In this document: positions 1-64,000 of the stretch, one piece after another
Position numbering within the stretch: the first letter of the stretch is position 1
Layout of the letters: every line of letters starts with the position of its first letter
NCBI GenBank assembly: GCA_016125035.1
Contig: WGMN01000001.1
Location: 258,427-322,426, forward strand
DNA from: Pseudomonadota bacterium
Lineage (GTDB): Bacteria; Pseudomonadota; Alphaproteobacteria; UBA2136; UBA6156
Reading direction: 5' to 3'
DNA: 64,000 bases
Notes under the pieces: generated by a model
Seen by the model: only the letters and a program-made list of their open reading frames with translations
Databases searched by the model: none
What the model was told of the DNA's origin: nothing
Program-made: the position numbers and the translations under genes

Positions 1-373
1 GCGTTGGGCGTTTAAGAACCTGCCGCTGAGCTTCCACCCCATGGCCACGCCCGCCGCCTATGCGGCGATGGCCGCGCAGCAGCAGGGGAAATTCTGGCCC
101 TACGCGCATGCGCTGTGGGCAGACCAGAAAGACCTGAGCGAAGCCCTGCTGGTAAAGACCGCCAAGGCCGTGGGCCTGGACATGGCCAAGTTTGAAGCCG
201 ACCGCAAGAGCGCCAAGATTAAGGCGATGGTGGAGGCCGACATGGCAGATGCCGAGAGGATCGGGGCGCAGGGGACGCCGTTTTTTGTGATCAACGGCAA
301 GGCTGTTTCCGGGGCGTTGCCGGCGGAGAGCTTTAAGAAGGTGATCGACGGTGAGCTGGCGGGCGGTAAATAG
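1..373 (+). CDS. DsbA-like thiol:disulfide oxidoreductase, C-terminal part; 5' end lies outside the window
   Basis: The ORF track shows M at 41, but the frame is open to the window edge. The translated tail (…GTPFFVINGKAVSGALPAESFKKV) is typical of the DsbA/thioredoxin-fold C-terminus. Confidence 0.6.
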   Translation, partial: RWAFKNLPLSFHPMATPAAYAAMAAQQQGKFWPYAHALWADQKDLSEALLVKTAKAVGLDMAKFEADRKSAKIKAMVEADMADAERIGAQGTPFFVINGKAVSGALPAESFKKVIDGELAGGK

Positions 374-395
374 CCCGCGCGCGGGAGGCTAGGGG

Positions 396-1205
396 ATGGT
401 GGGCATCCGCCGCGTGGTGGGCCGGCCAAGGCGGGTGCGGCAGGCCAGCGCCTTCCCCCTGTTGCCGCTGCTGGCGGCGGTGCTGCTAACCCTGGCGGCG
501 GTGCGGCTGGGCAGTTGGAGCTGGCACTGGTTGAACATGCCGCATGCCAGCAACCCGGTGGACGAGGTGTTGAGCGGCAACCCCTTTAAAGACATGGCGC
601 TGGTACACCCCAAGGCGGCATTGCCGCCCGAAGCCGGGCGCCAGCCCTGGCGGGTGGTGCTGCCGGCACAGCCCAGCAACTTGCAGTTTGGCAACCCCAG
701 CGCGGCGGTGGTGGCCACCGTGCTGACCGACCCGGCCTGCGGCGCCTGCCGCGCGCAGGTGGACGAATGGCTGAAAAAGCTGCCGCGCGGCGTACGCGTG
801 GTTTATAAATTCTGGCCCGCGCAGGCGCAGCGCCTGACGCCAGGGATGTTGCTGGAGCTGGCGCGGCGCAAAGGCGTGACCGCCGACTATCTGCAGCGGC
901 TGGACCGCGCCGACGGCGACCTGAGCGACACCGAGATGCTGGCCATGCTGGAACAGGCCGGTGTGCCGCTGGATGCCCAGCGCGCGGCGCTGAGCGATGC
1001 CAACAACGGCCTGGGCAAGGTGCTGGACGCCGACCTGGCGCTGGCCACCAGCCTGAAAATGCCGCCGCCGCCGGTGCTGACCTTGAACGGTTATGTGATT
1101 GACGGCCAGGTGTTGAGCGAGGACAAGATCGCCACCTATGCCGAGCGGTTGGCCAACCACCAGCCTTTGACGCAAGACAGCGATTATTGGTTGATGGACA
1201 AGTAG
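396..1205 (+). CDS. thioredoxin-fold / DsbA-family protein with a CxxC (CGAC) motif
   Basis: A 269-aa ORF with an N-terminal hydrophobic segment and the motif LTDPACGACRAQ. It sits in tandem with the upstream DsbA-like gene. The start codon is uncertain. Confidence 0.55.
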   Translation: MVGIRRVVGRPRRVRQASAFPLLPLLAAVLLTLAAVRLGSWSWHWLNMPHASNPVDEVLSGNPFKDMALVHPKAALPPEAGRQPWRVVLPAQPSNLQFGNPSAAVVATVLTDPACGACRAQVDEWLKKLPRGVRVVYKFWPAQAQRLTPGMLLELARRKGVTADYLQRLDRADGDLSDTEMLAMLEQAGVPLDAQRAALSDANNGLGKVLDADLALATSLKMPPPPVLTLNGYVIDGQVLSEDKIATYAERLANHQPLTQDSDYWLMDK

Positions 1206-1260
1206 GGACTAGGGGCTAGGGACTAGGGAGTGGGAGCTAGTGGGCTGAGGGGGTGGTGGC
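1203..1260 (+). repeat. G-rich CTAGGG-like repeat tract (possible G-quadruplex former)
   Basis: Seen directly: tagggactaggggctagggactagggagtgggagctagtgggctgaggggg. There are at least six GGG runs separated by 3-5 nt, immediately after the stop of the preceding gene. Confidence 0.5.
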
Positions 1261-1455
1261 GGCAAGTTTGGGGTTATACACAAAAGTACGCGAGCAGTAG
1301 GGGCAGACCACGTGGTTGGGGGTGCCCGCGGCGTCATCCACCATGGTGAGGAACACCTTGGGGTGGCGGCCCGACGCCGGGCCGGAGCACTCCACCCGTT
1401 TATGGCCGGTGGGGACGCTCTCTGCCTTATGGGCGGTGGTGATGGGCTCGGACAT
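1237..1455 (-). CDS. small Cys/His-rich zinc-finger-like protein (72 aa), hypothetical
   Basis: The ORF carries C..H…CPYC spacing (HKRVECSGP…VVCPYCSRTF). No strong RBS was checked, so this could be a spurious high-GC ORF. Confidence 0.3.
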   Translation of the reverse strand: MSEPITTAHKAESVPTGHKRVECSGPASGRHPKVFLTMVDDAAGTPNHVVCPYCSRTFVYNPKLAATTPSAH

Positions 1456-1460
1456 AAGAA

Positions 1461-1491
1461 GTGATTGGTTATTGGTGATTGGTTATTGGTG
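1461..1491. repeat. dispersed intergenic repeat GTGATTGGTTATTGGTGATTGGTTATTGGTG (copy 1)
   Basis: Seen directly. Related copies occur at 1641-1672 and 5328-5355. Confidence 0.6.
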
Positions 1492-1556
1492 GGGTCCTGG
1501 CGTTTATACGACGTTGACGGGGCCGGGGCAACGGGGTAACACGGGCCGCCATGGCT

Positions 1557-1634
1557 GCGCACCCGTAGCTCAGCTGGATAGAGTACTTCCCTCCGAAGGA
1601 AGGGGTCGTGCGTTCGAATCGCGCCGGGTGCGCC
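1557..1634 (+). tRNA. tRNA-Arg (anticodon CCG)
   Basis: Cloverleaf read from the sequence. Acceptor stem GCGCACC/GGTGCGC, D-arm TAGCTCAGCTGGATAGAGTA, anticodon loop CTCCGAA with CCG, T-arm GGTTCGAATCC-like (GTGCGTTCGAATCGCGC), discriminator C. Confidence 0.85.
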
Positions 1635-1640
1635 AATTTA

Positions 1641-1672
1641 CGTTATTCGTGATTGGTGATTCGTTATTCGTG
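1641..1672. repeat. dispersed intergenic repeat (copy 2, variant CGTTATTCGTGATTGGTGATTCGTTATTCGTGG)
   Basis: Seen directly, immediately 3' of the tRNA. Confidence 0.55.
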
Positions 1673-1751
1673 GCGGTTGTGGCGGAATTTCTTGATTGAC
1701 TTGGCGGGGATTCGCTATAATCTGCCCGCCCCAAGGGAGGACGCCGTTACG

Positions 1752-2216
1752 ATGACCAAGCTGGCTATAGATTCTTTGGAACCGCTTAACGATAAACCCG
1801 TGAAAATGCGGGGATATCCGGACAAGTACGTTCCGACCGACAAGGAACCCTACATGAACACCAAGCAGTTGGCGTACTTCCGCGACCTGTTGCTGGTGTG
1901 GCGCAAGGAGCTGGAAGCGGGAAACCTTTCCACCATGCACGACCTGAAAGAACACAGCGCCATTGAGGCCGACATGACCGACCAGGCCACCATTGAGTAC
2001 GAACAAACCCTGGAACTGCGCAGCCGCGACCGCGCGCGCAAGTTGATCAGCAAAATTGACGAGGCGCTGGACCGTATCCGCGAAGGTGAGTTTGGCTACT
2101 GCCAGGAAACCGGCGACCCGATCGGCATCGGCCGCCTGCTGGCGCGCCCCATCGCCACCTTGAGCATTGAGGCCAAGCGCCGCCAGGAGAAGAAAGAAAT
2201 TAGTTACGCGGGGTAA
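1752..2216 (+). CDS. dksA: RNA polymerase-binding transcription factor DksA
   Basis: Coiled-coil region plus C-terminal zinc-finger region (GEFGYCQETGDPIGIGRLLARP). An AAGGGAGG RBS lies ahead of the Met at 1752, so the ORF-track start at 1653 is probably too long. Confidence 0.88.
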   Translation: MTKLAIDSLEPLNDKPVKMRGYPDKYVPTDKEPYMNTKQLAYFRDLLLVWRKELEAGNLSTMHDLKEHSAIEADMTDQATIEYEQTLELRSRDRARKLISKIDEALDRIREGEFGYCQETGDPIGIGRLLARPIATLSIEAKRRQEKKEISYAG

Positions 2217-2217
2217 C

Positions 2218-2718
2218 ATGGCGCACCCCGGACCCCTGCCGCCGCTGCAAAAGGTGCCGACCATAGAACGGCTGCTGGCCCCGGGTGAGCGGGTGATCTA
2301 CACCGCCAAGCTGCACCCCCTGTTTGGATGGTACTGGGCGGTGGCGGGCTTTCTGCTGATGGGGCTTGGCTACTTTTGGGCACCGCTGGCGTTGTTGGGA
2401 TTGCCGCCGCTGGGGGTTTACTGGCTGGCCTTCCGCAACAACGAAGTGGCGGTGACCACCCACAGGTTGCTGGTGCGGCGCGGGGTGGGCAAGATTTATT
2501 TAGAGGCCGTATTGGCCGAACACATTGACGACTGGCGGTTGAAGCAGAGCCTGCTGGGGCAGCTGCTGCACATGGGCACGGTAAGCGTGGGCGTGCATGA
2601 TGCCAGCGACACCCGCGCGCTGGTATTTACCTACATGTGGCACCCGTTGAGTTTTTTGGAAGCGTTGGAAACTTTGCAAAGCCGTCTTTATGAACAGCCC
2701 AGCAAGCGTGCCGCCTGA
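2218..2718 (+). CDS. membrane protein with bacterial PH-like (YdbS/YdbT-type) domain
   Basis: Two predicted TM helices followed by a small β-rich domain. The start overlaps the dksA stop. Confidence 0.5.
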   Translation: MAHPGPLPPLQKVPTIERLLAPGERVIYTAKLHPLFGWYWAVAGFLLMGLGYFWAPLALLGLPPLGVYWLAFRNNEVAVTTHRLLVRRGVGKIYLEAVLAEHIDDWRLKQSLLGQLLHMGTVSVGVHDASDTRALVFTYMWHPLSFLEALETLQSRLYEQPSKRAA

Positions 2719-3088
2719 GGAGCTGCGCCTGGCCAAGGCGCGGGATGTGCTGCAGGTGTTGTGGCAGGGCGCGCGCGCCGAGTTGGGCGCGGAATATTTG
2801 CGCGTGGAAAGCCCCAGCGCCGAGGTGAAAGGGCATGGGCCGGGCGACGCGCGGCTGGTGAGCGGCAAGCGCGGCGTGACGATTGAGGGGCTTGAGCAGG
2901 TGGGGAATTATGCGGTGAAGATCAGCTTTAACGACGGGCACCGCACGGGGATTTACACCTGGGAATACCTGAAGACGCTGGCGGATGAGTTTGAAGAGCG
3001 CTGGGCGGCTTATGAGCGTGACCTGAGCGCCGCCGGGCTTGGCAGAGACAAAGCCGGGCCGGTGGTTTTGCGCCGCGATTTGAGATAG
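2690..3088 (+). CDS. DUF971-like (gamma-butyrobetaine-hydroxylase N-domain-like) protein
   Basis: 132 aa. The motifs VKISFNDGH…GIYTWEYL are typical of this family. Confidence 0.55.
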   Translation: MNSPASVPPEELRLAKARDVLQVLWQGARAELGAEYLRVESPSAEVKGHGPGDARLVSGKRGVTIEGLEQVGNYAVKISFNDGHRTGIYTWEYLKTLADEFEERWAAYERDLSAAGLGRDKAGPVVLRRDLR

Positions 3089-3097
3089 GTTGGCGTT

Positions 3098-3535
3098 ATG
3101 CGGTGGTTTTGGCTTTTGGCAGTGATGGTAGCGGCGACGGCGCAGGCCGAAGTGGTGGCGCCGTTGCGCCTGGAGCTGCGCAACGCGCTGGTGCCCGAAG
3201 GCAAGGCGCCGTGGAGCGTGGCGCTGAGCGGTGATTTATATAACCCCACCAGCGACACCGTGGTGATCAGCGGGGCGAGCTCCCCCGTTGCCGGGCAGGT
3301 GGTGCCGCAGGTGTATGGTTATGATGCGAATGGCCTGCGCCAGGTGAGCGTGCCCAAGACGCTGGTGCTGGCGCCGCGCGGCGAGCTGGAATTTACCCCC
3401 GGGCAGCGTGAGCTGAAGTTTATCGGCCTGCGGCAGGATTTGAGCGCGGGCGACGAAGTGCCGCTGTACTTAAAGGATGACAAGGGCCGGGTGCAGGTGT
3501 TCCGCGTAACGGTGATTGGCGGGGTGGCCGAGTAA
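3098..3535 (+). CDS. secreted periplasmic protein (possibly DUF461/PCuAC-like)
   Basis: Signal peptide MRWFWLLAVMVAATAQA followed by a β-rich ~125-aa domain. There is no obvious Met/His copper motif, so the family call is weak. Confidence 0.4.
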   Translation: MRWFWLLAVMVAATAQAEVVAPLRLELRNALVPEGKAPWSVALSGDLYNPTSDTVVISGASSPVAGQVVPQVYGYDANGLRQVSVPKTLVLAPRGELEFTPGQRELKFIGLRQDLSAGDEVPLYLKDDKGRVQVFRVTVIGGVAE

Positions 3536-4203
3536 TGCGCGAGGTTGTGTTTGACACCGAGACCACCGGCTTTGGCGTGGAAGAGCACCGGGTGATTGAG
3601 ATAGGCTGCGTGGAGCTGGTGAACAGGCTGCCCACCGGGCGGACCTTCCATAGTTACCTCAACCCCGAGCGGGCGATCGATTATGACTCGCAGAAGATCC
3701 ACGGCATTACCGACGAGAAGGTGAAGGATGCGCCGCGTTTTGGCGAGATCGCCGAGGGGTTGCTGGCGTTTTTTGCGGACTCTCCGCTGGTGGCGCACAA
3801 TGCGGAATTTGACTTCAGCTTTGTGAACCGCGAGTTGGCGCGCTGCAATTTGGCGCCGCTGGCCAACGAAATGCGTGACAGCCTGGCCTTGGCCAAGAAG
3901 AAACTGCCCGGCCAGCGGCACAACCTGGATGCGTTGTGCCGCTATTACAGCATTGACCTTTCCGCACGGACGTACCACGGCGCGTTGCTGGACGCCCAGT
4001 TGCTGGCGGACGTGTATGTGGAGCTGACCGGCGGCCTGCAGGGCAGCATGCAGCTGGAGGCAGTGGCGGAGAAAGTTGTGGTGGCGGACAGCGAAGTGGT
4101 GGCGGTGAGTGGCGGCGGGCTGGTGGTGGAAGCCAGCGAGGCGGAAAAAGCCGCCCATGGGGCGTTTATGGCGAAGTTTGTGCCGGGTGGGCGTTGGGAG
4201 TAG
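3535..4203 (+). CDS. dnaQ: DNA polymerase III epsilon subunit (3'-5' exonuclease)
   Basis: Exo I motif VVFDTETTG, Exo II HNAEFD and Exo III YHGALLDAQLLADVY are all present. Confidence 0.9.
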   Translation: MREVVFDTETTGFGVEEHRVIEIGCVELVNRLPTGRTFHSYLNPERAIDYDSQKIHGITDEKVKDAPRFGEIAEGLLAFFADSPLVAHNAEFDFSFVNRELARCNLAPLANEMRDSLALAKKKLPGQRHNLDALCRYYSIDLSARTYHGALLDAQLLADVYVELTGGLQGSMQLEAVAEKVVVADSEVVAVSGGGLVVEASEAEKAAHGAFMAKFVPGGRWE

Positions 4204-4211
4204 TTTTTGTA

Positions 4212-4238
4212 TTAGCACTTACTTGACTTGAGTGCTAA
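4212..4238 (+). promoter_or_regulatory. CIRCE operator (HrcA binding site)
   Basis: TTAGCACTT-N9-GAGTGCTAA, a near-perfect match to the CIRCE inverted repeat, lies directly 5' of hrcA. Confidence 0.85.
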
Positions 4239-4257
4239 TGCGCCCTATTTTGGCGCC

Positions 4258-5331
4258 ATGGACAGCAAAACACCCCATACCATCACCGAGGCCAAACCGG
4301 CCGAGAAACTGAACACCCGCGCGGCCCAGGTGCTGGCGGATGTGGTGGAGAGCTACGGGCAATCCGGTGAGCCGGTGGGCAGCCGCGCGCTGGTGGAAAG
4401 CGGCAAATACCAGCTGAGCGGGGCGAGCATAAGGAACGTGATGCAGGACCTGGAGGGCATGGGCCTGCTGACCCACCCCCACACCAGCGCCGGGCGCATG
4501 CCCACCGAGCAGGGCTACCGCTATTACGCCCAGCACCTGGTGGAGGCCGAAGAGCCTGATGCGGCGGTGAAGAAGGCGTTGGAGGAGCAGATACACATTA
4601 ACAAGAGCTCCACCCAGCTTTCTCGCGATGTGACCAGCACCCTCTCTGCCCTGACCAACTGCGCCGCGCTGGTAACCACCCCCAAGAATGACAACGACCC
4701 GTTGGAAAACATGGAATTTGTACGTCTGACCGGCGACAAAGTGCTGGTGGTGATGGTGACCAAGAGCGGCGAGATTGAAAACCGCGTGATCGAGGTGCCG
4801 GCTTTTATCGGCGCAGAGGATTTGCAAAAGGCGGCCAAGAACTTGAAGCCGATGGTGATGGGGCACACCCTGGACCAGGCGCGGACGGCGATGATCGCCG
4901 GGTTGGCCGAGCAAAAAGGCCAGGTGAACGCCATGCTGGACCAGATGATGGCCGCCGCCCATGAGTGGGGACAGCCGGTGACCGCAGATGGCGCGATGGT
5001 GGTGGCAGGCAGCACGAATTTGTTCCAGTACCCCGAGTTGGTGCGCGACAGGTTGCAGAGCCTGGTGAAGCTGTTTGAGGAAAAGCGCTTGCTGATGGCG
5101 TTGGTGGAAGAAGTGCGCGGCAGCAATGGAGTGAAGATATTTGTGGGGCATGACGTGCCGGTGGTGGGCGCGGAAGACGTGAGCATTGTGGCCGCGCCTT
5201 ATGGCCATGCAGGGAAGAAGCTGATTGGCAGTTTGGGGGTTATCGGCCCGATGAGAATGAACTATAAGCGCACGTTGGGGGTGATTGATTACACCGGCAA
5301 GTTGCTGAACCGCGTGTTGGCAGAGAAGTGA
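4258..5331 (+). CDS. hrcA: heat-inducible transcription repressor HrcA
   Basis: The family-typical N-terminal winged HTH and the C-terminal region are present. The start is placed at 4258 (MDSKTPH) because the ORF-track start at 4228 lies inside CIRCE. Confidence 0.88.
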   Translation: MDSKTPHTITEAKPAEKLNTRAAQVLADVVESYGQSGEPVGSRALVESGKYQLSGASIRNVMQDLEGMGLLTHPHTSAGRMPTEQGYRYYAQHLVEAEEPDAAVKKALEEQIHINKSSTQLSRDVTSTLSALTNCAALVTTPKNDNDPLENMEFVRLTGDKVLVVMVTKSGEIENRVIEVPAFIGAEDLQKAAKNLKPMVMGHTLDQARTAMIAGLAEQKGQVNAMLDQMMAAAHEWGQPVTADGAMVVAGSTNLFQYPELVRDRLQSLVKLFEEKRLLMALVEEVRGSNGVKIFVGHDVPVVGAEDVSIVAAPYGHAGKKLIGSLGVIGPMRMNYKRTLGVIDYTGKLLNRVLAEK

Positions 5332-5355
5332 TTGGTTATGGGTTATTGGTGATTA
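5328..5355. repeat. dispersed intergenic repeat (copy 3: GTGATTGGTTATGGGTTATTGGTGATTA)
   Basis: Seen directly. It overlaps the hrcA stop codon. Confidence 0.55.
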
Positions 5356-5367
5356 AGAAAGGAAGAT

Positions 5368-5952
5368 TTGATGGTTGAGGACAAGAACATGAAAGACGGC
5401 GCGCATATGCCGGAAGTGGATGAAGTGGTAGAGGTGGTGGATGATGCGTTGCGCGCCGAAGCCGAAGGCGCAGAGGCTGTGCATGAGACGCTGATTGCCG
5501 ACCGTGACAGCTGGAAGGATAAGGCCATGCGTGCCGCCGCCGAGGCTGAGAATGTGCGGAAACGTGCCGCCGCCGACGTGATGGAAGCGCGGCAGTACGG
5601 CATTGCCAAGTTTGCGTTGGAAATGGTGGGCGTGGGCGACAACCTGGCACGCGCGCTGGGTGCGCCGGAAGGCAACGAGAAGGCCCTGCGCGACGGGGTG
5701 GCGATGACCGCGGCGTTGCTGGAGCAGATTCTGGGCCGCTTCGGCGCGGTGAAGATTGTGGTGAAGAAGGGGGATGTGCTGAACCCGGAACTGCACCAGG
5801 CGGTAGGTGAAATGGAAAGCGGCGAAGTGGCGCCGGGCAAGATTGTGCATGAGGCGCAGGTGGGATTTACGCTGAACGGGCGGCTGCTGCGGCCGAGCAT
5901 GGTGATGGTGGCCAAAGCGCCGGAAGCGCGGGGGGGGGAGGCGGTGGCATGA
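5368..5952 (+). CDS. grpE: nucleotide exchange factor GrpE
   Basis: Acidic N-terminus, a long helix, and the C-terminal β-domain ending …FTLNGRLLRPSMVMVAKA. Confidence 0.9.
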   Translation: MMVEDKNMKDGAHMPEVDEVVEVVDDALRAEAEGAEAVHETLIADRDSWKDKAMRAAAEAENVRKRAAADVMEARQYGIAKFALEMVGVGDNLARALGAPEGNEKALRDGVAMTAALLEQILGRFGAVKIVVKKGDVLNPELHQAVGEMESGEVAPGKIVHEAQVGFTLNGRLLRPSMVMVAKAPEARGGEAVA

Positions 5953-6539
5953 ACAACGAAATCGAAGCCAAGTATTTGAGTGTAAACCTAGAAGGTTGTC
6001 GCGCAGATTTGCGCAATGCAGAATTTTCCTGCGTGCGGCCATGGAGCCTGATGCGGCGTTATACCTTTATGCTGACAGAGCTTAACCCCAGCCTGCATAA
6101 ATGGGCGCGGGTACGCGATGAAGGCGACAAAATAACAATGACCTTTAAACAGGTGCATGACGCCCAGCGCATTAACGGCACGGAAGAGGTTGAATTTGAG
6201 GTTTCTGACTTTGACAGTGCGGTTTTGTTTATGCAACGAATCGGCTTCATCCACTGGGCTTACCAGGAGAATCAGCGGGAGACATGGGTGAAGGACGGAA
6301 TAGAAGTGACCCTTAATGAATGGCCCGCCTTACCGCCCTTTGTGGAGATTGAGGCCGCCAACGAAACCCTGGTAAAAGACGCCAGCAAGGAGCTGGGTTT
6401 TGACTACGGCAAGGCAGTGTTCGGAGGTATCGGCAGGCTCTACGGCCTGCAAACCGCTTTTACGGAAGAAGATATTTCCAACGTGCGCGAACTGACTTTT
6501 TCCAAAGCAAAGACCCTGCAAGTGGAAGTTGGTACATGA
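5949..6539 (+). CDS. CYTH-domain protein (CyaB/triphosphate-tunnel metalloenzyme family)
   Basis: N-terminal EIEAKYL motif and a ~190-aa length. The start overlaps the grpE stop (ATGA). Local GC is clearly lower than the neighbouring genes. Confidence 0.65.
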   Translation: MNNEIEAKYLSVNLEGCRADLRNAEFSCVRPWSLMRRYTFMLTELNPSLHKWARVRDEGDKITMTFKQVHDAQRINGTEEVEFEVSDFDSAVLFMQRIGFIHWAYQENQRETWVKDGIEVTLNEWPALPPFVEIEAANETLVKDASKELGFDYGKAVFGGIGRLYGLQTAFTEEDISNVRELTFSKAKTLQVEVGT

Positions 6540-6994
6540 AGGACCGTTTGACCATTGTGGAGGCTTGCACCGCGGATGAGCGGGAGGCTTATTTTGGGTT
6601 GCGCCACCAGGTGTTTGTGGAAGAGCAAAATGTGCCCGAGGAGATTGAGCGCGACAGTTTTGACGAGTTGCCTGAAACCAGGCATCTGTTGGGGTATGTG
6701 GACGGCAAGCCCGCCGCCACCGTGCGGGTGACCTACCCCCAGCCGGGCAAGGCCAAGATTGGCCGCCTGGCGGTGCTGCCGGATGCGCGTGGCAGCGGCT
6801 GTGCGCGGGCGTTGCTGGAAACGGTGATGAAGGACTTCCCCGAGCAGGGCATTACCCTGGCGGTGATGAGCGCGCAGAGCTATTTGCAGCGTTTTTATGA
6901 GAGTGTGGGCTTTGTGGTGGTGGGAGAGCCCTACAAGGAAGCCGGCCTGGACCATGTGTGGATGGAAATGCCGGTGAAGGAGATGGCGGCGTGA
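6536..6994 (+). CDS. GNAT family N-acetyltransferase
   Basis: An acetyl-CoA-binding motif (RGSGCARALLE) and a GNAT-typical length. The start overlaps the CYTH stop. Confidence 0.75.
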   Translation: MKDRLTIVEACTADEREAYFGLRHQVFVEEQNVPEEIERDSFDELPETRHLLGYVDGKPAATVRVTYPQPGKAKIGRLAVLPDARGSGCARALLETVMKDFPEQGITLAVMSAQSYLQRFYESVGFVVVGEPYKEAGLDHVWMEMPVKEMAA

Positions 6995-7053
6995 CTTTCA
7001 CCGCGAGATTTTATCTTTAACAACCCTAGTATTGAGACAAAGGAGAGACGACG

Positions 7054-8967
<1,914 letters not shown>

Positions 8968-8985
8968 GGTGCCCGGAACCTGAAA

Positions 8986-9010
8986 GGGGGGCCATGGTGC
9001 CCCTTTTTTG
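8986..9010 (+). terminator. rho-independent terminator after dnaK
   Basis: GC-rich hairpin GGGGGC-catggt-GCCCC followed by TTTTTT. Confidence 0.6.
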
Positions 9011-9169
9011 TTGCCAAAAAGCTGCAATTTGTATGCAGAAAAGGGTTAAAAGCGGGGTTTTTGCTATGAAAAACTTACTTACATTGTGCTAAATAGCTGG
9101 AAAGAAAGGTGCAGGAGAGGCTTGCGCCTGCACAACCAACGACCTAAATAACCGCGGAAAGCCAAGACG

Positions 9170-9829
9170 ATGACGCGACGCTACGCCCTGTTGGCCACCA
9201 TGGTGGCCCTGCTGGCCCTGCCCGGGGCGGCTTTGGCGTGGAATAGCAATTACATGAGCGGGTATGGAGGGTCATCCGGTTACGGCGGCTCCGGGCGTTA
9301 TATGAGCGGCTATGGCGGCTCGCACGGTTATGGTGGGTCGGGGCGTTATATGAGCGGGTACTCGGGCAGCCGTGGGTCTTATACCTCGCACTACAGCCAT
9401 GGGTCGTCTTCGTACGCTTCCAGGGCGTCTTCCGGCAGCGGGACGCATTACTACCACGTAGGTGTAAGCAGCAATAATGGGGGCGGGACGTATCCGTTCA
9501 GCTTTTACCGCCGTGGCGGCTATGACACCCGCAACGGCTACACCAGTGCTTACGCCCCCACGGAACGCCCGCACCGCGCCAGCTACGAAGCCTACCTGGA
9601 GCGCCTGCACCGCAACGCCCAGCAAGGCCGCAGCAGCTACATAGACACCGAAAGCATGGCCGCGCGCCAAGCCAACCCCCGCCCGGTGGCGCTGATGGAT
9701 GTTGAGCCCGCCGCCGGGCCTGCCAACACCCAACAACAGCCCGCCATGTGCGGCAACTGGCTGGGCCGCCCGGTGGAATGCCAGGAAACCACCACCAAGT
9801 GGCAGCCGTGGATGGAGCTTTACGATTAA
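9170..9829 (+). CDS. secreted Gly/Ser/Tyr-repeat protein (hypothetical)
   Basis: Signal peptide …ALPGAALA followed by tandem RYMSGYGGSxGYGGSG repeats, then a Cys-containing C-terminal domain. It is inserted between dnaK and dnaJ. Confidence 0.6.
   Translation: MTRRYALLATMVALLALPGAALAWNSNYMSGYGGSSGYGGSGRYMSGYGGSHGYGGSGRYMSGYSGSRGSYTSHYSHGSSSYASRASSGSGTHYYHVGVSSNNGGGTYPFSFYRRGGYDTRNGYTSAYAPTERPHRASYEAYLERLHRNAQQGRSSYIDTESMAARQANPRPVALMDVEPAAGPANTQQQPAMCGNWLGRPVECQETTTKWQPWMELYD
9251..9375 (+). repeat. 54-nt tandem repeat (about 2.3 copies) encoding RYMSGYGGSHGYGGSG
   Basis: Seen directly in the nucleotide sequence. It lies inside the 9170-9829 CDS. Confidence 0.7.
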
Positions 9830-9885
9830 AACCGCCAGCCCCGTTGAGGAGGGGTTGACCGCGGCTTATCACTCGGGATATTGAA

Positions 9886-11037
9886 GTGATAATGGCGCAG
9901 GATTATTACCAGATTTTAGGCGTGGCCAAAGGGGCCAGCGAGGCCGAGCTGAAGGCCGCCTACCGCAAGGCGGCGATGAAGTATCACCCCGACCGCAACC
10001 CGGGGGATGCGGCGGCGGAGGCTAAATTCAAGGAAGCCAACGAAGCCTACGATGTGTTGCGCGACCCGCAAAAGCGCGCCGCCTATGACCGTTTTGGCCA
10101 CGACGCCTTTAAAAACGGTGGTGGTGGCGGCAACCCGTTTGGCGGCGGTGGCGGGCCGGGGGGTGGCTTCCACTTTGAAGGCAACTTTGACGACCTGTTT
10201 GAGGATTTGATGGGTGGGTTGTTTGGCGGCGGCGGACCGCAGACGCGGCGCAGCCATGTGAGCCGCGGCGCGGATTTGCGCTACAACCTGAACGTGGATT
10301 TGAAGGACGCCTACACCGGCACCAAGGTGGAAGTGGCCTATCCCACCACCGTGACCTGCGAAGTGTGCCACGGCAACGGCGCCAAGCCCGGCACCAAGCC
10401 CACCACCTGCCCCACCTGCGGCGGCGCGGGAAATGTGCACTTCCGCCAGGGGTTCTTCCAGATGAGCCGCACCTGCCCGGATTGCGGCGGCACGGGGCAG
10501 GTGATTAAGGACAAATGCCCGGAGTGCAAAGGCAGTGGCCGGTTGCGCAAGAACAAGAAATTGCAGGTGAACGTGCCCGCCGGGGTGGACGACGGCACGC
10601 GGTTGCGGCTGGCTGGAGAGGGCGAAGCCGGATTGCACGGCGGCGAAGCGGGAGACCTGTTTGTGTTTGTGAGCGTGAAGCCGCACCCGATTTTTAAGCG
10701 CGAAGGGATGAATCTGGCGATGGAAGTGCCGGTGGGCATGGTGGATGCCGCGCTGGGCACCGAGGTGGAGATACCCACCGTGACCGGCGAGAAGACCACG
10801 CTGAAGATACCCGCCGGAACGCAGCCGGGTGAAGTGGTGCGGCTGCCGGGCTTTGGCATGCCCGCCCTGGCGCGCCCGCGCGACAAGGGGGATTTGCAGG
10901 TGACGGTGGCGGTGGATGTGCCCACGCGGTTGAGCAAGGCGCAGAGGGAGGCGCTGGAAGGGTTGCGCGAGGAGCTGGGGGCGAGCCGTGGGGTTGAGGG
11001 GTTTAAGGCGAAGCTGAAGAAATTTTGGCAGGGGTAA
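9886..11037 (+). CDS. dnaJ: molecular chaperone DnaJ
   Basis: J-domain with HPDRN, a G/F-rich region, and four CxxCxGxG zinc-finger repeats. Confidence 0.97.
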   Translation: MIMAQDYYQILGVAKGASEAELKAAYRKAAMKYHPDRNPGDAAAEAKFKEANEAYDVLRDPQKRAAYDRFGHDAFKNGGGGGNPFGGGGGPGGGFHFEGNFDDLFEDLMGGLFGGGGPQTRRSHVSRGADLRYNLNVDLKDAYTGTKVEVAYPTTVTCEVCHGNGAKPGTKPTTCPTCGGAGNVHFRQGFFQMSRTCPDCGGTGQVIKDKCPECKGSGRLRKNKKLQVNVPAGVDDGTRLRLAGEGEAGLHGGEAGDLFVFVSVKPHPIFKREGMNLAMEVPVGMVDAALGTEVEIPTVTGEKTTLKIPAGTQPGEVVRLPGFGMPALARPRDKGDLQVTVAVDVPTRLSKAQREALEGLREELGASRGVEGFKAKLKKFWQG

Positions 11038-11043
11038 GAAAAG

Positions 11044-11075
11044 CCCCCGGAGGTTCCTTGCGGAATCTCCGGGGG
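11044..11075 (+). terminator. stem-loop after dnaJ (putative terminator)
   Basis: A 9-bp perfect stem CCCCCGGAG…CTCCGGGGG, but no U-run follows. Confidence 0.4.
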
Positions 11076-11127
11076 CACCCCCTGTGTGTCGGGCTACACG
11101 TCCCCTCTGAGCGTGCCGTGTGCTTGT

Positions 11128-11328
11128 TTAGGACGCGGCCGACCTTTGCGCGATCCATTCATTCAGCGGATCGAGACTAAACTGTTTAATCATTGTTTCG
11201 GCAGCCTCTGGCTCGAACCCCATTTGCTGAGCGACTTCGGCCGCTTGCGCGCGGGCCTGCGTGTCATTCTCCAGCAGAGACTTCCAGTAGGTCTGGTTGA
11301 TATTGCGCACCACATCGGTATAGTCCAT
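11128..11328 (-). CDS. small hypothetical protein (~66 aa)
   Basis: ORF with an internal Met start (MDYTDVVRNINQTYW…). No family was recognised. Confidence 0.3.
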   Translation of the reverse strand: MDYTDVVRNINQTYWKSLLENDTQARAQAAEVAQQMGFEPEAAETMIKQFSLDPLNEWIAQRSAAS

Positions 11329-11531
11329 CGTCGTTTCTCCCGTTGAGCCCGGGGCTTCTTGGCGTCCCCGGGTATAGCGGTTGTTCACCACGACTGCAGG
11401 GGGTGCCTGCCGCGTGACATCCGATTTGTGTTTCCCCATTTGAACACCGGTTTCGGCCGGTGTGATGGATGCCCCCACGGCTTCCATCTGGTTAAAATGC
11501 TGGCAGCGAAAAAGGGCCCTGTCAACGCTGT

Positions 11532-12224
11532 TTAATCTGCTGATTTGATTGTGTGGCGTATAAATTTTTCATCAGAATTGCAGAACTTCTCCACAGGACA
11601 AACACCACATTTGGGGGTGCGCGCGGTGCAGGTGTACCGCCCGTGGAGGATGAGCCAGTGGTGCGCGTTGAGGAGAAATTGCTGGGGGATGATGCGCATG
11701 AGGTCGGCCTCGGTTTTCTCTGGCGTGGGGGCGTTGGACAGGCCCAGGCGGCGGGCGACGCGGAAGACGTGGGTATCTACCGCCAGCGTGGGCTGCCCGA
11801 ACACCGTGTTGAGGATGACGTTGGCGGTTTTGCGGCCGACGCCGGGCAGGGCTTCCAGCTCTTCGCGCGTGTGGGGGACTTCGCCGTTGTGTTTTTCCTG
11901 CAGGATTTGCGACAGGGCGATGACGTTTTTGGCTTTGCCGCGGAACAGGCCGATGGTTTTGATGTGGGAGCTGAGGCCTGCTTCCCCCAGGGTGAGCATT
12001 TGGGAGGGGGTGTGGATTTTATCGAACAACTCTGCGGTGGCTTTGTTGACGCCTTTATCGGTGGCCTGGGCGGAAAGCACCACCGCCACCAGCAGCTGGT
12101 AGGGGTTGTGGGCGATGAGCTCGGTGGTGGGAGAGGGCTGCCGCTTTTGGAAAGTGGTGAAGATGGCGTTGATGCGCGCGGCTTGACCTGCCGGGCTGCG
12201 TTTTACGCCTTTGGTTTGGCCCAT
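11532..12224 (-). CDS. nth: endonuclease III
   Basis: HhH-GPD motif (LPGVGRKTANVIL) and the C-terminal [4Fe-4S] cluster motif C-x6-C-x2-C-x5-C. Confidence 0.93.
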   Translation of the reverse strand: MGQTKGVKRSPAGQAARINAIFTTFQKRQPSPTTELIAHNPYQLLVAVVLSAQATDKGVNKATAELFDKIHTPSQMLTLGEAGLSSHIKTIGLFRGKAKNVIALSQILQEKHNGEVPHTREELEALPGVGRKTANVILNTVFGQPTLAVDTHVFRVARRLGLSNAPTPEKTEADLMRIIPQQFLLNAHHWLILHGRYTCTARTPKCGVCPVEKFCNSDEKFIRHTIKSAD

Positions 12225-13225
12225 GTTTGGTACCAGGTGTTGAGGCGGGTGAGGCCGACCTCCAGCGGGGTGGAGGGGGCCCAGCCGACGGCTTTTTTGA
12301 GTTTGGCGGTGGAGGCGGAGGTTTTATAGACCTCGGTGGCGGGCCAGCCCTCCAGCTTGAGGTTGGCTTTTTTGCCGGTGACCTTCTCCAGCGTTTTGAT
12401 GAAGGAGAGCATCTGCACCGGATTTTGGTTGCCGAGGTTGTAGAGGGTGTGGGGCGTGGGGGTTGCCGCCGGTGCGTGGGGCATGAGGCGGAGGATGGCT
12501 TCCACGATGTCATCCACGTAGGTGAAGTCGCGCCACAGATCGCCTTTGTTGAAGAGTTTGATGGGCTGCTTTTTGTAGAGGGCCTCGGTGAACATCAAGG
12601 GCGTCATGTCTGGGCGGCCCCAGGGGCCGTAGACGGTGAAGAAGCGCAAGCCCGAGGACGGCGTGCCGAACTGGTGCGCCCAGGCGTGGGTGAGCATTTC
12701 ATCCGCGCGTTTGGTGGCGGCATAAAGGCTGACCGGGCGCGAGACGTCATCGGCTTCCGCAAACGGTTTGGTGGGCTTGCCGGGTTGGGCGTTGGCGCCG
12801 TAGACGCTGGACGAGCTGGCGTAGAGCAGGTGCTTGATGGGGGCTTTGGCATCCGCCAGCGCTTTGCAGGCCTGGAGCACGGTGAAGTGACCGATGAGGT
12901 TGGAGTTAAGGTAATCCACCTGGTTGATGAGGCCGTAGCGCACCCCCGCCTGCGCGGCGAGGTGGATGATGTGCGAGGGCTTGGTGGCCAGGGCGAGTTT
13001 GATGACCGCCTTGCTGTTGGCGAGATCCAGCTTTTTGAAGGTGAAGTTTTTGGCCTTGGGGTGGCGGGCAAGTTCGCTCAATCGGGCTTTTTTGAGCTTG
13101 GGGCTGTAGTAGCTGTTGAGGTTATCCAGGCCCACGACCTTATAGCCTTCATCCAGCAGGCGGCGGGTGACGGCGAAGCCGATGAAGCCTGCGGCGCCGG
13201 TGACGAGAATGGGGGATTTAGGCAT
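12203..13225 (-). CDS. NAD-dependent nucleotide-sugar epimerase (SDR family, UDP-glucuronate 4-epimerase-like)
   Basis: Rossmann motif TGAAGFIG and catalytic YxxxK (YAATK). Confidence 0.85.
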   Translation of the reverse strand: MPKSPILVTGAAGFIGFAVTRRLLDEGYKVVGLDNLNSYYSPKLKKARLSELARHPKAKNFTFKKLDLANSKAVIKLALATKPSHIIHLAAQAGVRYGLINQVDYLNSNLIGHFTVLQACKALADAKAPIKHLLYASSSSVYGANAQPGKPTKPFAEADDVSRPVSLYAATKRADEMLTHAWAHQFGTPSSGLRFFTVYGPWGRPDMTPLMFTEALYKKQPIKLFNKGDLWRDFTYVDDIVEAILRLMPHAPAATPTPHTLYNLGNQNPVQMLSFIKTLEKVTGKKANLKLEGWPATEVYKTSASTAKLKKAVGWAPSTPLEVGLTRLNTWYQTWAKPKA

Positions 13226-13901
13226 GGGGTTTTTCTTTCTTGTAGGCCATCATTTGCCACTGGCGCGGGGTGGGGGATGTGCAGGCTGCGGCGAAGTGTT
13301 TCCAGCTGACGTGGCGGGCGGGGGTTCCAGGCTCGCCTGGGTCATGGAAAATGGGGCCCTTGGTGTTGAAATCATAAACCAGGACGCGGTGACCTGAGTA
13401 GCCTTTACGGCGGTTGAGTTTGCGCGAATTGAGCGCCACAGAAACAAGGAACCCTTTTTTAATATATTCCTTGATGGCCTTCACTGAAGACTGGTGGAAG
13501 GGGATATCCAGTTTACCGCTTTTGCGCAGGCGGAGGTATTCGCGCAGGGCCTTTTCCACGGAAGGGCGGTGACAATGATGAAGCTGGATTTTACCGGCTT
13601 CTTCGCCAAAGCTTTGGAGAAGTGCTTCTTCAAGACCATATTTTTGATAGAGGTCCATGAAGCTAACTTTTTCAGGTTCACGCGAAAAGCCGACCATGGT
13701 GTAGCCGCGCTTATAAAAGTTAATGAGGGAGCGTTGGTTCCATGCCCATTTGCCGGGGTATTTGGCGGTGAACTTATCCATATCGGCCCAGTTGAGGCGG
13801 ATGTCCGGCTCGAAGTGTTCCAGCACGCTGCGCAGGACGGCCTGAACGCAGTGGCCATCGCCGATGTTCTCGTAGAAAGGCGGGATGGGGCGCTTCTTCA
13901 C
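13218..13901 (-). CDS. hypothetical protein, possible papain/C39-like Cys-His fold
   Basis: GDGHCVQAV motif near the N-terminus and conserved His residues later. The call rests on a weak family impression only. Confidence 0.3.
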   Translation of the reverse strand: MKKRPIPPFYENIGDGHCVQAVLRSVLEHFEPDIRLNWADMDKFTAKYPGKWAWNQRSLINFYKRGYTMVGFSREPEKVSFMDLYQKYGLEEALLQSFGEEAGKIQLHHCHRPSVEKALREYLRLRKSGKLDIPFHQSSVKAIKEYIKKGFLVSVALNSRKLNRRKGYSGHRVLVYDFNTKGPIFHDPGEPGTPARHVSWKHFAAACTSPTPRQWQMMAYKKEKPHA

Positions 13902-14857
13902 TTTTTGGATTTGGTTTTGCGGCGTTTGATTTCGTCTTCGCGCAGGGCTTGGCGGCGGTCATGCCTCTCGGCCATCTGGTGCAGGAAGGGTTGCAGGCGC
14001 CCGGCGATGTAGGGATCTTGCAGGGCGAAGTAGAGGTTGGCCATTTGGAAGCCGACCTTATCGCCGCAATCGAACCGCAGGCCGTTGTGGAGATAGCCGG
14101 TGAAGCCTTCCTTTTTGCAGACCTCGATCATGGCGTCGGTGAGCTGGATCTCGCCGCCGCGGCCGGGTTTGGTTTTGGCGAGTTGGGCCATGTGGCGGCC
14201 GGTGAGCACGTAGCGCCCGACGATGGCCAGGTTGGACGGGGCTTTTTTGGGCTCCGGCTTTTCCACAAAAGTTTTGACGCGGGCGCGGTTGTTTTTGATG
14301 CCGGTGCCGCCGAGATCGAGGATGCCGTACTGGTTGGTGCGGTCTGGCGCCACTTCTTCCGCCATCACCACGCTTTTGCCGGTCTCGTTATAGATGGCGA
14401 GCATCTCTTTGAGCGGGTTGCCTTGGGAGGTGTCGATGATGTCATCTGGCAGCAGCACGGCGAAGGGTTCTTCCTGCGTGATGCCCGCCGCACAGCCCAC
14501 CGCGTGGCCCAGGCCCAGGGGTTGGCCTTGGCGGGTGTAATAAACCTTGGCGTCGGCGGGGAGGACACTCTCCACCAGTTTAAGCTCGGCCAGTTTGCCT
14601 TTTTTGCGCAGGGTGTCGGCGAGTTCGTACGGGTGGTCGAAGTGATTTTCCATCACCGCCTTGCCGCGGCCGGTGATGAAGATGAACTCGCGGATGCCGG
14701 CGGCGTAGGCCTCTTCCACCGCGTATTGGATGATGGGTTTGGCCACCACGGTGAGCATCTCTTTGGGCATGGCCTTGGTGGCGGGCAGAAACCGCGTGCC
14801 CAGGCCCGCCGCCGGAATGATGGCCTTGGTGACCTTTTGGAATTTAGCTTTTGCCAT
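13898..14857 (-). CDS. galU: UTP-glucose-1-phosphate uridylyltransferase
   Basis: AIIPAAGLGTRFLPATKAMPKEML N-terminal signature. Confidence 0.93.
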   Translation of the reverse strand: MAKAKFQKVTKAIIPAAGLGTRFLPATKAMPKEMLTVVAKPIIQYAVEEAYAAGIREFIFITGRGKAVMENHFDHPYELADTLRKKGKLAELKLVESVLPADAKVYYTRQGQPLGLGHAVGCAAGITQEEPFAVLLPDDIIDTSQGNPLKEMLAIYNETGKSVVMAEEVAPDRTNQYGILDLGGTGIKNNRARVKTFVEKPEPKKAPSNLAIVGRYVLTGRHMAQLAKTKPGRGGEIQLTDAMIEVCKKEGFTGYLHNGLRFDCGDKVGFQMANLYFALQDPYIAGRLQPFLHQMAERHDRRQALREDEIKRRKTKSKK

Positions 14858-14892
14858 GCGGATGAACCCTCTCCCCCCTGAGTTTGCTTAGC

Positions 14893-15858
14893 CTACCCCC
14901 TGCGGATGGCAAGCGCCACCGCGGTGATAAACAAAAGACCGATGAAAAAACCGAGCTCTGGGTAGCCCAGGACCATACTGCCCAGCGCAAGCAGCAGCAG
15001 CGCCACGTTAAGGATGGTCACAGCGACGAGAAGTTGCCGGTGGCTGTAGCCCAAAGAGAGAAAACGGTGGAACCAGAAGGTTTTATGCGGCTCCCACGGT
15101 TTATGGCCGGTGAGGACACGGCGGATGAGGGTGGAGGTGGCGTCTCCGCAGAATACGAGCGTGATGGTGATGAGTGGCCAGATGACCGTCCAGGTATCAT
15201 CTGCGCAGGCCACCAGCAGCAGGCCACCCAGTGTGTAGCCGAGCCAGGTGGAGGAAACATCGCCCATGAACACCTTGGCGGGGGGAGCGTTGACGCGCAA
15301 AAAGCCGAGGCCAACCGCCGCGATAAGCACCGCCAACGGAGCAAAGGCCGGCACCAGAAGGGAAATGCCAATGCTGATGACAATGGCCTCTGACGTGGCG
15401 AGGCCGTCGGCGCCATCCATGAAGTTGAAGAGGTTGACGAACCAGCCCCAGGAGAGGATGAGCAGCGCTTTTTCTGCCCACAGGGGCATGAAGTCGAACA
15501 GTTGGGGCAGGAACATGCTGCCGATGGCCACGGCGCCCAGGTGCACCGCCAGGCGGATGCGCGGGGGGACGTGGGCGTGGTCATCCACCCAGCCCACCCA
15601 GGCCAGCGGCAGGCCGGCGAGCAACAGCACCGTGAGGAAGGCGGCAAAGGGAAGGTGCAGGCTCCACACCGCCAGCAGGCCCGCAGGGGTAACCAGCAGC
15701 GGAAAGAGAAAGCCGCCGCCGTGGGGGGTGGGTGTGGTGTGGATGTGCCTTTCCCCCGCCGCGATAAGGCCGCGCCTAGCACAGGTGCGCACGGCAAAAG
15801 GCGCCAGCAGCACGGATGCAAGAAACACGACGGCAGGGAGCACCAGGGCCAGTGTCAT
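14893..15858 (-). CDS. polyprenyl-phosphate sugar-1-phosphate transferase (GT4 MraY/WecA family)
   Basis: Polytopic membrane protein with the NFMDGADGL signature. Confidence 0.8.
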   Translation of the reverse strand: MTLALVLPAVVFLASVLLAPFAVRTCARRGLIAAGERHIHTTPTPHGGGFLFPLLVTPAGLLAVWSLHLPFAAFLTVLLLAGLPLAWVGWVDDHAHVPPRIRLAVHLGAVAIGSMFLPQLFDFMPLWAEKALLILSWGWFVNLFNFMDGADGLATSEAIVISIGISLLVPAFAPLAVLIAAVGLGFLRVNAPPAKVFMGDVSSTWLGYTLGGLLLVACADDTWTVIWPLITITLVFCGDATSTLIRRVLTGHKPWEPHKTFWFHRFLSLGYSHRQLLVAVTILNVALLLLALGSMVLGYPELGFFIGLLFITAVALAIRRG

Positions 15859-17109
15859 CTATGCGCGGGCGGTGAGTTGCTTCATCAAGTTGAGGTATTG
15901 TTCCGCCAGCAGGCTGTGGAGGAAGGTTTTGGCGACGTAGATGCGCCCGCGCGCGGCCATCTTCTCGCGCCGGGCGGGATCATCCAGCAAGGTGGAGATG
16001 GCCTCGGCCAGGGCATCCGGCGCCTCCGGCGGGACGACCATGGCCGAGCCGGACTCTTGCATGATCTCCGCCCCCTCGCCGCGCAGGCAGGCCACCGCGC
16101 AGCTTTGCGCGGCCATGATCTCGAACATTTTGCTGGGGATGAACATGTCGAAGTCCGGGATGTTCTTCAGGCACACCAGGTTGATGTCGGCCATAGAGTA
16201 ATAAGCCCAGGTCTCGGCATGTTTGACCGGCGGCAGGAACTGCACGTTGGGCACGCCTTTGGCGTAGTTTTGCAGCTTTTCCTTATCGGCCCCCGAGCCG
16301 ACGAAGAGGAACACCACATCGGTGCGTTTGACCAGCAGGCGCGCGGCATCGATGATTTGGCCCAAGGCCTGAGCCTCGCCATGGTTGCCGATATAAAGCA
16401 CGATCTTGGTGAGCGGGCTTAAGCCCAGCTTGCTGCGCAGCTTGGCGGTTTCGCCGCTTTGGCGGGGGGCCAGCGCGGCGGCGTAGTCGGTATCCGACAC
16501 GCCGTTGAACACGGTGTAGAGTTTATCTGCCACGATGCCGCGCGCGGAGATCTGGCGGCCGAAGCTGCGGGTGACGGTGACGATGGCATCGGCCCGGCGG
16601 TAGAGGAACATCTCCAGCGCCGAGAGCACCTTGTAGATGAAGCCGGGGCGCAGGATGCCCATTTGCACGAAAATGGCGGGCCAGAGGTCGCGCACCTCGA
16701 AAATGAATTTAGCCTTATGGCGGCGCGCCAGCAGCCAGGCGCTGCCGACACAGAAAAAGCTGGGCGAGCTGGCCATGATGACATCTGGCCGGTTGGCGCT
16801 TTTGCGCCAGTTGCGCTTGAGAACGCTCCAGGCAAAGCTGATTTGGTTGAACACGCGCTTGAACTTGCCGCGGTTGGGAGCAACGTAGAGCCAGTGGCGG
16901 CGCACGGGGACGCCGTCGACCACCTCGTCATAGTACGGCGGGCGGTTTTGGTAGGCGGGGGGAACCACGCCATCCGGGTGGTTGGGAATGCCGGTGAGGA
17001 CGGTGACCTGCTCGCCCCGCTCCAGCCAGCTTTTGGCCAGCCCGCTGATGCGTGCGGACGGGGCGCCGGTCTCGGGCGGGTAGTACTGACAAATGACCCA
17101 TATATTCAT
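15859..17109 (-). CDS. glycosyltransferase, GT4-like (WbuB-like)
   Basis: Two Rossmann-like halves and a C-terminal E-x7-E-like region. Confidence 0.78.
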   Translation of the reverse strand: MNIWVICQYYPPETGAPSARISGLAKSWLERGEQVTVLTGIPNHPDGVVPPAYQNRPPYYDEVVDGVPVRRHWLYVAPNRGKFKRVFNQISFAWSVLKRNWRKSANRPDVIMASSPSFFCVGSAWLLARRHKAKFIFEVRDLWPAIFVQMGILRPGFIYKVLSALEMFLYRRADAIVTVTRSFGRQISARGIVADKLYTVFNGVSDTDYAAALAPRQSGETAKLRSKLGLSPLTKIVLYIGNHGEAQALGQIIDAARLLVKRTDVVFLFVGSGADKEKLQNYAKGVPNVQFLPPVKHAETWAYYSMADINLVCLKNIPDFDMFIPSKMFEIMAAQSCAVACLRGEGAEIMQESGSAMVVPPEAPDALAEAISTLLDDPARREKMAARGRIYVAKTFLHSLLAEQYLNLMKQLTARA

Positions 17110-17153
17110 GCTTGTTTTCTAGCATATGTTGGGGATGTTGGCTCGCGCGGCGC

Positions 17154-18047
17154 CTAAAGAATAACCTGCTCGCGTTCCGGCGCGATTTTTTGCAGCATGC
17201 TTTGAAAGGTGCGGAGTTTGCGCGGGTCTTGCTGTTCCAGCGGCGTGTGGATGATGATGCGGTTGGGCTCCAGCGACTGGATTTTGCAGGCCTTCCAGGC
17301 GTTGTTGACGAAGTGTTTGATTTCATTATCCCGCTTTTCCTGGTCGGTTTCGCCCTTGCCGTCTGGGATAAGGGTGATGCGGCGCAGGCCGAGGATGGTT
17401 TGCAGGTGTTTGACGTTGATGCCGTCTTTCTCCAGCCAGGCGGACATGTGCTCGGGCTTCATGCGGATGACCGCCCAGGAGTTGGAGGCGCCCATCCAGA
17501 TGGCGGTGATGCAGTCTGGGTAGTATTCCTCGGTGACGGCGGCGACAAACTCCTTGCCCCGGCGGGTGGCGATGCGCATTTTGGAGACCGGCTCTACGCT
17601 GGCGCACATGGCCACCACCTGGCGCGTGCCCACGGGCGGTTTTTCGTGGAAATCCATCACCGAGAGGAGGTTCTCGGGGATGAAGACGAATTTATCGTCC
17701 TGGATGCGGTAGATGATGCCAGCGTCGCGGAAGCCCGCCACCTCGGCCTCCAGGATGCGGCCGGGGGCGCCATCGCCCCACTGCATGAGCTCCATGGTGG
17801 TGATGAGCTGCTTGGTGGTGGGCAGGATGGGATTGTTGATATCCACCCACACGCCGTGCTCGCCGAAGCCATTGCGGCGGCGGACGGTGATATCGGCGAG
17901 GTCTAAGTTGACGTCGACCTCTACCAGCATGCCGCGGTCGACGTACGACAGGCGGATGGCGTTGGCCAGGGCGAGCTCGAGCTGGCGTTCGGTCCAGCCG
18001 TATTCCTCGCCTATTTTTTTAATGGTTGGGATATCGACAATATTCAT
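17154..18047 (-). CDS. hypothetical soluble protein (297 aa), last gene of the cluster
   Basis: ORF with plausible codon usage. No family was recognised. Confidence 0.45.
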   Translation of the reverse strand: MNIVDIPTIKKIGEEYGWTERQLELALANAIRLSYVDRGMLVEVDVNLDLADITVRRRNGFGEHGVWVDINNPILPTTKQLITTMELMQWGDGAPGRILEAEVAGFRDAGIIYRIQDDKFVFIPENLLSVMDFHEKPPVGTRQVVAMCASVEPVSKMRIATRRGKEFVAAVTEEYYPDCITAIWMGASNSWAVIRMKPEHMSAWLEKDGINVKHLQTILGLRRITLIPDGKGETDQEKRDNEIKHFVNNAWKACKIQSLEPNRIIIHTPLEQQDPRKLRTFQSMLQKIAPEREQVIL

Positions 18048-18123
18048 GGCTGTGCCTGAGGTGTCCCTTGCGTTTCTGTGAGTTTAGGCAAGGACAGCGC
18101 GCGGCGCAAGGGCCAAAAAATAG

Positions 18124-20586
18124 TTAATCGTTTACAGTGACATAGTGGTGACGGGAGCCGGCACGGAACTCGGCCAGCTCGGTGGTGACCTTGGTAAGCT
18201 GCCAGCCTTCCAGCGTTTGGCCGATGAGCAGCACCCCTTCCCGCCCCGAGGCGTAGGCGATGATGCCGCGGTCTGGGACGAAGCTGAGGACTTCCACGGA
18301 GGGGAAATCGGTGGTGGCCAGGCGCGGTTTGAGGCCGCGGGGGATTTCCACCTTGGGTTTTTCAGGTGCGAAGGGCTCGACCTTGAAATCGGAAAGTTGG
18401 CGCACCTGGGCGGGGGCGTTGGCCACGGGCTCGCCCATGATGGGCAGCTTTTTGGGGTTGTTGGTGTAGAGCTCGGGCGGGGGCAGCAGGGCCGACTGCT
18501 GGCCGCCGGCTGCGCTGCCGCCGGCGGCGGCGCTGGCATCCACCGGGGTTGAGGCGAGGGGTTTGCCATCCATGTAAGCGTCTGGGTCGCGGTTGAAGGC
18601 GGCGGCGGTGGGCACGGCGGCTTTAACGGCTTCGGTATTGTCGGTTTCGGTTAGTGATTTGCGGTAGGCGGCAAGTTCGCTCTGCAGTTTTTCAGGTGTG
18701 AGGTTTTCATCTGCATCGGGTGATGAAGGTGCGGCCGCCTGTTGCTGCGCGGAGGAACCGGGAGCGCCCCCCTTCTCGGCGCGCGCATTGGCCACCGCAC
18801 GCTGGAATTTGGCAAACAGGCTTACGTCTTCAGGCATGGTTTCGGAGCCGTCGGCAACGATGGGCTGGGCGGCCTGGTCGGGGGGAACGTCGGCAAAGTC
18901 TATCTGCGCGTTGGATTGCGCGCCCGGCTGGTTGGGCATGGATGCCATGGCCCCCACGGCAGGCGGCGGCAGCAGTGCGCCGTTGGCCACCGAAGAGGGG
19001 CTGACGCTGCCAAGTTGGGCCATGGAGAAAGTGCTCTCTGGCCGGACACCGCCATTGGCGCCTGAAAGATTTTCGGTTTGCTCATTGAGTGAGCCTGTCC
19101 AGCGCGCGACCTTTTCTTGCAGGTCGCTTTGTTTGCGCCCGCTGCTCCAGATGAACAGGGCGATAACACCCACCGCCACGGCCACCAGGCCCAGCCCCCA
19201 CACTGAGGAACTGCCACGGTTAAAGCCCGACATGCGGCCGTTTTTGCCGGAGCCGTGAAGCTCGGGCGGAGGAAGAGTGGGGGCAGCGCCGCGATTTTGC
19301 GGGACCGCCCAGGCCGGGCCGCTGGGAGCGGGGGTACCGGCCGTGGGTTTGAAGAAATCGGCAGGCGGTGAAAGCGCGGTGGCGGAGGAATCGGCAGGTG
19401 CTGCGGTTTGTGGCAGATCGACATCCCAATCGCTTGAGACCGGGGCATCGTTCGCCCATGGCAGGTTGGAGCCGGAGCTGGGGAGATCTGGCATGACAAG
19501 GGGCCCGGTGGGGCGCGGCGGAAGTGCGGCGGACGCGGCGGGCGGCAAGGGCGCTTGCACCGGCTGTGCAGGCAAGCCTGGCGTTGGAGAGGGCTCTTCG
19601 TGCACGGCGGTGGCGGGAGAGGAATAGGGCTCCGGCAGTGCGGGTTCGTTATCTGCAAATGGGGATTCTGACTCGGCGGCGCCCACGGGAACGTTGCTGA
19701 CAAGGTCATCTCCCGGAGGCGGGGCGATGATGCCGGAGGCGATCAGCTCTTCGTCCACACGGTCGAGCGGGCGGGTGTCGACCGGGACAGAAGGGTCCAT
19801 ACGCGAGGTTCCGGAAGACGGCAAAGTTGCGGCGGGCGCGGAGGGGGCCACCGTGGCGGCGGCAAAATCACGCGGCTTTTTTTCGCGCTGGCGGCGAGTG
19901 CCGGATTGCGGGGCGGCGGCAGGTTGGTACTCGCTGACATCGGGAGAAGGCGGGTTGGGGCGGGAAAGTTGGCTTGGCGCCTGCTGGGATGACCTCTCGG
20001 CGTTTTGCCCTGCGGGGGATTGAAATTTGCGCGGGCGGTCTTCCCCCCGGCCAGGCGCACGGCGCTTGAGCGGATTGTTTTGCGGCCGCGAAGGTTGCGG
20101 GCGGTTTTCTGCCGGAGCCTGCGGTTCTGGCCGTTGCGGGGCGGCTTGTTGCGGGGCGGGGGATTCCGCCTTTTTCTCCGCGACAGGCTCAGCGGCGGAG
20201 GGGGCAGCTTCGGCCGGTTTTTCCACCTGGGGCGTTGGCGCGGTGACGGCCTCAGGGGCGACTTCAGGCGCGGGTTGAGGCGCGGGCGCGGCCTCCACTT
20301 GTTGGGGGGCTGCCGTTGGCGCGGGCGTTGAAAAAGAATCTTCCAGCACGCGCTTGGGAGTGGAAGGCAAGGTGGAGAAAGCGCTGCTGGCGGCGGCGGC
20401 GACTTGCGCCTCGGTGGGTGTGGAGACCTCTGCCGCCTGCGGAGCAGGTTGGGGAACGGGTGACGGAGCAGGCTGGGCCGGCGCAGGTGCTGAATTTACA
20501 GGAGAAGAGGAGGTTGAAGGCGCGAGTGTATCCTCCGGCGGGGGAGCGCCGGTGAGACGTGAAGGAAGGACGCGCCGAAGGGCCAT
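18124..20586 (-). CDS. proline/alanine-rich bitopic membrane protein (820 aa)
   Basis: Long low-complexity P/A/Q-rich regions on both sides of a single TM segment (GLGLVAVAVGVIALFIWSS). The C-terminal ~110 aa look globular. Confidence 0.55.
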   Translation of the reverse strand: MALRRVLPSRLTGAPPPEDTLAPSTSSSPVNSAPAPAQPAPSPVPQPAPQAAEVSTPTEAQVAAAASSAFSTLPSTPKRVLEDSFSTPAPTAAPQQVEAAPAPQPAPEVAPEAVTAPTPQVEKPAEAAPSAAEPVAEKKAESPAPQQAAPQRPEPQAPAENRPQPSRPQNNPLKRRAPGRGEDRPRKFQSPAGQNAERSSQQAPSQLSRPNPPSPDVSEYQPAAAPQSGTRRQREKKPRDFAAATVAPSAPAATLPSSGTSRMDPSVPVDTRPLDRVDEELIASGIIAPPPGDDLVSNVPVGAAESESPFADNEPALPEPYSSPATAVHEEPSPTPGLPAQPVQAPLPPAASAALPPRPTGPLVMPDLPSSGSNLPWANDAPVSSDWDVDLPQTAAPADSSATALSPPADFFKPTAGTPAPSGPAWAVPQNRGAAPTLPPPELHGSGKNGRMSGFNRGSSSVWGLGLVAVAVGVIALFIWSSGRKQSDLQEKVARWTGSLNEQTENLSGANGGVRPESTFSMAQLGSVSPSSVANGALLPPPAVGAMASMPNQPGAQSNAQIDFADVPPDQAAQPIVADGSETMPEDVSLFAKFQRAVANARAEKGGAPGSSAQQQAAAPSSPDADENLTPEKLQSELAAYRKSLTETDNTEAVKAAVPTAAAFNRDPDAYMDGKPLASTPVDASAAAGGSAAGGQQSALLPPPELYTNNPKKLPIMGEPVANAPAQVRQLSDFKVEPFAPEKPKVEIPRGLKPRLATTDFPSVEVLSFVPDRGIIAYASGREGVLLIGQTLEGWQLTKVTTELAEFRAGSRHHYVTVND

Positions 20587-20677
20587 GGCGAAAACGATTT
20601 TATCTTGGTATATGAAGACTTACCAGTACGCGCAGGCGCTTATGCGTAATTTGACGGCAACGGAGGCAATGGGTTGC

Positions 20678-23278
20678 TTACTTGGGGCGACGCGCCGAAC
20701 TGCGCGCCGCGCGCACACCGTGGGGATATTTCTCGGCGAAGGCGACGGTAGCCTTCCACCAGTCACCGTCCAATTCCTCTCGCAGGCGTTTGATTTCTGC
20801 CACATCGTCGGGGGTTGTGGTGGCCAGCGCGTAGGTGAGTTTGTCGGCGATGAGGCGGCACACCACCTCGCCGTGCGGTGACATGAAATAAAACTCGGAG
20901 AAAAAGCCCGGGCGCGTCATGAGGCTGGCGATGGATTGCTGGTGCCTCTCTGACCGCAGGCCGAGGGATTGCATGAGAATGGGGATCATCTCGCGGCGCG
21001 GTTTGAGAATGAGACGCTTGGTAATGTTGCCAATAATCGCCTGGCCGACATCGGTGGTGAGGTCTTCTTCGTTTTGCGAGGCGATACCGCACATGCAGTT
21101 AAGCGAGCGGTAAGTGCGGAAGGCGCGCTTGAGCTGGTTGGCCACCAGCGCACCGCCCTTGGCAGAGATCATGCTGACCATTTCATCCACCAGGAGGTGT
21201 TTCTTCTCGCCACGGTCACCCAAGTACATGACGTTATCTATCATGGTGAAAATGGCGTTGATGATGACGTCGGAGATTTTTTCGTTGAGCACGTTTTGCA
21301 GGTTAAAGACCACCATTTTGTCTTTTTCGGTGAAGCTGGGAGGGCCGTCGAACAGGCGGCCGTAGATGCCTTTCTCACAATACGAGCCGATTTCGCGCGC
21401 CATGGTCATGCCGGCCTCGCGCGAGGCTTCATCCGCATAGGGAAATTTGAGGTAGGCCTGCTGGATCCAGGTGGGGCGCAGCACGTCATCCGGCGGCACG
21501 ATATCGTAAGCATATTGCACCACCTGCTCGATGAGGCGTTGCTCGGTGCGGCTGATTTTGTAATCGCCCTTTTGGATCATCAGCTCCACCGAAGTTGTCC
21601 ATTGCTGGAGGCGGAGTTTTGAGATTTCTCCGGCAAAGGGGTTGATGCAGACGTCTTGCCGGTCTAGGTCGATGATGATCAGCTTGCCCATGGTTTCGGC
21701 GAAGCGGTCGTAGTCATCCTTGATGGTCATGAGATATTGTTTTTCAACGCCGGCGCTGAACATCTGCAAAGTAAGATCGACCACCGCGAACGACTTACCG
21801 GAGCCGGAGGTTCCGGTAATGGCGTAGTGCCAGTTCATGAAGTCTGGGCTGGTGTGGTCGAAGAAGGTGATTTCGCCGTCGCGGTTGACGTAGATGGCTT
21901 GGGGCGTGTTGTTCTCATACCTGGTGTGAGGACGGCCGTGGCCACCCCAGTGCCCGTGGACCGGAAGCAGGTCGACGATATCGTCGGAGAGCACGCGGCG
22001 GGTGCGGGCAAACGGGTTGGAAAAACGCGCGCGCCACGACAGCGGCCAGCTGTAGCTGAAGGCTTGCAGCGACATGGACTTTTCAATATCCGGCACCACC
22101 GAGCGTTTTTTGAACTCGGACGAGACGCGCATAAGCGAATCTTCCACCTCGGCCTTGGTTTTGCCGTGAATGATGACACCGACCATGGCAAAGACGATTT
22201 TACGGCCGCCGAACAGCCGTGTTTTTACCTCTGATGCCTCTTGCGCGTAGAGCTCGGCCTCCTCTTTATTAAAGGCCGAGGCCACGCGTTTGCGCATGGC
22301 CGCACCGAGGGTGAGTTTGACCTTCTCGAGCTGCTGGTTGGCGCTGGTGAGATTGCAGAAAAACGTCATCTGGCCGTTTAGGGTGCGGCGGATGCTGCCG
22401 AGGTAATCGGAAATGATGTTGTCTGGCATCATCGCCAGCATGACGGTGCCGTGGTAGTCGTCGCCGATTTTGACGATGTCGTACTCGTTCTCCAGCGGCA
22501 GGGGGAAGACCTGTTCGGCAAAGGGACGCAGAGGATCGATGCTGATGCGCTGAGTGGGGTCTTTGTAGGAAGGAGCGTAGGCTGTCCAGTAGTGCTCTTT
22601 TAAATCTTCCAGGGACATGCGGTGCATTTCGAACATGCCGTTGAGCGTGTTTTCCGCAGCCATGACGGCTTCGCGGAAATCCACCAGCGCGGTCTTGACC
22701 GTTTCTTCCACGAACCAGCCGGCCGCGCGCCCCATGTTGAGGCCCAGTACGGCGAACACCTGAGCCACGGCGATATAGGCGATTTCCAGCACTGCCTTCA
22801 TCAGGCCAAAGCGCTCGGTGTTTTCCATCGTGCGCAGGGTGATGACCATGTAGGTTTCGCGCAGGCGGGTAAAGCCGCGCTCGCTTACCGCATAGCCGCG
22901 GGCGCCGGAATCGCGGATTTTTTCCGCGCGGGACTGGCGCAACAGTTTGGCACGCTCGAGAGCCGGGGTGGCGTCTAGGTAAGATTGCAGCGGCTTGGTG
23001 AGGTTATTGTGTGAAGTGATGATGACCTGCGCTTCATAATCCTGCGGGATGCTCTCGAGGAATGTGCGCAGTTCGTTCACCGTATCGCCATAGCCGGAAT
23101 CCATGGAATAGCTGGGAGGAACCGGGCAACGCCAGCAAATGCCCAAGGCGCCGTCTTTGAGCAGGTGAACCCGATAGAGCGGGGATTTAGGGTCGTCATT
23201 AAACTCGAAATACGGCAATTGCTCGGCAAGTTGGTACGGCCGAGGCGGGGTGTATTTGTCGCGGTGGAAGAAACCCAT
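20678..23278 (-). CDS. VirB4/TraC-family T4SS ATPase
   Basis: 866 aa. A Walker A motif (GTSGSGKSF) sits in the C-terminal half. Walker B is LLVDEMVS, and there is a GIASQNEEDL motif. Size and layout match F-type TraC. Confidence 0.85.
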   Translation of the reverse strand: MGFFHRDKYTPPRPYQLAEQLPYFEFNDDPKSPLYRVHLLKDGALGICWRCPVPPSYSMDSGYGDTVNELRTFLESIPQDYEAQVIITSHNNLTKPLQSYLDATPALERAKLLRQSRAEKIRDSGARGYAVSERGFTRLRETYMVITLRTMENTERFGLMKAVLEIAYIAVAQVFAVLGLNMGRAAGWFVEETVKTALVDFREAVMAAENTLNGMFEMHRMSLEDLKEHYWTAYAPSYKDPTQRISIDPLRPFAEQVFPLPLENEYDIVKIGDDYHGTVMLAMMPDNIISDYLGSIRRTLNGQMTFFCNLTSANQQLEKVKLTLGAAMRKRVASAFNKEEAELYAQEASEVKTRLFGGRKIVFAMVGVIIHGKTKAEVEDSLMRVSSEFKKRSVVPDIEKSMSLQAFSYSWPLSWRARFSNPFARTRRVLSDDIVDLLPVHGHWGGHGRPHTRYENNTPQAIYVNRDGEITFFDHTSPDFMNWHYAITGTSGSGKSFAVVDLTLQMFSAGVEKQYLMTIKDDYDRFAETMGKLIIIDLDRQDVCINPFAGEISKLRLQQWTTSVELMIQKGDYKISRTEQRLIEQVVQYAYDIVPPDDVLRPTWIQQAYLKFPYADEASREAGMTMAREIGSYCEKGIYGRLFDGPPSFTEKDKMVVFNLQNVLNEKISDVIINAIFTMIDNVMYLGDRGEKKHLLVDEMVSMISAKGGALVANQLKRAFRTYRSLNCMCGIASQNEEDLTTDVGQAIIGNITKRLILKPRREMIPILMQSLGLRSERHQQSIASLMTRPGFFSEFYFMSPHGEVVCRLIADKLTYALATTTPDDVAEIKRLREELDGDWWKATVAFAEKYPHGVRAARSSARRPK

Positions 23279-23309
23279 TTTTCTTTTTGTGCCGGTTTAC
23301 CTTGGCCCG

Positions 23310-23771
23310 TTATGGAGTGCCGTTGGGCATGGCTGCCGCACCAAGGTTGGGGCGCCCTGCCGGGCCGCCTGCGTCGTCTTGCCCCAGGGGAAGCTCGTTG
23401 GCGGGGCGGGCCCATTGGTAGCGGTCGGTGAGGAAGATGGTGCTCCAGTTGCCGAAAACGCGGGTGTTATCATCGGTGATGTGGGGGTAAGTCCACAGCA
23501 AGAGGGTTTGCGGCGGGCTGACCAGCGCCAGCTCTTTTTCTGGCAGGTAGCTGGGCCTATCCACCTTGGGGCGTGTGGATTGGCGGATAACCGGGTTTTG
23601 CATGCCCCCTGAACCACCCCGCATGTTTTGCGCGGTGGAAAGGGCGCTGTCCATGCTGAGGGGATAGTCGGGCGGGACCGCGCTGCCGTAATAGCGGCAG
23701 CCCGCCAGCAACACGGCTGAAAACACCAGGCCCTTGGCCAGGTGGGGAAGGAAGGAGGACGGTGTGCGCAT
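23310..23771 (-). CDS. small lipoprotein, TraV-like by position
   Basis: Lipobox LLAGC. The gene sits between the TraB-like and TraC-like genes, as traV does in the F plasmid. Confidence 0.4.
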   Translation of the reverse strand: MRTPSSFLPHLAKGLVFSAVLLAGCRYYGSAVPPDYPLSMDSALSTAQNMRGGSGGMQNPVIRQSTRPKVDRPSYLPEKELALVSPPQTLLLWTYPHITDDNTRVFGNWSTIFLTDRYQWARPANELPLGQDDAGGPAGRPNLGAAAMPNGTP

Positions 23772-23786
23772 GGGTGTTTTCTCCTG

Positions 23787-25217
23787 CTATTGGGTTTGCT
23801 GCTGGCCCGTGGCCTGGGAAACATCGGCAGGGCTGCCGCTGGCGCGGGCCGCGTCTGCCGCCTGGGCATCAAACAGCAAGGACCAGGGGCTGCCCTCGGC
23901 GCGAAGCTCGGTGCCGTTGAGGATGACCAGATGAATTTGGCGAGTGGCATCCAACCGGATGAAAGGTTGAACGCGGTTGACGCGCTCCATCAGGTAGTCG
24001 CGCAGCGAAGACATGGCTTTGTTAACACCCCCGGCGACCTCTGCCTTAGCCTGGCTGCCGGTAATGGCGTTTTGCTGGGTGCCGTTGGAGTCTACCGTGG
24101 TGGTTTGCTGGTTTTGCGCAATAACCTCGCCGATGCCGGCGGCGAAGTCGGCAAGCATGGAGGCGGCGATGCGGGTGGGGTCGCCCTCGTAGAGCATGCC
24201 GGGGACACCGATGATGCCGTCGTCGGCGTCTACCACGTAACCGGAAAGGGAATAAGTGGCGGCACCACGGTCGGGATAGACGCATGTCATGCGCGCGGGT
24301 TTGCCCACGGCGCGCTCGGTGGAAATGTTGCCGTTGAATTCCACCATTACAAAACAGCCGTCGAGGCTGACGGTTGAACCCATGGCGGTTTTGTAGACAC
24401 CCTCCACCCGTGCCAGCGCGGGGGTTGGTGTGCCGCCCACCAGGGCATCCACCCCGTTAAGCAGAGTGGCTTTAACAAACCCGAGCGGCGGCATGAAAGG
24501 CAGCTTGGCGCCCGTGCCATCGGCCTTAAGTGCGTCGGTTGCGTCGCTAGCGCCCTGCGGGCGCCCCTGACCGAAAGGGGATAACAGCGCCGAACCGCCG
24601 CGCGGCCCCGCCGCCCCCCCTAATGTAACCTGGTTGATACGCTGGCGGCGCGGAGCCACCGGACCGTTGCCCACACCACCTTCCACCGGGGAGTTGAGCT
24701 CCATCTGGTGTTGTTGGTCGGCAAGTTGCGCCAAACGATCGGCATCCTTGGCGCGCTCGAGTTGCAGGTTTTTGATCTCGGCGGTGAAGTCGCTCATCAT
24801 TTGCGTCATCTGGCGCTGAAGCTCTTGGTTTTGCGACAGCGCGTCCTGCAGGGCGTGGTCACGCTGTTGGAAGCTATCTTCAATGCGGTTGCGCAGGTCG
24901 GACATTTCGCGCCGGTTCTGCTCGTAGACGTTTTGCATCACCGCCGGGCGGTCGGACTCCAGCCCGCTGAAGGGCTCGGTGCTGGAAGGCTGTGCCCCCA
25001 CAGTGCCCAAAGTGGGGCTGGCGGTGTTGGCAGCCTTATGGCTGGAACCGCTGAACATCCAGAACAACAACACCACGCCGCCGATGACGATGGCAATTTG
25101 CGCCTGCTTGGGCAGGCCGCGGAATTTGGCCAGCATGCCTTGCTGCGGCGCGGGCGCGCCTTCTTCCGCCCGCATGCCGGGGCGGGAGATGATATCGGGT
25201 TGGTTGGGCTCTGCCAT
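23787..25217 (-). CDS. TraB/VirB10-like bitopic protein
   Basis: 476 aa with one N-terminal TM, a Q-rich coiled coil and a C-terminal β-domain. Size and position match F TraB. Confidence 0.5.
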   Translation of the reverse strand: MAEPNQPDIISRPGMRAEEGAPAPQQGMLAKFRGLPKQAQIAIVIGGVVLLFWMFSGSSHKAANTASPTLGTVGAQPSSTEPFSGLESDRPAVMQNVYEQNRREMSDLRNRIEDSFQQRDHALQDALSQNQELQRQMTQMMSDFTAEIKNLQLERAKDADRLAQLADQQHQMELNSPVEGGVGNGPVAPRRQRINQVTLGGAAGPRGGSALLSPFGQGRPQGASDATDALKADGTGAKLPFMPPLGFVKATLLNGVDALVGGTPTPALARVEGVYKTAMGSTVSLDGCFVMVEFNGNISTERAVGKPARMTCVYPDRGAATYSLSGYVVDADDGIIGVPGMLYEGDPTRIAASMLADFAAGIGEVIAQNQQTTTVDSNGTQQNAITGSQAKAEVAGGVNKAMSSLRDYLMERVNRVQPFIRLDATRQIHLVILNGTELRAEGSPWSLLFDAQAADAARASGSPADVSQATGQQQTQ

Positions 25218-25223
25218 GCGTTT

Positions 25224-27317
25224 TTAAGGCCTAGGTTGAGGTTGGCTTGAAGCCAGTTTAGACGGCGCACGGCCTAAACGCAAACCACCCGCTTGCCCGG
25301 CAGGCACCCCATTTGAGGCAAGAGGAACCACCGTGACGCTTTTAGCACGCGCGAGCGTGACCAATGCGTGCTGTTCTGGTGTGATTTGGGCCAACAAACC
25401 TTCTGCGGTGGAGAGGTCTACTCCCTGGGCCCAGGCCTGCACCCAGATGGCTGGATATTTGACAAAAAGCCGGTAACGCAAACGGCGCCAGGCAAGGCCA
25501 GCCTCGCGGAAACGAAATAAAGCCGACGATAACGTAGGGCTGCGTTGTTGGAGGTTTTGCCGGTAAAGGCGGTTGGCAAACAACCTTTTGACGTTGATGA
25601 ACAACTGGCTGGCGTTGATTTCTGGCAGCCATGCAGGTGCCGCCATGGCGTTGGCCTGCAAGGCAACGTCCCCTTCCGCCCCAGAGGGGGCACCGCGTTG
25701 CACGGGCGCTTGAGAAGCAATGCGCAAAGCCTCGCGCAGGGGTTCTCCCACCACGACATGGTGGCGTGACAGTTGAGATTCCTCCATGGCTAATTTGGCA
25801 AGGGGAACAAGGCGGGATTGGAGGGCGGCCGGACAAGCCCCCACGCGGTTGTGTGGGTGGAGGTTGGGGAACACCGCCGGGTCGAGCTCGTACTCCAGCC
25901 CCGCGGGCAGAGGGTGGTAGCCCAAGGTGGCCACCGTTTGCCCCAGGGGCAAGCTATCGAGCGCTGAGCCGTAAAGGGGGTGGGTGTAATCTTTGGAGCG
26001 CTCCTGGCCGGTGCGCTCGTTGATTGTATCGTACCAGTTTTGTGCGATTGCCGGGTAAAAGCGCTGCTTCATGGCCTCGGGTAATGTGAAAACGAAGGGG
26101 TTATCTGCGACAGGGTGGCGCGCCGCGCGTACAAGCGACTGTGTTGATGCGTAAGTGTAGTGCACGGGATCCCATAATGGGCCGGAAATTTGGACGAAGT
26201 GGCCGCCGGCGTCCCAATCCCACAATGCAGGTTCTACAAAGTGGGCCGGGTGTGTGGGCAACCACACCGCCCCCCACACGGCCGCCACGCGAGGGTGAGG
26301 CAAAGAGAGGTTTGGCAGCATGGGCTGGGGCGCTTGAGCCGGGTTGTAAGCCGCCCCATTCGACACCACAACCTGAGCCGGAAAAACCTGCGCGGTTGTT
26401 ACATAGCCCGGCTGTACAACATCTAAAATGGTGCCGGCGGGTTCGGGAGAATCCTGCTGGTTGACCACCTGGTGCAGCCCTGAGACCGCGCGCCCTGCTT
26501 CCACACCAAGGATGCGGTAGTCTTCACCCACCTGGTAGATACCGTTGTAAGCCTCTAGCGTGGGGATGATGGTGACGCCTTGCAAAAACAGCTCTTCGTA
26601 CCAGGCAGCGCCGCCGTTACTTTCGTAGAATTCTTCATACGGTTGGTTCTTTGGGCGTTTATGCCAACGGGCGGTAAAAGATTGTGCTGATTTTTGCGCG
26701 AGCGTTGCGTCTACCTGTTTGGCGAACAAGCGTGTGGTTTGGGGAAGGCGCCAGCCATCTTGATAGAAAGTGTCTGGGCGCAGCTTATAAGGGGTTTGCA
26801 CGGGTTGGGGATAAACGGCGCGCAATTGCAGAGATTGCCCGGCCAGCTGCACGCCCGCAGCGGGTGCTATTTCCGCGCGGCGGTAGGTGGTGAAAATGGC
26901 GTTTTCAACCAGTTCGGCGCCCGGGGTGGCAATGGTGATATCCTCGCATCCTGCCGGGAATATGGGCGTTGCAGGCGGCGTGGGCAAAGGTAAAAGCCCG
27001 GTATGGATAACACGGCCCGCTAAATCTCTTACAAACACAGGGGCCAGCGGCCATTCGTCGAGCTGGGCAGGGTTGGCGGCATGCAGGTAGGTGGCGTCTT
27101 GCAGAATGTGATGGCCGTGTGCAGTGAGTGTAAGGGGGAGGTCGAGCTGGGCAAGCGACTGCCACTCTTCAAGACCAGGAAAAGGTTTTTGGTTGGCAAG
27201 CTCGGTGAGATGCCGGGCCAGGTGAGGATGGTCGCCACGGCGGAGATCCCAACAGCCGGCGAGAACGCGCAGCTGCTGCGCGTTTAAGGTTTCTGGCAAG
27301 TGGCGTAATGTGGCCAC
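25224..27317 (-). CDS. large hypothetical soluble/periplasmic protein (697 aa)
   Basis: ORF translationally adjacent to the TraB-like gene. No family was recognised. Confidence 0.5.
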   Translation of the reverse strand: MATLRHLPETLNAQQLRVLAGCWDLRRGDHPHLARHLTELANQKPFPGLEEWQSLAQLDLPLTLTAHGHHILQDATYLHAANPAQLDEWPLAPVFVRDLAGRVIHTGLLPLPTPPATPIFPAGCEDITIATPGAELVENAIFTTYRRAEIAPAAGVQLAGQSLQLRAVYPQPVQTPYKLRPDTFYQDGWRLPQTTRLFAKQVDATLAQKSAQSFTARWHKRPKNQPYEEFYESNGGAAWYEELFLQGVTIIPTLEAYNGIYQVGEDYRILGVEAGRAVSGLHQVVNQQDSPEPAGTILDVVQPGYVTTAQVFPAQVVVSNGAAYNPAQAPQPMLPNLSLPHPRVAAVWGAVWLPTHPAHFVEPALWDWDAGGHFVQISGPLWDPVHYTYASTQSLVRAARHPVADNPFVFTLPEAMKQRFYPAIAQNWYDTINERTGQERSKDYTHPLYGSALDSLPLGQTVATLGYHPLPAGLEYELDPAVFPNLHPHNRVGACPAALQSRLVPLAKLAMEESQLSRHHVVVGEPLREALRIASQAPVQRGAPSGAEGDVALQANAMAAPAWLPEINASQLFINVKRLFANRLYRQNLQQRSPTLSSALFRFREAGLAWRRLRYRLFVKYPAIWVQAWAQGVDLSTAEGLLAQITPEQHALVTLARAKSVTVVPLASNGVPAGQAGGLRLGRAPSKLASSQPQPRP

Positions 27318-27428
27318 AGTTTGGGGTTTTTTTACCTTGGGTTACGCGATGATAATGCCCAAGGCTTGGGCCGATGTCAGCAGATATCAGGTGTGGCGAG
27401 AGAGAAACGATGCTTGGTTAAGCTGCAG

Positions 27429-29330
27429 TTAGCCCGGACCGCCGCCGGCGTTGGTATAAATGCAGCCGGATTTGGTGGAGTAGATTTTTTCCACGCGTTT
27501 GGCAAATTCTCCGCGGACCTTGGCAAGTTCATTGAGACGGGCAATTTGCTCGTCAACCGCCGGGATCATTACTTCCTTCACAACACGGGCGAGACGCTCG
27601 CGCAGTTCGGGGCTATCGATGAGGTCTGGGGTGGTGGCAGCACCATCCGCAGCAGTGGTGGCAGCAGGCTGTTTGATGCCTGCGCCTTTTTCGGTAAGCA
27701 GGCGGGCATAGACCTCTTTGAGTTTGAGGCTGAGGTAGCGATAGGTATCGCGCGTGGCGGTGAGAGCGACATCGTTGCTGCTTATATCGTAAAAAGCTGC
27801 GGTATCGGTGGCGTTACACTGGGTTTGCAGATCGGTTACGATATAGGGATCAAAGATGGGGATGGTTTGGTTAGCCGTGCAACCCAGCGCGACAAGAGCC
27901 AGGGAAGGCAGTGCGGCTTTGTCAGTAGCATAGGCCGCGGGTAGTTTAAGTTGAGCGTCAATAATGGTTTGTAGATCGCTCACACCTATATCGTTCAGAT
28001 TTACGGCAACGGATTGTGACGGCACGATTTGGTGATTACCGGTGTCATCTGCAGCTTGGGCGGGGTCTCGGCCGTTAATAATTTGCACGTAGGTCTGCAA
28101 GGCATACTTCATGTTGTTGGAGCTGCAGTTGAGGTAGTCCTTTTGGAATTCGGCAGTCAAAGGGTCTGAAATAGCTATATTAGAGGAATAGCTGAGACCA
28201 CGACTGAGAGTTAATTTTGTTTTGTCGGCGGCCAGAGACAAAGTCGCGGGGTCGATGTTGGCGGCTTTTATTTTTTGGAAGACCTGGTCTATCCAATCCG
28301 GGACAATTTTGTTGTTCATGATGAAGCGCATGAGATCGAAGAACACCGAGGTTTGCAGGGGGGCTTCCTTGACACCGTAATCGGTGCTGGGGGTGCAGCC
28401 GCCGCTAAGATCGGAGCCGTTGCAAAGGCGTACTTGCGGCACCAACAGCAGCGGCCAGCACGCTGTGGTTGAGTTGCTGGTATTGGTCGCGTCGGCAGAT
28501 GAGGTGTTTGTGGCTGCAGGGCATAGCAGGGGGCGGATGGATTCGTTCACGTTCTCTGTGCCACGGATGACATCGGCGAAGGCTTTACCGCTCTCTTTGC
28601 GTTTCTTCAAAGCAGCGTCATCGCTGGCGTATTGCATGGAGCAGACCTCCCACGCCTGGGCGTACGCCTGGGCTTTTACGATATCATCCTTGTTGGTGAC
28701 CTGCGGGGCGGACTGAATGGCATTGGTTGAGGTGTTTGTATTGTTGGCGGCGTTGGCTGTTTGCGCGGCATCATAAGCTTTGGTGACGATGTCCATGCGG
28801 ATGGGGACCTGCTCTTTGACGCAGGCGCTCATGTACTGGTTTTTGGCGTCCTGCTTGAGGGAATCGAGCTTACAGGCTTGCTGGAATTGTTGGTAACGGG
28901 CGTTGCCGTAAGAGTTTAGAGTATCGAACAGCGCGGCGGTTTGCGGCAGGCTGTAGTTGTAGGTGAGGATTTGTTTGGCCAGCTCCGAGTTAACGTCTTT
29001 TTTAAACTTATCGAAGACTTCCGGCATGTTAAACAGGGCGCTGGTGTAATCACCCTGGCCGATACCACCGCAGCCCTTGAGGGCATCCACGTCATCATCG
29101 GTAGTGGCGACGGGGGTGGTGGGGAAGGTGGTGTTTTGGGTGTTATCGGTGCCGAGGTTGAGCATTCCGGAGGGGCCGCCAAAGGCGCTTCCAGACTCGG
29201 AGAAGTAGTATTGGGGGGCGGTTGTGGTGGTGGACGCCGTGGGGCTTGGGTCATCGGCAAATGCGGGTACCGCAATGGCTGAAAACAGCCATAGGCCGAG
29301 CACGGCGAGGGCGGCGGGGCGGAAACTCAT
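27429..29330 (-). CDS. secreted Cys-containing protein with C-terminal coiled coil, TraH-like (tentative)
   Basis: Signal peptide (MSFRPAALAVLGLWLFSAIAVPAFA), an N/T-rich body and a C-terminal coiled coil. The region has markedly lower GC. Confidence 0.35.
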   Translation of the reverse strand: MSFRPAALAVLGLWLFSAIAVPAFADDPSPTASTTTTAPQYYFSESGSAFGGPSGMLNLGTDNTQNTTFPTTPVATTDDDVDALKGCGGIGQGDYTSALFNMPEVFDKFKKDVNSELAKQILTYNYSLPQTAALFDTLNSYGNARYQQFQQACKLDSLKQDAKNQYMSACVKEQVPIRMDIVTKAYDAAQTANAANNTNTSTNAIQSAPQVTNKDDIVKAQAYAQAWEVCSMQYASDDAALKKRKESGKAFADVIRGTENVNESIRPLLCPAATNTSSADATNTSNSTTACWPLLLVPQVRLCNGSDLSGGCTPSTDYGVKEAPLQTSVFFDLMRFIMNNKIVPDWIDQVFQKIKAANIDPATLSLAADKTKLTLSRGLSYSSNIAISDPLTAEFQKDYLNCSSNNMKYALQTYVQIINGRDPAQAADDTGNHQIVPSQSVAVNLNDIGVSDLQTIIDAQLKLPAAYATDKAALPSLALVALGCTANQTIPIFDPYIVTDLQTQCNATDTAAFYDISSNDVALTATRDTYRYLSLKLKEVYARLLTEKGAGIKQPAATTAADGAATTPDLIDSPELRERLARVVKEVMIPAVDEQIARLNELAKVRGEFAKRVEKIYSTKSGCIYTNAGGGPG

Positions 29331-29370
29331 ACCTTTAAGTTTGGGGCGGGAGGCTTTGTGTTGCAAGGGG

Positions 29371-31551
29371 TTAGCCGCCCTTTGCCGGGTGTTTGACCAG
29401 GGTGACGCGCAGGGCGTTTTGCGCGGTGGCGATTTTTTCAAAAATATGTTCGAGTTCAAGTGTTTGGCGGTGGGAAAGATTCATGCTGCGGGCTTGTTGC
29501 ACGGCTTTTTCCAGGTGGTGGGCCACCCTGGCCAGGCGCTCTTGTAAACCGTAGAAGGCCTTGATTTCCTTGAGATAACTGGCCACGGTGGCTTCGTCGG
29601 CCTGGGACATCAGGGCGTGGGCTTCCAGCTCGCGTTTGAGGCTTTCCACCGTGCTTCCAAGCTCTTGAATTTGCGCGGTTTGTTGAGCGATGGTGGCCTC
29701 GCGCTGCTTGCCCCAGGTCTCGGCGTCGCGCAGGGCGGTCTCCAGGGCCTCTTGACGTTTTTTCAAGGCGTTAGCCACCGCCGGGGCGAGGCTGTTCGCT
29801 GCCGATGGCGGCAATTCGCTGCGGCCGGGCGGCAAGGAAGCGGCAGAAAGCGGCAAAACGCTGCCGGAAGCGGCGGCGGGGGCGAGGTGCTTGATCTGCC
29901 CTGCTGCCGCAGCCTCGTAAAGTTCGGTGAACTGGGGGCCCCTGCCCCATGAGGCGCCGTGCTGGCGGATGAAATCGGCCATCTCCTCCTGCGCGCTCTG
30001 GGGCAGGTCGACCGCGGTGGAAGCGTTGGTGATCTGCACCAGGCCGTCCTCGAACAGTTGGCGCAGGCGCGGCGAGGCTTTTTCCCTGACCTTGGCGTAG
30101 ACGATGACGTTGGGGCGCGAGGTGCCCAGTGCCTCGGCTATTTTGCCCTGCGACAAGCCCAGCGTGAGCAGCGCGCCGATGGCGAAGTAGAGCTCTATTT
30201 TATCCAGCGGGCGGGTGCGGGCATTGAGGCAGATGCGCAGGGTTTGCGCGGCCTGCACCGACGGCGTGGCGCGCACCTGGCACAACAGCCTGTCCACCCC
30301 CTTGGCGCGGGCGGCGTGGATGCGGCGCTCGCCGTCGATCACCGCGCCTTCCGGCGTGATGAGCAGCGGCGGCCAGTGCTCGGCGTCGCCGTCGGTGAGT
30401 TTGCGGATGTGGGGCAGATTTTCCGGCGCGAGGTTGGAAGGAGGCCTGAACTCCAGCCCCAGCGAGGTAAGCACGGAGATGGGCCGCCATTCCACGCCTT
30501 GCAGGGCGAAGGTTTCGTCTTCCTCTGGCGTGAGGCTTGCCGGCAGGGCTTGGCCGGAATCGGCATCTTCCGCCGCCGCGGGTGGTTGCTGTTTGGCGGA
30601 GAGGGCCAGGCCATCGCGCAGCTCCGGGTACTCGGTGGCGAAGGCGGCGGCGATTTGCGCGGCGCGGCCCGGCACGGCATTGGACATGGCCTCTTCCAAG
30701 AGGCGTTGGGCGCGCTTCTCGTTCAGCCCCAGTTTGCGGAAATCGTAGACCACGCTTTTTAAGTCGGCATCCAGCAGGCGTTGGACGTAGAAGGCGTCCA
30801 TCAGCTCATTAAGGATCTGGCTGGCGCGGGAGTCGGTCACCCCGAAGTGGTAGGCGATCTCTTCAAAGCTGGCGACGCCGCCGACCTTGACGTGCATCAG
30901 CGCGGCGCGGCGCTTTTCGTCCCGTTCCGCGGCAATGAGGTCATTGAGTTTGCGCTCGATGAAGCTATCCTGGGCGATCTTCATCAGCAGGTTGGTTTGG
31001 CGCGAGCGCTGGGCGGAGGAGGCCTCGGAACGCAGATGCTCTTGCATGGTGCTTTCCTGGTCGAGGTGTTGCACCAGCAGCGGCGGGTTCTCGCGAAACT
31101 GGGCGCGGTCGGCGTCGGACATATCATTCATGTGCGCCTGGCGGGCCTGGTATTCGGGGTCGCGGTTGCGCATCTCCAGCGCCTTGCCTTCCAACCGGCT
31201 GCCGAAGAAAGTGTTGAACTGCACGGTGACCACCTCGCCGCCGGCCTTGGTGTAGACCGGGTTGAAATCGCGCAGGCAGGTGAGCAGCACTTCGTAGGCC
31301 TCTTGCAGCAGGTCATCGCCATCTAAGTGATAATGCCGCGCCAGGCTGAACGCCGCCTGGCGGCGGCCATGGATATACTTGACCGCGGATTGGCGCGCCA
31401 GTTGGTAACCTGCGTCTTCTGTTTTAAGGGCCTCGGCACGCACGGAGGTGGGGCTGCTTTGCCGCGCCTTGGCCGCCCCTTTGGCGGCGGCGGCTTTTTT
31501 GGGCGATGCGGCGGCGGCCTTTTTGGCCGCGGGCTTAGTGGTTTTGGGCAT
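29371..31551 (-). CDS. fusion protein: Lys/Ala-rich tail + ECF-sigma-like regions 2 and 4 + ParB-like N-domain/HTH + C-terminal coiled coil
   Basis: The N-terminal tail MPKTTKPAAKKAAAASPKKAAAAKGAAKA is histone-H1-like. DLLQEAYEVLLTCLRDFNP is sigma region 2-like, and SFEEIAYHFGVTDSRASQILNEL is region 4-like. VIDGERRIHAARAKG is ParB box-like, and GKIAEALGTSRPNVI is an HTH. Confidence 0.6.
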   Translation of the reverse strand: MPKTTKPAAKKAAAASPKKAAAAKGAAKARQSSPTSVRAEALKTEDAGYQLARQSAVKYIHGRRQAAFSLARHYHLDGDDLLQEAYEVLLTCLRDFNPVYTKAGGEVVTVQFNTFFGSRLEGKALEMRNRDPEYQARQAHMNDMSDADRAQFRENPPLLVQHLDQESTMQEHLRSEASSAQRSRQTNLLMKIAQDSFIERKLNDLIAAERDEKRRAALMHVKVGGVASFEEIAYHFGVTDSRASQILNELMDAFYVQRLLDADLKSVVYDFRKLGLNEKRAQRLLEEAMSNAVPGRAAQIAAAFATEYPELRDGLALSAKQQPPAAAEDADSGQALPASLTPEEDETFALQGVEWRPISVLTSLGLEFRPPSNLAPENLPHIRKLTDGDAEHWPPLLITPEGAVIDGERRIHAARAKGVDRLLCQVRATPSVQAAQTLRICLNARTRPLDKIELYFAIGALLTLGLSQGKIAEALGTSRPNVIVYAKVREKASPRLRQLFEDGLVQITNASTAVDLPQSAQEEMADFIRQHGASWGRGPQFTELYEAAAAGQIKHLAPAAASGSVLPLSAASLPPGRSELPPSAANSLAPAVANALKKRQEALETALRDAETWGKQREATIAQQTAQIQELGSTVESLKRELEAHALMSQADEATVASYLKEIKAFYGLQERLARVAHHLEKAVQQARSMNLSHRQTLELEHIFEKIATAQNALRVTLVKHPAKGG

Positions 31552-31730
31552 ACGTGCCTCTTTTTAATTGTTGGCCCGAGCATGCCACATTGTGGCCGGG
31601 GCGTCAGGGGCGCAAGCGAGGGCGGGGGTGAGTGCTGACAGGGGGTGTGGCAGTTGCGCTACCGCCCCCACAGGCAAGCCGCCCTCCCCTGCGCCTGTGG
31701 TGTGGAGAGGGCGGCCTGTTGCCGGAGCTT

Positions 31731-32177
31731 TTACCAGCGCCGCCAGTAAAGGTAGGTTTGCGGCGGTTCGTATTCGTAATAGACCGGCGGCGGGCGGTAG
31801 ACCACCACCGGCGCCACCGCGACCGGATAGGGGACCGGCACGTAGACAGTGGCCGGCGGTACCACAGGTGGCGGGGGCACGACCGGGGCGGGCTGAGGCA
31901 CCGGCATGACCGAGGTGCTGTCCTGCACCGTTTTGGTGGTAGTGCTTGTGGTGGAGCCCACCGGGGCAGCAGGCGCCGGCGTGGTGACCGTGGTGCTGCT
32001 CTCGGTATGGCTGATGACCACGTTGCCGCCGAGGAAGCAGCCCTTGGTGGCGAGCTCGGCCAGTTTGGCCGGCGTGAGGACGGTTGGCCAATCGCACACC
32101 GGCTGGGCGGCGGAAGCAATGGACAGGCTGGCGACGAGGCAGGCGGCGGGAAGCGTGCCGCGGAGAAGTGGGCGCAT
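31731..32177 (-). CDS. small secreted Pro/Val-rich protein
   Basis: Signal peptide followed by a PxxP-rich low-complexity region. Confidence 0.4.
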   Translation of the reverse strand: MRPLLRGTLPAACLVASLSIASAAQPVCDWPTVLTPAKLAELATKGCFLGGNVVISHTESSTTVTTPAPAAPVGSTTSTTTKTVQDSTSVMPVPQPAPVVPPPPVVPPATVYVPVPYPVAVAPVVVYRPPPVYYEYEPPQTYLYWRRW

Positions 32178-32294
32178 GGCGGCCCTCCTTATTTTGCGAG
32201 AACGGAACGGGTGGATGGCCCGCCCTGGCGGGCGGCGTAGGCTCTTAAGACGTTAGATGCATACAGTTATTGCGGTAAAATGGCAAGGCGGCTT

Positions 32295-34064
32295 TTAGGC
32301 CGCGCCTTTTTTGGCCTGGTTTTTGAGGGTTTGCTGGAGCTCGCCCAGGAAAGGACTGGGTTGCGGCGTGTGCCAGGTGAGCAGCAGGTTGGCGCGGGTG
32401 CGGCTGATGGCCAGGTAGAACATGCGGCGCTCGTGGTCGGGGTTAGGGCCCAGCAGGGTTTGCGGCGGCCACGGCCAGGAGGCGGCGCCGGCGTGGGGCA
32501 AGATGACGGTGGTGAACTCCATATTACGCACCTCGCGCACCGGGGCGACGGTGATGGGGGACTCCATATTCGGCAGGGTTTCCTGCATGACGCGGGGCAG
32601 CACCTCGGTGAGTTTGCCCGACAGGCTGAGCAGGGTATCGGTGGCCAGCAACGCCTCCGGGTGCTCGGCCGCCGGGAGGGTGGTGAGGAGCTCGGCCACC
32701 AGGGACTTGAAGACGTCTCGCGGCGGCATGGCCTTGGCCTGCAACAGCTGCCCGGCACCGGCAAAAGCACGGCGCACCCGCTGCACCGCGGTTTGCAGCG
32801 GCGGGGTGAGCCCTTCCAACGGCGGCAGCGGGCAACCGGCCGCCAGCCAGCCCTCGGCCCTAAGGCCCTGGCTGAACAGCCCCGTTACCACCCCCGCCGG
32901 CAGGCCGAAACCGATGAGCACCAGCTGCAAATGCGCGGGCGTGGCCTGGCCGAGCATGACGTAGAGCATGGCCAGCACCAGCTGGGCGGTGGGATTCTCC
33001 CATATAAGCCGGGCGTAGCTGGCCGGGTTCATGCCTGCCTTGCGCAGCACCTGGGTGATGAGCGAAGCGGTAAAATCATCCCGCGTGAGGATGCCGATGG
33101 CCAAGCGCGAGCCCTTGGCCTGCGCCAGCAGTTGCGAGCAGGTGCTGGCAAGGAAGGCGTGCTCGGCCACCGCGGAGGGGAAGGCCTCGGCGCGGAGGTC
33201 TCCCGGGTTGGGGTTGGCGGTGCCGTCGCCCTTGGTGGCGCGGTGCTTGAGCTGGCGGGCGATTTTGTTAATGGCGGGGGCCAGGGTTTTGGGCAGGCGG
33301 AAGCTGACCTCCAGATTAAAGCGTGTGATGTCTGGCCAGGCTTCCACCGCCTCGATGGCTTGCAGGCCCATGGCGCCGTCTTGCACGAAGGCGGTGATGT
33401 CGTCATCTGCCGCCATGGTGAGGGCCACCCCGCTGCCCATGTGCATTTGCAGCCAGATGAGCTGGAGCTCGGTGGCGTCTTGCAGGTTATCCAGCAGAAT
33501 GTGCGACACCGGCAGCGGCGGGACCTTGCCCTCCCGCATGCCCAGCACGTGGCGGCGGATGATGTCGTGCCTATCGAGCAGGCCGAGTTCTTCCAGCTTG
33601 TGCTGGTAGGCGCTGACGAAGGCGTAGTGGCGGTCGGTCTCTGGCAGCTTTTTGGCGTGGCTTTTGGCCGCGCGGATGATGTGCTCGGCCTCGGACAGTG
33701 TGCCGGGGAACGCTTGCTGGGCCACCAGTGTGCGCAGGATCTCCCTCACCTGGTTGTTGCTGACGAAGGAGAAGGGCTCGCCCGCTGCTTGCAGTTGCGC
33801 GGCGGCGAGGTCTCGCAGCGTGCCGGCGCGCAGGCCGCCGGTGGCGATGTGTGCGTTGAATTGCGGGTAGTGACCGTGGGCGTAGCTTTTGATGTACTCC
33901 AGGCTGCGGAAGGCGAAGGTGCACAGCGCCGCCTTTTGGCCGGAAGTGATGAGGCGGTGGGCTTTTTCCAGCAGCAGCAGCGTTTTGCCCGAGCCGGGTG
34001 GGCCGACCACCAGGGCGCTCTCATGGTGTTTGAGGACTGCTTGCTGGCTGCGCGACCACTCCAC
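32295..34064 (-). CDS. UvrD/Rep-like superfamily I helicase domain protein
   Basis: Walker A VVGPPGSGKT and the UvrD_C-like motif FYLAISRTRANLLLTW. Motif II reads DNLQD rather than DEFQD. Confidence 0.65.
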   Translation of the reverse strand: MEWSRSQQAVLKHHESALVVGPPGSGKTLLLLEKAHRLITSGQKAALCTFAFRSLEYIKSYAHGHYPQFNAHIATGGLRAGTLRDLAAAQLQAAGEPFSFVSNNQVREILRTLVAQQAFPGTLSEAEHIIRAAKSHAKKLPETDRHYAFVSAYQHKLEELGLLDRHDIIRRHVLGMREGKVPPLPVSHILLDNLQDATELQLIWLQMHMGSGVALTMAADDDITAFVQDGAMGLQAIEAVEAWPDITRFNLEVSFRLPKTLAPAINKIARQLKHRATKGDGTANPNPGDLRAEAFPSAVAEHAFLASTCSQLLAQAKGSRLAIGILTRDDFTASLITQVLRKAGMNPASYARLIWENPTAQLVLAMLYVMLGQATPAHLQLVLIGFGLPAGVVTGLFSQGLRAEGWLAAGCPLPPLEGLTPPLQTAVQRVRRAFAGAGQLLQAKAMPPRDVFKSLVAELLTTLPAAEHPEALLATDTLLSLSGKLTEVLPRVMQETLPNMESPITVAPVREVRNMEFTTVILPHAGAASWPWPPQTLLGPNPDHERRMFYLAISRTRANLLLTWHTPQPSPFLGELQQTLKNQAKKGAA

Positions 34065-34073
34065 GGCCGGGCC

Positions 34074-34862
34074 TTACGCGCTGGGGTTGACGCGGTGGAT
34101 GCGCAGGTACATGGCGTAGACGTTGCGGATGTAACGGTTGGCATAGTAAGCCGTGCCGCTGTGGTAGCGGCCCACCAGGCCCCACCAGTCGCGGCCGGAG
34201 TCGCGGTTCTCGAGCAGGTATTGCACGGCGTAGGCCAGGTTGGAATCAACATTAAAGGCCTGGTGCAAGGTGGCGAAGTGGCTGCCGTGCACGCGCCAGT
34301 TAATTTGCATCATGCCGATATCGAGGTTGGTGTAGCCGCTGGAGAGGAAGCGTTGGGCAAAATTCTCGGCCTCCTGCGTGTTATTGAAGCGGCGCGAGAA
34401 CGGCCGCGGTTGCAGCACCACCGGGGAGAGATCGGACAGCGCAGAGAGCTGGGCCGATGTTTCCGCCGCGCTGGCGTTGGAGCGGGCGATGCCCGGGGCG
34501 CGGAAGTCGAACCTTACGAAGCCCATGGCGCGCCACTGGTTAAGGGCGGAGAGCGCGGCGGCGCGGCCGGAAAGTGTGCGCGAGGACGGTGCGTTGACGC
34601 CCACGGTGTAGGGCCACGGCAACACCCAGCCGCGGATGCCCTGCCCGGTTTCCACCAGGCTGATGGCGTGGAGCAGGCCGGGCGGGATGTTGTGGGTGTG
34701 CTCGGCCTCGCTGATGAGCAGCCAGGCGTTGCGCGCGACCACCGGGTCGAAGGGGTCGGAGGCGTACTCGGCCTGTGCGTGGATGCTGCCGATGGCGGCG
34801 AAAAGCGGCAGCAGGAGGAAGAGGAACTTCACGGTTATTTTATGGGGGGCGGCGTTAGGCAT
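34074..34862 (-). CDS. specialised lytic transglycosylase (SLT domain, VirB1/IagB-like)
   Basis: Signal peptide, then an SLT catalytic region (LLHAISLVETG…QINW). Confidence 0.7.
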   Translation of the reverse strand: MPNAAPHKITVKFLFLLLPLFAAIGSIHAQAEYASDPFDPVVARNAWLLISEAEHTHNIPPGLLHAISLVETGQGIRGWVLPWPYTVGVNAPSSRTLSGRAAALSALNQWRAMGFVRFDFRAPGIARSNASAAETSAQLSALSDLSPVVLQPRPFSRRFNNTQEAENFAQRFLSSGYTNLDIGMMQINWRVHGSHFATLHQAFNVDSNLAYAVQYLLENRDSGRDWWGLVGRYHSGTAYYANRYIRNVYAMYLRIHRVNPSA

Positions 34863-34873
34863 TGCTGGCAACC

Positions 34874-35602
34874 CTACCGCAAGAATACCAGGAACAGCAC
34901 GCCTTTGTCGCCGGGCTGGCCAGCCGGGGCAAGGCGCAGGTTTTCCATGGAAGCAAAGCGCAGCACGCCCCACTCATCGGTTTTGGGAATGGTGATGGCC
35001 GGGAGGTTGACCTCGTTAGGTTTGGCGTACTCATTACGCACGTGCACCACCAGGCCGGTAAGCTGGGGAGATTGCCAGACCTCGGCGAGATCGAACATCA
35101 TGCCGTTGCCGCGGAACCAGTTGGGGATGACGTAGGTCTCGCGGTTCACTCCAGGGATGTCTTCATCCTGGGCCATGGAGCGGATGAGATCATGCGGGCC
35201 GAAGTTTTTGGAAATGTTACGCTTGACCTGGTCGAGCTCCAGCCCGTTGACGACTTGCAGGAACGAGCGGTAGGGCACGTCGGTGGTGAGCACCACGATG
35301 TAGGTGTTGCCCGATTGGCCGGTGAGGAACATGCGTGTGGCCATTTTGGGCAGCAGCGAGCGCATGCGGAAGGCGCGGTTGTTGTAGCCATCGACCACCA
35401 GGATATCGACGTAGCTGGGGTCTTCCAGCGTGACGTTGGTGATGGGTTCGGGGAATTCCACATGAGAGACGTCGTCTTGCGTCAGCCCGATGGTGAGGGT
35501 TTTGGTGGGCCCCTGCCACACCAGAGTATCGGCATGCAGCGCGGCAAAGGGCAGCGCCAGCAGGGCGAGGATGAGCAGGAGGGGGCGCAAGGCGTTCTTC
35601 AT
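34874..35602 (-). CDS. TraK/VirB9-like secreted protein
   Basis: 242 aa, the same length as F TraK, with a signal peptide and a β-rich body. It sits between the TraE-like gene and the lytic transglycosylase. Confidence 0.4.
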   Translation of the reverse strand: MKNALRPLLLILALLALPFAALHADTLVWQGPTKTLTIGLTQDDVSHVEFPEPITNVTLEDPSYVDILVVDGYNNRAFRMRSLLPKMATRMFLTGQSGNTYIVVLTTDVPYRSFLQVVNGLELDQVKRNISKNFGPHDLIRSMAQDEDIPGVNRETYVIPNWFRGNGMMFDLAEVWQSPQLTGLVVHVRNEYAKPNEVNLPAITIPKTDEWGVLRFASMENLRLAPAGQPGDKGVLFLVFLR

Positions 35603-35696
35603 GGATTGGTGGGCTGATTTTGCATGGTTTGCCCCTGCTTGGCCAGTGCCTTATGGGGAAGAGCGCTGAAGTTGTGGGCCATGACACAGGCAGCGG

Positions 35697-36359
35697 TTAC
35701 TGGGCCGGCGGCGCGGCGGCCGGAGCGGGAGCGCCGCCGGGAGTGGTGAGCGGTGTTTCCTTATAAGAACTGAGTTTGAGGCCGTAGGGGTTGGCCGGGC
35801 TGACTTGCGTTTTCTCGAACTTCATGGCGATTTGCAGGGGCACGTTTTCCGCCACCGTGCCGGCGATGATGGTGTTGAGCTGGCCGATGATGGTGACCTC
35901 GCGTATGTCTACGCCGTTCTCGCTGTATTTTTTGACTTGCAGGGAGGATTCGTCTGGCACGAAGAGCGATGAGCGGCGGTCGGCGGTGGAATCGCGGATC
36001 TTACGCTCGAAGTAGGGCACGGAGTCGGTGAGCAGGGCGGGGGAAAAGAAGCTTCTGATCGCGCTGTATTGTTTGGCCATGGTCTCGGGCGTGAAGGAGT
36101 TGATGGACTGGGTGATGTAGCTGGTGAACATCATCGTCAGGCGGTCGTCTTCCGTGGGGCTGTAGAGCCCGGTGGCGGCGCCGGGCACCACGATGACCGG
36201 CAGGCTCATGCGGCGTTGCATCAGCTGCGCGTTGAGCGAGGCGTTGCGGCTTAGCTGGCAGGTGGTGACCAGGCCCAGCACGATGACGCAGATGAGCAGC
36301 ACACCGGCGATGCGGTGGGCACGGTCAATGACAGCTCCGGCGCGGGCGACGAAATCCAT
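35697..36359 (-). CDS. TraE/VirB8-like bitopic protein
   Basis: An N-terminal TM followed by a periplasmic domain of about 170 aa. The position follows the TraL-like gene. Confidence 0.35.
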   Translation of the reverse strand: MDFVARAGAVIDRAHRIAGVLLICVIVLGLVTTCQLSRNASLNAQLMQRRMSLPVIVVPGAATGLYSPTEDDRLTMMFTSYITQSINSFTPETMAKQYSAIRSFFSPALLTDSVPYFERKIRDSTADRRSSLFVPDESSLQVKKYSENGVDIREVTIIGQLNTIIAGTVAENVPLQIAMKFEKTQVSPANPYGLKLSSYKETPLTTPGGAPAPAAAPPAQ

Positions 36360-36469
36360 GCGGCAAGCTTAGCGTGTTGGCGCAAAGATGGGGAGGGATT
36401 AGGCGTGGCACCCGGGTGGTTTGCGGCAGGGGGTGTGGGAATTGGGGGACTGGGACCCGCAGGCGGGCC

Positions 36470-36736
36470 CTACATTTCCAGCTTTTTACAAAACCGCGGA
36501 GATGGGCGCATGCGGCCCAGCTGGATGTAGCGGTACATGACCCGCATGGCCAGCCCTTCCGGCTTATCCATGGTGAGTTTGTACATGAAGTAGGCCGCCA
36601 TGGCGCCCAGCAGGATGGACGGCAGCGCCTTGCCGCTGACAAACATGCAGGCGTAGTAGGTGGTGAGGTAAGTCATGACGTATTCAGGCGTGCGGTTGGG
36701 CCTGTCGATATTACGGGGCACGGAGCGCATTTGCAT
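36470..36736 (-). CDS. TraL/VirB3-like small membrane protein
   Basis: About 70-88 aa with one hydrophobic helix and basic flanks. It sits directly after the pilin genes, as traL does in the F plasmid. Confidence 0.3.
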   Translation of the reverse strand: MQMRSVPRNIDRPNRTPEYVMTYLTTYYACMFVSGKALPSILLGAMAAYFMYKLTMDKPEGLAMRVMYRYIQLGRMRPSPRFCKKLEM

Positions 36737-36742
36737 GGCGGG

Positions 36743-37090
36743 TTACTGCACCGTGACCGTGCCGCACGTGCCCCCCAGGCTGCTGACGATGGGGCAGACG
36801 ATGCCGCGGAAACCGTTAAAGACCGTGGGCAGCATGGTGATGATGACCCCGCACAGAATAAGCACCATGCCAAAGCTGGTGTTGCCCTTGGCGCCTATGG
36901 TCCACACGCCGAGGAAGGCCACCGCCAGCCCGAAAGCCAGGCCCAGTTTGCCGGTGATGATGAGCTTGAGCAGTGCAAGCTCGGCACTGCCGACAGGTGC
37001 CTGGGCGGCCTCGGCCCAGCCCATGGAAACGGCGCCGATACCCAGAAGTATCAGCGCCGTAAAGAGGAGCAGGGTTGCGCGCGTTGGCAC
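36743..37090 (-). CDS. VirB2/TrbC-like T4SS pilin (paralogue 1)
   Basis: 115 aa. A signal peptide is followed by two hydrophobic helices separated by a short loop. Confidence 0.55.
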   Translation of the reverse strand: MPTRATLLLFTALILLGIGAVSMGWAEAAQAPVGSAELALLKLIITGKLGLAFGLAVAFLGVWTIGAKGNTSFGMVLILCGVIITMLPTVFNGFRGIVCPIVSSLGGTCGTVTVQ

Positions 37091-37110
37091 AGCTTAACCT
37101 TTGCCGCGGC

Positions 37111-37464
37111 TTAGCGGCCGACGTCTTGCACGGTGGTGGTGCTGCCGCCGAACTGAGTGAGCACGCCGGACGCGAGGTCATGCATACCGTTGAAGATGCC
37201 GGGGACCAGGGTGATGAGCACACCGCCGATGATCATGACGATGCCGGCGCCGGTCTCTTGCTTAACGATCCACGTCCACAGGCCGAGGATGGTGATGGCC
37301 AGGCCGATGAAGAAACCGATACTGCCGGTGATGGAATCCTGCAGGGTGCCGAGGATGGTGTTACCCGCGTCGGCGGCGTTGCCGGCGGCGAAAGAGGGCT
37401 CTACCACCGCAGCAAGCATGAGCATGGCAGCGGCCATTGCAAAGAAGGTATGACGATTGACCAT
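37111..37464 (-). CDS. VirB2/TrbC-like T4SS pilin (paralogue 2)
   Basis: 117 aa with the same architecture. It is clearly related to 36743-37090 (…LITLVPGIFNG… versus …IITMLPTVFNG…). Confidence 0.55.
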   Translation of the reverse strand: MVNRHTFFAMAAAMLMLAAVVEPSFAAGNAADAGNTILGTLQDSITGSIGFFIGLAITILGLWTWIVKQETGAGIVMIIGGVLITLVPGIFNGMHDLASGVLTQFGGSTTTVQDVGR

Positions 37465-37540
37465 AGGTTGTGTACTCCTGTTTGATGTTATTGTTGGGTG
37501 GGGTTAAGCCTTTGACAAGCCCCTCTTTTACCGTGAGCGC

Positions 37541-39130
37541 TTATTTTTTGGCGGCGGAGGGGGTGTCGGTGACCACCAGAAGGTGAGATTTTTCAAACTG
37601 GGTAAAGGTTAGCGTGATGTTGTGGGCGGCCTTGACCTGCGCCGCCAATTGGGCCAGCACCTGTTGCACCGGCGCCTCAGCGGTGAGGGACCACTTTTCG
37701 GCCATAAGGTACTGGTTTTCTGGGGAAAGTTGCCAATCGGCCTGCCATTTCTCGCTGCCGTGGGCCGCCGCCTGTGCCAGCACGGCATCGGTGAGGCCTT
37801 GCAGCGACTGGTTTTTGGCGTGGACGGTGACCATGACGTCGTCGAGCGCCACCGGCCCGGCCGCGGGCTCTACCTGGTTGGCGTTGAGCATGTCGTGCAC
37901 AGATTGGCCGGCGCGCAGGGCCAGGGCGCGGTCCATCATGGTTTCAGCCTCGGCCTTAAGGCGCTCGGCTTCGCGCAGTTTGGCCTGTTGCTCTTGAATT
38001 TGGGCGGCGTTGGCGAGTTGCTCGGCCTCGGCGATCTTGGCTGCGGCGGCGGCGATGAGCTGGCGGCGGGAATCATCCGCCTGGGCCTCGGCCTGCTTGA
38101 GGTTTGTGCTTAGGCTGCTGATCTTGTTTTGGTAGGCCTTTTCCTTCTGGCCTTTTTCCGCTTGCAGCTGCTTGGCCAGGGCCTCGAACTCTTGCAGGCG
38201 TTTTTGCGTGGCTTCCAGCTCGTCTTGCAGTTGCGCCTCGTGCTGGCGGCGGGTGGCTTCTTCCGCGCTGGTTTGCGCGCGGGTGGTGGCGGCGCGTTCC
38301 AGTGTTTCTGCATGGCGGCGCTGCTCTTCCTGGATCTGGCGCTCGCGCTCGCGCAGTTTGGCCGAGAGTTGGGCGATGGTTTCTTGCTCTGAAGCCGCGC
38401 GTTTTTCGTCGGCGATGCGGGCCAGGTTGCGCGCGGCGGCGGCGTCGGCCTCGCCCATGCGGGCGGCGGCGGTGTTATCCACCGCTTGCCAGGTGCCGAG
38501 TTGCTCGACCAGGGGATCGACCTTGGGGGCGGGTTTTTGCTCCACCACGTGTTTGGGCAGGAGATCTTGCTGCGCAGGCGCCACCTGCGAGACCTTGGCC
38601 GCCGGTTGGCCGATGTTGCTGCCCGGTGCCATGGGCTTGGGCTGGGGCAGCTCTTCCTGCGGGTGGGCGGGAGGCATTTTGGCCAGCAGCTCGGACGCCA
38701 CCTTGACGTTGGGCAGGGCCGGCAGGCTGGAGGTGGCACGGGCGGGCAGCGGCGTGGGGGAATCGAAGAAGGTGAGCGCGATGGAGGGGTCGGCCGCGCG
38801 GGCGTCGGCGGCGGTGGAGCCGTCGAAGAGCATTTGCGCAGGCTCGCAGGGCTCGCCGTTGGCATCGTAGAGGTAGCGGTTGCCGGAGAGGCTGCCCTCC
38901 ACCATCACCCCCAGGCCGGGGCCGGAGCAGTCGGCCGTGAGGCCACCCACCGCCGCCGCCTGCAGCGAGCCCGGCACCATGGCCGAGCTGGCCAGCAGCA
39001 CGCCGCTGTCGGCGCCGCGGGGGGCGGGCGAGCCGTCGGCCAGCGTGGCGGAGCGCCCGGCGCAGCCACCGAGCACGGCAAGGCCGGCGATGGCCGCGAG
39101 CAACGCCGGAGTGGGGCGGACCTTTTGCAT
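37541..39130 (-). CDS. coiled-coil lipoprotein with conserved C-terminal domain (paralogue A)
   Basis: Lipobox LGGC, a long E/Q/A-rich coiled coil and the C-terminal stretch W..LSPENQ…QQ…ITLTF…LLVVTD. Confidence 0.6.
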   Translation of the reverse strand: MQKVRPTPALLAAIAGLAVLGGCAGRSATLADGSPAPRGADSGVLLASSAMVPGSLQAAAVGGLTADCSGPGLGVMVEGSLSGNRYLYDANGEPCEPAQMLFDGSTAADARAADPSIALTFFDSPTPLPARATSSLPALPNVKVASELLAKMPPAHPQEELPQPKPMAPGSNIGQPAAKVSQVAPAQQDLLPKHVVEQKPAPKVDPLVEQLGTWQAVDNTAAARMGEADAAAARNLARIADEKRAASEQETIAQLSAKLRERERQIQEEQRRHAETLERAATTRAQTSAEEATRRQHEAQLQDELEATQKRLQEFEALAKQLQAEKGQKEKAYQNKISSLSTNLKQAEAQADDSRRQLIAAAAAKIAEAEQLANAAQIQEQQAKLREAERLKAEAETMMDRALALRAGQSVHDMLNANQVEPAAGPVALDDVMVTVHAKNQSLQGLTDAVLAQAAAHGSEKWQADWQLSPENQYLMAEKWSLTAEAPVQQVLAQLAAQVKAAHNITLTFTQFEKSHLLVVTDTPSAAKK

Positions 39131-40527
39131 TAGTCGGAGATTACAATAATGCGGTCGTTGTCGAACAGGCTGAAGGTTATTTTTATGCCTCTCTCGTTGA
39201 CCAGATACTGCGCGAGGTAGTTTACGAACTGCTGGAAGCTGGTTTCCACGTCCAGGCTGAAGCGCTGGGTGAGGATGTCTTGGTTTTCAGGCGAGATCTT
39301 CCATTTGAGGCGCCAGGGACCGATGAAAGGTTCGGCACGTTTGACCACCATGGTCATGATGTCTTCCAGGGTTTTGGAATCCTCGTGCACCACCACGCGG
39401 TACTGGCGGATATCGACCCAGTCGGTATGGGTGCGGGCGGTGGTGAGGTTGGCGCTGCCGGGCAGCGGGCCGGAGGCCGGGGCGATGTTGGCGAGCTGTT
39501 TGTCGGATGGGATGACGCCCGGCGGCAGCGGCTGGGCAACTTCCAGCCCGGCAGAGGCGATGTTGACGTCTTGCTGCGCGGTGGCCTGGGCCTTGGCTTG
39601 CTGGGCGAGCTGGTCGTTGACCACTTTGCGGATGGCGAAGACGATGCGGTCGTCTTTCTTCACAGCGGTGGTGGCGGCCTCGGCCAGGGCCTTTTGCATG
39701 TCGGGGTCGGAATCCTTGACGGCGGTGCGGGCGATGGTGCGGATATAACCTTCTGAGTCTTTGACGCTTTGCAGGGCCAGGGCGCGCATTTGCGGGGCGG
39801 AGTCGGCCACCCGTTCGTCTACCAGCGTGGCAATGCCTGGTTGGGACGCGGAGACGGCCTGTTGGGCGATGGCCGCCATTTGCGGCATGGCTGAAGACAC
39901 CGTTTGCGCCGCGATGGCCTGGATGCGCGGCTCGGCCTGCTGGACCTGCCGGGCGGCGATGGCCGCGACCTGTTGCGGCTGGAGAATGGTTTGGCGCTGG
40001 GCCGCCAGCTGCGCCCGCGTGCCGGAGACCTGGTTGGCGAGCGCCGCCAGCTGGGTTTGCGTTTGCTCGCGCGTGAGGCCGACGATATCGCGCTGCGCGG
40101 ACAGCTGCTGGTTGACGGCTTGCTGGGTGCCGTTGTTGGCGCGCAGCACCTCGCTGGTTTGGCTGAGCAGGGTATCGGTGCGGTTGGCGAGGGTGTTAAA
40201 CCGCGCGTCGATATCGGCGATGGTTTGGCGTTTGACTTGCTCGGCCACCGTGCGCGCCACCTCTTCTGGTGTGGGGGGAGGCACCGCCGCCTGGCTGCGG
40301 GTGATGACCACCTTGCCGGTCATCGGCTGGGGAATATCGTATTGCGGGCCCTGGTTGCTGGCCACCTGCACCGGCTGGTAGACGGCGGGGAGATCGGACA
40401 GCGCGAGTGCGGGCGCAGGCGCCGAGTGCGTAGGCGCGGCACAGCCAGCCAGAACAAGGCCCAGGGCGGTGGCGGTACGGGCGTGGCGCAATGTCATCAT
40501 GACGATTCTGGCCAAAGTGTGCCTCAT
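39130..40527 (-). CDS. coiled-coil lipoprotein with conserved C-terminal domain (paralogue B)
   Basis: Lipobox LAGC, Q/A-rich repeats and the C-terminal stretch W.L.W.ISPENQ…QQF…ITFSLF…IIVISD, clearly related to paralogue A. Confidence 0.6.
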   Translation of the reverse strand: MRHTLARIVMMTLRHARTATALGLVLAGCAAPTHSAPAPALALSDLPAVYQPVQVASNQGPQYDIPQPMTGKVVITRSQAAVPPPTPEEVARTVAEQVKRQTIADIDARFNTLANRTDTLLSQTSEVLRANNGTQQAVNQQLSAQRDIVGLTREQTQTQLAALANQVSGTRAQLAAQRQTILQPQQVAAIAARQVQQAEPRIQAIAAQTVSSAMPQMAAIAQQAVSASQPGIATLVDERVADSAPQMRALALQSVKDSEGYIRTIARTAVKDSDPDMQKALAEAATTAVKKDDRIVFAIRKVVNDQLAQQAKAQATAQQDVNIASAGLEVAQPLPPGVIPSDKQLANIAPASGPLPGSANLTTARTHTDWVDIRQYRVVVHEDSKTLEDIMTMVVKRAEPFIGPWRLKWKISPENQDILTQRFSLDVETSFQQFVNYLAQYLVNERGIKITFSLFDNDRIIVISD

Positions 40528-40587
40528 GCGCCAAAAGCGGCCAATATCCGGCCCCCGGAATACACTACGGAGTGTGGGAAATGCACA

Positions 40588-40923
40588 TCAGCAGGTGATT
40601 AAAAAAAGGGCAGCGAGGGCGGCACCTGCGGCGCACGCCGCCTCTACCCACAAGCTGGCGGCGCCGATGGGCGTGCCGCAATGCCGGCAGCGGCCGCGCA
40701 GCGCCAGCCAGCTGAAGACGGGAATGAGATCGGCAACCCCCAGCACCGTGCGGCACTGGTTGCAGCTGCTGGGCGGGTGGCGCAGCGAGATGCCGCGCGG
40801 CAGGCGGTAGGCCGCGCAGGTGATGAAAGAGCCGAGCACGCCGCCAAACAGCGCGGCCACCAGCGGCCAGAACCAAGGCCAATGCTGGTGGATGGCGCAG
40901 GATGCCTGGAAAAACCAGCCCAA
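40588..40923 (-). CDS. prepilin peptidase N-terminal (zinc-binding) domain only; catalytic A24 domain absent
   Basis: GSFITCAAYRLP, SSCNQC and DLIPVFSWLALRGRCRHCG match the PilD/GspO N-domain. The ORF stops right after the second TM helix. No hydrophobic remainder is present in any frame downstream. Confidence 0.6.
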   Translation of the reverse strand: MGWFFQASCAIHQHWPWFWPLVAALFGGVLGSFITCAAYRLPRGISLRHPPSSCNQCRTVLGVADLIPVFSWLALRGRCRHCGTPIGAASLWVEAACAAGAALAALFLITC

Positions 40924-40934
40924 GGCCCCCTGCC

Positions 40935-42014
40935 CTAGCCGCAGGTGGGGTTTACCGCCGCGGTATCATCATTAACCGTGGTGATGCGCGCCGGCAGCTT
41001 GTTGGAGCCCGCGCCGGGGCGGGCACCGCAACCGCCGCCGGAGTTACGCGGGCGCGGGTTGCTGAAGTAGTAGAACGCCTTGGGTTCGTCATCGGTGCCC
41101 AGTTGCAGTGCCGAGCAGCAGAAGTCATCCGGCAGGCCGAGCAGGTGCATGAGGCCTTGCATGGCGCTGCGGCGGGTGGCGTCATTCTGGCTGTTATCCA
41201 CGTAAATGGTGGCGTTGTAGTAGGTGGCGGAGTCGGCCTGGGCGGCCACCGCCAGCGACTTGGGATAGTAGACGACCAGCTCGGGCGCGCCGTTATCGCA
41301 GGTGGCATCGCCGGTGAGGCCGGTGGCAGGGTCTTTCGGCAGGGCGTTGCAGGTAGCGATTTTGTTGGCGTAGGCGTTTTTGGAGTAAGACTCCAGCGAT
41401 TGGGCGACGCGGTCGAGGCGTTGCAGCGTGAGGTTGTAGCGGTCGAGCTTTTCCGGGTAGTCGGTGAAGCGGGTCATGATGTCGTCATCGGACGGTTGGA
41501 GTGCGCTGAAGGTTGAGACCTCTCTGCCCGAGAGGTGGGACCACCAGGTGACGTCGTCGGCCGCCGCGAGGGCCGTGCCCTGCACCGCGATGCCGGGACC
41601 GGCGGTGGTTTGCCCGTTGGGGCCCGAGGAAATGAGTGTGGCGTAGTAGATCTCCACCGGGCTGCCTTGCAGGTTGCGCGAAGGGTCTTTGTACATGATG
41701 TAGGAGCGCGGGCGGCCCCAGACGTCGTTCTCCATCTGGCTGGTGGAGAGGTTGGTGTAGCCGCCGAGATCGGTGAACCAGGTATCTTCAGCCGGCAGGA
41801 CGTTTTTATCGGCCAGGTAGGCTTGCAGGGCCTTGCGGATCTCTAGCTGGGTGTTCTCCTCGCTTTGGATGTCGCGCTGGCGGATGAACTGGAAAATGGC
41901 AGGTGTGCTGATGCTGACCAGCACCGCCAGCACCGCGATGACGATGACCATCTCTGCCAGAGTGAAGCCGCGGCGGCAGGAGGCAAGGGTAGAAGACAGC
42001 ATGGGCGTTTTCAT
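40935..42014 (-). CDS. large prepilin-type pilin/pseudopilin (359 aa)
   Basis: Class III signal RRG|FTLAEMVIVIAVLAVL with Glu at +5. Confidence 0.7.
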   Translation of the reverse strand: MKTPMLSSTLASCRRGFTLAEMVIVIAVLAVLVSISTPAIFQFIRQRDIQSEENTQLEIRKALQAYLADKNVLPAEDTWFTDLGGYTNLSTSQMENDVWGRPRSYIMYKDPSRNLQGSPVEIYYATLISSGPNGQTTAGPGIAVQGTALAAADDVTWWSHLSGREVSTFSALQPSDDDIMTRFTDYPEKLDRYNLTLQRLDRVAQSLESYSKNAYANKIATCNALPKDPATGLTGDATCDNGAPELVVYYPKSLAVAAQADSATYYNATIYVDNSQNDATRRSAMQGLMHLLGLPDDFCCSALQLGTDDEPKAFYYFSNPRPRNSGGGCGARPGAGSNKLPARITTVNDDTAAVNPTCG

Positions 42015-42947
42015 CTACAGGGTTCCTTTCAGGTTTATACTATAGCTTAAACTGGAGGCCGGGCTACCCCACGGGGTGGGAGAGGTGGCGTTGTTGGTGA
42101 GGCGCAAGGTGAGTGAGGAATCTGGGTTGGCGATGCTGGTAATGGCCAGCTTGCCGCCGCCGGGGAGGGTTTTTTCCAGCAGGCGGAAATCTTCGTCTAC
42201 CCCCAGCAGGCGGCGGTTGGCATCCACCGACAGGTCGAGAAAGCGCGGGGCGTTGGGATCGTTCGCCATCAACGTGGTGAAATCGAGCGTGAGGTTGGCG
42301 GAGCCGCTTTGCAGCTGGGTGAGGTATTGATTCATGATCGTGGTGCGGTAGGCGTTGACCTGCTCTTGGTAATAGCGCAGTTGCGCGCTGGCGATGCGGC
42401 CGAGGTGCTGGCGCACGTTGGCCCAGTTATCGCGCTGGGCGTCTTCATTGGTGAAGGTGATGACGATGTCGTCGGAGCCCACAGGCGGCAGGATGCCTTG
42501 CAGGGCGGAAATGCTGCCGACCGCGGGGATGGTGGTCTCCAGCTTATGGTTGGGGCCGCTGGAGATGAGCGCCACGCCGGTGACCGGCACCACCACCGTA
42601 TCGCTGGGGGGATTGCTGTAGAGCACGCGATTTTCGCGCACCATAAGGCCTTGCATGGGTTGGCCCCAGGGGTCGAGCGTGGGGTCGGCCCAGCGGCCGG
42701 TGCCGAGTTGGGCGAGATCTGGCGTGGTGCGGATGAAGGCGAGGATGTCGGTTTGGCTGGAGGGGGCGAGCTCGAAATTATCCAGGGTGATGTTCTGGGC
42801 CACTTTGCGCACCGCGTTCATGTAATCCTGTGCGGCGTCGACACGCATGCGCGACAGCTGGGCCGTGCTTTCTCCGGCACCCACGATGATGCCGCCCGTG
42901 ACTGACAGGAACAGCGAAAAAATGGCAAGGAACAGCATTGCCTGCAT
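42015..42947 (-). CDS. membrane-anchored periplasmic pilus-associated protein (310 aa)
   Basis: An N-terminal hydrophobic helix with no canonical prepilin cleavage motif. The start is translationally coupled to the upstream gene. Confidence 0.45.
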   Translation of the reverse strand: MQAMLFLAIFSLFLSVTGGIIVGAGESTAQLSRMRVDAAQDYMNAVRKVAQNITLDNFELAPSSQTDILAFIRTTPDLAQLGTGRWADPTLDPWGQPMQGLMVRENRVLYSNPPSDTVVVPVTGVALISSGPNHKLETTIPAVGSISALQGILPPVGSDDIVITFTNEDAQRDNWANVRQHLGRIASAQLRYYQEQVNAYRTTIMNQYLTQLQSGSANLTLDFTTLMANDPNAPRFLDLSVDANRRLLGVDEDFRLLEKTLPGGGKLAITSIANPDSSLTLRLTNNATSPTPWGSPASSLSYSINLKGTL

Positions 42948-43009
42948 GGGTGGAACCTCCTTTCTGGCCAGTTGCTTATACCGGCCTGCACCAGCGCCGA
43001 CTTACAGGG

Positions 43010-43594
43010 TTACTCCACCCCCGGAATACTGAGCCGGTGCAAACCGTAAATGCTTTTGAATTCCACGATTTTAGGGTGGATGGCGATGATGGTGAGATCG
43101 AGCGTGGGGTTGGCTTCCAGGCGCTTGTTAAGCTTGTTTTCCAGCAGGTTGGCGGCGTCGCTGTCGTACTTGCGCAGTTCATCGAGGGCGGCGTCGGCGT
43201 TCTGGGTGCGGGCAAGGGCCACGCGCACCTGGCTGCCGACCCCCATCCACTGGTTATATATCAATACTTTAGGGCCCGCCGCGCCATCTACCCGGCCGCC
43301 CATTTGCAGGCCCTGCAACTGCGGCTGGAAGGCGCTTTTGCTGTTGAGGATCTGCTCGGCCTGGTGCAGCGCCTGCAGGCGGGCGATGCGCAGGGCCTCG
43401 GCCTCGACGTCGAGGGTGGAGGAGACCTCCTCCACCTTAGCCTTAACTTGCGGGAACGGGCTGGGCTGGCCGCTGTAGGTGGGAACGACAGTGGCCGAGG
43501 TGGAGTTGGCCGCCTTCCACAAAATGATGCTTTGGCCCCACGCCAAGGGCGAGAGCAAAACCAGCGCGGCGACGAGGGCGAGGTGTTTGATCAT
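43010..43594 (-). CDS. periplasmic protein (GspC/PilP-like by position)
   Basis: Signal peptide MIKHLALVAALVLLSPLAWG. The assignment is by position only. Confidence 0.4.
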   Translation of the reverse strand: MIKHLALVAALVLLSPLAWGQSIILWKAANSTSATVVPTYSGQPSPFPQVKAKVEEVSSTLDVEAEALRIARLQALHQAEQILNSKSAFQPQLQGLQMGGRVDGAAGPKVLIYNQWMGVGSQVRVALARTQNADAALDELRKYDSDAANLLENKLNKRLEANPTLDLTIIAIHPKIVEFKSIYGLHRLSIPGVE

Positions 43595-44106
43595 GACGGT
43601 TGGCCCGGAGATTTTTTATCCAGCCCGTAGATCTTGCCGGTAAGGCGCATGTGCACCTTGTTTTTTTGCCCGTATGACGGTGTGAGCTGAATGAGGTTGA
43701 TGACGATTTTTTTGGTGTTGTGCAGGCGGTCGGCCAAATAGAGCGCGGTGGAGTAGTCGAGGTCGCCCTCGATGCTGACGTTGCGCACGTAGAGGTTGTT
43801 CTCGCCCACGGTGCGGACCTCGCGCGAATCAACCGTGAAGTTGATGTCGGTTTGCTCTAGCCCCAGGTGGCGCAGGATGTCGAGCTGGGTGGCGGTTTGC
43901 TCGTCGATGGTGAGTTGGTCGAGCTCGGTGAGGGCGGCGGACAGGCGCGCGGCGTTATCGAGCTCTTGGTTCAGGCGGGTGAGCTGGTTTTGGCGGGTGA
44001 GGATCTCTTCCTCGATACTCTGGCCGGAGAAAAAGATGAATGCCGAGAGCGCCATGAGCGCGGCCAGCGTGACGAGCATGATATTGCGGTAGGAGCTGCG
44101 GGTCAT
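43591..44106 (-). CDS. GspM/PilO-like bitopic assembly protein
   Basis: 171 aa with an N-terminal TM, a coiled coil and a small C-terminal domain. Confidence 0.45.
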   Translation of the reverse strand: MTRSSYRNIMLVTLAALMALSAFIFFSGQSIEEEILTRQNQLTRLNQELDNAARLSAALTELDQLTIDEQTATQLDILRHLGLEQTDINFTVDSREVRTVGENNLYVRNVSIEGDLDYSTALYLADRLHNTKKIVINLIQLTPSYGQKNKVHMRLTGKIYGLDKKSPGQPS

Positions 44107-45398
44107 TGCGGCACCTCGGTGGAGGAGGGTGGGGGTTGGGTGGGAAGCGCCGCAGGGGGAGCCACCGCCCCCGTGGCGGAGACCATGGTAAGGGAGGCCT
44201 CTGCCTGTGCCGTGGGCGAGACCGCGCGCAGGTCTTCAGCGGTGAGGGTGACCGAGACCTGCGCCTGCTGGAGCATTTGCGGGGTTGGTTTTTCCGCCCC
44301 CTCGGTTTGCACGGCGATGGAGAGTTGGGTTTGGTCGCCAGGCGTGCCGGTGCGTTGCAGCGTGCGCACCCACGGCTGGTTGGCGATGACGTGTTGCGCG
44401 CGGCGCTCTTGCGCGAAGAGCAGTTTATCCAGCGTGTGGTTGAGGATGATATCGACCGTCTCTTGCTGCGGAGCCTTCATGCCCGAGCGGGGAGAGTATT
44501 CCGCCGGGCTGAACTTGATTTGGGTGAGGTCGCCAAATTGGGCGGCGGTGCGGGCGGCGGCGTCTACGATGCCGGAGGGCTGCTGGTTGAAGGATTTGGC
44601 CATGCTGTCGAGCAGCTCTTGCGGGCGGCGGATGTGGCCGGTGCTTTGGTTGATCTGGATACTGTTGATGCGTTGCTGGGTTTGGGTGATCTCGCCCTCC
44701 AGCCGCGCGCGCTCGGACCAGTTGGTGAAGTAGAAGGCGGCGCTAGAGATAAGCAGGATGAGCCCGAAGAGACTGCCGGTGAGGTAGATGATGGTGTGGT
44801 CGAGGTGGCGGTAGAGCGGGCGCACGCCGGGCAGCGGCTTGAGGGTGGAGAATGGCACGGGGGTTATCTGGTAAGCCTCCAGCGCCACTTGCAGGGTGCG
44901 GTAGAGCTCGAGCTGGCTGAGCACCGCCACGCACAGGGTGGCGCCGGGGTTGGCCAACACATAGTCGGTAATGGCGTTGACGAGCGCGGCCGAGGCATCG
45001 GAGCCGGTGAGCACCAGTTGCGCGGTGCGCCACATTTGCTGGCCTTCGTCGGTTTGCTCGCGCACGCCGTGGATGATGACCTCGGGGCTGAGGACGTAGA
45101 AGAAGGCCTGGCAGTCGGCCGGGGCGAAATCCTCGGCCAGCCAGACTTTGACCGACTGGCGCATTTCGCGGATTTCGTCCGGCAGGTAGCCGTAGATGTA
45201 GCGTTGGCCGGAGAACACGCGGGCAAGTTGCGGCCCGCGTACCGGGTTGTTGCCCATTTGGCGCGCCACCTCGCCCACGCCGGCGAGGTCTTTGACCACC
45301 TGGATGTGGTCGCGGCCGGGCACCAGCAGAATGGTGGTATCGCCACGGGTCATCTGGCGGAAGGTGATGCTGCGGCGGGCGAGGACCATCAGGCTCAT
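44103..45398 (-). CDS. GspL-like (PilM-PilN-like) bitopic assembly protein
   Basis: 431 aa: a cytoplasmic domain of about 200 aa, a single TM (IIYLTGSLFGLILLISSAAFYF) and a periplasmic domain. Confidence 0.4.
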   Translation of the reverse strand: MSLMVLARRSITFRQMTRGDTTILLVPGRDHIQVVKDLAGVGEVARQMGNNPVRGPQLARVFSGQRYIYGYLPDEIREMRQSVKVWLAEDFAPADCQAFFYVLSPEVIIHGVREQTDEGQQMWRTAQLVLTGSDASAALVNAITDYVLANPGATLCVAVLSQLELYRTLQVALEAYQITPVPFSTLKPLPGVRPLYRHLDHTIIYLTGSLFGLILLISSAAFYFTNWSERARLEGEITQTQQRINSIQINQSTGHIRRPQELLDSMAKSFNQQPSGIVDAAARTAAQFGDLTQIKFSPAEYSPRSGMKAPQQETVDIILNHTLDKLLFAQERRAQHVIANQPWVRTLQRTGTPGDQTQLSIAVQTEGAEKPTPQMLQQAQVSVTLTAEDLRAVSPTAQAEASLTMVSATGAVAPPAALPTQPPPSSTEVPQ

Positions 45399-45400
45399 GG

Positions 45401-46486
45401 CTAGCGGTACTCCATAAGCGCGAAGATGGGGCCCACCAGCGAGGTATAGGTGGCGAGAATGAAGAAGGGCAGGAGCACGGCCATGACGATGAATTTAATC
45501 GTACTTGTGACCTGGCGTATATAGCGTTCAAGCTCAAGCTTATAGGGGGTTTGCAGGTCTTCCACCCGCTCGGCGATGGCGCCGGTGTTCTCGCCCGCCT
45601 GGATGGCGTTGACGAAGGAAGCGCGGAAAGGAATGGCGGAGACGGCGTAGCTCATGCGCAGGCCGTTGCGGTGATCTTCCGCCGCCGCAAGCAACAGGCT
45701 GGCCAGCACCGGGTTGGTGACGCAGCCGGAGAGTTGCTCGAGCACTTGATAGGTTGGCATACCCGACCTTACCAGCGCAGGCAGGAAGTAGACCACCACC
45801 ATGGCGTTAAAACCGACAATCAGTTTACGGCTGACCCCCCACCACAAGGTGAATTTGAGCCAGTAAGGGCGCAGGGCATAGGTGTTGCGGCAGAAAAACA
45901 GGGTGGTAGCCAGCACCAGCACCACAATGGGCTGGAACGGGTGGCTGCGCAGCCAGACCGAAGCCACCCAGAACCATTGCAGGATGAAGGGAAAAGAATT
46001 GTAAGACTCTGGCTTGCGGTCGAGCACCGGCTGGATGACCAGCGGCAACATGATGATGAGCACCCCCAGTGAGAGGATGATGAGCATGATGCCGATGCCC
46101 AGCGGGCCGGCCAGCTTCATCCACAACTCTCGCCGGCCCTGGTATTGAACCTCCATAGCCGACACCAGCGCGGGCACCGCCTGGCGCAGCTGGTTGCTGC
46201 GCTCGGCGGCTTCCACCACCGCCAGCTCTTGCGACTTGAAGCCCAGGCGGGCCTGGGAAATGGCCTGGTAGAACGGTGTTTGGCCGGCCTCCACCTCGCG
46301 CTGGACGAGATCCATTTGCGGGCCGAGGCTGGCGTATTCGTCATGACTGAAGGCCGCGCAGGTGTTGCGCACCGCCTCGGCCAGCGACATCTGCCCGGCG
46401 CCCGCGTTCAACCAGCCGGCCAGCGTCTTGAAAAAATCAATGCGGTCGGAGGTGGAGAGGGATGACTTGCCGATTTGCAGACCCAT
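45401..46486 (-). CDS. GspF/PilC-family inner-membrane platform protein
   Basis: Polytopic protein with two T2SSF-like repeats. Confidence 0.82.
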   Translation of the reverse strand: MGLQIGKSSLSTSDRIDFFKTLAGWLNAGAGQMSLAEAVRNTCAAFSHDEYASLGPQMDLVQREVEAGQTPFYQAISQARLGFKSQELAVVEAAERSNQLRQAVPALVSAMEVQYQGRRELWMKLAGPLGIGIMLIILSLGVLIIMLPLVIQPVLDRKPESYNSFPFILQWFWVASVWLRSHPFQPIVVLVLATTLFFCRNTYALRPYWLKFTLWWGVSRKLIVGFNAMVVVYFLPALVRSGMPTYQVLEQLSGCVTNPVLASLLLAAAEDHRNGLRMSYAVSAIPFRASFVNAIQAGENTGAIAERVEDLQTPYKLELERYIRQVTSTIKFIVMAVLLPFFILATYTSLVGPIFALMEYR

Positions 46487-46547
46487 GGAGGCCCAGTTTC
46501 ACTCTTTTTTTGTTTGGCACGGCCGGCCGTATGGCCTGCTGCTTGGC

Positions 46548-48359
46548 CTAGGTTGCCAGTGTTTCGGCTGAAAGTTCAAGGATTTTCGTCGAGAGCTCGG
46601 CGGCGTCGGTGATGCCGGACTTGATGTGCTGGGCGCCCATCCGCCCCATTGGCTGCCAACCGGCACGGCGGGCCATGTCTTCCAATTCCGTGTAGTTGCG
46701 TTGCGCGCTTGCCTCAATGATTTCACGCGTGGGCTTGAGCCACTCGGCCACCGCGATGCGGCTGTAGTAACCGGTGAAGTTGCAACTGGCGCAGCCTTCC
46801 GGGTTGGCGACGTGCAGGTCGGCGCCCTCGAACGACACGCCGTAGCGGTCGAAAACATAGCGGGTGTAGTCATCCGGCGTGGGTTGCTTGATGCGGCAGT
46901 GGGTGCACAGGCGGCGCACCAGGCGCTGGGCGGCGATACCGCGCACGTATGACAGCATGAAGCCGTTGATGCCGAGTTCGTCCAGCCGGGAAATGGCGTC
47001 GAGCGAGGTGTTGGTGTGCAAGGTGGTGAACACCAGGTGGCCGGTGTTGGCGGCCTCGAACACCAGGCCGGCCATTTCGGGGTCGCGGACTTCGCCGAAG
47101 ATGATCACGTCTGGGTCGGCACGCAGGGAAGACTTGAGCAGTTGCAGGCCGGTGCGGGCAGGGTCTTCGTTGGAGACTTCCATCTGCACCGCGTAGCCGG
47201 GCACGCGTTTTTCAGGCGGGTCTTCGATGGTGTGCACGGACAGCCCCTTGGCCATGGGATTGACGCTGATGACCGCGGCGTGGATGGACTCGGTTTTACC
47301 CGAGCCGGTGGGACCGGTCCAGAAAATGATGCCGTTGCTGGCCATGGCCGCTTGCTTGATCTTATCGATGAACTCTGGCGTGTAGCCGATGACTTCCAGC
47401 GGCATGACATCCGGTTGCAGGCGGCGCAGCACGATGCGCGGCACCGGGCCCAGGCGGCCCGCGTGAGGCTGGATTTGCACGCGCCAATCGTAACCCGAGC
47501 GGGTGAAGGCGCCCTTGTTGGCGTGGTTGAGGTTGACCTTGGGCATGCGCGCCAGGTTTTCGATACGCACGCGCAGTCTATCCAGTTGCTCGGTGGTGAT
47601 GACCTCCTTGGGGTGCACGAAGCCGTCGATGCGGTACTTGATGATGGCGCGCGGCTCGCCCTTGATGGAGGGATCGATGTGGATGTCTGACGCGCGGGCG
47701 TCGATGGCGTTGGTGACCACGCGGTCGAGCAGGGCCTCGGCTTCCATGCCGGAATCGATGCTCTCGGATTCTCCCGACAGCCAGAAGGCGCCCGCGACCT
47801 CGCGCAGGCAGAAGTGCCAGTGCAGGTTGACCCCGTTGGCGAAAAACTCGCGGAGCTGGGACTCCAGCACCAGGTCGCGGGTGGGGCTATCGTGCGCCAG
47901 GTGGATATCGGTGACTTGCTCCTGCTCGTCTTTTTTGATCGCCAGCGGGATGATGCGCTCGCGCCGCAGCAGGGTTTTGAGGCGCGCGGGAAGATCTTGC
48001 CGCAGAGTGTAGGACTCTGGCGGGATATCGAGGATGGAGAGCAGCTCCCTCGATTTATGCGCGCGGGCGATGGCGCGGGCCAGTTGCAGGCGGGTGATGA
48101 CACGTTGGGTGAGGAGCTCCCGCGTGAGGAGTTGTTTGTTCTCGCCGCTTTTGAGCACCTCTTCCAGGCGCTTTTTGGCGACGTTGTCGATGCCGAGATC
48201 GACCGATGCGTTGAGAACTTTTAGGACGTTTTGATAGAACGCGTCGCGGTTGGTGGCCTCCAGGTTGGGGGGAGAATCTTCGGATACCGGGATGTAATCG
48301 GCGATGCCAACGGGCGCCCCGAGGGGGGCGCCAGCGTAATCTTCGGCTGCGGGTGGCAA
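46548..48359 (-). CDS. GspE/PilB-family secretion ATPase
   Basis: Walker A GPTGSGKT, Asp and His boxes, a tetracysteine motif (CxxC…CxxC) and an N-terminal N1E-like domain. The start is uncertain; a TTG at 48359 is the first start codon after the upstream stop. Confidence 0.85.
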   Translation of the reverse strand: MPPAAEDYAGAPLGAPVGIADYIPVSEDSPPNLEATNRDAFYQNVLKVLNASVDLGIDNVAKKRLEEVLKSGENKQLLTRELLTQRVITRLQLARAIARAHKSRELLSILDIPPESYTLRQDLPARLKTLLRRERIIPLAIKKDEQEQVTDIHLAHDSPTRDLVLESQLREFFANGVNLHWHFCLREVAGAFWLSGESESIDSGMEAEALLDRVVTNAIDARASDIHIDPSIKGEPRAIIKYRIDGFVHPKEVITTEQLDRLRVRIENLARMPKVNLNHANKGAFTRSGYDWRVQIQPHAGRLGPVPRIVLRRLQPDVMPLEVIGYTPEFIDKIKQAAMASNGIIFWTGPTGSGKTESIHAAVISVNPMAKGLSVHTIEDPPEKRVPGYAVQMEVSNEDPARTGLQLLKSSLRADPDVIIFGEVRDPEMAGLVFEAANTGHLVFTTLHTNTSLDAISRLDELGINGFMLSYVRGIAAQRLVRRLCTHCRIKQPTPDDYTRYVFDRYGVSFEGADLHVANPEGCASCNFTGYYSRIAVAEWLKPTREIIEASAQRNYTELEDMARRAGWQPMGRMGAQHIKSGITDAAELSTKILELSAETLAT

Positions 48360-48384
48360 GGGAAGGGCGATAGCCGGACCCCCC

Positions 48385-49047
48385 TTATTGAACCGTGTTG
48401 GCGGCGTAGCACACGTTAACAACGGAAGCTGAGCCAAGCGCGCCAGGAGTGGGAGCCGCCGCACCCGAAGTGGCGGGCAGGCAGTCGCTGCCGGTGGGTT
48501 GGTACACCAGGCGGCCTTGGGTGGGGTCTTCCGTGCCGTCGATGGTGCGGTCGGCCTCTTTGGCCTCGGTGAGCGGCATGCTGGAGAACTGGACGATCAT
48601 ATAAACATTGGTGCCGGTAAGCCCCCAGTTGGACGCGGTGCCGGGCATTTGGGTGACCGTGCCGCCGGTGCCGTAGCCGTGGTTGACGCTACCGCCGCTG
48701 ACCGCAAAACCGGGCAGCAGGTTGCGCAGCTCGGACTCGCGGATGTTGCTTTGCCAGGTGACGCCCGACGGCAGCGCGTTGGCCAGGGCCAGCATGTTGT
48801 TGGCGGCGCTGACCGAAGAGATAGCCTCGTGCGGCCAGACGCGCTGGGCGGAATAGAACTGGCCGTTGGCGTCTTCGATCTGGCGGAATTGCGAGCCCAG
48901 CTTGGTGCCGCTGGTGCGGTTGATGAGTTGCCAGCCGATGGTGACGATGATGAGCGTGATAAGGATGGCGATGATGGCGACGATGAGGATCGTCTGGTCA
49001 ATCGTATAACCCTTGCGGTTAGCCAATAGCTTTTGAAAGCGTTGCAT
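48385..49047 (-). CDS. prepilin-type pilin with atypical cleavage region (RKG|YTIDQT…)
   Basis: A short basic leader and a hydrophobic helix ILIVAIIAILITLIIV. It has Asp at +4 and Gln at +5 instead of Glu at +5. Confidence 0.55.
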   Translation of the reverse strand: MQRFQKLLANRKGYTIDQTILIVAIIAILITLIIVTIGWQLINRTSGTKLGSQFRQIEDANGQFYSAQRVWPHEAISSVSAANNMLALANALPSGVTWQSNIRESELRNLLPGFAVSGGSVNHGYGTGGTVTQMPGTASNWGLTGTNVYMIVQFSSMPLTEAKEADRTIDGTEDPTQGRLVYQPTGSDCLPATSGAAAPTPGALGSASVVNVCYAANTVQ

Positions 49048-49123
49048 GAGAGGAACCTCCATTCCTGTTTGTATCGAAGCTAGCACAAGCCAAAACCGAC
49101 TCCCCCTAAAAACAGCGGGGGCG

Positions 49124-51169
49124 TTAATTCAGCCGTTTGACCTGTAGCAAAACTACAAACTCCACTTCTTCGAAGGAAATGCCCTGCTCGTTGGCCAGTT
49201 TGCCCAGCGCCGGAACCTCGCGCAGCAGGGGAATGCCGGACTCGGTATCCACCGCCACGGTTTTGGTGAGGCCGCCGATAACCTTGATCTCGCCGTCGCG
49301 GATACGCACCTTCTGGTCGATGAGGCGGGTGTTGGCCACAGGTGCCACGCCCGCGGTGGTGCCGCTGACGCCGCCGGGGATATCCACCGTTTTGGCCAGA
49401 GAGGTAATGGGGATTTGCAGCGAGATGGTGTTGGGCTCGGAGGGGTTATCGCTGATTTGCGCCGTGGCCGAGAATTGCAGCCCGATGAACTGGTTGCGCT
49501 CTTGCACGTCGGAAGCGGTGCTGGTGGCCGTGCCGGTGGTGGTGGTGGACTGAATAATAAAATATTTTTCGTTGCGGCCATCGATGAGGGTGGCGCGCTG
49601 ACGGTCCATCAGTTCCATCATCGGGTGCATCAGCTCGTAGGTGGTGCCGTATTGCTCGAGCAGGCCGATGACTGCATCCAGGTTGGGGCCTTCGGCACTG
49701 ATGCCGCCCACGGTGGTGAGGTTGGGCGCGGTATAAGTGGCAAGGTCACGCGAGAGGGCCGAGGTGATGCTGCCGATGAAGCTGCCGCTGAGCGCGGCCC
49801 CGCCCTGCTCGCCGCCCACACGCAGGCGGGCACGCTGGTCGAAGTTGCGGGTGCGGCTGACCGCCAGCACACGCGCTTCCAGCAACAGGCGGCGGCTGGC
49901 GATTTCCTGCACGCGGTTGATGATATCGCTGGCTTCTTCCAGCACCGAGCGGGGGGCACGCATTTGCACCAGGCCCACGGATTTGTTGATGCGCACGTAG
50001 CCGCAGCGGTTGCTGTCGGAGTCATTGTCGGCGCTTGAGGATTGCTGCGCGTTGGGCGTGCTGGCGGGGATGGGCATGAACATGTTGGTGTTGGATGCCG
50101 TGGATGACTTGTCTTTATCCTTGCTGTTGCTGCTGGTGGGCGGCGGCAGCAGCTGGGCGGAGGAAGGCATGCCGACCGTTTGCACGTCTTCGGAGTGTTG
50201 GGTGCAGTTGCTCTTGATGAGTTGGTTGAGGTCATCTTCCAGGTCGACCCAGAGGTTGCGCTGGTAGTGAACCTTGACACTGTTGCTGCCGCCAGCCGCG
50301 GTGCTGCTGCCGTCGGAGCCGCTTGAGCTGCTTGAGGAACCGCTGCTGCTGGAGTTGCCGCTGGAGAAATCGGTGGAATAGTTGACCGAGATATTTTCAT
50401 CCCGTTCGGGTTCGTAGAGGTTGACCGTCCATTGGCGTTGGGGCAGGCCGCCGATGGTGACGTAGTCACCCGCGTTGATGAGGCTGAGGCCGAAGGGGGT
50501 GAGCAAGGCCTCGAAAGCATCGTAACATGTTACATCCTTGAGGTTTGTAGTGATGCGGGCAGACGAAAGTTTGTCTTTGTTCTCGGTGATGACCAGGTTG
50601 TAGTTGCACTGCTCGGCCAGGCCGCGCAGGGCTTGCGAGAGGCTGACGTTGGGGCCGGGGTTGAAGCTGGCCAGGCGCGGCTCGGAGGCAGAGGGCAGCA
50701 CGAGGAGGCGGCGCTCGCCCTCTTTAATGATTTGAATATCAAACACATCTTCGATGTAGCTGCGGGCTTCGTCGAAGGTGAGGTTGTTCATCAAAACTGT
50801 TTTGTGGCGGGAGCGGCGCACGCCGTTGCCCCAGCGCACGGCGACGTTGTAGGTGCCGGCAAGTTTTTGCAGAACAGTTTCAGTGTCATACTGGCCGGAG
50901 AGGGTGAAGGTGGCGTTGGCGGCCATTTGGCGTTGCGAGATGGGTTCGCCCATGCCGAGCACGCTGGCATTGCGTTGATTTTCAGTCTCATAGTCTTTGT
51001 AGGGGTTGGCCGGCGAGTTGCGTTGCACGTAGGAAATGCTGTTGCAGGCGCTGAGTGAAACCAACACGATAGCCAGCAAAGCGGCGGCTACAGAGCGCGG
51101 CAGAACGCTGCCGATGGCGGCAAACGGGCGGCAAAGAGCGGCGGCAAAGCTGCGGAAGGCGGCCATTAT
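49124..51169 (-). CDS. secretin (GspD/PilQ family) lipoprotein
   Basis: Lipobox LSAC, a Ser-rich linker and the C-terminal secretin motif GIPLLREVPALGKL. Confidence 0.85.
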   Translation of the reverse strand: MMAAFRSFAAALCRPFAAIGSVLPRSVAAALLAIVLVSLSACNSISYVQRNSPANPYKDYETENQRNASVLGMGEPISQRQMAANATFTLSGQYDTETVLQKLAGTYNVAVRWGNGVRRSRHKTVLMNNLTFDEARSYIEDVFDIQIIKEGERRLLVLPSASEPRLASFNPGPNVSLSQALRGLAEQCNYNLVITENKDKLSSARITTNLKDVTCYDAFEALLTPFGLSLINAGDYVTIGGLPQRQWTVNLYEPERDENISVNYSTDFSSGNSSSSGSSSSSSGSDGSSTAAGGSNSVKVHYQRNLWVDLEDDLNQLIKSNCTQHSEDVQTVGMPSSAQLLPPPTSSNSKDKDKSSTASNTNMFMPIPASTPNAQQSSSADNDSDSNRCGYVRINKSVGLVQMRAPRSVLEEASDIINRVQEIASRRLLLEARVLAVSRTRNFDQRARLRVGGEQGGAALSGSFIGSITSALSRDLATYTAPNLTTVGGISAEGPNLDAVIGLLEQYGTTYELMHPMMELMDRQRATLIDGRNEKYFIIQSTTTTGTATSTASDVQERNQFIGLQFSATAQISDNPSEPNTISLQIPITSLAKTVDIPGGVSGTTAGVAPVANTRLIDQKVRIRDGEIKVIGGLTKTVAVDTESGIPLLREVPALGKLANEQGISFEEVEFVVLLQVKRLN

Positions 51170-52431
51170 TGGACTCCCCTGAAGCCGAAGCGGTCGGCGC
51201 CGGTGACGACGATGAGTTTGCCGCCGGGGAAAATCTCGTACCGCAGGCCGAAGATTTTGAGAATACGCTCGATGGCGGTGCCGAACGGCTCTTCCACGTG
51301 GGCGGGTTTGAGCACCTGGTCGGTACCGGCGTACATGCGCAGGCGCCACTGGCCTTTGCCGGCCTGGTTGACGATGTTCTCCAGCGCGTCGACCAGGGGG
51401 ATCTCGTCGTAGTGGATGCTGATCATGCTGTCCTTCAGCACCGATTCGGTGACCGCGACGTCGGCGCCGCCGGGGGCCTTGCCGCCGATGCCGACAGAAG
51501 CCGAAGAGGAATCGCCGCCGACGCGGTCGGTGATGACCAGGCGTTGGGTGTTCTCATACTTAATGACGCGCAAGGGCTGGCCGGAGCGGGTTTGCAGGCG
51601 GGCAAGCAGCGCGTTGAGCACTTTGACGAAGGGCTCTTCCGCGTAAATGCTGATCTCCATATCCGGCAGGCCGGCGTTGGATTCGTCCAAGTCCCACACC
51701 ACGGCCCAGGTGCCGGCGCCGAGTTGGTCCATCATGCGTTGCAGGGCGCGGCGCACGGAGATGCGCTCTTCCTTAAGGCGCACGATGCCGTGCTGGAAAT
51801 CCACCCCGCTGGCGGCGCTGGCGGTGGGCGTCGCGCCAATGGCCAGCTCTTGCCCGCCATCGGTGATGGGCATTGGCTGGGCAGCCATGGGTTGTTGCGC
51901 AGGCGCGGCCGGACGGCCGGCCGCGGCGGGCGCGCCGCCGGTGGCCAGCGAGGGGTAGTCCTCGAGCGAGCGGGGAGACTTGGTGTTTTGCGCCATTTGC
52001 ATGCCGTCGATATCGTCGCCGGAGGAGCCGCCGCCGGCGAGCAGGCCAGGGTCTTGCCCGATGCGGGCGATCTCGCTCTGGGTATCTGGCACGCCGTTGG
52101 CCATGGTGTTGAGCGCTTGCTCGTACTGCTGGCCGCCGGGGTTCTTTTGCGCGTAGAGGGGGCGGTATTGGTCGCCGGAGGAGGATTTCCAGTCGGCGAG
52201 TTCGCCTTCCGTCTTGGCGCGAAGCTCGGTGTGTGCGGGCACGTAGACGCCGCGGGTGTCATCCACATAGGGCTGCACCGGCGTTTCGGTGACCGGGGCC
52301 ACGTAGCCGGGAACCACAGGGGGAGGAGAGGCCAGCGCCGCCTGAGCGCCAAGCAGCGCAAGACCAAGGGCGCCGCCCAAAGCAGTGCGGCTGAGCGGAG
52401 ACGGGGGGAACCTTAAAAAGGATTTCGGCAT
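51166..52431 (-). CDS. periplasmic secretin-partner protein with STN-like / paralogue C domain
   Basis: Signal peptide and a Q/A/P-rich region. The C-terminal ~70 aa resemble the C-domains of the two coiled-coil lipoproteins (WRL…LIVVTG). Confidence 0.5.
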   Translation of the reverse strand: MPKSFLRFPPSPLSRTALGGALGLALLGAQAALASPPPVVPGYVAPVTETPVQPYVDDTRGVYVPAHTELRAKTEGELADWKSSSGDQYRPLYAQKNPGGQQYEQALNTMANGVPDTQSEIARIGQDPGLLAGGGSSGDDIDGMQMAQNTKSPRSLEDYPSLATGGAPAAAGRPAAPAQQPMAAQPMPITDGGQELAIGATPTASAASGVDFQHGIVRLKEERISVRRALQRMMDQLGAGTWAVVWDLDESNAGLPDMEISIYAEEPFVKVLNALLARLQTRSGQPLRVIKYENTQRLVITDRVGGDSSSASVGIGGKAPGGADVAVTESVLKDSMISIHYDEIPLVDALENIVNQAGKGQWRLRMYAGTDQVLKPAHVEEPFGTAIERILKIFGLRYEIFPGGKLIVVTGADRFGFRGVQ

Positions 52432-52585
52432 GGACAGCGTGCTTGACTCTTGTTGGTTGTTTGTGACGCTATCATGTTCAATTGAACCAAAGGAGTAGCC
52501 CCCGCTCATCAAATGATGGGGGTGTGACCAAAACACCATGAAAGTGCTTACGTGTTAAGCAGTTCATGACAAAAACGGAGAGCTG

Positions 52586-53968
52586 ATGGACCCACGTTAC
52601 CGCTTTACCATCGTAGTAAGTTTTTTGCTGATGGGCTGGTGGGCCTATGTGGTGCTGACCACCTTTTTGTTTGGCGAGCGCGGGTTGAACGTGCAGCGCT
52701 ACGGTGAGGGCGTGCTGTGGGTGGGACTGGCCGCGCTGGCCGGATTTACGCTTATTGCCGCCGCCGCCAAGCTGGTGGCCTGGCAGCGCAAGCGCCAGAG
52801 CACAGGATTTGAAGCCGCGCCCGAGGATGAATTTGGCACCGCCTTTGAAATGAGCGACAGCGCCGGCAACAGCAGCCCGTTTAAGATCGCCCTCTCTAAA
52901 TTTTTGCCCCAGCTAGTGGCGCCGCCCGTATGGCCAGGACTGACCGCGCTGGAAACCGAGTTGCTGGGATTTTTGAACGGCTACCGCCAGTGGCCGCTGG
53001 ACATTGCCAACCCGGAGACCAGCTTGTACGAGCAAGCAGTGGCGCGCTGGCAGGTGATGCGCCACCTGCCCGGCGCAGGGCCGTGGCACCGCGTGGTGGC
53101 GCTGGCCAAGGACCTGGCGCTGGTTTACGCCTACCAGGAAGTGCGCACCACCTACCCGCTGCATGAGTTTTGGAAACGTGACCGCATAAAATTTGTGCAG
53201 CGCAGCCGCCCGCATGGAGGCATGACCGCGTTTGTGCTCTCTACCATGCCGGCCTTCCGCGCGCTGGCGGGCAACGCCGAGGGCCAGGCGATGCAGCGCA
53301 GCCTGCTGACCGCGTTGCGCTACCACGAAAACCCGACCTTGTTGCCGGTGAATGCCGGCAGTTTTGCCCGTGAGCTGGTGGACTACCTGTGGCGCGCAGA
53401 TGCCCAGTTGCGCCAGCTGGACGTGGAAAAGCTGGATGAGCTGACGCCTGCCCGCGCCGAAGAGCTGAAAGGCGCCGTGACCGGCCACTGGCTGGGTGTG
53501 CTGGCTGAATTGCGGCTGCAGGAAACCCCCAGCGACGCCATGCAGGCATTGAAGCAGGCCGACGGCGCGGTATGGGTGAAGTTGCAAGCCCTGCTGGAGC
53601 ACGTGGCGCCGATGCTGAGCCCTGACATGCGCCAGCTGTTGGGGCTGTGGGACACCCAGGGCGGCATGCACCACCCGGCGTGGGCGCACCTGGCGAACAT
53701 TTTGCTGGACGCGGGGCTTATTGCCAACAGCCACGACGGCGTGGGCGCGGTGAACGGCTGCTTTATTTTACGCGCGGGCGAGCTGACCTGGGGACCGGCG
53801 GTGAAGATTGTGACCGACCCCGCCAAACACCAGCCGGTGCTGAAGGTTTGGGACGGCCTGGTGGGCTACAAGGGGCCGGTGGATATTGCCCTGGACCTGG
53901 GCCAGTTGACCGCCATGGCCACCACCCGGGCACGCGAGCTGGAAGTGAAAATGGGCGAGCTGTTTTAG
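52586..53968 (+). CDS. hypothetical membrane-anchored protein (460 aa)
   Basis: Two N-terminal TM helices and a large soluble domain. It is the only plus-strand gene between the two minus-strand operons. Confidence 0.5.
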   Translation: MDPRYRFTIVVSFLLMGWWAYVVLTTFLFGERGLNVQRYGEGVLWVGLAALAGFTLIAAAAKLVAWQRKRQSTGFEAAPEDEFGTAFEMSDSAGNSSPFKIALSKFLPQLVAPPVWPGLTALETELLGFLNGYRQWPLDIANPETSLYEQAVARWQVMRHLPGAGPWHRVVALAKDLALVYAYQEVRTTYPLHEFWKRDRIKFVQRSRPHGGMTAFVLSTMPAFRALAGNAEGQAMQRSLLTALRYHENPTLLPVNAGSFARELVDYLWRADAQLRQLDVEKLDELTPARAEELKGAVTGHWLGVLAELRLQETPSDAMQALKQADGAVWVKLQALLEHVAPMLSPDMRQLLGLWDTQGGMHHPAWAHLANILLDAGLIANSHDGVGAVNGCFILRAGELTWGPAVKIVTDPAKHQPVLKVWDGLVGYKGPVDIALDLGQLTAMATTRARELEVKMGELF

Positions 53969-53978
53969 CTGCGCGCGC

Positions 53979-54008
53979 AAAAAAGCCCGCCGGGGGGCGG
54001 GCTTTTTT
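53979..54008. terminator. bidirectional rho-independent terminator
   Basis: AAAAAA-GCCCGCC-gggg-GGCGGGC-TTTTTT, placed between convergent genes. Confidence 0.7.
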
Positions 54009-54022
54009 GCGGCGGGGGTTAG

Positions 54023-54391
54023 TTAGTAGTGGATGCCGCCGGTGTCTGGCGCCGGGGCGTCGGTATCGCCCGGCACGGGGGCGGTGGTGGTGACCGCCGC
54101 CGTGCCGCCGCCGATGGTGGTGACTTGCTCGTGCTGGGAGAACAGCACGCTGAAGAAGTAGTAGCAGCCGCTCATTAAGTAGCGTTGGACGTAGAGGGTC
54201 CAGGTGGGTTGGTTGCCGACCAGGGCAAAGGCCGCCTGGTGCAGGAATTGGGTGGAGAGCTCGATCGGTTTGCAGGATTGCTCGAGCTTGGACTCGCCCT
54301 TGGCGGCGAGGATCATGCCGATCCAGACGCACACGCCGATGAGGGCGAGGAAGATAAACACGGTCTGGCCGAATTCAAAGGGTTTGGACAT
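54023..54391 (-). CDS. small membrane protein (122 aa), hypothetical
   Basis: Two hydrophobic helices. Confidence 0.4.
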   Translation of the reverse strand: MSKPFEFGQTVFIFLALIGVCVWIGMILAAKGESKLEQSCKPIELSTQFLHQAAFALVGNQPTWTLYVQRYLMSGCYYFFSVLFSQHEQVTTIGGGTAAVTTTAPVPGDTDAPAPDTGGIHY

Positions 54392-54533
54392 GGGGGCGTC
54401 TCCTGCTTGATGACTGGGCGTGATGCATGGAGGTGACCATACTCAACGTATACGGCTTTGGCCAGTGGTTAGCCCCTGCCCGCACCACCCTGCGTGGCAG
54501 GGCGGTGACGGTAAGGTTGAGACAGCGCGCGGC

Positions 54534-55172
54534 CTAGAGGGCGTCGACGTCCGGCAGCGAGGCCTTGGCCTTGGTGGCGCGCTTGGGTTTGGCGGCGCCT
54601 TCCTCGGGCATGGTGGCGGGGGCAGCGTCTGGCTGGTCATCCACCGGGGCGGGAGAGGCCTCGGCACGCGGTTGCTGTGGCGCCTGCTGCGACGGGCCCT
54701 TGCGCACCTTATCGGCGATGCCGTAGCGCTGCGCCACGCGCGAGATGAAGTTGGTGCCGGAGAGATCGAGCTTATGGCGCTGGCCTGCCGACTTTAATTT
54801 GGAGACCATGAAGTCGAGGCAGTCTTCGAAGTCCTTGCGGGTTTGCTCGAACTCATTGCGGCTGGTTTTGGCGACGTAGCCGCGGGTTTGCCTATCTGCC
54901 TGCACCAGGATGTACTCCCACAGGCGGGCGAAGTTGACCATGTCGGTGCCTTCCGGCGTGGTGCGGATGAAGGTTTCCGCAAAGTTGCCGTGGCGGGCGA
55001 GCTGGACCATCTGGTTAAGCAGGCGTGCGCGGAACTGCGCGTTGCCCTTGGCCAGGTGCTTGTTGAGCACCGCGCCGAGCGCGGCTTCCAGCGTGTTGTC
55101 TCCGCCGTGGCCGCCTTGGCCGGCAGGGCCTTGCGGCGCGGAGGGAGGAATGGATTGGGGGGTATCGGGCAT
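54534..55172 (-). CDS. hypothetical protein with Pro-rich N-terminus and Lys/Ala-rich C-terminus
   Basis: The start is placed at the internal Met (MPDTPQS). Confidence 0.4.
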   Translation of the reverse strand: MPDTPQSIPPSAPQGPAGQGGHGGDNTLEAALGAVLNKHLAKGNAQFRARLLNQMVQLARHGNFAETFIRTTPEGTDMVNFARLWEYILVQADRQTRGYVAKTSRNEFEQTRKDFEDCLDFMVSKLKSAGQRHKLDLSGTNFISRVAQRYGIADKVRKGPSQQAPQQPRAEASPAPVDDQPDAAPATMPEEGAAKPKRATKAKASLPDVDAL

Positions 55173-55366
55173 GAGAGGTGCTCCTTTATTATCAGCACGG
55201 TTGCCGCCGGTTTGAGGGGGCGGCACAGGTGTTCTTTCCACCGCGCACAGGAATTGGGCACGGCGTTTTTTTAATGTAGGCCCGCTGCAAGCCTGGGGCA
55301 AGTCTTTGCTTGTTTTATGAGCATGTTCAACACCTTGTTGTAAGGTGGCGGGGCGTGCACGTTAGG

Positions 55367-56314
55367 CTAGTGGGTGGCGAGGATCTCGATGGTGTCACCG
55401 CCCATTTGCGGCGACGGCAGGGCGGCGATGGGCACGGTATCGAGGCTGGAGACCTTGGCCAGGTAGCGGCTGATGGCCTTGACCCTTTCCCTGAACTTGG
55501 TGCCGTTGGGGTTGGGCCCGCGGGCGAACAGCGTGACGTTGGTGTTGTTGCGCAGCGCCTCCACTACGTCGCGGCTGGCGGGGAGATCATCACGCGAGGG
55601 CCAGATGTCGTCGCCCGCGCCGTAGCGGATGGTCCACACCGCCACGTTGCTGGCGGCGGCCGGGCGGGCGCCGGTGCTGGGGGTGGGAGAATCGGCAAGA
55701 GAGGCAAGTTGCTGCGGCGCGGCCTGGAGTGGCGAGGTGATGGTGGCGGGCTCATCATTACCCACCGGGCGGAAACCGCTTTGGTAGCCCGCGGGCGAAG
55801 AGGCCGGCATGTAGCTCTCGGCCGGAGGGGCGCCGGCGGGACCGATGCCCAGGGACTGCATGGCCGAGCGTTCTTCCATGGAACCGGGCACGGAGCCCCC
55901 GGTGGAAGCAGGTTGGTAAGTGCTTACCCGGGAGGTGTCGTCGCCGGCGTCGCCCATGCGGTGGAGCTCGTTGCGTTCCACCAGCTGCATGCGGCGGTCG
56001 AGCCGGAGCATGGCCTTTTCCACCCGGTCGAGGCGCTCTTGCGTATCGCTCATCGATTTTTGCAGCTGCTGCTCAATATAAGAAGGATAACCGGCGGGGA
56101 CCATGTAGCCCTGCATGCCGGCCTGGGGAGACATTTGCGGGGCCGCCTGCATGGCGGGGGCGGCGTAGGCGGGTTGGGTGGCCTCGGCGGCGGCGTAAGG
56201 TTGGGCGGCGGGCTGCTGGCCGGCCATCATGGCGCCGGCACAGCCAACCTGAAACATTGCGGCAACAGATGCTAACGCGGTAGCCGCTGTTGTTTTCATG
56301 GTTGTGTGGCGCAT
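55367..56314 (-). CDS. Q/A/M-rich coiled-coil lipoprotein
   Basis: Lipobox VGCAG. Confidence 0.5.
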   Translation of the reverse strand: MRHTTMKTTAATALASVAAMFQVGCAGAMMAGQQPAAQPYAAAEATQPAYAAPAMQAAPQMSPQAGMQGYMVPAGYPSYIEQQLQKSMSDTQERLDRVEKAMLRLDRRMQLVERNELHRMGDAGDDTSRVSTYQPASTGGSVPGSMEERSAMQSLGIGPAGAPPAESYMPASSPAGYQSGFRPVGNDEPATITSPLQAAPQQLASLADSPTPSTGARPAAASNVAVWTIRYGAGDDIWPSRDDLPASRDVVEALRNNTNVTLFARGPNPNGTKFRERVKAISRYLAKVSSLDTVPIAALPSPQMGGDTIEILATH

Positions 56315-56379
56315 GGCACCCCCCTTTGTTCTTACCCTTAACTGACCTTAAGGATACGCACAGGCGCGCGTGGAGGCAA

Positions 56380-64000: not shown

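Follow-up and report, generated by a model that had tools for sequence, protein, structure and literature searches.

The locus described here is the chaperone region of a bacterium whose DNA was analysed as a single stretch of 64,000 nucleotides (the window). From the operator ahead of the heat-shock repressor gene hrcA to dnaJ, the following features were located:

4212..4238, + strand: CIRCE operator, TTAGCACTT-N9-GAGTGCTAA, the proposed control site of the whole operon
4258..5331, + strand: hrcA (heat-shock repressor); Pfam HrcA, 182 bits
5368..5952, + strand: grpE, likely start ATG 5371; Pfam GrpE, 132 bits
5949..6539, + strand: CYTH / triphosphate tunnel metalloenzyme (TTM) gene, 196 aa; assigned by Pfam, PDB, AlphaFold2 and Foldseek
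6536..6994, + strand: GNAT N-acyltransferase gene of the ElaA/SACOL1063 type, 152 aa; Pfam Acetyltransf_10, 58.9 bits
6995..7053, + strand: GNAT-dnaK spacer, 59 nt, carrying the dnaK Shine-Dalgarno sequence (AAGGAGAG)
7054..8967, + strand: dnaK; Pfam HSP70, 902 bits
9170..9829, + strand: lineage-specific conserved ORF in the dnaK-dnaJ interval, with homologues at the same position in relatives
9866..9892, + strand: degenerate second CIRCE-like inverted repeat, 3 mismatches, overlapping the dnaJ start
9886..11037, + strand: dnaJ, likely start ATG 9892; Pfam DnaJ, DnaJ_C and DnaJ_CXXCXGXG

The host lineage is uncultured and known from MAGs only, which are labelled Proteobacteria or Alphaproteobacteria.

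The sequence-only reading had placed CYTH and GNAT inside the heat-shock locus and joined them to it by two overlaps. The coordinates put both genes between grpE and dnaK, and the ORF listing and direct reading agree on the junctions. The ATG of CYTH (5949-5951) overlaps the TGA of grpE (5950-5952) as ATGA, and the ATG of GNAT (6536-6538) overlaps the TGA of CYTH (6537-6539) in the same way. Direct reading also places a G9 run and a GGAGG Shine-Dalgarno sequence for CYTH within the 3′ end of grpE, at about 5930-5941. Since ATGA is the commonest overlap type in compact bacterial operons, these overlaps are unremarkable on their own, and the unusual aspect of the locus is its gene content. The ORF of hrcA opens with TTG at 4228 and has its first ATG at 4258; alignments of this long ORF to relatives begin at residues 19-28 (tblastn). 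The ORF at 9170..9829, which has a signal peptide, G/S/Y-rich repeats and a Cys-containing C-terminus, gave no match in any library searched and is homologous to the same-position ORFs of L084, L086, L089, L091, L172 and L174.

Control and transcription of the chaperone genes

The CIRCE element at 4212-4238 differs from the consensus at a single position; by chance, 0.01 such matches are expected. A -35-like TTGAC is embedded in its spacer upstream of hrcA, and a promoter-like site (TTGACT-17-TATTTT, 4223-4251) overlaps the element. Equivalents with TTGAC in the spacer were found 5′ of hrcA in six relatives (L081, L084, L086, L088, L089 and L091) and in L048. The locus therefore has both marks of a HrcA/CIRCE operon, namely a CIRCE at the promoter and hrcA encoded in cis. 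The degenerate repeat at the dnaJ start has counterparts in L086 and L089.

In gene order and in the CIRCE at the hrcA promoter, the locus resembles the hrcA-grpE-dnaK-dnaJ operons of Gram-positive bacteria. These likewise tolerate non-chaperone passengers, such as yqeT, yqeU and yqeV after dnaJ in Bacillus subtilis or a small ORF between dnaK and dnaJ. The operon of S. pneumoniae, for example, is grpE-dnaK-orf-dnaJ (PMC10602874). The operon of the window differs in that its passengers, the predicted CYTH hydrolase and GNAT, lie between grpE and dnaK, amid the chaperone genes, and in that its host belongs to a proteobacterial MAG lineage. The view that this is not a textbook arrangement holds up, and literature searches on CYTH with grpE/dnaK, on TTM and heat shock, on CYTH in Patescibacteria and on bacterial thiamine triphosphatase (ThTPase) yielded no prior description.

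Within the grpE-dnaK interval (5949-7053), simple consensus scans revealed no CIRCE, terminator-like or promoter-like site. No sigma-32-type promoter with acceptable spacing was seen 5′ of dnaK in the 59-nt spacer, which was inspected informally by eye, and an Rfam scan of the whole window returned no RNA family, hence neither a ROSE element nor any other thermometer. Folding shows less structure in the junction RNAs than in shuffled controls, and the fold of the GNAT-dnaK spacer is weaker than that of its shuffles (z=+1.66). CYTH is coupled to grpE in every carrier of the gene (n=7, the window and the six relatives named above, all from related MAG lineages), with a grpE-CYTH gap of -4 to +4 nt in 7/7. 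The gap from CYTH to dnaK is 25 nt in L084 and 13 nt in L091. Because a CIRCE lies 5′ of hrcA, internal terminators and CIRCE elements are missing, the junctions are unstructured and the CYTH-dnaK gaps in relatives are short, it is most likely that CYTH and GNAT are co-transcribed with grpE and dnaK. The genes hrcA-grpE-CYTH-GNAT-dnaK-orf-dnaJ probably form a single HrcA-controlled operon, which would be induced by heat.

The CYTH and GNAT proteins

The Pfam CYTH model (PF01928) matches the protein with 28.4 bits against a gathering threshold of 23.2. This match is weak and partial (residues 50-142), and it is confirmed by structure. The AlphaFold2 model (pLDDT 92.2, pTM 0.86) has eight long strands, and the top 20 PDB matches in Foldseek are all CYTH/TTM structures, led by PH1012, Pfu-838710 and SaTTM; model and matches identify the eight-stranded beta-barrel tunnel fold. 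In sequence, the best PDB match is SaTTM (7ns8), with E=3e-7 for the single protein and 1e-12 with the family profile. The ExExK motif is present as E4-I-E6-A-K8. Among 119 homologues, E4 and E6 are found in 116, R37 in 118, and R54, R56, K67, R110, E80, E107, E133 and E135 in all. Position 8 is K in 65/119, with T or Q in many Patescibacteria and K in all operon carriers. Judging from the modelled fold and these residues, CYTH is predicted to be a catalytically intact two-metal triphosphate-tunnel hydrolase. Proteins in which the subfamily is fused to other domains gave no functional hint, as the partners have no Pfam match except for one methyltransferase.

The best matches in both sequence and fold are the archaeal single-domain TTMs (SaTTM / Saci_0718, PH1012 and Pfu-838710; cluster 3 of Vogt et al. 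2021), which like the CYTH of the window have about 190 aa, ExExK, RxR, ExE and the eight-stranded tunnel. Of these, SaTTM works as a two-metal triphosphatase, also hydrolyses ATP/dATP and lacks cyclase activity (PMC8233210). However, the archaeal TTMs are only 20-25% identical to the CYTH of the window, which unlike them is set in a heat-shock operon of a bacterial host. Moreover, SaTTM has the small residue A54 where the CYTH family has an invariant aromatic.

This aromatic residue at position 52 is W in 92, F in 20 and Y in 7 of the 119 homologues. In the CYTH of the window, W52-A-R54-V-R56 fits W/YxRxR, the motif that together with ExExK and ExE marks ThTPases and whose aromatic ring stacks on the thiazolium of the substrate (Vogt et al., PMC8233210). 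The mammalian 25-kDa thiamine triphosphatase (CYTH cluster 8) shares W/YxRxR, ExExK and ExE with the CYTH of the window. W52 aligns with A54 of SaTTM, which Vogt et al. equated with W53 of ThTPase (PMC8233210); the equivalence of W52 and W53 is given by way of this alignment and the published correspondence. As W/F/YxRxR at position 52 is a thiamine-triphosphatase signature found across the family, the data suggest that the substrate is not bare PPPi but a compound whose triphosphate carries an aromatic or heterocyclic group, for example thiamine triphosphate or a nucleoside polyphosphate. On the other hand, CYTH has the aromatic motif of ThTPases but not an overall relatedness to their cluster. 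Neither phmmer nor the family profile found a ThTPase chain in the PDB at E up to 10, and the Foldseek TM to the ThTPase structures 3tvl, 5a64 and 3bhd is moderate (0.5-0.6), below that of the archaeal TTMs and of AC-IV. The aromatic motif of the CYTH family could have an independent origin and could serve a different aromatic substrate.

Some homologues carry the name of a cyclase in their source annotations ('adenylate cyclase class 2', 'adenylyl cyclase'), and a class IV (CyaB-type) adenylate cyclase at this locus might make cAMP as a heat-shock second messenger. The class IV cyclases of Aeromonas and Yersinia do belong to the same superfamily and fold, with Foldseek matches to Yersinia AC-IV at TM 0.70-0.79, and the protein has a weak match to TIGR00318 (cyaB). 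That match, however, reaches 36.2 bits and stays below the equivalog cut-off of 57.95. The determinants of AC-IV are HFxxxxExExK, a small residue in place of the first Arg of xRxR and Ala in place of the second Glu of ExE (Vogt et al., PMC8233210), and all three are missing from the CYTH of the window. The protein starts with MNNEIEAK, leaving only three residues before ExExK and no HF motif, whereas R54, the first Arg of xRxR, and E135, the second Glu of ExE, are both kept and invariant in the family. In addition, the closest sequence relatives form the archaeal TTM cluster; SaTTM, which belongs to it, produces no cyclic nucleotide. We consider a cyclase highly improbable.

The GNAT protein scores above the cut-offs of five Pfam GNAT models, and its acetyl-CoA motif R85-G-S-G88-C-A90, as read from the translation, is intact. 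Profile matches and the R/Q-x-x-G-x-G/A motif together place it in the GNAT superfamily. Its best PDB matches (5jq4, E=5.5e-23; 1xeb; 5z6n) are small GNAT acyltransferases of the ElaA / SACOL1063 / PA0115 family, from which it differs in that its identity to any known protein is at most 45%; the match to NCBIfam PRK10314 (53 bits) is below the cut-off. To our knowledge, the physiological substrates of this family are not known.

History of the grpE-dnaK junction

When the grpE-dnaK interval was compared in related genomes, as the sequence-only reading had proposed, the order hrcA-grpE-CYTH was found in the same slot in at least six related MAG lineages, those of the other carriers named above. 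In relatives found via hrcA, grpE often runs directly into dnaK, and CYTH is missing from L092, L099, L095-L098, L101 and L172-L176. The insertion is thus neither universal in the lineage, given its absence from L092, L099 and L172-L176, nor already annotated there in a specific way, the names being generic ('CYTH domain-containing protein' or 'adenylyl cyclase').

The divergence of CYTH keeps pace with that of grpE, with protein identities to the relatives of 50-69% and 49-68%, respectively. As dS of CYTH is saturated, pN/pS and dN are given in place of dN/dS: pN/pS is 0.2-0.5, and dN of CYTH is close to that of grpE. By these measures, CYTH is under purifying selection in the carriers, and it has been kept while hrcA diverged to as little as about 65% identity. 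In the host trees, the carriers fall into a single clade, within which L092, L172 and L173, all without CYTH, are nested; the trees are neighbour-joining trees on three proteins, and the node that excludes L174 has a support of only 66%. In the CYTH tree, the carriers are monophyletic, and the topology agrees for the most part with that of the host tree. One old gain of CYTH followed by at least three losses fits the trees. At the DNA level, L172 and L091 share 88-89% identity, and a clean junction indel (60 nt vs 611 nt) sets them apart. Since CYTH was lost independently at least three times, once between genomes of about 88% DNA identity, it is dispensable, which makes a necessary role alongside the chaperones harder to argue for.

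Outside the lineage, most database matches of CYTH (37-48% identity) come from Patescibacteria. The same holds for almost all of the best 80 loci from a scan of GTDB genomes with an N-terminal peptide pattern, among whose matches the close relatives and the source genome did not appear. By sequence, the CYTH of the carriers comes from a subfamily that otherwise occurs mostly in Patescibacteria. The neighbours in these 80 loci (76 upstream and 75 downstream genes) include no recurrent partner; RNase Y stands upstream in 6 and YmdB downstream in 4. No chaperone genes stand beside CYTH in these loci except in L048, where the order is hrcA, NUDIX-GrpE, HSP20, CYTH, AlaX-like, dnaK, dnaJ. L048 looked like an independent second association of CYTH with chaperones but is not counted as statistical support; by a rough estimate, one such locus in 80 could arise by chance with a probability of a few tenths.

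The CYTH segment does have a lower GC, in which the sequence-only reading had seen a hint of acquisition, and the dip is specific to this gene. The gene has a GC of 0.504 and a GC3 of 0.579, compared with a GC3 of 0.76-0.82 in all eight neighbouring genes, and its GC3 is the second lowest among the 63 ORFs of the window (mean 0.777, SD 0.072). CYTH does appear to have been acquired, but the event was old and clade-level. The low GC does not mark an acquisition in this genome, since the six relatives share the gene, the slot and the GC3 deficit. If CYTH and GNAT had recently entered this genome together as a low-GC islet, this would explain the composition of CYTH, its nearest non-lineage relatives in low-GC Patescibacteria (median locus GC 0.44) and the lack of a close homologue of GNAT anywhere. 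Yet recent acquisition of CYTH is contradicted by the synteny data: in the six relatives the gene occupies the same slot with matching divergence, and its carriers form a single clade that roughly follows the host phylogeny. Furthermore, CYTH and GNAT occur together in no other locus, and it is GNAT, the truly unique gene, that has a native-like GC3 (0.77). Recent joint entry is very unlikely, while the persistently low GC3 of CYTH is not accounted for by an old vertical history.

GNAT is missing from all related loci examined and has no homologue above 45% identity apart from itself. By this comparison it is a one-off addition, specific to this genome. Across the window and its relatives, the position 3′ of CYTH or at the grpE-dnaK junction holds nothing, GNAT, an 87-aa ORF, a YfbR-like gene, or a YfbR-like gene with a Bro-N gene. 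Judged by these occupants, the position just downstream of CYTH is variable and has repeatedly taken up other small genes. The dnaK-dnaJ interval contains HD or PfkB genes in L174 and L175, and NUDIX or ASCH domains fused to GrpE were also seen.

The Bro-N occupant, which is foreign by its GC3 of 0.47, matches PDC-S13 (E=8e-113) and phrog_8036 (E=1e-88), and the YfbR-like occupant matches phage dNMP phosphatases (phrog_318, E=3e-51). Such matches would be in line with a junction that gathers defence-type genes switched on by the proteotoxic stress of infection, with CYTH acting, for example, as an NTP-degrading effector. PDC-S13 itself, however, is a candidate defence system. Neither CYTH nor GNAT has a PADLOC match, CYTH has no PHROG match, and the PHROG/PADLOC searches with GNAT gave generic acetyltransferase matches only. 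In L084, L091 and the window, CYTH also stands without Bro-N or YfbR-like partners. An anti-phage role of the junction is, in our judgement, extremely doubtful.

It is possible, although we do not favour it, that the junction is simply a tolerated landing site within a strongly expressed, terminator-free operon, and that its occupants are unrelated to chaperones or heat stress. The variety of occupants, the HD or PfkB genes that likewise sit between dnaK and dnaJ, the repeated losses of CYTH and the Patescibacteria homologues without chaperone neighbours all agree with this. Unlike the other occupants, however, CYTH was kept across the hrcA divergence mentioned above, with invariant catalytic residues, a dN close to that of grpE and a start that always lies within 4 nt of the grpE stop. 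The tolerated-site explanation and the one that we prefer overlap in part, as one gene can be both cargo and stress-expressed.

Proposed role and significance

We think it reasonably probable that the locus is a HrcA/CIRCE heat-shock operon with an old CYTH insert and a private GNAT, and that CYTH is an intact triphosphate-tunnel hydrolase. In this explanation, an uncultured lineage would carry a Gram-positive-style, HrcA/CIRCE-controlled operon hrcA-grpE-(CYTH)-(GNAT)-dnaK-orf-dnaJ, derived from an ancestral order hrcA-grpE-dnaK. CYTH would have been inserted once, at the grpE-dnaK junction of one sub-clade, and would then have been inherited mainly vertically, under purifying selection and with at least three losses. 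GNAT would be the private occupant, in this genome, of the position 3′ of CYTH. As no promoter or terminator belonging to CYTH itself is evident and, in every carrier, the start of the gene overlaps or directly adjoins the stop of grpE, CYTH would be translated from the hrcA-grpE-dnaK transcript by translational coupling, and for this reason would be de-repressed along with the chaperones once proteotoxic stress inactivates HrcA. A functional tie of CYTH to the chaperones is putative. The locus is a new twist on a textbook operon and no new kind of system.

A further-reaching idea, which we regard as unlikely, is that the HrcA chaperone operon offers stress-inducible expression to a set of small, exchangeable enzymes, all of which would clear nucleotide-like phosphorylated metabolites, and that CYTH clears a metabolite of heat shock. 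The occupants cited for this idea are the predicted CYTH triphosphatase, the YfbR-like dNMP phosphatase, the NUDIX and ASCH domains fused to GrpE and the PfkB kinase. It has been reported that Ap4A rises on heat shock and binds DnaK, GroEL and ClpB (PMC10148737). If the idea were true, the CYTH family would be the first bacterial TTM-fold hydrolase of thiamine triphosphate or of nucleoside polyphosphates of the Ap4A/Np4 type, and it would be made together with DnaK and GrpE to dispose of a stress metabolite that builds up under heat shock.

Were CYTH only a passenger, the finding would be of smaller value, namely a documented gain, retention and repeated loss of a gene inside an essential operon. 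CYTH/TTM enzymes occur in all domains of life, yet what they do physiologically in prokaryotes is largely unknown (PMC8233210). A CYTH subfamily that has long been hard-wired into a heat-shock operon would provide a concrete physiological context, stress-coupled removal of triphosphates, and its invariant ThTPase-type aromatic residue leads to a specific biochemical prediction. Our data also indicate that a family typical of Patescibacteria may have crossed into a proteobacterial lineage at the grpE-dnaK junction, and that a core chaperone operon can offer accessory genes a landing pad in its interior.

Layout and predicted transcription of the chaperone locus

The genes of the locus are listed below, with alternative starts separated by a slash.

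Genes from the PCuAC-like gene to dnaJ in the window
3098-3535, +: PCuAC-like protein gene
3535-4203, +: RNase T/DnaQ-type exonuclease gene
4228/4258-5331, +: hrcA
5368/5371-5952, +: grpE
5949-6539, +: CYTH protein gene, 196 aa
6536-6994, +: GNAT gene, 152 aa
7054-8967, +: dnaK
9170-9829, +: 219-aa ORF, no family match
9886/9892-11037, +: dnaJ

Direct reading of the sequence confirmed the two ATGA stop/start overlaps reported by the sequence-only reading, between grpE and CYTH (5949-5952) and between CYTH and GNAT (6536-6539). The CYTH ATG is preceded, at a distance of 7 nt, by a GGAGG inside a run of nine G. This run (5930-5938) provides both the last grpE codons and the Shine-Dalgarno region of CYTH; runs this long tend to suffer slippage and assembly error, and an altered length would change the GrpE C-terminus and the CYTH coupling. 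The lower GC of CYTH was also borne out. The gene has a GC of 0.504 and a GC3 of 0.579, compared to GC3 values of 0.76-0.82 for its eight neighbours including GNAT, and its GC3 is the second lowest of 63 window ORFs (mean 0.777, SD 0.072). In most relatives (e.g. locus L084, 539-4241), an ABC transporter (ATPase and two ABC2 membrane proteins) separates the PCuAC-like and exonuclease genes. In the window (3098-4203), these abut at 3535 without the transporter, which has thus been lost or moved.

CIRCE, the operator of the repressor HrcA, was found at 4212-4238 as TTAGCACTT-N9-GAGTGCTAA with one mismatch (0.01 such matches expected by chance), overlapping a promoter-like TTGACT-17-TATTTT. With simple consensus scans, no CIRCE, promoter-like or terminator-like site was observed in the grpE-dnaK interval. 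The grpE/CYTH junction (z +1.6) and the 59-nt GNAT-dnaK spacer (z +1.7) fold less stably than shuffled sequences, and an Rfam search of the window gave no match. Only 25 nt separate CYTH from dnaK in the relative L084, and 13 nt in L091, which leaves no space for a separate dnaK promoter. The simplest reading of these sequence features is that hrcA to dnaK would form a single HrcA-repressed operon like those of Gram-positive bacteria. The absence of separating signals and the short spacers are consistent with the earlier proposal that CYTH and GNAT ride on the grpE transcript, which probably holds.

In all relatives, the CIRCE spacer contains a -35-like TTGAC. Only ~6 nt separate the end of the predicted -10 (TATTTT, 4246-4251) from the first in-frame hrcA ATG (4258). 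The hrcA mRNA may therefore have little or no leader; alternatively, the TTG at 4228, inside the operator, may be the hrcA start. A degenerate CIRCE-like repeat, TTATCACTC-N9-AAGTGATAA with 3-4 mismatches, occurs in the window (9866-9892), L086 (9677-9703) and L089 (10590-10616), and in several relatives it overlaps the ribosome-binding site and start of dnaJ. A second HrcA site is one possible role for this repeat, an element acting at the mRNA level another.

Probable gain, loss and origin of CYTH

The grpE-dnaK interval was compared across related loci, all of them from MAGs and metagenome contigs. Searching with CYTH itself revealed a common hrcA-grpE-CYTH core in six distinct lineages (L081-83, L084/85, L086/87, L088, L089/90 and L091), with ≤4 nt from the grpE stop to the CYTH start in all six. 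Identity to the window is 50-69% for CYTH, whose homologs in this range come from proteobacterial MAGs, 49-68% for grpE and 65-74% for hrcA; the divergence of CYTH parallels that of the other two genes. In each carrier locus, the GC3 of CYTH is below that of its neighbours. A second, non-circular search via HrcA often recovered relatives without CYTH, and the insertion is thus not universal in the lineage. In relatives as close as the carriers (L092, L099 and L172), dnaK directly follows grpE after a 35-60 nt spacer; identities are 72% (hrcA) and 88% (dnaK) for L092 and 75% (hrcA) for L172. The same direct order is found in the more distant L095-L098, L101, L174, L175 and L176. L173 retains YfbR-like and Bro-N genes without CYTH, and in one relative a GrpE-ASCH fusion replaces the arrangement.

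In distance-based host trees of three proteins (neighbour-joining, concatenated HrcA, GrpE and DnaK, 200 bootstraps), every carrier falls into one clade, with L099 and the more distant loci outside. The CYTH-less L092, L172 and L173 are nested within this clade. L172 groups as sister of the carrier L091 (support 100%); the two share 88-89% DNA identity over 11 kb, with a clean indel at the grpE|dnaK junction (60 nt vs 611 nt). Only one 80% node of the unrooted CYTH tree conflicts with the host tree. Most parsimoniously, these sequences would reflect a single gain and at least three later losses; with only 66% support for the node excluding L174, there may have been a fourth.

A scan of species-representative genomes yielded 415 confirmed CYTH relatives. 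The best 80 of these 415 are almost all from Patescibacteria, Saccharibacteria or Parcubacteria (37-48% identity), and a few carry the labels Bdellovibrionales, Gammaproteobacteria or archaea. Among 1.84 billion representatives, a profile search matched ~500 clusters at E ≤ 1e-30. The operon carriers form a single clade within the diversity of the subfamily. It is economical to infer transfer from a Patescibacteria-type donor to the ancestor of the carrier clade. Acquisition, which low GC had suggested to the sequence-only reading, would therefore stand for this ancestor; a recent island is contradicted by the same slot being occupied in six related lineages. Patescibacteria loci showed no recurrent CYTH neighbour and no chaperone linkage, except for L048, where hrcA, a NUDIX-GrpE fusion, HSP20, CYTH, an AlaX-like editing-domain gene, dnaK and dnaJ lie behind a perfect CIRCE. 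As the L048 CYTH is of the Patescibacteria type, this association arose independently; being one case in 80, it could be chance.

Among carrier pairs, CYTH and grpE had similar dN (0.18 vs 0.20, 0.33 vs 0.34, 0.26 vs 0.44 and 0.38 vs 0.26). The uncorrected pN/pS of CYTH is 0.2-0.5, indicating that the protein is constrained. Its pS (0.60-0.89) was highest or joint-highest in 5/5 pairs (neighbours 0.51-0.72), which fits a gene outside the GC3-rich codon bias of the locus. All carriers show the GC3 deficit and raised synonymous divergence, although the gene has long been inherited vertically. A donor signature would be expected to fade through ordinary amelioration, so something keeps AT-ending codons in this cistron; low translation being favoured by selection in a highly expressed operon, or mRNA-structure constraints, may be the reason.

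Predicted activity of the CYTH protein

An AlphaFold2 model (pLDDT 92.2) predicts a beta-barrel tunnel. In Foldseek, the archaeal CYTH proteins PH1012, Pfu-838710 and SaTTM (a triphosphate tunnel metalloenzyme) rank first, followed by class IV cyclases and thiamine triphosphatases (ThTPases), and sequence searches concur on the closest relatives. E4, E6, R37, R54, R56, K67, E80, E107, R110, E133 and E135 are invariant or nearly so among 119 homologs. Cyclases require HFxxxxExExK, a small residue for the first Arg of xRxR, and ExA, hydrolases retain ExE, and W/YxRxR marks ThTPases (Vogt et al. 2021, PMC8233210). None of the three cyclase determinants is present in the CYTH protein and its match to the NCBIfam cyaB model is below cut-off, contradicting a cyclase function. 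The hydrolase ExE is present. The protein carries W52-A-R-V-R, with an aromatic residue at position 52 in 119/119 family members, and W52 aligns with SaTTM A54, which has been equated with W53 of mouse ThTPase, the residue that stacks on the thiazole (PMC8233210). From the discriminator motifs and the W52 correspondence, the predicted activity of the family is that of a two-metal triphosphohydrolase whose organic substrate would rest on an aromatic platform. The W/YxRxR signature is shared with metazoan ThTPases; however, the CYTH protein is not their sequence relative and is thus not classed as a ThTPase.

Variable slots and proposed role

Genes in the CYTH-dnaK interval
Window: GNAT
L084, L091: no gene
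L081, L088: 87-aa ORF
L086: YfbR-like HD protein
L089: YfbR-like and Bro-N proteins

GNAT belongs to the ElaA/SACOL1063/PA0115 group, with an intact R-x-x-G-x-A acetyl-CoA motif. It is absent from all related loci, and no homolog above 45% identity besides itself was found among 5.8 billion proteins. Given this uniqueness and its native-like GC3, base composition says little about how old a gene of this locus is. The YfbR-like and Bro-N occupants (L089 6597-8051, L173 6692-8140, L086 6582-7160) look phage- or defence-derived. Operons related or analogous to that of the window also encode fusions of GrpE to small domains: NUDIX in L048 (1347-2213, 288 aa, NUDIX N-terminal) and ASCH on the contig of P0195, from a close relative of the lineage studied here (282 aa).

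The main rival to a functional association is that the grpE|dnaK junction may be no more than a permissive site for insertions. Its occupants vary, CYTH has been lost repeatedly, and two occupants are phage- or defence-like: the YfbR-like protein matches phage dNMP phosphatases (phrog_318, 3e-51), and the Bro-N protein (GC3 0.47) matches PADLOC PDC-S13, a candidate defence system, at 8e-113 and also phrog_8036. A permissive site and stress-linked expression are not mutually exclusive.

The ORF between dnaK and dnaJ (window 9170-9829, +) belongs to a lineage-wide family (L084 8681-9124, L086 9241-9621, L089 10117-10497, L091 8537-8923, L172 8637-9023, L173 10189-10992, L174 8532-8927) without a match in Pfam, NCBIfam, PHROGs or PADLOC. 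Members carry a signal peptide, G/S/Y-rich repeats of variable length (three YMSGYGGSxGYGGSGR units in the window, a much longer region in L173) and a conserved C-terminus with 'GY(T/S)G..T.I.RPHR' and two cysteines. The family also occurs in CYTH-less relatives, and a secreted low-complexity product is odd within a dnaK-dnaJ operon. This interval is a second variable slot, holding, besides the small secreted ORF, an HD/YfbR-like gene (L174 9079-9711) or a PfkB-family kinase gene (L175 9286-10137).

Enzyme superfamily, GNAT family and CIRCE operon have all been described before. New features are a CYTH gene lodged between grpE and dnaK, the long retention and repeated loss of this gene in an uncultured lineage, its apparent Patescibacteria origin and the ThTPase-type aromatic signature across the whole subfamily; our literature search found no prior description of these. 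Most likely, CYTH and GNAT would be translated from the CIRCE-controlled hrcA-grpE-dnaK mRNA and their levels would rise with the chaperones under proteotoxic stress. The substrate of CYTH would be a metabolite bearing a triphosphate. Starvation stress leads to accumulation of ThTP and AThTP in E. coli. During heat shock, Ap4A increases, and it binds DnaK, GroEL and ClpB (PMC10148737). These observations make a link of the CYTH protein to stress via Ap4A or ThTP/AThTP conceivable.

Follow-up and report, generated by a model that had tools for sequence, protein, structure and literature searches.

Heat-shock operons are among the best-studied bacterial gene clusters, and their products are considered cytoplasmic. 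Accessory genes are found in some dnaK operons, such as dafA in Thermus thermophilus (dnaK-grpE-dnaJ-dafA) and the extra ORFs of the hrcA-grpE-dnaK-dnaJ operon in Bacillus subtilis. The gene described here, named X, is likewise a small lineage-specific gene inside an HrcA/CIRCE-type chaperone cluster. However, DafA and the products of the Bacillus ORFs are cytoplasmic, whereas X has a predicted signal peptide and a conserved cysteine pair and is probably extracytoplasmic. The stress chaperones Spy/CpxP/ZraP, HdeA/B and Skp are small, exported, stress-linked and partly disordered proteins, which is also the way that X is proposed to work. In contrast to X, these periplasmic chaperones belong to envelope-stress regulons, and they share neither sequence nor fold similarity with X, which lacks the LTxxQ motif and is dominated by a Gly/Ser/Tyr low-complexity region. 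Consistently, no similarity to known periplasmic chaperones was detected in Pfam, NCBIfam, PDB sequences or Foldseek, and membership of X in the Spy/CpxP/ZraP group was rejected on these searches, among which the fold test is a weak one with a low-confidence model. The best explanation of X, held with somewhat less than even confidence, is an abundant periplasmic or envelope stress protein that is made alongside DnaK.

The gene between dnaK and dnaJ

The window, which is the whole 64,000-nucleotide stretch of DNA analysed, contains a heat-shock cluster in which RNase_T, HrcA, GrpE, HSP70 and DnaJ were confirmed by Pfam. The dnaK gene closes a tightly packed hrcA-grpE-CYTH-GNAT-dnaK run and is separated by X from dnaJ, both flanking genes being identified through Pfam. 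The positions and the length of X agree with the earlier note:

7054-8967, + strand: dnaK, 637 aa (Pfam HSP70, E = 2e-271; MBI1308502.1)
9170-9829, + strand: X, coding sequence of a predicted exported Gly/Ser/Tyr-rich protein, 219 aa
9892-11037, + strand: dnaJ, 381 aa from the ATG at 9892 (Pfam DnaJ, DnaJ_C and DnaJ_CXXCXGXG)

In the protein collection, the exact 381-aa DnaJ (P0055) comes only from a Logan contig, and MBI1308504.1 (P0056, 382 aa) shares a 90%-identity cluster with it.

X is a real gene and not a chance ORF, because four lines of evidence agree. The GC content at third codon positions is 0.77, compared with 0.76-0.80 for hrcA, grpE, GNAT, dnaK and dnaJ. The differences between the repeat copies are mostly synonymous. 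The dN/dS ratio of the X orthologue pair from the relatives L008 and L081 is 0.26 at an unsaturated dS of 0.61, and homologous ORFs are located at the equivalent position in the loci of relatives. An artefact of GC-rich repeats, which the earlier note had named among the findings that would overturn it, is ruled out by the GC3, the dN/dS and the approximately 40 relatives. The description of X as a genuine gene therefore stands, its product being a putatively exported repeat protein rich in Gly, Ser and Tyr whose C-terminal module contains Cys. There is one copy of X per locus and none in the other 78 alphaproteobacterial dnaK loci, and the 64-kb window contains no paralogue.

A family in uncultured alphaproteobacteria

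When X was used as a single sequence, nothing was found in Pfam, NCBIfam, a word-indexed search of 5.8 billion proteins or an exact-sequence look-up, and scans of genome and metagenome contigs with back-translated patterns gave no match. The family first surfaced through tblastn of X on fetched dnaK neighbourhoods, in which X matched sequences immediately 3' of dnaK (L001, E = 4e-9; L008). By tblastn, X alone matches L001, L089, L090 and L091 with E values from 4e-9 to 9e-21. Profile searches among 1.84 billion representatives gave first 5 proteins and then 41 at E < 1e-3, and the approximately 40 relatives are all either without a name or called 'hypothetical'. X matches the 44-member profile at E = 4.3e-26, which is partly circular because this profile includes the window protein. 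The word-indexed search with the 44-member alignment returned only 6 proteins and was swamped by low-complexity words. In metagenomes, the family alignment picked out 65 stretches, none of which was confirmed against the window protein, the confirmation being too strict for such a divergent family.

Neither X nor its relatives match any family in Pfam or NCBIfam, in which only weak composition-driven hits to Chorion_3 and Keratin_2_tail were seen in Pfam. PDB sequence-profile and Foldseek searches gave no match, and the model is too disordered for the fold comparison to weigh. A search of the literature revealed no account of such a gene. As judged from its sequence, X is thus a member of a previously undescribed protein family in uncultured alphaproteobacteria, all members of which derive from metagenomes.

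The members are 105-230 residues long and share one plan, which consists of a putative signal peptide (AxA), a predicted disordered Gly/Ser/Tyr region of approximately 40 to 130 residues with 1-3 Y[LM]SxY motifs, an amphipathic helix with PHRxxW and a PPCGxYxRxPxxC loop. Mature members are basic (median pI about 9.6). Y[LMI]SxY occurs 41 times in 25 of the 44 members, compared with 0.36 occurrences expected from composition. The window protein has the whole architecture (ALA↓W, three YMSGY, PHRASY and C194-x9-C204), with the following parts:

9170-9238, + strand: predicted signal peptide, residues 1-23, MTRRYALLATMVALLALPGAALA, with a predicted signal peptidase I site ALA↓W, by sequence inspection
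9239-9559, + strand: predicted disordered Gly/Ser/Tyr-rich region, residues 24-130, from composition and AlphaFold2
9248-9391, + strand: tandem repeat of three 48-nt (16-codon) units, one YMSGY per unit, third unit degenerate
9569-9634, + strand: PHRASY motif (residues 134-139) and predicted amphipathic helix, residues 134-155, P-H-R conserved
9749-9808, + strand: two-cysteine loop and tail, C194-GNWLGRPVE-C204-QETTTKWQP

Predicted export of X

The signal peptide proposed earlier was recognised on inspection with all of its parts. By eye, the N-terminus, MTRRYALLATMVALLALPGAALA↓WNS, shows a basic n-region and a hydrophobic core (h-region) about 18 residues long, with A-L-A occupying positions -3 to -1. 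The 44-member alignment has A-x-A before the first Tyr motif in the rows that were displayed, and one Ala column just before this motif is at least 90% conserved. Judged by eye and not with a trained predictor, X has the features of a Sec and signal peptidase I substrate. Its export is probably of the Sec type, and cleavage at ALA↓W would leave a mature protein of about 196 residues. No outer-membrane secretion signal was found in X, so its default destination would be the periplasm.

Two other types of export were considered and rejected. A Tat substrate would carry a conserved S/T-R-R-x-F-L-K in the n-region; the Arg pair is present in the window protein (T-R-R-Y-A-L-L) and L001 (R-R-Y-L) and is missing in most members (e.g. 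MKAQHRQ, MKSALLL, MKTALTL). For a lipoprotein, the window protein has no Cys in or near the signal peptide and no lipobox ([LVI][ASTVI][GAS]C). L001 is the only relative with a Cys in the signal peptide (LALC), and it has Leu at -1.

Repeats and the disordered region

The residues 24-130 contain 27 Gly, 25 Ser, 18 Tyr and 7 Arg among 107 residues (25% Gly, 23% Ser and 17% Tyr) with a pI of 9.6. Tyr appears every 4-7 residues, five [GS]Y[GS] triplets are present, and there are no hydrophobic residues apart from the Leu or Met of Y[LM]SxY, which recur at regular intervals. The mean pLDDT in AlphaFold2 rose from 43 with 6 sequences to 58 with 44. Within the Gly/Ser/Tyr region the block means were about 42-55 (mostly below 50) and no secondary structure was modelled, so that this N-terminal region is predicted to be disordered.

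A tandem repeat of 54 nt had been described here. The repeat is real in both peptide and DNA, but its period is 48 nt (16 aa) according to Tandem Repeats Finder (9250-9357, period 48, 2.2 copies, 81% matches, score 139), and a degenerate third unit reaches 9391. The peptide units are NYMSGYGGSSGYGGSG, RYMSGYGGSHGYGGSG and RYMSGYSGSRGSYTSH, with YMSGY at residues 28, 44 and 60, i.e. three copies of the family motif Y[LM]SxY. Copies 1 and 2 differ at 13 of 48 nucleotides (73% identical); 9 of the differences are at third codon positions and 2 amino acids change. The low DNA identity with mostly synonymous differences indicates that the repeat is probably an old, selected duplication and a poor substrate for slippage. 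The suggestion of a strain-variable repeat number is not borne out by the little data at hand, as the copies are diverged and the length is constant in close relatives: all six members of the P0009 cluster have 142 aa, and P0004 is identical across 9 contigs. A second strain of the window organism was not found by protein word search, exact-sequence look-up or pattern scans of genome and metagenome contigs. At greater evolutionary distances, independent tandem duplications do lengthen the Gly/Ser/Tyr region.

The same composition had led to the proposal of a structural or amyloid-like extracellular protein, which would form a fibre, matrix or adhesive through Tyr-rich cross-beta contacts or Tyr cross-linking. 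A Gly/Ser/Tyr sequence with Tyr spaced by 4-7 residues resembles labile cross-beta low-complexity sequences and Gly/Tyr structural proteins, the Chorion_3 and Keratin_2_tail hits point the same way, and X has a Cys pair and is probably exported. CsgA and other functional amyloids are also exported, repeat-containing and rich in Gly and Ser. However, the repeat of X is a 16-residue unit with a Tyr motif and not a Gln/Asn-rich strand-loop-strand repeat, and a curli-type amyloid (Curlin_rpt) was rejected for want of Curlin repeats, a predicted beta-solenoid and csgB/E/F/G-like neighbours. No Curlin or other amyloid family was matched in Pfam, and neither AlphaFold2 model contains a strand or beta-solenoid, showing instead about 110 disordered residues and one confident helix. 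The neighbours checked are chaperone and housekeeping genes, with no nucleator, secretion or assembly genes among them. Furthermore, the conservation sits in a short motif and in the C-terminal module while the Gly/Ser/Tyr length is free, the default destination is the periplasm, and the conserved residence in a chaperone operon is left unexplained. The proposal has thus gained no positive evidence and is decidedly improbable.

The C-terminal module

The helix, confident over residues 136-155, is the sole confident structural element of X. AlphaFold2 with the 44-sequence alignment gave a pLDDT of 82-90, a range that also applies to residues 131-150, and PHR is conserved across the 44 aligned members. 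X has exactly two cysteines, C194 and C204 (C-x9-C), so the Cys-containing C-terminal part described before is correct. Among the 44 aligned members, C204 never varies and the conservation of C194 and G195 is at least 90%; the loop has the signature PPCGxYxRxPxxC and is followed by a tail TTxW[ND]P. The conserved pair probably forms a C194-C204 disulfide.

Two further readings of X were considered. X could be a small basic envelope protein like the BA14K-like or glycine-zipper small proteins of alphaproteobacteria, with LPS, phospholipid or peptidoglycan as the anionic component to which it binds. Its location beside dnaK would then be accidental in origin and preserved by operon inertia. The BA14K-like small secreted proteins of Rhizobiales (Pfam PF07886) are alphaproteobacterial proteins like X, with a signal peptide, a basic Tyr/Gly/Arg-rich sequence and a C-terminal conserved Cys-pair module. 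The basic mature proteins of the X family, the Lys/Arg-rich tails right after the second Cys in short-form members (e.g. CKRR, CKKVK, CKNGRRR) and the unrelated accessory genes in the dnaK-dnaJ interval of relatives would all fit. However, the motif order differs from that of BA14K-like proteins, whose genes have no dnaK linkage, and none of the 44 members matches BA14K (PF07886) or the glycine-zipper families (PF13488, PF13441, PF05433) even at E <= 1. The C-terminal part of the window protein is acidic (pI 5.6), and an accidental position agrees poorly with strict retention at a dN/dS of about 0.26 while DnaK identity falls to about 73-75%. This reading is improbable.

It is highly improbable that X is a Gly/Tyr-rich, disulfide-containing peptide secreted for antimicrobial action or signalling. 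Eukaryotic Gly/Tyr-rich antimicrobial peptides resemble X in composition, and X is small, cationic and Gly/Tyr-rich with one Cys pair, but a putative Sec signal peptide is present instead of a bacteriocin leader, and those loci that have enough flank showed no genes for immunity, processing or export. The conserved core-genome place in a housekeeping operon under purifying selection also contrasts with the patchy mobile distribution of bacteriocins.

Linkage to dnaK and dnaJ across relatives

In all 12 informative contexts, i.e. those with usable flanks, the family gene is located within the dnaK-dnaJ interval (the window, L001/L085-88, L008, L081, L082/83, L084, L089, L091-93, L094, L095, L096 and L097). 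The cluster has the order RNaseT-hrcA-grpE-dnaK-X-dnaJ and is putatively CIRCE-controlled. The start codon of X overlaps the stop codon of dnaK in L008 (TAATG) and L081 (TGATG), the gap between dnaK and X is 10-39 nt in L096, L001, L095 and L084, and X ends 18 nt upstream of dnaJ in L085 and L097. In L001, L008, L081, L084, L094 and L096, X is part of the operon and the spacing leaves no space for a terminator. The DnaK proteins of these relatives are as little as about 73-75% identical to that of the window over the full length, and 51-62% identical where only partial C-terminal fragments are available. A position kept across divergent DnaK lineages at a dN/dS of about 0.26 argues for functional linkage. 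The earlier view of a gene inserted between dnaK and dnaJ therefore holds in that X splits the pair, but not as a one-off insertion, as the arrangement is conserved throughout the lineage. From this linkage, the heat-shock response would seem to have an envelope branch.

The dnaK-dnaJ interval of relatives also contains other genes (HD, HAD, ASCH and a 119-aa ORF), and the long dnaK-dnaJ gaps of Devosia (L014) and Maricaulis (L042) hold long ORFs that are unrelated to X.

Regulatory sites in the window

The following sites were located around the cluster:

4212-4238, + strand: canonical CIRCE operator, TTAGCACTT-N9-GAGTGCTAA with 1 mismatch, upstream of hrcA at the head of the heat-shock cluster
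8982-9009, + strand: hairpin resembling an intrinsic terminator, GGGGC-CATGGT-GCCCC core followed by TTTTTT, read from sequence and fold
9121-9149, + strand: promoter-like site before X, CTTGCG-N16-CCTAAAT, ending 20 nt upstream of the start codon
9855-9892, + strand: dnaJ control region, sigma70-like TTGACC-16-GATATT with an overlapping CIRCE-like palindrome

CIRCE is the operator of the HrcA repressor and was scored as the inverted repeat TTAGCACTC-N9-GAGTGCTAA. The CIRCE before hrcA overlaps a promoter-like CTTGAC-N16-CCTATTT (4222-4250), and an equivalent CIRCE is present upstream of hrcA in L001, L008, L089, L094 and L096. The CIRCE-like palindrome before dnaJ (TTATCACTC-N9-AAGTGATAA, 9866-9892) abuts the dnaJ ATG, with 0.01 expected per window. 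X is therefore flanked by CIRCE elements at 4212 (hrcA) and 9866 (dnaJ), and no CIRCE within 4 mismatches was found directly before X (8968-9169). Equivalents of the dnaJ control elements are present upstream of dnaJ in L089 and L091, and one lies downstream of X in L090, a 903-nt contig on which no dnaJ was detected.

The hairpin after dnaK was absent from the consensus scanner list, and the z-score of the fold over all 66 nt does not stand out. In L082 and L089, too, dnaK is followed by an analogous terminator. The pattern CTTG-N17-18-CYTAWNT has 3 matches in 64 kb, compared with 0.43 expected, and two of the three are located upstream of hrcA and X. The RpoH (sigma32) consensus of S. meliloti is CTTGAA/CTTGCC-N15-16-CCTATAT/CCTATCT, as quoted in PMC4843759. 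Promoter-like sites similar to that of the window precede the X homologues in L090 and L095. Since alphaproteobacterial sigma70 promoters also read CTTGAC-N17-CTATAT, the site at 9121-9149 cannot be assigned to sigma32 over the housekeeping sigma factor. A scan of the whole window with Rfam yielded no RNA family, and the region is thus not explained by an RNA thermometer or an sRNA.

As read from these predicted sites, X is more autonomous in the window than in its relatives, with a terminator-like hairpin in front, its own promoter-like site and no CIRCE. Because of the hairpin and the missing CIRCE, heat-shock co-regulation of X is weakest in the window.

The tight linkage also fits another relationship, in which X is a client of DnaK and DnaJ. 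The Tyr-rich and aggregation-prone precursor would need DnaK-DnaJ to stay competent for export, gene adjacency and coupling would supply the chaperone at the same place and time, and the final role of X (envelope material, adhesive or matrix) would be unrelated to heat shock. In E. coli, DnaK/DnaJ can support the export of some precursors, and operon order can promote co-translational partner capture; the client relationship fits both. It also agrees with the overlap of the X start with the dnaK stop in L008 and L081 and with the constant location of X between chaperone and co-chaperone genes, and the spaced Leu/Met of Y[LM]SxY could serve as Hsp70 binding sites. However, chaperone dependence of X finds no support here, Gly/Ser-rich sequences are generally poor Hsp70 substrates, and the terminators between dnaK and X in the window, L082 and L089 indicate that physical coupling is dispensable. 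A client role is unlikely.

Discussion

The favoured reading is that X is an abundant stress protein of the periplasm or envelope, acting as an accessory member of the HrcA/CIRCE heat-shock cluster. In relatives, X would be co-transcribed with dnaK and, in two of them (L008 and L081), translationally coupled to it, so that large amounts of X would be produced along with the DnaK system every time. X may serve as an ATP-independent protectant in the periplasm or envelope. Tyr 'stickers' separated by Gly/Ser 'spacers', and Y[LM]SxY, could attach to one another or to aromatic or hydrophobic segments that unfolding envelope proteins expose. The helix and Cys-loop module may provide oligomerisation or anchoring, with the two conserved cysteines presumably oxidised to a disulfide outside the cytoplasm. 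In the window genome, X would have become a separate unit and yet kept its position. The heat induction and the protective function of X, like its export and the disulfide, are what we infer.

Once exported, X cannot physically work with the cytoplasmic DnaK. The dnaK-dnaJ linkage may instead mean that DnaK/DnaJ handle an aggregation-prone precursor, or that the interval is a permissive insertion site.

A more specific form of the protective reading is speculative and is given little weight. The predicted disordered region of X is similar to FUS-type prion-like domains in its composition and [G/S]Y[G/S] sticker-spacer pattern, a likeness that is compositional only. Unlike these domains, X is bacterial and probably exported, and its low-complexity region has no Gln and carries the specific conserved Y[LM]SxY. 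X could then be an exported bacterial counterpart of the eukaryotic Tyr/Gly/Ser sticker-spacer proteins, coupled near-stoichiometrically with DnaK, which would form a temperature-responsive condensate or gel within the ATP-free periplasm and so shield unfolding envelope proteins. Y[LM]SxY would provide the stickers for clients or for X itself, and the helix and disulfide loop would provide valency or anchoring. If this were true, X would be without precedent both as a phase-separating heat-shock protein in the bacterial envelope and as an extracytoplasmic arm built into a dnaK operon.

If X is protective, it would offer a compact model of 105-230 residues for ATP-independent periplasmic protection by a low-complexity Tyr/Gly/Ser sequence. 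Should X prove to be an obligate client of DnaK/DnaJ, it would lend itself naturally to studies of chaperone-assisted export. Either way, X represents a new family with the clear signature Y[LM]SxY, PHRxxW and PPCGxYxRxPxxC. The gene of this conserved, putatively exported and largely disordered protein is located between dnaK and dnaJ and, in some genomes, is translationally coupled to dnaK. In at least one lineage of bacteria, an envelope component thus seems to be tied directly to the regulon of cytoplasmic proteostasis.

Sequence features of the ORF between dnaK and dnaJ

The window carries the following elements around the ORF, here called X:

3535-4203, RNase T gene
4212-4238, CIRCE, the operator of the heat-shock repressor HrcA, followed by hrcA, grpE, CYTH and GNAT genes
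7054..8967 (+), dnaK, left neighbour of X, confirmed by Pfam
8982-9009 (+), hairpin with T-run 3' of dnaK, missed by the terminator consensus scanner
9121-9149 (+), promoter-like CTTGCG-N16-CCTAAAT, ~110 nt past the hairpin and ahead of X
9170..9829 (+), X, 219 aa
9866-9892, symmetric CIRCE variant TTATCACTC-N9-AAGTGATAA, overlapping the sigma70-like site of dnaJ (both within 9855-9894) and abutting its ATG
9892 (ATG) to 11037 (+), dnaJ, right neighbour of X, confirmed by Pfam
3' of dnaJ, a 118-aa ORF (-), then nth (endonuclease III)
12203-13225 (-), ORF, a presumed epimerase given its position and the Epimerase matches at the equivalent place in two relatives (loci L091 and L094)

The placement of an ORF between dnaK and dnaJ, as described in the earlier note, was borne out. 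The N-terminus, MTRRYALLATMVALLALPGAALA with cleavage before WNS, reads as a signal peptide with a basic n-region, a hydrophobic core and A-L-A at -3 to -1. It is followed by three 16-residue units (NYMSGYGGSSGYGGSG, RYMSGYGGSHGYGGSG and RYMSGYSGSRGSYTSH), and the only two cysteines, C194 and C204, are in the C-terminal part. The signal peptide, the peptide repeats and the Cys-bearing C-terminal part had thus been read correctly, but the repeat period of 54 nt was wrong, as Tandem Repeats Finder gives 48 nt (9250-9357, 2.2 copies, score 139). With this correction the observation is confirmed, and its interpretation is supported in part.

The n-region T-R-R-Y-A-L-L (9170-9190) superficially resembles a twin-arginine (Tat) motif, and R-R also occurs in the relative L001. 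The pair is probably incidental, because it is absent from most family members. X was tested as a Tat substrate and as a lipoprotein, and matches neither. In GenBank, DnaK is MBI1308502.1. The window's DnaJ (381 aa) clusters at 90% identity with MBI1308504.1, a DnaJ of 382 aa, so accession MBI1308503.1 must sit in between. Neither the 219-aa product nor a 209-aa version from Met11 is present in a collection of 15 billion proteins.

X is a conserved gene under purifying selection

The GC3 of the X frame is 0.77, and that of hrcA, grpE, GNAT, dnaK and dnaJ is 0.76-0.80. Between the first two repeat copies, 13 of 48 nt differ, 9 of them at third positions, with only 2 amino-acid changes. This predominance of third-position differences indicates that the duplication is old and has been kept by selection on the protein.

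Single-sequence searches with X found no relatives. Eighty alphaproteobacterial dnaK loci were then fetched and searched with X by tblastn. The C-terminal half matched DNA immediately 3' of dnaK in L001 (E = 4e-9) and, weakly, in L008, the two loci whose DnaK is most similar to the window's among the 80 (87% and 83% identical). Both matching stretches are ORFs (128 and 131 aa) organised like X. For the L008/L081 pair, dN/dS is 0.26 for X at an unsaturated dS of 0.61, and 0.12 for the adjoining dnaK 3' end. As sequence evidence for a gene, this conservation is decisive. These results show that X is real and under purifying selection; the possibility of a repeat artefact, raised in the earlier note, was not borne out by GC3, repeat differences, homologues or dN/dS.

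Architecture of the X family

A three-sequence profile returned five proteins. A six-sequence profile, run exhaustively against 1.84 billion representatives, returned 41 proteins of 105-229 aa (E < 1e-3); the window protein was not among them. All relatives come from metagenome-assembled genomes or metagenomes, and are "hypothetical protein" wherever the source names them. None of 44 aligned members matches Pfam or NCBIfam beyond composition noise, and the profile found no relative among PDB sequences.

The 44-member alignment shows a common plan. The signal peptide, with an A-x-A end in the rows on display, precedes a region rich in Gly, Ser and Tyr whose length differs widely between members. 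Next come P-H-R-x-x-W and a helix with many Arg, Lys, Gln, Glu and Ala residues, and then P-P-C-G-x-Y-x-R-x-P-x-x-C, with the second Cys invariant and the first Cys and Gly at least 90% conserved. A T-T-x-W-[ND]-P tail is often present. The motif Y[LMI]SxY begins a few residues from the cleavage site in 1-3 copies spaced by 10-16 residues. Twenty-five of the 44 members carry it, with 41 occurrences in all, against a mean of 0.36 and a maximum of 3 in composition-preserving shuffles. The window's tandem repeat corresponds to three copies (YMSGY at residues 28, 44 and 60), and is therefore a multiplied functional motif rather than anonymous low complexity.

The closest relative, the 229-aa database protein P0028 from locus L089, has the C-terminal two-thirds in common with X; a different, GRDFHY-type unit is expanded there by its own 39-nt tandem repeat (5390-5490). 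The region therefore grows by independent duplications over long evolutionary times. In another relative, P0024, SRYGSGS-type repeats are expanded, and tandem duplication of Tyr-containing units is accordingly a recurrent mode of evolution in the family. The earlier note had suggested that the repeat number may vary between strains. No length variation was found in the close-relative clusters: all six members of the P0009 cluster have 142 aa, and nine contigs, drawn from several samples, carry an identical P0004. Judged from these clusters of relatives, and with the window's copies only 73% identical in DNA, rapid copy-number change between strains is unlikely.

P0043, a 158-aa database protein, has 3-4 tandem copies of 'HPPCGAYLSQPLVCTST', resembling the PPCGxYxRxPxxC loop, and has neither signal peptide nor Gly/Ser/Tyr region. 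Spurious translation or an unrelated repeat could explain this protein, which was left out of the alignment.

Linkage of X to the DnaK system

Gene orders in relatives are:

L085, RNaseT-hrcA-grpE-BroN-CYTH-dnaK-X-dnaJ
L089, hrcA-grpE-dnaK-X-dnaJ
L094, RNaseT-hrcA-grpE-dnaK-119aa-X-dnaJ...nth...epimerase
L096, RNaseT-hrcA-grpE-dnaK-X
L097, dnaK-HAD-X-dnaJ
L091, dnaK-X-HD-dnaJ...nth...epimerase
L081, L082, L084 and L095, short contigs on which the fragment upstream of X is DnaK (tblastn)

X falls in the dnaK-dnaJ interval in all 12 informative contexts, L090 being left out as too short a contig. When the family HMM was run over all ORFs of the window and 97 fetched loci, each X-type locus had one copy, the remaining 78 alphaproteobacterial dnaK loci had none, and the 64-kb window contained no paralogue. 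These results show that the linkage is strict.

In L008 (TAATG) and L081 (TGATG) the start codon of X shares bases with the stop codon of dnaK, the dnaK-X gap is 10-39 nt in L096, L001, L095 and L084, and X ends 18 nt upstream of dnaJ in L085 and L097. From this spacing, X must share the dnaK message in those genomes. Judged from the start/stop overlap, X appears translationally coupled in L008 and L081 to DnaK, which is among the cell's most abundant proteins. Upstream of the X start, a stretch GTTGACGT..CGCCC..ACCCACAAC..GTAATG is conserved in L008 (8385-8425), L081 (464-504) and L082 (520-560), and none of the three has a Shine-Dalgarno sequence ahead of X. It lies within the dnaK coding end in L008 and L081 and is non-coding, 3' of the terminator, in L082; it may be an internal promoter or translation-initiation element.

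The cluster RNaseT-hrcA-grpE-...-dnaK-...-dnaJ (window 3535-11037; L085, L089, L094, L096) is of Gram-positive style, although the lineage is alphaproteobacterial. Its accessory genes are CYTH and GNAT (window), Bro-N and CYTH (L085), a HAD hydrolase (L097), ASCH (L096) and an HD phosphohydrolase (L008, L081, L091). The 119-aa ORF of L094 (4632-4991) is a second small one, exported by its looks.

Regulatory elements

The wiring of X is looser in the window than in relatives. The pattern CTTG-N17-18-CYTAWNT, expected 0.43 times in 64 kb, matches 3 times; one match lies ahead of hrcA and overlaps CIRCE, and another lies ahead of X. The latter is similar to the RpoH consensus that PMC4843759 quotes for S. 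meliloti, and L090 and L095 have comparable sites ahead of X. Alphaproteobacterial housekeeping promoters look like the RpoH-type consensus, so this candidate promoter may depend on either type of sigma factor.

No CIRCE was found ahead of the window X. The CIRCE variant at dnaJ, with G-to-T and C-to-A changes in both arms, is expected 0.01 times per window. Equivalent dnaJ elements occur in L089 (5879-5905) and L091 (2221-2247), and L090 has a CIRCE-like element 3' of X (807-833) on a short contig with no confirmed dnaJ. Because the variant ends at the ATG, it suggests a leaderless or nearly leaderless dnaJ transcript, controlled by putative HrcA binding. The terminator-like hairpin, the separate promoter-like site, the lack of CIRCE and dnaJ's own element thus point to X as a unit of its own in the long-form subgroup (window, L089, L090), with chaperone genes under putative HrcA control on either side.

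The hrcA CIRCE of the window, TTAGCACTT-ACTTGACTT-GAGTGCTAA, has a CTTGAC -35-like box in its 9-nt spacer, so the HrcA site lies directly over the promoter (4212-4250 together). The element recurs in L001 (3365-3391), L008 (4846-4872), L089 (1210-1236), L094 (998-1024) and L096 (866-892). CTTGAC or TTGAC forms part of the spacer in the window, L001, L008 and L089 (GGTTGACTT in L089); the spacers of L094 and L096 differ and have neither. A minus-strand terminator-like hairpin with T-run in the dnaK-X spacer (9022-9038), CTGCATACAAATTGCAG CTTTTTGG, probably matches by chance; no gene on the minus strand leads into it.

Predicted structure and possible function

The mean AlphaFold2 pLDDT of X rose from 43 with six sequences to 58 with 44. 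Confidence is high (pLDDT 82-90) only for a helix at 136-155; residues 24-130, the Gly/Ser/Tyr region, are mostly below 50 and have no secondary structure. X is thus predicted to have a disordered N-terminal region plus one helix. Foldseek against PDB gave no match, which carries little weight for so disordered a model. Gly makes up 25% of the disordered region, Ser 23%, Tyr 17% and Arg 7%; Tyr recurs at intervals of 4-7 residues, and the pI is 9.6.

No beta strand was predicted anywhere in X. X was tested for membership of the curli, BA14K, Gly-zipper and Spy/CpxP families and falls in none of them. That X is a structural or amyloid protein, as the earlier note proposed, is quite improbable: any positive evidence is lacking, and residence in the operon would be left unexplained. 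Mature family members are basic (median pI ~9.6), and X is conceivably, if improbably, a small envelope-binding protein whose position is historical. A role as an antimicrobial or signalling peptide is very improbable.

The signal peptide would direct Sec export and be cleaved, and the two conserved cysteines of such an exported protein would be expected to form a disulfide. Expression would be expected to be high and linked to stress, given that in relatives the gene is an operon member and coupled to dnaK. Once exported, X is unable to act with cytoplasmic DnaK, so the linkage must be regulatory or pre-export. A precursor prone to aggregation and needing DnaK/DnaJ for its export is an unlikely explanation. 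We tentatively prefer to read X as an ATP-independent protectant of the envelope or periplasm, made in abundance along with the DnaK system. Its Tyr/Arg stickers in Gly/Ser spacers, together with its Y[LM]SxY motifs, would attach to segments that unfolding envelope proteins expose, or to one another, and the helix and Cys-loop may serve oligomerisation or anchoring.

Literature searches returned no description of a gene like X, and X belongs to no described family. Small periplasmic stress chaperones are nearest in the proposed way of working, FUS-type low-complexity domains in composition, and lineage-specific dnaK-operon accessory genes of the Thermus DafA type in genetics; X differs from the DafA type in its predicted export. 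X represents a new, conserved and narrowly distributed family of unknown function with a strict and unusual genetic link to the DnaK system, and would be of high interest if the envelope-protectant or condensate reading is true.

What the first reader, a model, noticed from the sequence alone, without database searches (positions are those of the whole stretch)
29371..31551. Single protein fusing a histone-like tail, an ECF-sigma-like module, a ParB-like module and a coiled coil
Sigma-70 region-2-like (DLLQEAYEVLL…DFNP) and region-4-like HTH (SFEEIAYHFGVTDSRASQILNEL) motifs are followed by a ParB N-domain signature (VIDGERRIHAARAKG) and a second HTH (GKIAEALGTSRPNV). A C-terminal coiled coil of about 150 aa then follows. 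A sigma factor fused to a ParB-type domain (which in ParB proteins binds CTP and DNA) inside a secretion locus is unusual. It may be a dedicated regulator or partition/anchor protein for the system.
Basis: partly seen in the sequence, partly recalled or inferred. Interest (0 to 1): 0.7.

Follow-up and report, generated by a model that had tools for sequence, protein, structure and literature searches.

The report
Sigma-like module fused to ParB clamp
A conserved 726-residue protein in a conjugation-type secretion and pilus gene cluster of uncultured alphaproteobacteria joins a sigma-factor-like module to a complete ParB-type DNA-clamp protein, and most likely regulates that cluster's transcription.

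Summary
ORF 29371-31551 (-) encodes 726 aa with these parts:
- a basic disordered tail;
- a ParB N-domain plus HTH (Foldseek E 4e-6 to Noc/ParB/KorB; Box II G407..R410 invariant);
- a linker and a ~130-aa helical C-terminal domain.

The whole architecture is conserved in more than 100 MAG proteins (42-70% identity, genome GC 29-64%). The gene always lies between a UvrD-like helicase and T4SS genes, on chromosomes of an uncultured alphaproteobacterial lineage. It has no match in plasmid, phage or viral collections. The sigma-like module has no detectable standalone relatives.

Two new cis-elements were found. An inverted repeat TGTCAG-N16-29-CTGACA overlaps the gene's own -35 in 18 loci. A promoter class CTTGAAA-N13-15-CCCCATnnT recurs within the cluster.

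No ParA gene is present, so a partition role is unlikely. The best reading is a cluster-dedicated transcription regulator, related in concept to the ParB-like regulators KorB, BisD, VirB and HerB, but with a covalently attached sigma-like module. Whether it binds RNA polymerase or a nucleotide is untested. I rate it a new variant of a known kind.

The parts
31453..31551 (-). aa 1-33: basic Lys/Ala/Pro-rich, predicted disordered tail ('histone H1-like' low-complexity region)
   Evidence: pLDDT below 50 for residues 1-33. Across 42 homologues the tail is 7-71 aa long, about 28% K+R, with few acidic residues.
31159..31452 (-). aa 34-131: sigma-70-family sigma2-like domain (region 2.2-like DLLQEAYEVLLTCLRDF; region 2.3/2.4-like FNTFFGSRLEGKALEMRN)
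30940..31158 (-). aa 132-204: long conserved connector between the sigma2-like and sigma4-like domains (DPEYQARQA, PPLLVQHLD motifs); no known counterpart
   Evidence: Invariant residues E133, Y134, A136, R137, F152, P156-V160, H162 and D164. Helical but lower confidence, pLDDT 43-85.
30769..30939 (-). aa 205-261: sigma4-like HTH (region 4.2-like; recognition helix GVTDSRASQ)
   Evidence: Pfam Sigma70_r4 E 0.012 at aa 227-249, plus MarR_2 and HTH_37. TIGR02937 extends to aa 251. G237-Q245 are invariant in 42/42 although overall identity falls to 42%.
30589..30768 (-). aa 262-321: helical extension after the sigma4-like domain (conserved D270, K279, R280, R283)
   Evidence: AF2 helices 264-274, 278-291, 294-303 and 311-321 with pLDDT around 90. 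Invariant columns.
30202..30528 (-). aa 342-450: ParB N-terminal (ParB/Srx, 'ParB-CTPase') domain, with Box II D406-G407-x-R409-R410
   Evidence: Profile against PDB: Spo0J 1vz0 E 2e-5. Foldseek: Noc 7nfu, ParB 6sdk/6t1f/1vz0, KorB 8qa9. G407 and R410 are 42/42, R409 39/42, N443 41/42, R445 40/42. The position aligned to the Box III glutamate is aliphatic (Leu/Val/Ile/Ala/Met among the residues listed), with no Glu listed.
29884..30201 (-). aa 451-556: ParB-type HTH DNA-binding domain (GLSQ.KIA..LGTSR.NV.VYAKV)
   Evidence: HTH_Crp_2 in 34/42 members, KorB domain in 6/42. Foldseek to the KorB DNA-binding domain 1r71. Q468, R479, N481, V484, Y485 and K487 are invariant.
29785..29883 (-). aa 557-589: disordered, variable linker
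   Evidence: pLDDT below 50 for residues 561-588. This stretch is length-variable in the alignment.
29374..29784 (-). aa 590-726: long alpha-helical C-terminal domain, probably a coiled-coil dimerisation module
   Evidence: AF2 helices 590-650, 653-689 and 694-720. Weak SMC/Rad50/HlyD coiled-coil type matches.
31602..31640 (-). Conserved inverted repeat TGTCAG-N27-CTGACG upstream of the gene. The proximal half-site (31602-31607) sits at the -35 position, followed by N17 and CATGCT (31579-31584).
   Evidence: TGTCAG-N16-18 or N27-29-CTGAC[AG] occurs once each in the window and 17 related loci (18 observed against 2.9 expected in 620 kb), always just upstream of the target gene. Sequence contexts; PWM.
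29324..29369 (-). 'Type-B' promoter CCCTTGCAA-N14-CCCCAAACT directly after the target's stop codon, 7 nt before the ATG (29330) of the next gene (a secreted 633-aa protein)
   Evidence: Conserved across high-GC and low-GC clades. PWM score 24-25 bits. The same motif class recurs at other orthologous positions of the cluster in relatives: 38 sense, 5 antisense, about 2 expected.
32295..34064 (-). UvrD-like helicase gene, the conserved upstream neighbour
   Evidence: Pfam UvrD-helicase and UvrD_C. It is adjacent to the target in 43%-identity homologues and in most loci.

Best explanation
The protein is a dedicated transcription regulator of the T4SS/pilus cluster. It is built as a ParB-type dimeric DNA-binding clamp (ParB N-domain, HTH, flexible linker, helical dimerisation domain) with a sigma-70-family sigma2/sigma4 module attached to its N-terminus.

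Proposed mechanism:
1. The dimer binds the conserved inverted repeat TGTCAG...CTGACA that overlaps the -35 of its own promoter. This gives autoregulation and possibly a loading site.
2. The sigma-like module engages RNA polymerase and/or the -35-like TGA(C/A)A elements.
3. The protein thereby controls the conserved CTTGAAA-N13-15-CCCCATnnT promoters found in front of T4SS operons, including the operon directly downstream of its own gene.
4. The ParB half keeps it on the cluster DNA, and may slide if it binds a nucleotide.

Shown here: the domain folds, the conservation of the whole architecture, the synteny, the operator, and the promoter class.

Inferred: which domain binds which site, RNA polymerase binding, nucleotide binding, and whether the effect is activation or repression.
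For: Both modules are real and under strong constraint. The region 2.2-like motif and the sigma4 recognition helix are invariant in 42/42 sequences at 42-70% overall identity, and so are the ParB HTH and Box II G..R.

The fusion is obligatory. An exhaustive phmmer search of the N-module against 1.84 billion representatives found only 15 proteins, all from this family.

The gene is a fixed component of the cluster: SLT - UvrD-like helicase - target - ... - TrbI - TraC.

The inverted repeat at its own -35 appears in 18 loci against 2.9 expected, with two spacer classes about one helical turn apart, which fits a dimer binding one face of the DNA. A TGTCAG box also abuts the -35 of the next gene's promoter in 5 loci.

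The type-B promoter class recurs on the sense strand (38 hits, against 5 antisense and about 2 expected). Besides the 21 training sites, there are 10 independent loci with a site upstream of a small SD-preceded gene, and 3 with a site upstream of SLT.

Neither promoter in the window passes a simple sigma-70 consensus scan.

No ParA gene was found.

Precedents for ParB-like proteins regulating transcription on conjugative or virulence elements: BisD (PMC12409273), KorB (PDB 8qa8/8qa9; discussed), VirB and HerB (PMC13370423).

Against: The type-B motif matches, from my memory, the sigma32/RpoH consensus. The host heat-shock sigma could therefore serve these promoters without the fused module.

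In the window itself only one type-B site passes threshold, and the gene's own promoter type does not recur.

The half-sites are 16-29 nt apart, unlike contiguous parS, which would hinder parS-type clamp closure.

The Box III glutamate is absent and Box I is altered, so nucleotide hydrolysis, and perhaps binding, is uncertain.

No experiment links the protein to any of these sites.
Confidence: 0.55

Rival explanations
1. KorB-like repressor or silencer only. The ParB half binds the operator and represses its own gene and neighbouring promoters. The sigma-like module no longer touches RNA polymerase core and acts as an extra DNA-binding or protein-interaction domain. The cluster promoters are read by the host RpoH or housekeeping sigma.
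For: The operator overlaps the -35, a classic repressor position. The type-B motif resembles the sigma32 consensus (own knowledge). The sigma similarity is sub-threshold. KorB is a structural match.
Against: The region 2.2-like motif (the part of a sigma factor that contacts the polymerase clamp helices, from own knowledge) is invariant in 42/42, as are the aromatic residues of the region 2.3-like stretch. That is hard to explain for a decayed domain. dnaK in the same window shows no type-B promoter.
Confidence: 0.25
2. DNA-processing or relaxosome-type accessory factor for DNA transfer. Together with the adjacent UvrD-like helicase and the TraD-type coupling protein, it marks and melts a transfer origin. 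The sigma2-like domain would hold single-stranded DNA and the ParB half would clamp the DNA.
For: The gene pairs with a UvrD-like helicase in most loci. No recognisable relaxase was found among the cluster ORFs. A coupling protein is present. The inverted repeat lies between the helicase gene and the target gene.
Against: The repeat's proximal arm sits at a fixed N17 distance from a -10-like element. That is promoter geometry, not a nick site. The sigma4-like HTH and type-B promoters point to transcription. No nuclease or HUH domain was detected in the protein.
Confidence: 0.12
3. Ordinary partition ParB of a mobile element, with accreted domains.
For: Public annotation pipelines name several homologues 'ParB/RepB/Spo0J family partition protein'. 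The fold matches ParB.
Against: There is no ParA gene in 64 kb. Canonical parS is not found beyond chance. There is no homologue in 72,556 plasmids, 50,697 phage records or IMG/VR. The locus is chromosomal and appears vertically inherited.
Confidence: 0.03

Closest known systems
BisD of ICEclc (Pseudomonas), a ParB-like CTP clamp that co-activates T4SS promoters with BisC (PMC12409273)
   Same: It has a ParB N-domain with GxxR, an HTH, a long disordered linker and an all-helical C-terminal dimerisation/activation domain. It is encoded inside a conjugative T4SS element. It acts on many promoters of that element, loads at specific sites near its own region, and has no ParA-type partition role.
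   Different: BisD has no sigma-like module and needs a separate FlhC-like partner (BisC) to reach RNA polymerase. It retains the Box III ENxxR glutamate. Here the glutamate is missing, a sigma2/sigma4 module is fused N-terminally, and no BisC-like gene was seen. No sequence homology beyond the ParB fold was tested.
KorB of plasmid RK2 (with KorA), a ParB-family CTP-dependent sliding clamp and global repressor
   Same: The ParB N-domain and HTH fold match (Foldseek 8qa9 E 3.5e-4; 1r71 DNA-binding domain). The Pfam KorB domain matches 6/42 members. Its operators sit at or near the -35 of transfer and maintenance promoters (own knowledge).
   Different: KorB has a ParA partner (IncC) and contiguous palindromic operators. 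It represses rather than carrying a sigma-like module. The target is closer to chromosomal ParB/Noc than to KorB by Foldseek.
Phage ParB-CTPase-Sigma70 fusion noted in the survey by Kaljevic et al. 2025 (PMC12704722; uvig_297896_22)
   Same: A ParB-CTPase fold and a Sigma70 domain in one polypeptide. This shows the combination exists elsewhere in nature.
   Different: That protein is from a gut phage, has Box II GEHRVRA (an Srx-like GxHR type) and bound ATP. The present family has DGERR and is chromosomal and T4SS-linked. It has no relatives in viral, phage or plasmid collections. It also carries the full clamp layout (HTH, linker, dimerisation domain).
ECF (group 4) sigma factors with C-terminal extensions (ECF41, ECF42 and others; PMC7826278)
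   Same: A sigma2 and sigma4 core followed by a fused C-terminal domain, and no neighbouring anti-sigma factor gene was recognised.
   Different: No ECF group with a ParB extension is described (0 mentions of ParB). Here the sigma2-sigma4 connector is about 75 aa and conserved, the score is below the family cutoff, and the associated promoters are not ECF-like.
VirB (Shigella) and HerB/YfjB (F-like plasmids), ParB-like transcription reprogrammers
   Same: ParB-like CTP-binding DNA clamps repurposed for gene regulation on mobile or virulence elements.
   Different: Neither has a sigma-like module. They act by anti-silencing or host reprogramming. No homology to them was tested here.

Membership tests
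Sigma-70 family / ECF sigma factor | sigma2 domain fold (regions 2.1-2.4) | tested here: met
Sigma-70 family / ECF sigma factor | sigma4 HTH domain (region 4.2) | tested here: met
Sigma-70 family / ECF sigma factor | Score above the curated family threshold | tested here: not met
   35.3 bits against a cutoff of 42.9 for TIGR02937. Pfam r2 and r4 are below their gathering scores. The N-module profile finds no solved sigma factor by sequence.
Sigma-70 family / ECF sigma factor | Short sigma2-sigma4 linker and no region 3 (the ECF hallmark) | tested here: inconclusive
   The connector is about 75 aa, helical and carries invariant motifs. It is neither a typical ECF linker nor a recognisable region 3.
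Sigma-70 family / ECF sigma factor | Binds RNA polymerase core and directs initiation at cognate promoters | not testable with these tools
   Only indirect evidence: an invariant region 2.2-like motif and conserved promoter classes nearby.
ParB/Spo0J/KorB-type nucleotide-gated DNA clamp | ParB N-domain (ParB/Srx fold) followed by an HTH DNA-binding domain | tested here: met
   Foldseek to Noc, ParB and KorB, E 4e-6 to 5e-4 over about 200 columns. Profile to Spo0J E 2e-5. parB_part matches 29/42 members.
ParB/Spo0J/KorB-type nucleotide-gated DNA clamp | Box II GxxR phosphate-binding motif | tested here: met
   G407 and R410 are invariant and R409 is 39/42.
ParB/Spo0J/KorB-type nucleotide-gated DNA clamp | Box III ENxxR and Box I motifs | tested here: inconclusive
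   N443 is 41/42 and R445 is 40/42, but the arginine is offset by one residue, and the position aligned to the glutamate is aliphatic (Leu/Val/Ile/Ala/Met listed, no Glu). The Box I equivalent is F368-(R/H)-P. The survey paper's section heading says that neither sequence analysis nor AlphaFold3 reliably predicts nucleotide specificity.
ParB/Spo0J/KorB-type nucleotide-gated DNA clamp | C-terminal dimerisation domain after a flexible linker | tested here: inconclusive
   A disordered linker (aa 561-588) and a 130-aa helical domain are predicted. Dimerisation was not modelled, and there is no homology to the ParB C-terminal domain.
ParB/Spo0J/KorB-type nucleotide-gated DNA clamp | Cognate palindromic loading site (parS-like) | tested here: inconclusive
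   Canonical parS is not found beyond chance. A family-specific inverted repeat exists, but its half-sites are 16-29 nt apart, except for a contiguous palindrome in L025. What binds it is unknown.
ParABS partition system | Adjacent ParA ATPase gene and N-terminal ParA-binding motif | tested here: not met
   No ParA/CbiA-type hit among 50 ORFs scanned in the window. The N-terminus is occupied by the basic tail and the sigma-like module.
BisD-type ICE activator | FlhC-like BisC partner and BisDact domain | not tested
No FlhC-like Pfam hit was seen in the cluster.

The most novel reading that the evidence does not exclude
A 'sliding sigma factor'. A nucleotide-gated ParB clamp loads at the inverted repeat beside its own gene. 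It then carries a covalently tethered sigma module along the ~45-kb T4SS/pilus cluster, delivering RNA polymerase to the CTTGAAA-N13-15-CCCCATnnT promoters in cis. This would confine a sigma factor's regulon to one chromosomal neighbourhood.
Probability: 0.2. Interest if true: 0.85.

Novelty: new variant of a known kind. Interest (0 to 1): 0.62.

Why it matters
ParB-like nucleotide switches have recently been shown to regulate transcription on mobile elements (KorB, BisD, VirB, HerB). In each case, contact with RNA polymerase is indirect or goes through a partner protein. In this family, a full clamp-type ParB is fused in every member to a strongly conserved sigma2/sigma4 module. That makes a direct question testable: can a DNA-sliding clamp deliver promoter recognition or RNA polymerase itself?

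The family also comes with a defined operator and a defined promoter class. Both can go straight into EMSA, ChIP and in vitro transcription experiments.

Finally, the protein is a core gene of an uncharacterised T4SS/pilus cluster that is conserved across an uncultured alphaproteobacterial lineage.

Tried and rejected
A single-sequence template is too weak for this.
- An N-module-only profile (A3) against all PDB sequences gave 0 hits even at E<=10.
- A homologue search with the ParB + coiled-coil half returned only 5 fragments of the same family, so the closest outside ParB subfamily could not be identified by sequence.
- General repeat finding over the cluster gave only GC-rich noise.
- Canonical parS (TGTTNCACGTGAAACA) gave 2 weak sites, within chance.
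- A PWM for the gene's own promoter found no second copy in the window. The type-B PWM found only one convincing site in the window itself.
- The box CACACCCC looked strand-biased (5 against 0), but that count matches the number expected from base composition by my own estimate.
- NCBIfam on 10 unknown cluster ORFs found no relaxase or other family.
- The dnaK upstream region shows no clear type-B promoter, so the RpoH question stays open.
- Plasmid, phage and viral collections gave no match.
Full report
OBSERVATION. The ORF at 29371-31551 (minus strand) starts with ATG and encodes 726 aa.

On the single sequence, Pfam gives only sub-threshold HTH matches at aa 223-259 and 461-482, including Sigma70_r4 at E 0.012. 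NCBIfam gives TIGR02937, a general sigma-70-family model, at E 8e-9 over aa 69-251. That is 35.3 bits against a cutoff of 42.9. It also gives parB_part at E 8e-4 over aa 404-482. phmmer against PDB finds B. subtilis Spo0J 6sdk at E 1.5e-4 over aa 403-517.

FAMILY. More than 120 full-length proteins of 700-790 aa share 42-70% identity with the target and have the same architecture. All come from uncultured (alpha)proteobacterial MAGs. GTDB representative genomes contain 32 loci.

In a 42-sequence alignment (A1), TIGR02937 matches 39/42 members (best E 1.5e-12) and parB_part matches 29/42 (best E 1.5e-10). The family profile hits Spo0J/ParB structures at E 2e-5.

An exhaustive phmmer search of the N-module against 1.84 billion representatives returns only 15 proteins, all from this family. 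So the sigma-like module is known only as part of this fusion. There is no relative in IMG/VR, 72,556 plasmids or 50,697 phage records.

STRUCTURE. The full-length AlphaFold2 model has pLDDT 80.9. Disordered segments are aa 1-33, 183-194, 323-336 and 561-588. The folded parts are a helical N-module (34-321), an alpha/beta ParB region (342-556) and three long C-terminal helices (590-720).

RESIDUE CONSERVATION. All of the following are invariant in 42/42:
- the region 2.2-like stretch (Q83, E84, E87, L90, C92, R94, D95, P98);
- the region 2.3/2.4-like stretch (F112, T114, F115, G117, R119, E126, R128, N129);
- the sigma4 recognition helix G237-Q245 (GVTDSRASQ).

The 75-aa connector between the two sigma-like domains carries invariant motifs (PPLLVQHLD) with no known counterpart.

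In the ParB half, Box II is conserved: D406, G407 and R410 are invariant and R409 is 39/42. N443 (41/42) and R445 (40/42) resemble Box III. However, the position aligned to the Box III glutamate is aliphatic (Leu/Val/Ile/Ala/Met among the residues listed, no Glu). The Box I equivalent is F-(R/H)-P. The ParB HTH residues Q468, R479, N481, V484, Y485 and K487 are invariant.

Nucleotide binding is therefore plausible. Hydrolysis is doubtful, and specificity cannot be predicted; the ParB survey's own section heading says that neither sequence analysis nor AlphaFold3 gives reliable predictions.

CONTEXT. In the window, dnaK, dnaJ, endonuclease III and sugar genes lie at 7-17 kb, and RNase PH lies at 63 kb. 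Between them is a ~44-kb cluster that is almost entirely on the minus strand. It encodes TraC/VirB4-like, TrbI/VirB10, SLT, TraE-like, prepilin, T2SSF, T2SSE, secretin, a TraD-type coupling protein and a TraF-like thioredoxin.

No ParA was detected, no relaxase, and no integrase among the ORFs of 150 aa or more that were scanned.

In homologues at 43% identity the order SLT - UvrD-like helicase - target - three large unknown genes - TrbI - TraC is kept. The helicase is the immediate upstream neighbour in most loci.

GC content of the loci ranges from 29 to 64%. DnaK of the lineage is 80-89% identical, against about 75% to cultured Hyphomicrobiales, and several DnaK hits have the same longest-contig length as target homologues. 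I infer a chromosomal, vertically inherited system in an uncultured alphaproteobacterial lineage, not a recently mobile element.

CIS-ELEMENTS (new).

(A) An inverted repeat lies just upstream of the gene: TGTCAG-N16-18 or N27-29-CTGAC(A/G). It occurs once each in the window and 17 loci, 18 in total against 2.9 expected in 620 kb, and always at this position.
- The two spacer classes differ by about one helical turn.
- The proximal arm is followed by N17 and a (T/C)AnnnT element, so it sits at the -35 position.
- Low-GC relatives keep TT(T/C)CTGACA, and L025 has the perfect palindrome TTCCTGACATGTCAGGAA.
- In the window the repeat is at 31602-31640.

(B) Directly after the stop codon lies CCCTTG(A/C)(A/C)A-N14-CCCCA(T/A)nnT, 7-12 nt from the next gene's ATG in the high-GC clade. 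That spacing implies a leaderless or near-leaderless transcript. The motif is also conserved in the low-GC clade.

A PWM built from these sites finds 38 sense-strand hits, against 5 antisense and about 2 expected. The hits include independent sites at orthologous positions: upstream of a small SD-preceded gene 4.5-7 kb upstream in 10 loci, and upstream of SLT in 3 loci. In five loci a TGTCAG box abuts the -35 of this promoter.

The motif resembles the sigma32/RpoH consensus (from my own knowledge). dnaK in the window does not show it. Neither promoter in the window passes a simple sigma-70 consensus scan.

INTERPRETATION. The layout ParB N-domain - HTH - disordered linker - helical C-terminal domain is that of clamp-type ParB proteins. 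It is also the layout of BisD, the ICEclc regulator. BisD loads at bisS sites, spreads over about 50 kb and, together with BisC, activates 11 T4SS promoters. KorB, VirB and HerB are further ParB-like transcription regulators of mobile elements.

The present family differs in having a strongly constrained sigma2/sigma4 module fused to the N-terminus. I therefore propose a cluster-dedicated transcription regulator that autoregulates through the inverted repeat and controls the type-B promoters. The sigma-like module would provide the link to RNA polymerase that BisD obtains through BisC.

None of the following has been shown: which domain reads which element, whether the module binds RNA polymerase core, whether a nucleotide is bound, and whether the protein slides.

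RIVALS. A repressor-only reading is possible, with the type-B promoters served by RpoH. A DNA-processing role with the UvrD-like helicase is also possible. A classical partition role is very unlikely because there is no ParA, no canonical parS, and the protein is absent from plasmid collections.

NOVELTY. A 2025 survey lists ParB-CTPase-Sigma70 fusions and showed ATP binding for one of them. That protein is from a gut phage and has Box II GEHRVRA. The ECF reclassification paper does not mention ParB. I found no description of this chromosomal, T4SS-linked family with the full clamp layout. I rate it a new variant of a known kind.

Noticed in passing
window 27429-29459 (-), true start probably ATG at 29330: The mechanical ORF call starts at a TTG that overlaps the target's 3' end by 89 nt. 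The conserved promoter and a signal-peptide-like N-terminus (MSFRPAALAVLGLWLFSAIAVPAFA) indicate a start at 29330. That is only 7 nt after the -10-like element, so the mRNA would be leaderless or nearly so.
   Followed up: partly
window 6931-9027 (-): A 698-aa ORF antisense to dnaK hits Pfam PF10712 'NAD-specific glutamate dehydrogenase' at E 5e-177. It fully overlaps the genuine dnaK (7054-8967 +, HSP70 E 2e-271). It is almost certainly a spurious antisense ORF that matches a family built from such ORFs.
   Followed up: no
window 17154-60821: The ~44-kb T4SS + type IV pilus cluster has a coupling protein and a UvrD-like helicase but no recognisable relaxase, integrase or ParA. At least a dozen large ORFs match no Pfam or NCBIfam family. 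The substrate, DNA or protein, is unknown.
   Followed up: partly
window 31731-32177 (-) and 31678-31713: A 148-aa proline-rich ORF with a signal-peptide-like start sits between the helicase and the target in this genome, but not in the distant homologue loci L001/L002. It is followed by a G+C-rich hairpin (GCCGCCCTCTCC...GGGGAGGGCGGC) that could act as a terminator insulating the target's own promoter.
   Followed up: no
L003:782, L005:4511, L006:3267, L008:3070, L010:3016, L011:5457, L012:4390, L013:4549, L014:4094, L016:2986: A small gene with a strong AAAGGAGA ribosome-binding site and a hydrophobic N-terminus (MNQRTLLFS..., MKRQFL...) is preceded by the type-B promoter in 10 relatives. 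It is possibly the pilin or first gene of the T4SS operon. The equivalent site in the window did not pass the PWM threshold.
   Followed up: partly
window about 4220-4260 (+): A type-B-like promoter (CTTGACT-N14-CCCTATTTT, then ATG 7 nt downstream) scores 16.6 bits on the + strand outside the T4SS cluster, in front of an unannotated ORF (4228-5331 +). It could be chance or a member of the same regulon.
   Followed up: no
whole window: GC skew is positive on the + strand in every 2-kb bin, while nearly all cluster genes are on the minus strand. The coding strand is therefore C-rich throughout. Either the cluster lies head-on to replication or the lineage has an unusual coding-strand bias.
   Followed up: no
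L001-L034: The same cluster and the same fusion protein persist in genomes with GC content from 29% to 64%. That is an unusually wide compositional span for one syntenic system and argues for ancient vertical inheritance.
   Followed up: partly

Follow-up and report, generated by a model that had tools for sequence, protein, structure and literature searches.

A UvrD-like protein without the motif II glutamate, encoded in an F/SXT-like type IV secretion cluster: a candidate ATP-binding, non-motor descendant of relaxosome helicases

In silico analysis of a 64,000-nt stretch of DNA (the window, i.e., the whole stretch analysed) distinguished a 589-aa protein that has the full-length fold of the superfamily 1A (SF1A) helicases UvrD, Rep and PcrA and carries asparagine in place of the catalytic glutamate of motif II. 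Judging from its motifs and its relatives, there is about an even chance that this protein derives from a relaxosome helicase, binds ATP but is deficient in its hydrolysis, and now serves an F/SXT-type type IV secretion system (T4SS) as a static clamp or adaptor rather than as a motor.

The protein starts with GTG in the list of open reading frames (ORFs) and is identical to an NCBI-annotated protein (P0001) of a metagenome-assembled genome (MAG). The UvrD-like identity proposed in an earlier note on this DNA was confirmed by two Pfam domains scoring above their curated cut-offs: UvrD-helicase (PF00580; E = 6.4e-10, 39.6 bits, cut-off 23) and UvrD_C (PF13361; E = 9.4e-9, 35.6 bits, cut-off 25.6). 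A profile of the protein family matched Escherichia coli UvrD with E = 4.9e-32, in the same motif II register as the HMMER alignment. The AF2 model, built on an alignment of database homologues, has a pLDDT of 90.2 and a pTM of 0.87, and its top PDB match is 2is6, the UvrD-DNA-ADP.MgF3 complex (E 7e-27, TM 0.65). Foldseek comparisons with UvrD, Rep and PcrA gave E-values of 7e-27 to 1e-22 and TM-scores of 0.60-0.65 over approximately 650 aligned columns, and the 1A/1B/2A/2B four-subdomain architecture of these helicases is present. At approximately 18% identity, motifs Q, I, Ia, IV and VI of UvrD, Rep and Geobacillus PcrA align with those of the 589-aa protein, and the motif II signature DxxQD...Q..W is kept except for Glu; however, the catalytic Glu (E221 of UvrD, E224 of PcrA), the motif III Gln and the Trp-Arg pair are missing, as is the C-terminal RNA polymerase-binding domain of UvrD and PcrA.

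The residues forming the nucleotide pocket are retained (Table 1). The sequence GPPGSGKT fits the Walker A consensus GxxxxGK[ST]; its residues G21, G24, G26, K27 and T28 are invariant across the 51 closest family members, and GK[ST] deviates in only 2 of the approximately 73 members in the motif table. Among the 51 closest members, the Q-motif glutamine (Q7) is found in 48, R256 of motif IV in 49 and the motif VI arginine finger (R555) in all. The Mg-binding Walker B Asp and the aromatic residue preceding the motif IV Arg are likewise kept in the family.

Motif II reads D192-N193, without the Glu of DExx. The sequence ILLDNLQD aligns column for column with ILVDEFQD of UvrD, and HMMER pairs ILLDNLQDATELQLIWL with ILVDEFQDTNNIQYAWI of E. 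coli UvrD at maximal posterior, which places Asn193 at the position of the catalytic Glu. In the AF2 model a beta-strand (residues 188-191) directly precedes D192-N193, the place where a Walker B strand would be expected. The codon of N193 is AAC (33486-33488, minus strand), two substitutions off GAA or GAG. Position 193 is occupied by N (35), G (12), H (2), S (1) or T (1) in the 51 closest members and by Glu in none of them, and no Glu occurs at the equivalent position in the wider family (P0001-P0082) of the motif table. The earlier note had seen the Walker A sequence VVGPPGSGKT, had tentatively read DNLQD as motif II and had named an intact DExx elsewhere as what would overturn this reading; both motifs stand where it placed them, and the DE dipeptide is absent from the whole 589-aa protein, so that no intact DExx lies elsewhere in it. 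Motif III does not show the pattern GDxxQ...W-R, which is involved in gamma-phosphate sensing and contact with single-stranded DNA (ssDNA): the Gln position holds V, L, T or I in 45 of the 51 closest members, and x-D stands in place of W-R.

Table 1. Features of the helicase-like gene and of the secretion cluster in the window.
Feature	Position	Strand	Evidence and remarks
TraC (VirB4-like ATPase)	20678..23278	-	Pfam P-loop_TraG 3e-11, TraC_F_IV 1.9e-7
TraB/TrbI (VirB10-like)	23787..25217	-	Pfam TrbI 1.8e-13
Conserved 691/697-aa protein, unknown fold, GrpE-like subdomain; not a relaxase	25224..27317	-	
Cys-rich envelope protein, 676 aa, TraN-like by composition only	27429..29459	-	
Sigma-70-family/ParB-N-domain/HTH/coiled-coil fusion, 726 aa	29371..31551	-	Conserved downstream partner
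UvrD/Rep/PcrA-fold (SF1A) helicase-like protein, 589 aa	32295..34064	-	Pfam, HMMER, AF2 model, Foldseek
Motif VI HERRMFYLAISRT; arginine finger R555 invariant	32397..32435	-	Family alignment
Rewritten motif V VAPVREVRNMEF (canonical relatives carry LMTLHSSKGLEF); includes family-specific E511	32514..32549	-	Family alignment
Motif IV Arg R256, retained; equivalent to UvrD R284 (gamma-phosphate contact)	33297..33299	-	Family alignment
Motif III ADDDITAFVQDGA, residues 219-231; GDDDQS Gln to Ile, YGWRGA Trp-Arg to Gln-Asp	33372..33410	-	Family alignment
Motif II/Walker B ILLDNLQD, residues 189-196; Asn193 at the catalytic Glu position	33477..33500	-	UvrD alignment
Motif I/Walker A VVGPPGSGKT, residues 19-28	33981..34010	-	Translated ORF and family alignment
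SLT-type lytic transglycosylase	34074..34973	-	Pfam SLT 4.7e-5
TraK-like secreted protein	34874..35602	-	Position only; no Pfam match; signal-peptide-like N-terminus
TraE-like T4SS protein	35697..36359	-	Pfam TraE 6e-4, TIGR02761 2e-4
TraL-like T4SS protein	36470..36736	-	Pfam TraL 4.5e-4
Soluble type IV coupling protein, SXT-TraD-like	56671..58131	-	Pfam TraG-D_C 2.7e-10, TIGR03743 SXT_TraD 7.8e-25

Relatives of the protein form approximately 80 sequence clusters, all from uncultured bacteria. In an exhaustive HMM search combined with the motif table, all family members at at least 228 bits share the same degenerate motif pattern, and a score gap from 411 to 215 bits separates this family from a family of approximately 580-aa proteins with fully canonical motifs (DE, GDDDQSIYGWR, HSSKGLEF and VGMTRA), the next-best family in the search being canonical conjugative-element helicases (P0083 onward). 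The degenerate clade was recovered as monophyletic in 100/100 neighbor-joining (NJ) bootstraps and Glu is found at the motif II position in 0/76 of its members, so the loss of this residue is a clade-wide trait and not an error. In the NJ tree the clade arises either inside a paraphyletic group of canonical sequences or next to it, on a long stem (0.90) and with a root-to-tip distance of 2.95 vs. 1.84, i.e., it diverged faster. A lost catalytic residue and accelerated evolution are also what a decaying, functionless remnant would display, but we find this reading barely credible: the ORF is full length in all members across 35-72% identity, 47 columns (including the whole P-loop) are invariant, and the gene keeps its place in the operon, with its start lying 9 nt downstream of the stop of the SLT gene. 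Full length, conservation across the sequence clusters and an intact P-loop thus argue that the protein is not decaying. In a few members in the motif table the P-loop is damaged or the motif IV Arg is missing, and ATP binding may therefore be dispensable in some lineages.

Strong conservation of the P-loop, of the Asp that binds Mg and of the two arginine fingers is what would be expected if hydrolysis matters, and the protein could be an active ATPase and helicase in which a relocated residue (e.g., E511 in motif V, or E127) takes over activation of the water from the motif II Glu. In RecA, a member of the ASCE superfamily, the catalytic Glu is indeed located outside Walker B, and E511 is Glu in 73 of 75 members, with Ser or Ala at the aligned site in canonical relatives; by this pattern it might be a substitute catalytic residue, which counts against a hydrolysis-deficient protein. 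We nevertheless consider an active enzyme possible but unlikely, since position 193 is freely variable, the gamma-phosphate-sensing Gln of motif III has gone together with the ssDNA-binding W-R, and the long stem and accelerated evolution agree with a functional change. We know of no described SF1A helicase whose catalytic base has been relocated.

The clade has lost the two residues of hydrolysis and coupling (motif II Glu and motif III Gln) as well as the motif III ssDNA grip (Trp-Arg). Under the hydrolysis-deficient reading, which we prefer, Mg-ATP would still be bound by the retained Gln of the Q-motif, the P-loop, the Asp of Walker B, the aromatic residue and Arg of motif IV and the Arg of motif VI. 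Because the hydrolysis residues are lost and the Mg-ATP pocket is kept, the most likely mechanism is that of an ATP-bound, 'locked' helicase, either non-translocating or very slowly cycling. Within the F/SXT-type T4SS, its role would be to hold DNA or a partner protein as a nucleotide-gated clamp, or to act on either as an adaptor, without unwinding; given the loss of W-R from motif III, DNA binding by the protein is uncertain. Exchange of the Walker B Glu for Gln in PcrA and UvrD leaves DNA and ATP bound, with neither hydrolysis nor translocation (PMC8318588). UvrD-E221Q and PcrA-E224Q are thus neutralised at the same position as Asn193; however, they are engineered and toxic, whereas the Asn193 state is natural, clade-wide and accompanied by remodelling of motifs III and V.

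The secretion-operon setting noticed earlier proved to be an F/SXT-like T4SS combined with type IVb pilus genes, located on a chromosome and flanked by housekeeping genes; the sole tRNA gene (1559-1635) lies 15 kb beyond the cluster. Every inspected member with flanking sequence has the common gene order TraL, TraE, TraK-like, SLT, helicase-like, sigma70/ParB, TraB, TraC. This order is kept across 16 MAG loci (35-63% identity) and in marine contigs, and the contigs bearing the family are chromosomal MAG contigs. The TraK-like orthologues (66-76% identical) are located between the TraE and SLT genes, and the SLT gene adjoins the helicase-like gene in 15 loci, the lytic transglycosylase being missing from one locus of conserved order. 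The family of the 691/697-aa protein is also found outside T4SS clusters. The coupling protein, in which no transmembrane segment was found, is encoded 22 kb from the helicase-like gene. All PLSDB plasmid matches are of the canonical type and share <27% identity.

The first conserved gene downstream, in 16/16 loci with sequence there, encodes the sigma70/ParB fusion, which is better conserved (47-68% identity) than the helicase-like protein. The two products might therefore form a transcription-linked pair whose target is RNA polymerase or the promoter DNA of the T4SS genes. HelD binds RNA polymerase. Binding of RNA polymerase is likewise established for PcrA and UvrD (PMC8318588). The 589-aa protein, however, has no HelD N-terminal insertion and, since it ends shortly past motif VI, no UvrD/PcrA C-terminal Tudor-like RNA polymerase-binding domain; adjacency alone does not demonstrate an interaction, and we regard a transcriptional role as distinctly unlikely.

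The earlier note had seen no relaxase, and within the window this holds. Pfam and NCBIfam scans of approximately 45 ORFs detected none; TraI_2, MobI and DtrJ-like queries from related loci, compared with all window ORFs by phmmer, matched only the coupling protein; and hhalign gave the 697-aa and 726-aa families a probability of <1% against TraI_2. A hidden relaxase in the window, the MOBH type (TraI_2) included, was thus rejected. No TraI_2, MobI or DtrJ homologue lies anywhere in the window, i.e., the adjacency typical of Dtr helicases is not found there. The suggested check for oriT-like repeats gave nothing of the kind: the repeats in the inverted-repeat scan of 17-62 kb were weak or intragenic, apart from one ordinary bidirectional terminator (53976-54011), and the promoter and terminator scan remained at background level. 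With neither a relaxase nor an oriT found in the cluster, this T4SS is at most a candidate for DNA transfer. An integrative and conjugative element (ICE) was rejected for the window because of the lack of an integrase and the housekeeping-gene flanks, the relaxase being missing too.

The canonical relatives adjoin either genes for a TraI_2 relaxase, a coupling protein and DtrJ-like proteins, or MobI, or AcaB, TraN and MobH, and this company of MOBH relaxases, TraD and MobI ties the ancestry of the 589-aa protein to conjugative DNA processing. The locked protein would accordingly descend from stand-alone helicases encoded there. The stand-alone UvrD-like helicases of MOBH/MPF-F systems (approximately 570-600 aa) are of the same length class, have the four-subdomain SF1A architecture and stand closest in sequence (170-215 bits against the family profile, approximately 21% identity), which makes the MOBH Dtr helicases the closest canonical group. 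Examples include the uvrD of the IncC backbone, a conjugative-element helicase (PMC8169936), the pSTJ2 helicase beside AcaB/TraN/MobH and those of metagenomic loci L024-L026. Their genes belong to conjugation sets using an SXT-type TraD, and the coupling protein of the window is likewise SXT-TraD-like. Nonetheless, they retain DE, GDDDQSIYGWR, HSSKGLEF and VGMTRA, whereas the window family lost Glu, Gln and W-R and has a rewritten motif V; and they are encoded in Dtr modules beside the relaxase, whereas the window gene lies inside an Mpf operon, between SLT and sigma/ParB, in relaxase-less surroundings. MOBH relaxases, as far as we know, have no helicase domain, and to our knowledge the role of the UvrD-like genes travelling with them has not been tested so far. 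The earlier suggestion that the protein is either a DNA-processing component or a degenerate helicase appears partly true on both counts: the ancestry is linked to conjugative DNA processing and the protein seems catalytically degenerate (motif II Glu and motif III Gln lost), but it is not decaying.

A helicase fold without motor activity has a precedent in conjugation, namely the vestigial helicase domain of F/R1 TraI, which binds ssDNA (PMC5422253). Like the 589-aa protein, this domain of a MOBF relaxase is a helicase-fold module in a conjugation-type system, and its loss of motor function is established; it is, however, of the SF1B (RecD2-like) type, fused to the relaxase and devoid of Walker A and B, whereas the 589-aa protein is a free-standing SF1A protein with a complete pocket. 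GajB of the Gabija system also has a UvrD-like fold, but the likeness is generic to UvrD-like domains: PADLOC matches were partial and weak (best 3.8e-15), the neighbours are the SLT and sigma/ParB genes of a T4SS and no GajA (OLD-family nuclease) gene is adjacent, and Gabija identity was therefore rejected.

The location in a relaxase-less chromosomal T4SS cluster and the Lys/Arg-rich C-terminal tail of most members would also suit a translocated T4SS substrate, the natural equivalent of a dominant-negative Walker B mutant, blocking SF1A-dependent DNA transactions in a recipient or prey cell. PcrA-E224Q is a toxic dominant negative (PMC8318588), and recipient UvrD acts in post-conjugation conversion of single- to double-stranded DNA (PMC10085688). 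Tight trapping of DNA is, however, at odds with the loss of the DNA-contacting W-R, and we rate such a substrate as highly improbable. A broader proposal, which we find doubtful, is that the window holds a relaxase-less, chromosomally fixed and previously undescribed F/SXT-type T4SS and type IVb pilus system of uncultured Alphaproteobacteria, with a Walker-B-locked UvrD-like protein and the sigma70/ParB fusion in place of a relaxosome; the locked helicase would pass DNA to the coupling protein with no unwinding step, or would itself be injected as a dominant-negative mimic.

The family constitutes a natural experiment, in which a helicase scaffold was kept over deep divergence in a T4SS operon with the hydrolysis residues lost and the nucleotide pocket kept. 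If it is truly an ATP-gated clamp or adaptor, helicase-fold proteins would be able to serve type IV secretion without motor activity, and the protein would offer an entry point into an uncharacterised T4SS family; if ATP is hydrolysed by means of a relocated catalytic residue, it would represent a new active-site arrangement for SF1 helicases. No family member carries the name Micavibrio, and the Micavibrio genome paper contains no description of this T4SS. The T4SS family is widespread, occurring in freshwater, marine and activated-sludge MAGs and in those of sample series S2. Some taxon labels on the MAGs of relatives (e.g., Pseudomonas fluorescens and Blastochloris) do not look trustworthy.

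The helicase-like gene is a genuine ORF, and its product is identical to 'AAA family ATPase [Proteobacteria bacterium]' of a 461-kb NCBI MAG contig. Pfam assigned a UvrD-helicase domain (6.4e-10) and a UvrD_C domain (9.4e-9), both above the curated cut-offs, and NCBIfam models of UvrD, PcrA, Rep and helicase IV gave sub-threshold matches only. The Walker A motif and the UvrD C-terminal signature recognized in an earlier note were both recovered, and its tentative reading of motif II as DNLQD in place of DExQD proved correct. In a phmmer comparison with PDB sequences, ILLDNLQDATELQLIWL of the helicase-like protein pairs with ILVDEFQDTNNIQYAWI of E. coli UvrD, and a profile of 23 family members matched UvrD at E = 4.9e-32 in the same motif II register. 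Since the two registers agree, Asn193 stands where UvrD and PcrA have their catalytic Glu (E221 and E224, respectively); its codon, AAC, differs from GAA and from GAG at two positions. No intact DExx motif lies elsewhere, as a DE dipeptide is absent from the entire 589-aa protein. AlphaFold2, run on the family alignment, gave a confident model (pLDDT 90.2, pTM 0.87) with a beta-strand (residues 188-191) immediately ahead of D192-N193; the PDB structures most similar to this model were UvrD-DNA-nucleotide complexes, Rep, PcrA and UvrD1 (E 7e-27 to 1e-22, TM 0.60-0.65). Membership of the Gabija GajB family was considered and rejected, since the gene has no GajA neighbour.

As judged from the sequences, the feature is a natural, conserved loss of the catalytic residue across a UvrD-like family. 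A word-indexed search returned 51 full-length homologues (35-72% identity), all of metagenome or MAG origin, in which residue 193 is N (35), G (12), H (2), S (1) or T (1) and never E, while D192 is retained in 49 and replaced by Glu in the other two. An exhaustive HMMER search with the family profile against 1.84 billion cluster representatives enlarged the family to approximately 80 sequences scoring at least 228 bits, and a motif table over all of them showed the same residue pattern throughout; in a few divergent members the P-loop is also damaged (GTGRT, GTGKL) or the Arg of motif IV is missing. The scores fall steeply from 411 to 215 bits, and below this gap lies a family of about 570-600 aa with canonical LLVDEFQD, GDDDQSIYGWR, LMTLHSSKGLEF and EERRLFYVGMTRA in every member listed. 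In a neighbour-joining tree with a UvrD/PcrA-like root, all of 100 bootstrap replicates recover the degenerate clade as monophyletic; its stem is long (0.90) and its root-to-tip divergence exceeds that of the canonical group (2.95 vs. 1.84). The canonical group, recovered in 7/100, is not monophyletic. Mean identity is 37% inside the degenerate clade and 21% between the two groups. This pattern of conservation speaks against a remnant without function, which we regard as extremely improbable.

Features of the co-directional block (in transcription order), of the helicase-like gene (fractions refer to its 51 closest family members) and of other regions of the window
Feature	Coordinates	Strand	Details
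T4SS and pilus cluster	17000-61200		
TraF/thioredoxin-like protein			
Soluble coupling protein	56671-58131	-	Best match SXT_TraD, 7.8e-25
Small ORFs flanking the coupling protein	56380-56667; 58150-58476	-	2 TM helices each
Type IVb pilus set	40935-51349	-	Secretin, T2SSE ATPase, T2SSF platform, N-methyl pilin-like protein
TraL, TraE, TraK-like protein			
SLT lytic transglycosylase			Stop 9 nt from helicase-like start
Helicase-like gene	32295-34064	-	GTG start; 589 aa
Q motif, Q7			Q in 48/51
Walker A	33981-34010	-	VVGPPGSGKT; G21, G24, G26, K27 and T28 in 51/51
Motif II	33477-33500	-	ILLDNLQD
Motif III Gln position (GDDDQS of canonical relatives)			V/L/T/I in 45/51
Trp-Arg of YGWRGA			Variable residue then Asp in 45/51
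Residue preceding motif IV Arg			Aromatic or His in 48/51
Motif IV, R256			R in 49/51
Motif V			VAPVREVRNxEF replaces TLHSxKGLEF type
Motif VI, R555			51/51
Small non-conserved ORF	31731-32177	-	148 aa
Sigma-70-family + ParB N-terminal + HTH + coiled-coil fusion	29371-31551	-	726 aa
Cys-rich envelope protein	27429-29459	-	676 aa
691/697-aa protein	25224-27317		Without assigned function
TraB/TrbI, small Cys-rich protein, TraC/VirB4			
Plus-strand gene	52586-53968	+	
Inverted repeat	53976-54011		Perfect, 16 bp
dnaK	7054-8967	+	
ORF antisense to dnaK	6931-9027	-	Pfam NAD-GH (PF10712), 5e-177

Replacement of the Walker B Glu by Gln in UvrD/PcrA leaves ATP and DNA binding in place, abolishes hydrolysis and translocation, and traps the ATP-bound state (PMC8318588). 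Members of the degenerate clade conserve the nucleotide pocket and have neither the catalytic Glu nor the coupling Gln; at position 193 there is no constraint towards any catalytic side chain. Combined with the mutant precedent, this suggests, at what we consider an even chance, a protein that binds ATP and is non-translocating or cycles very slowly; it would hold the nucleotide without motor action and work as a nucleotide-gated clamp or adaptor inside the T4SS. The main alternative is a still active enzyme whose catalytic base has been relocated, for which E511 of motif V, nearly invariant and family-specific, is the obvious candidate; we consider it unlikely. For the clamp or adaptor, the loss of the ssDNA-contacting Trp-Arg pair implies that the ligand may be another nucleic-acid structure or a protein partner, and such a partner may be the sigma/ParB fusion, whose gene is always adjacent, or the soluble coupling protein. 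A transcription-linked role exercised together with the sigma/ParB fusion is a decidedly doubtful reading, and a translocated dominant-negative helicase mimic a very improbable one. Helicase-fold proteins without a motor role, such as RecC and AddB, are already known. A further example comes from F/R1 TraI, whose vestigial helicase domain shows the fold reused in conjugation as a static ssDNA-binding element; that domain, however, is SF1B, fused to the relaxase and devoid of both Walker A and Walker B (PMC5422253). What appears distinctive here is the combination of a predicted intact ATP pocket, a free-standing protein and a gene placed within a T4SS operon.

The canonical relatives nearest to the family are encoded in DNA-processing modules of MOBH-type conjugative elements. 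One compared metagenomic locus (L024) has the order helicase, TraI_2 relaxase, coupling protein and DtrJ-like protein, and two others (L025 and L026) carry ParA, ParB, MobI and a bPH protein, followed by the helicase. The helicase of plasmid pSTJ2, with intact DE and GDDDQS, adjoins AcaB, TraN and the MobH relaxase, and that of a Shewanella plasmid follows traN. Similarly, a 'uvrD' gene is located between kfrA and traF of the IncC backbone (PMC8169936). MOBH relaxases lack a helicase domain of their own, so that a separate helicase partner is plausible. The window protein looks like a derivative of this helicase lineage that would have entered the mating-pair-formation operon in an SXT-TraD-type T4SS, with its hydrolysis residues lost. 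The protein had been proposed to be either a DNA-processing component for transfer or a degenerate one: degeneracy is borne out by the clade-wide loss of the catalytic Glu, and a link to DNA processing is seen in the ancestry, through the canonical relatives in Dtr modules.

The apparent lack of a relaxase, remarked on in the earlier note, holds for the window. Pfam and NCBIfam detected relaxase families in none of approximately 45 ORFs scanned, phmmer searches of all window ORFs with MOBH TraI_2 relaxase, MobI and DtrJ-like queries from related loci matched the coupling protein only, and the 697-aa and 726-aa families (orthologues of the 691/697-aa protein and the sigma/ParB fusion) gave negative results when compared profile to profile with TraI_2. 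The oriT-like repeats suggested for the vicinity of the gene did not emerge from an inverted-repeat scan of 17-62 kb or from promoter/terminator scans. The single inverted repeat in the table, bordered by A and T runs (CGCAAAAAAGCCCGCC/GGCGGGCTTTTTTGCG), is a bidirectional intrinsic terminator of the ordinary kind, located behind the plus-strand gene.

The helicase-like gene lies inside a block of co-directional genes that spans about 44 kb (approximately 17-61 kb of the window). The order TraL/TraE, SLT, helicase-like, sigma/ParB, Cys-rich, TraB/TraC is kept in 16 related MAG loci (including contigs of 0.27, 0.63, 1.02 and 1.26 Mb), as far as each extends, and also in marine contigs with more divergent members, where the helicase-flanking genes match in size and order. 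In a further cluster (L028) the helicase-like gene again lies between TraE/TraK-like genes and that of a 713-aa protein, and no SLT gene was called. The related MAGs are labelled Alphaproteobacteria or Proteobacteria; the labels Pseudomonas fluorescens, Blastochloris viridis and Pseudomonadaceae on some of them look unreliable. Because the cluster is flanked by housekeeping genes (at one end RNase PH, Ham1 and HemN, at the other glycosyltransferases, endonuclease III (Nth) and DnaJ/DnaK), the sole tRNA of the window lies 15 kb outside it and no integrase was found in the window, it does not look recently integrated. It is apparently a chromosomal, uncharacterised T4SS and type IVb pilus cluster, relaxase-less within the window.

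Several other genes of the block deserve mention. The SXT_TraD-like coupling protein has no transmembrane segment, and together with the two flanking small ORFs (56380-58476, minus strand) it may constitute a split T4CP. The type IVb pilus set shares the co-directional cluster with F-like T4SS genes, and a prepilin peptidase is also present in related loci. The 726-aa fusion carries sigma domains (TIGR02937, 8e-9, residues 69-251), a ParB N-terminal domain with a GERR box (Spo0J profile match, 1.3e-7), an HTH and, at its C-terminus, a long coiled coil. Identity over the 16 loci is 47-68%, and in every case no other conserved gene separates the fusion gene from the UvrD-like gene upstream of it. 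To our knowledge, no sigma/ParB fusion has been described. The 148-aa ORF between these two genes, with a signal-peptide-like N-terminus, is absent from all 16 related loci, and in locus L003 an IS200-type Y1 transposase fills the corresponding gap. The 676-aa protein has a single TM segment, at the N-terminus, and 13 Cys (8 invariant in 14 orthologues); it matched no family or PDB entry and resembles TraN by composition only. Outside the block, the ORF antisense to dnaK was taken as an artefact, in which PF10712 recognizes hsp70 genes on their reverse strand, and not as a real gene.
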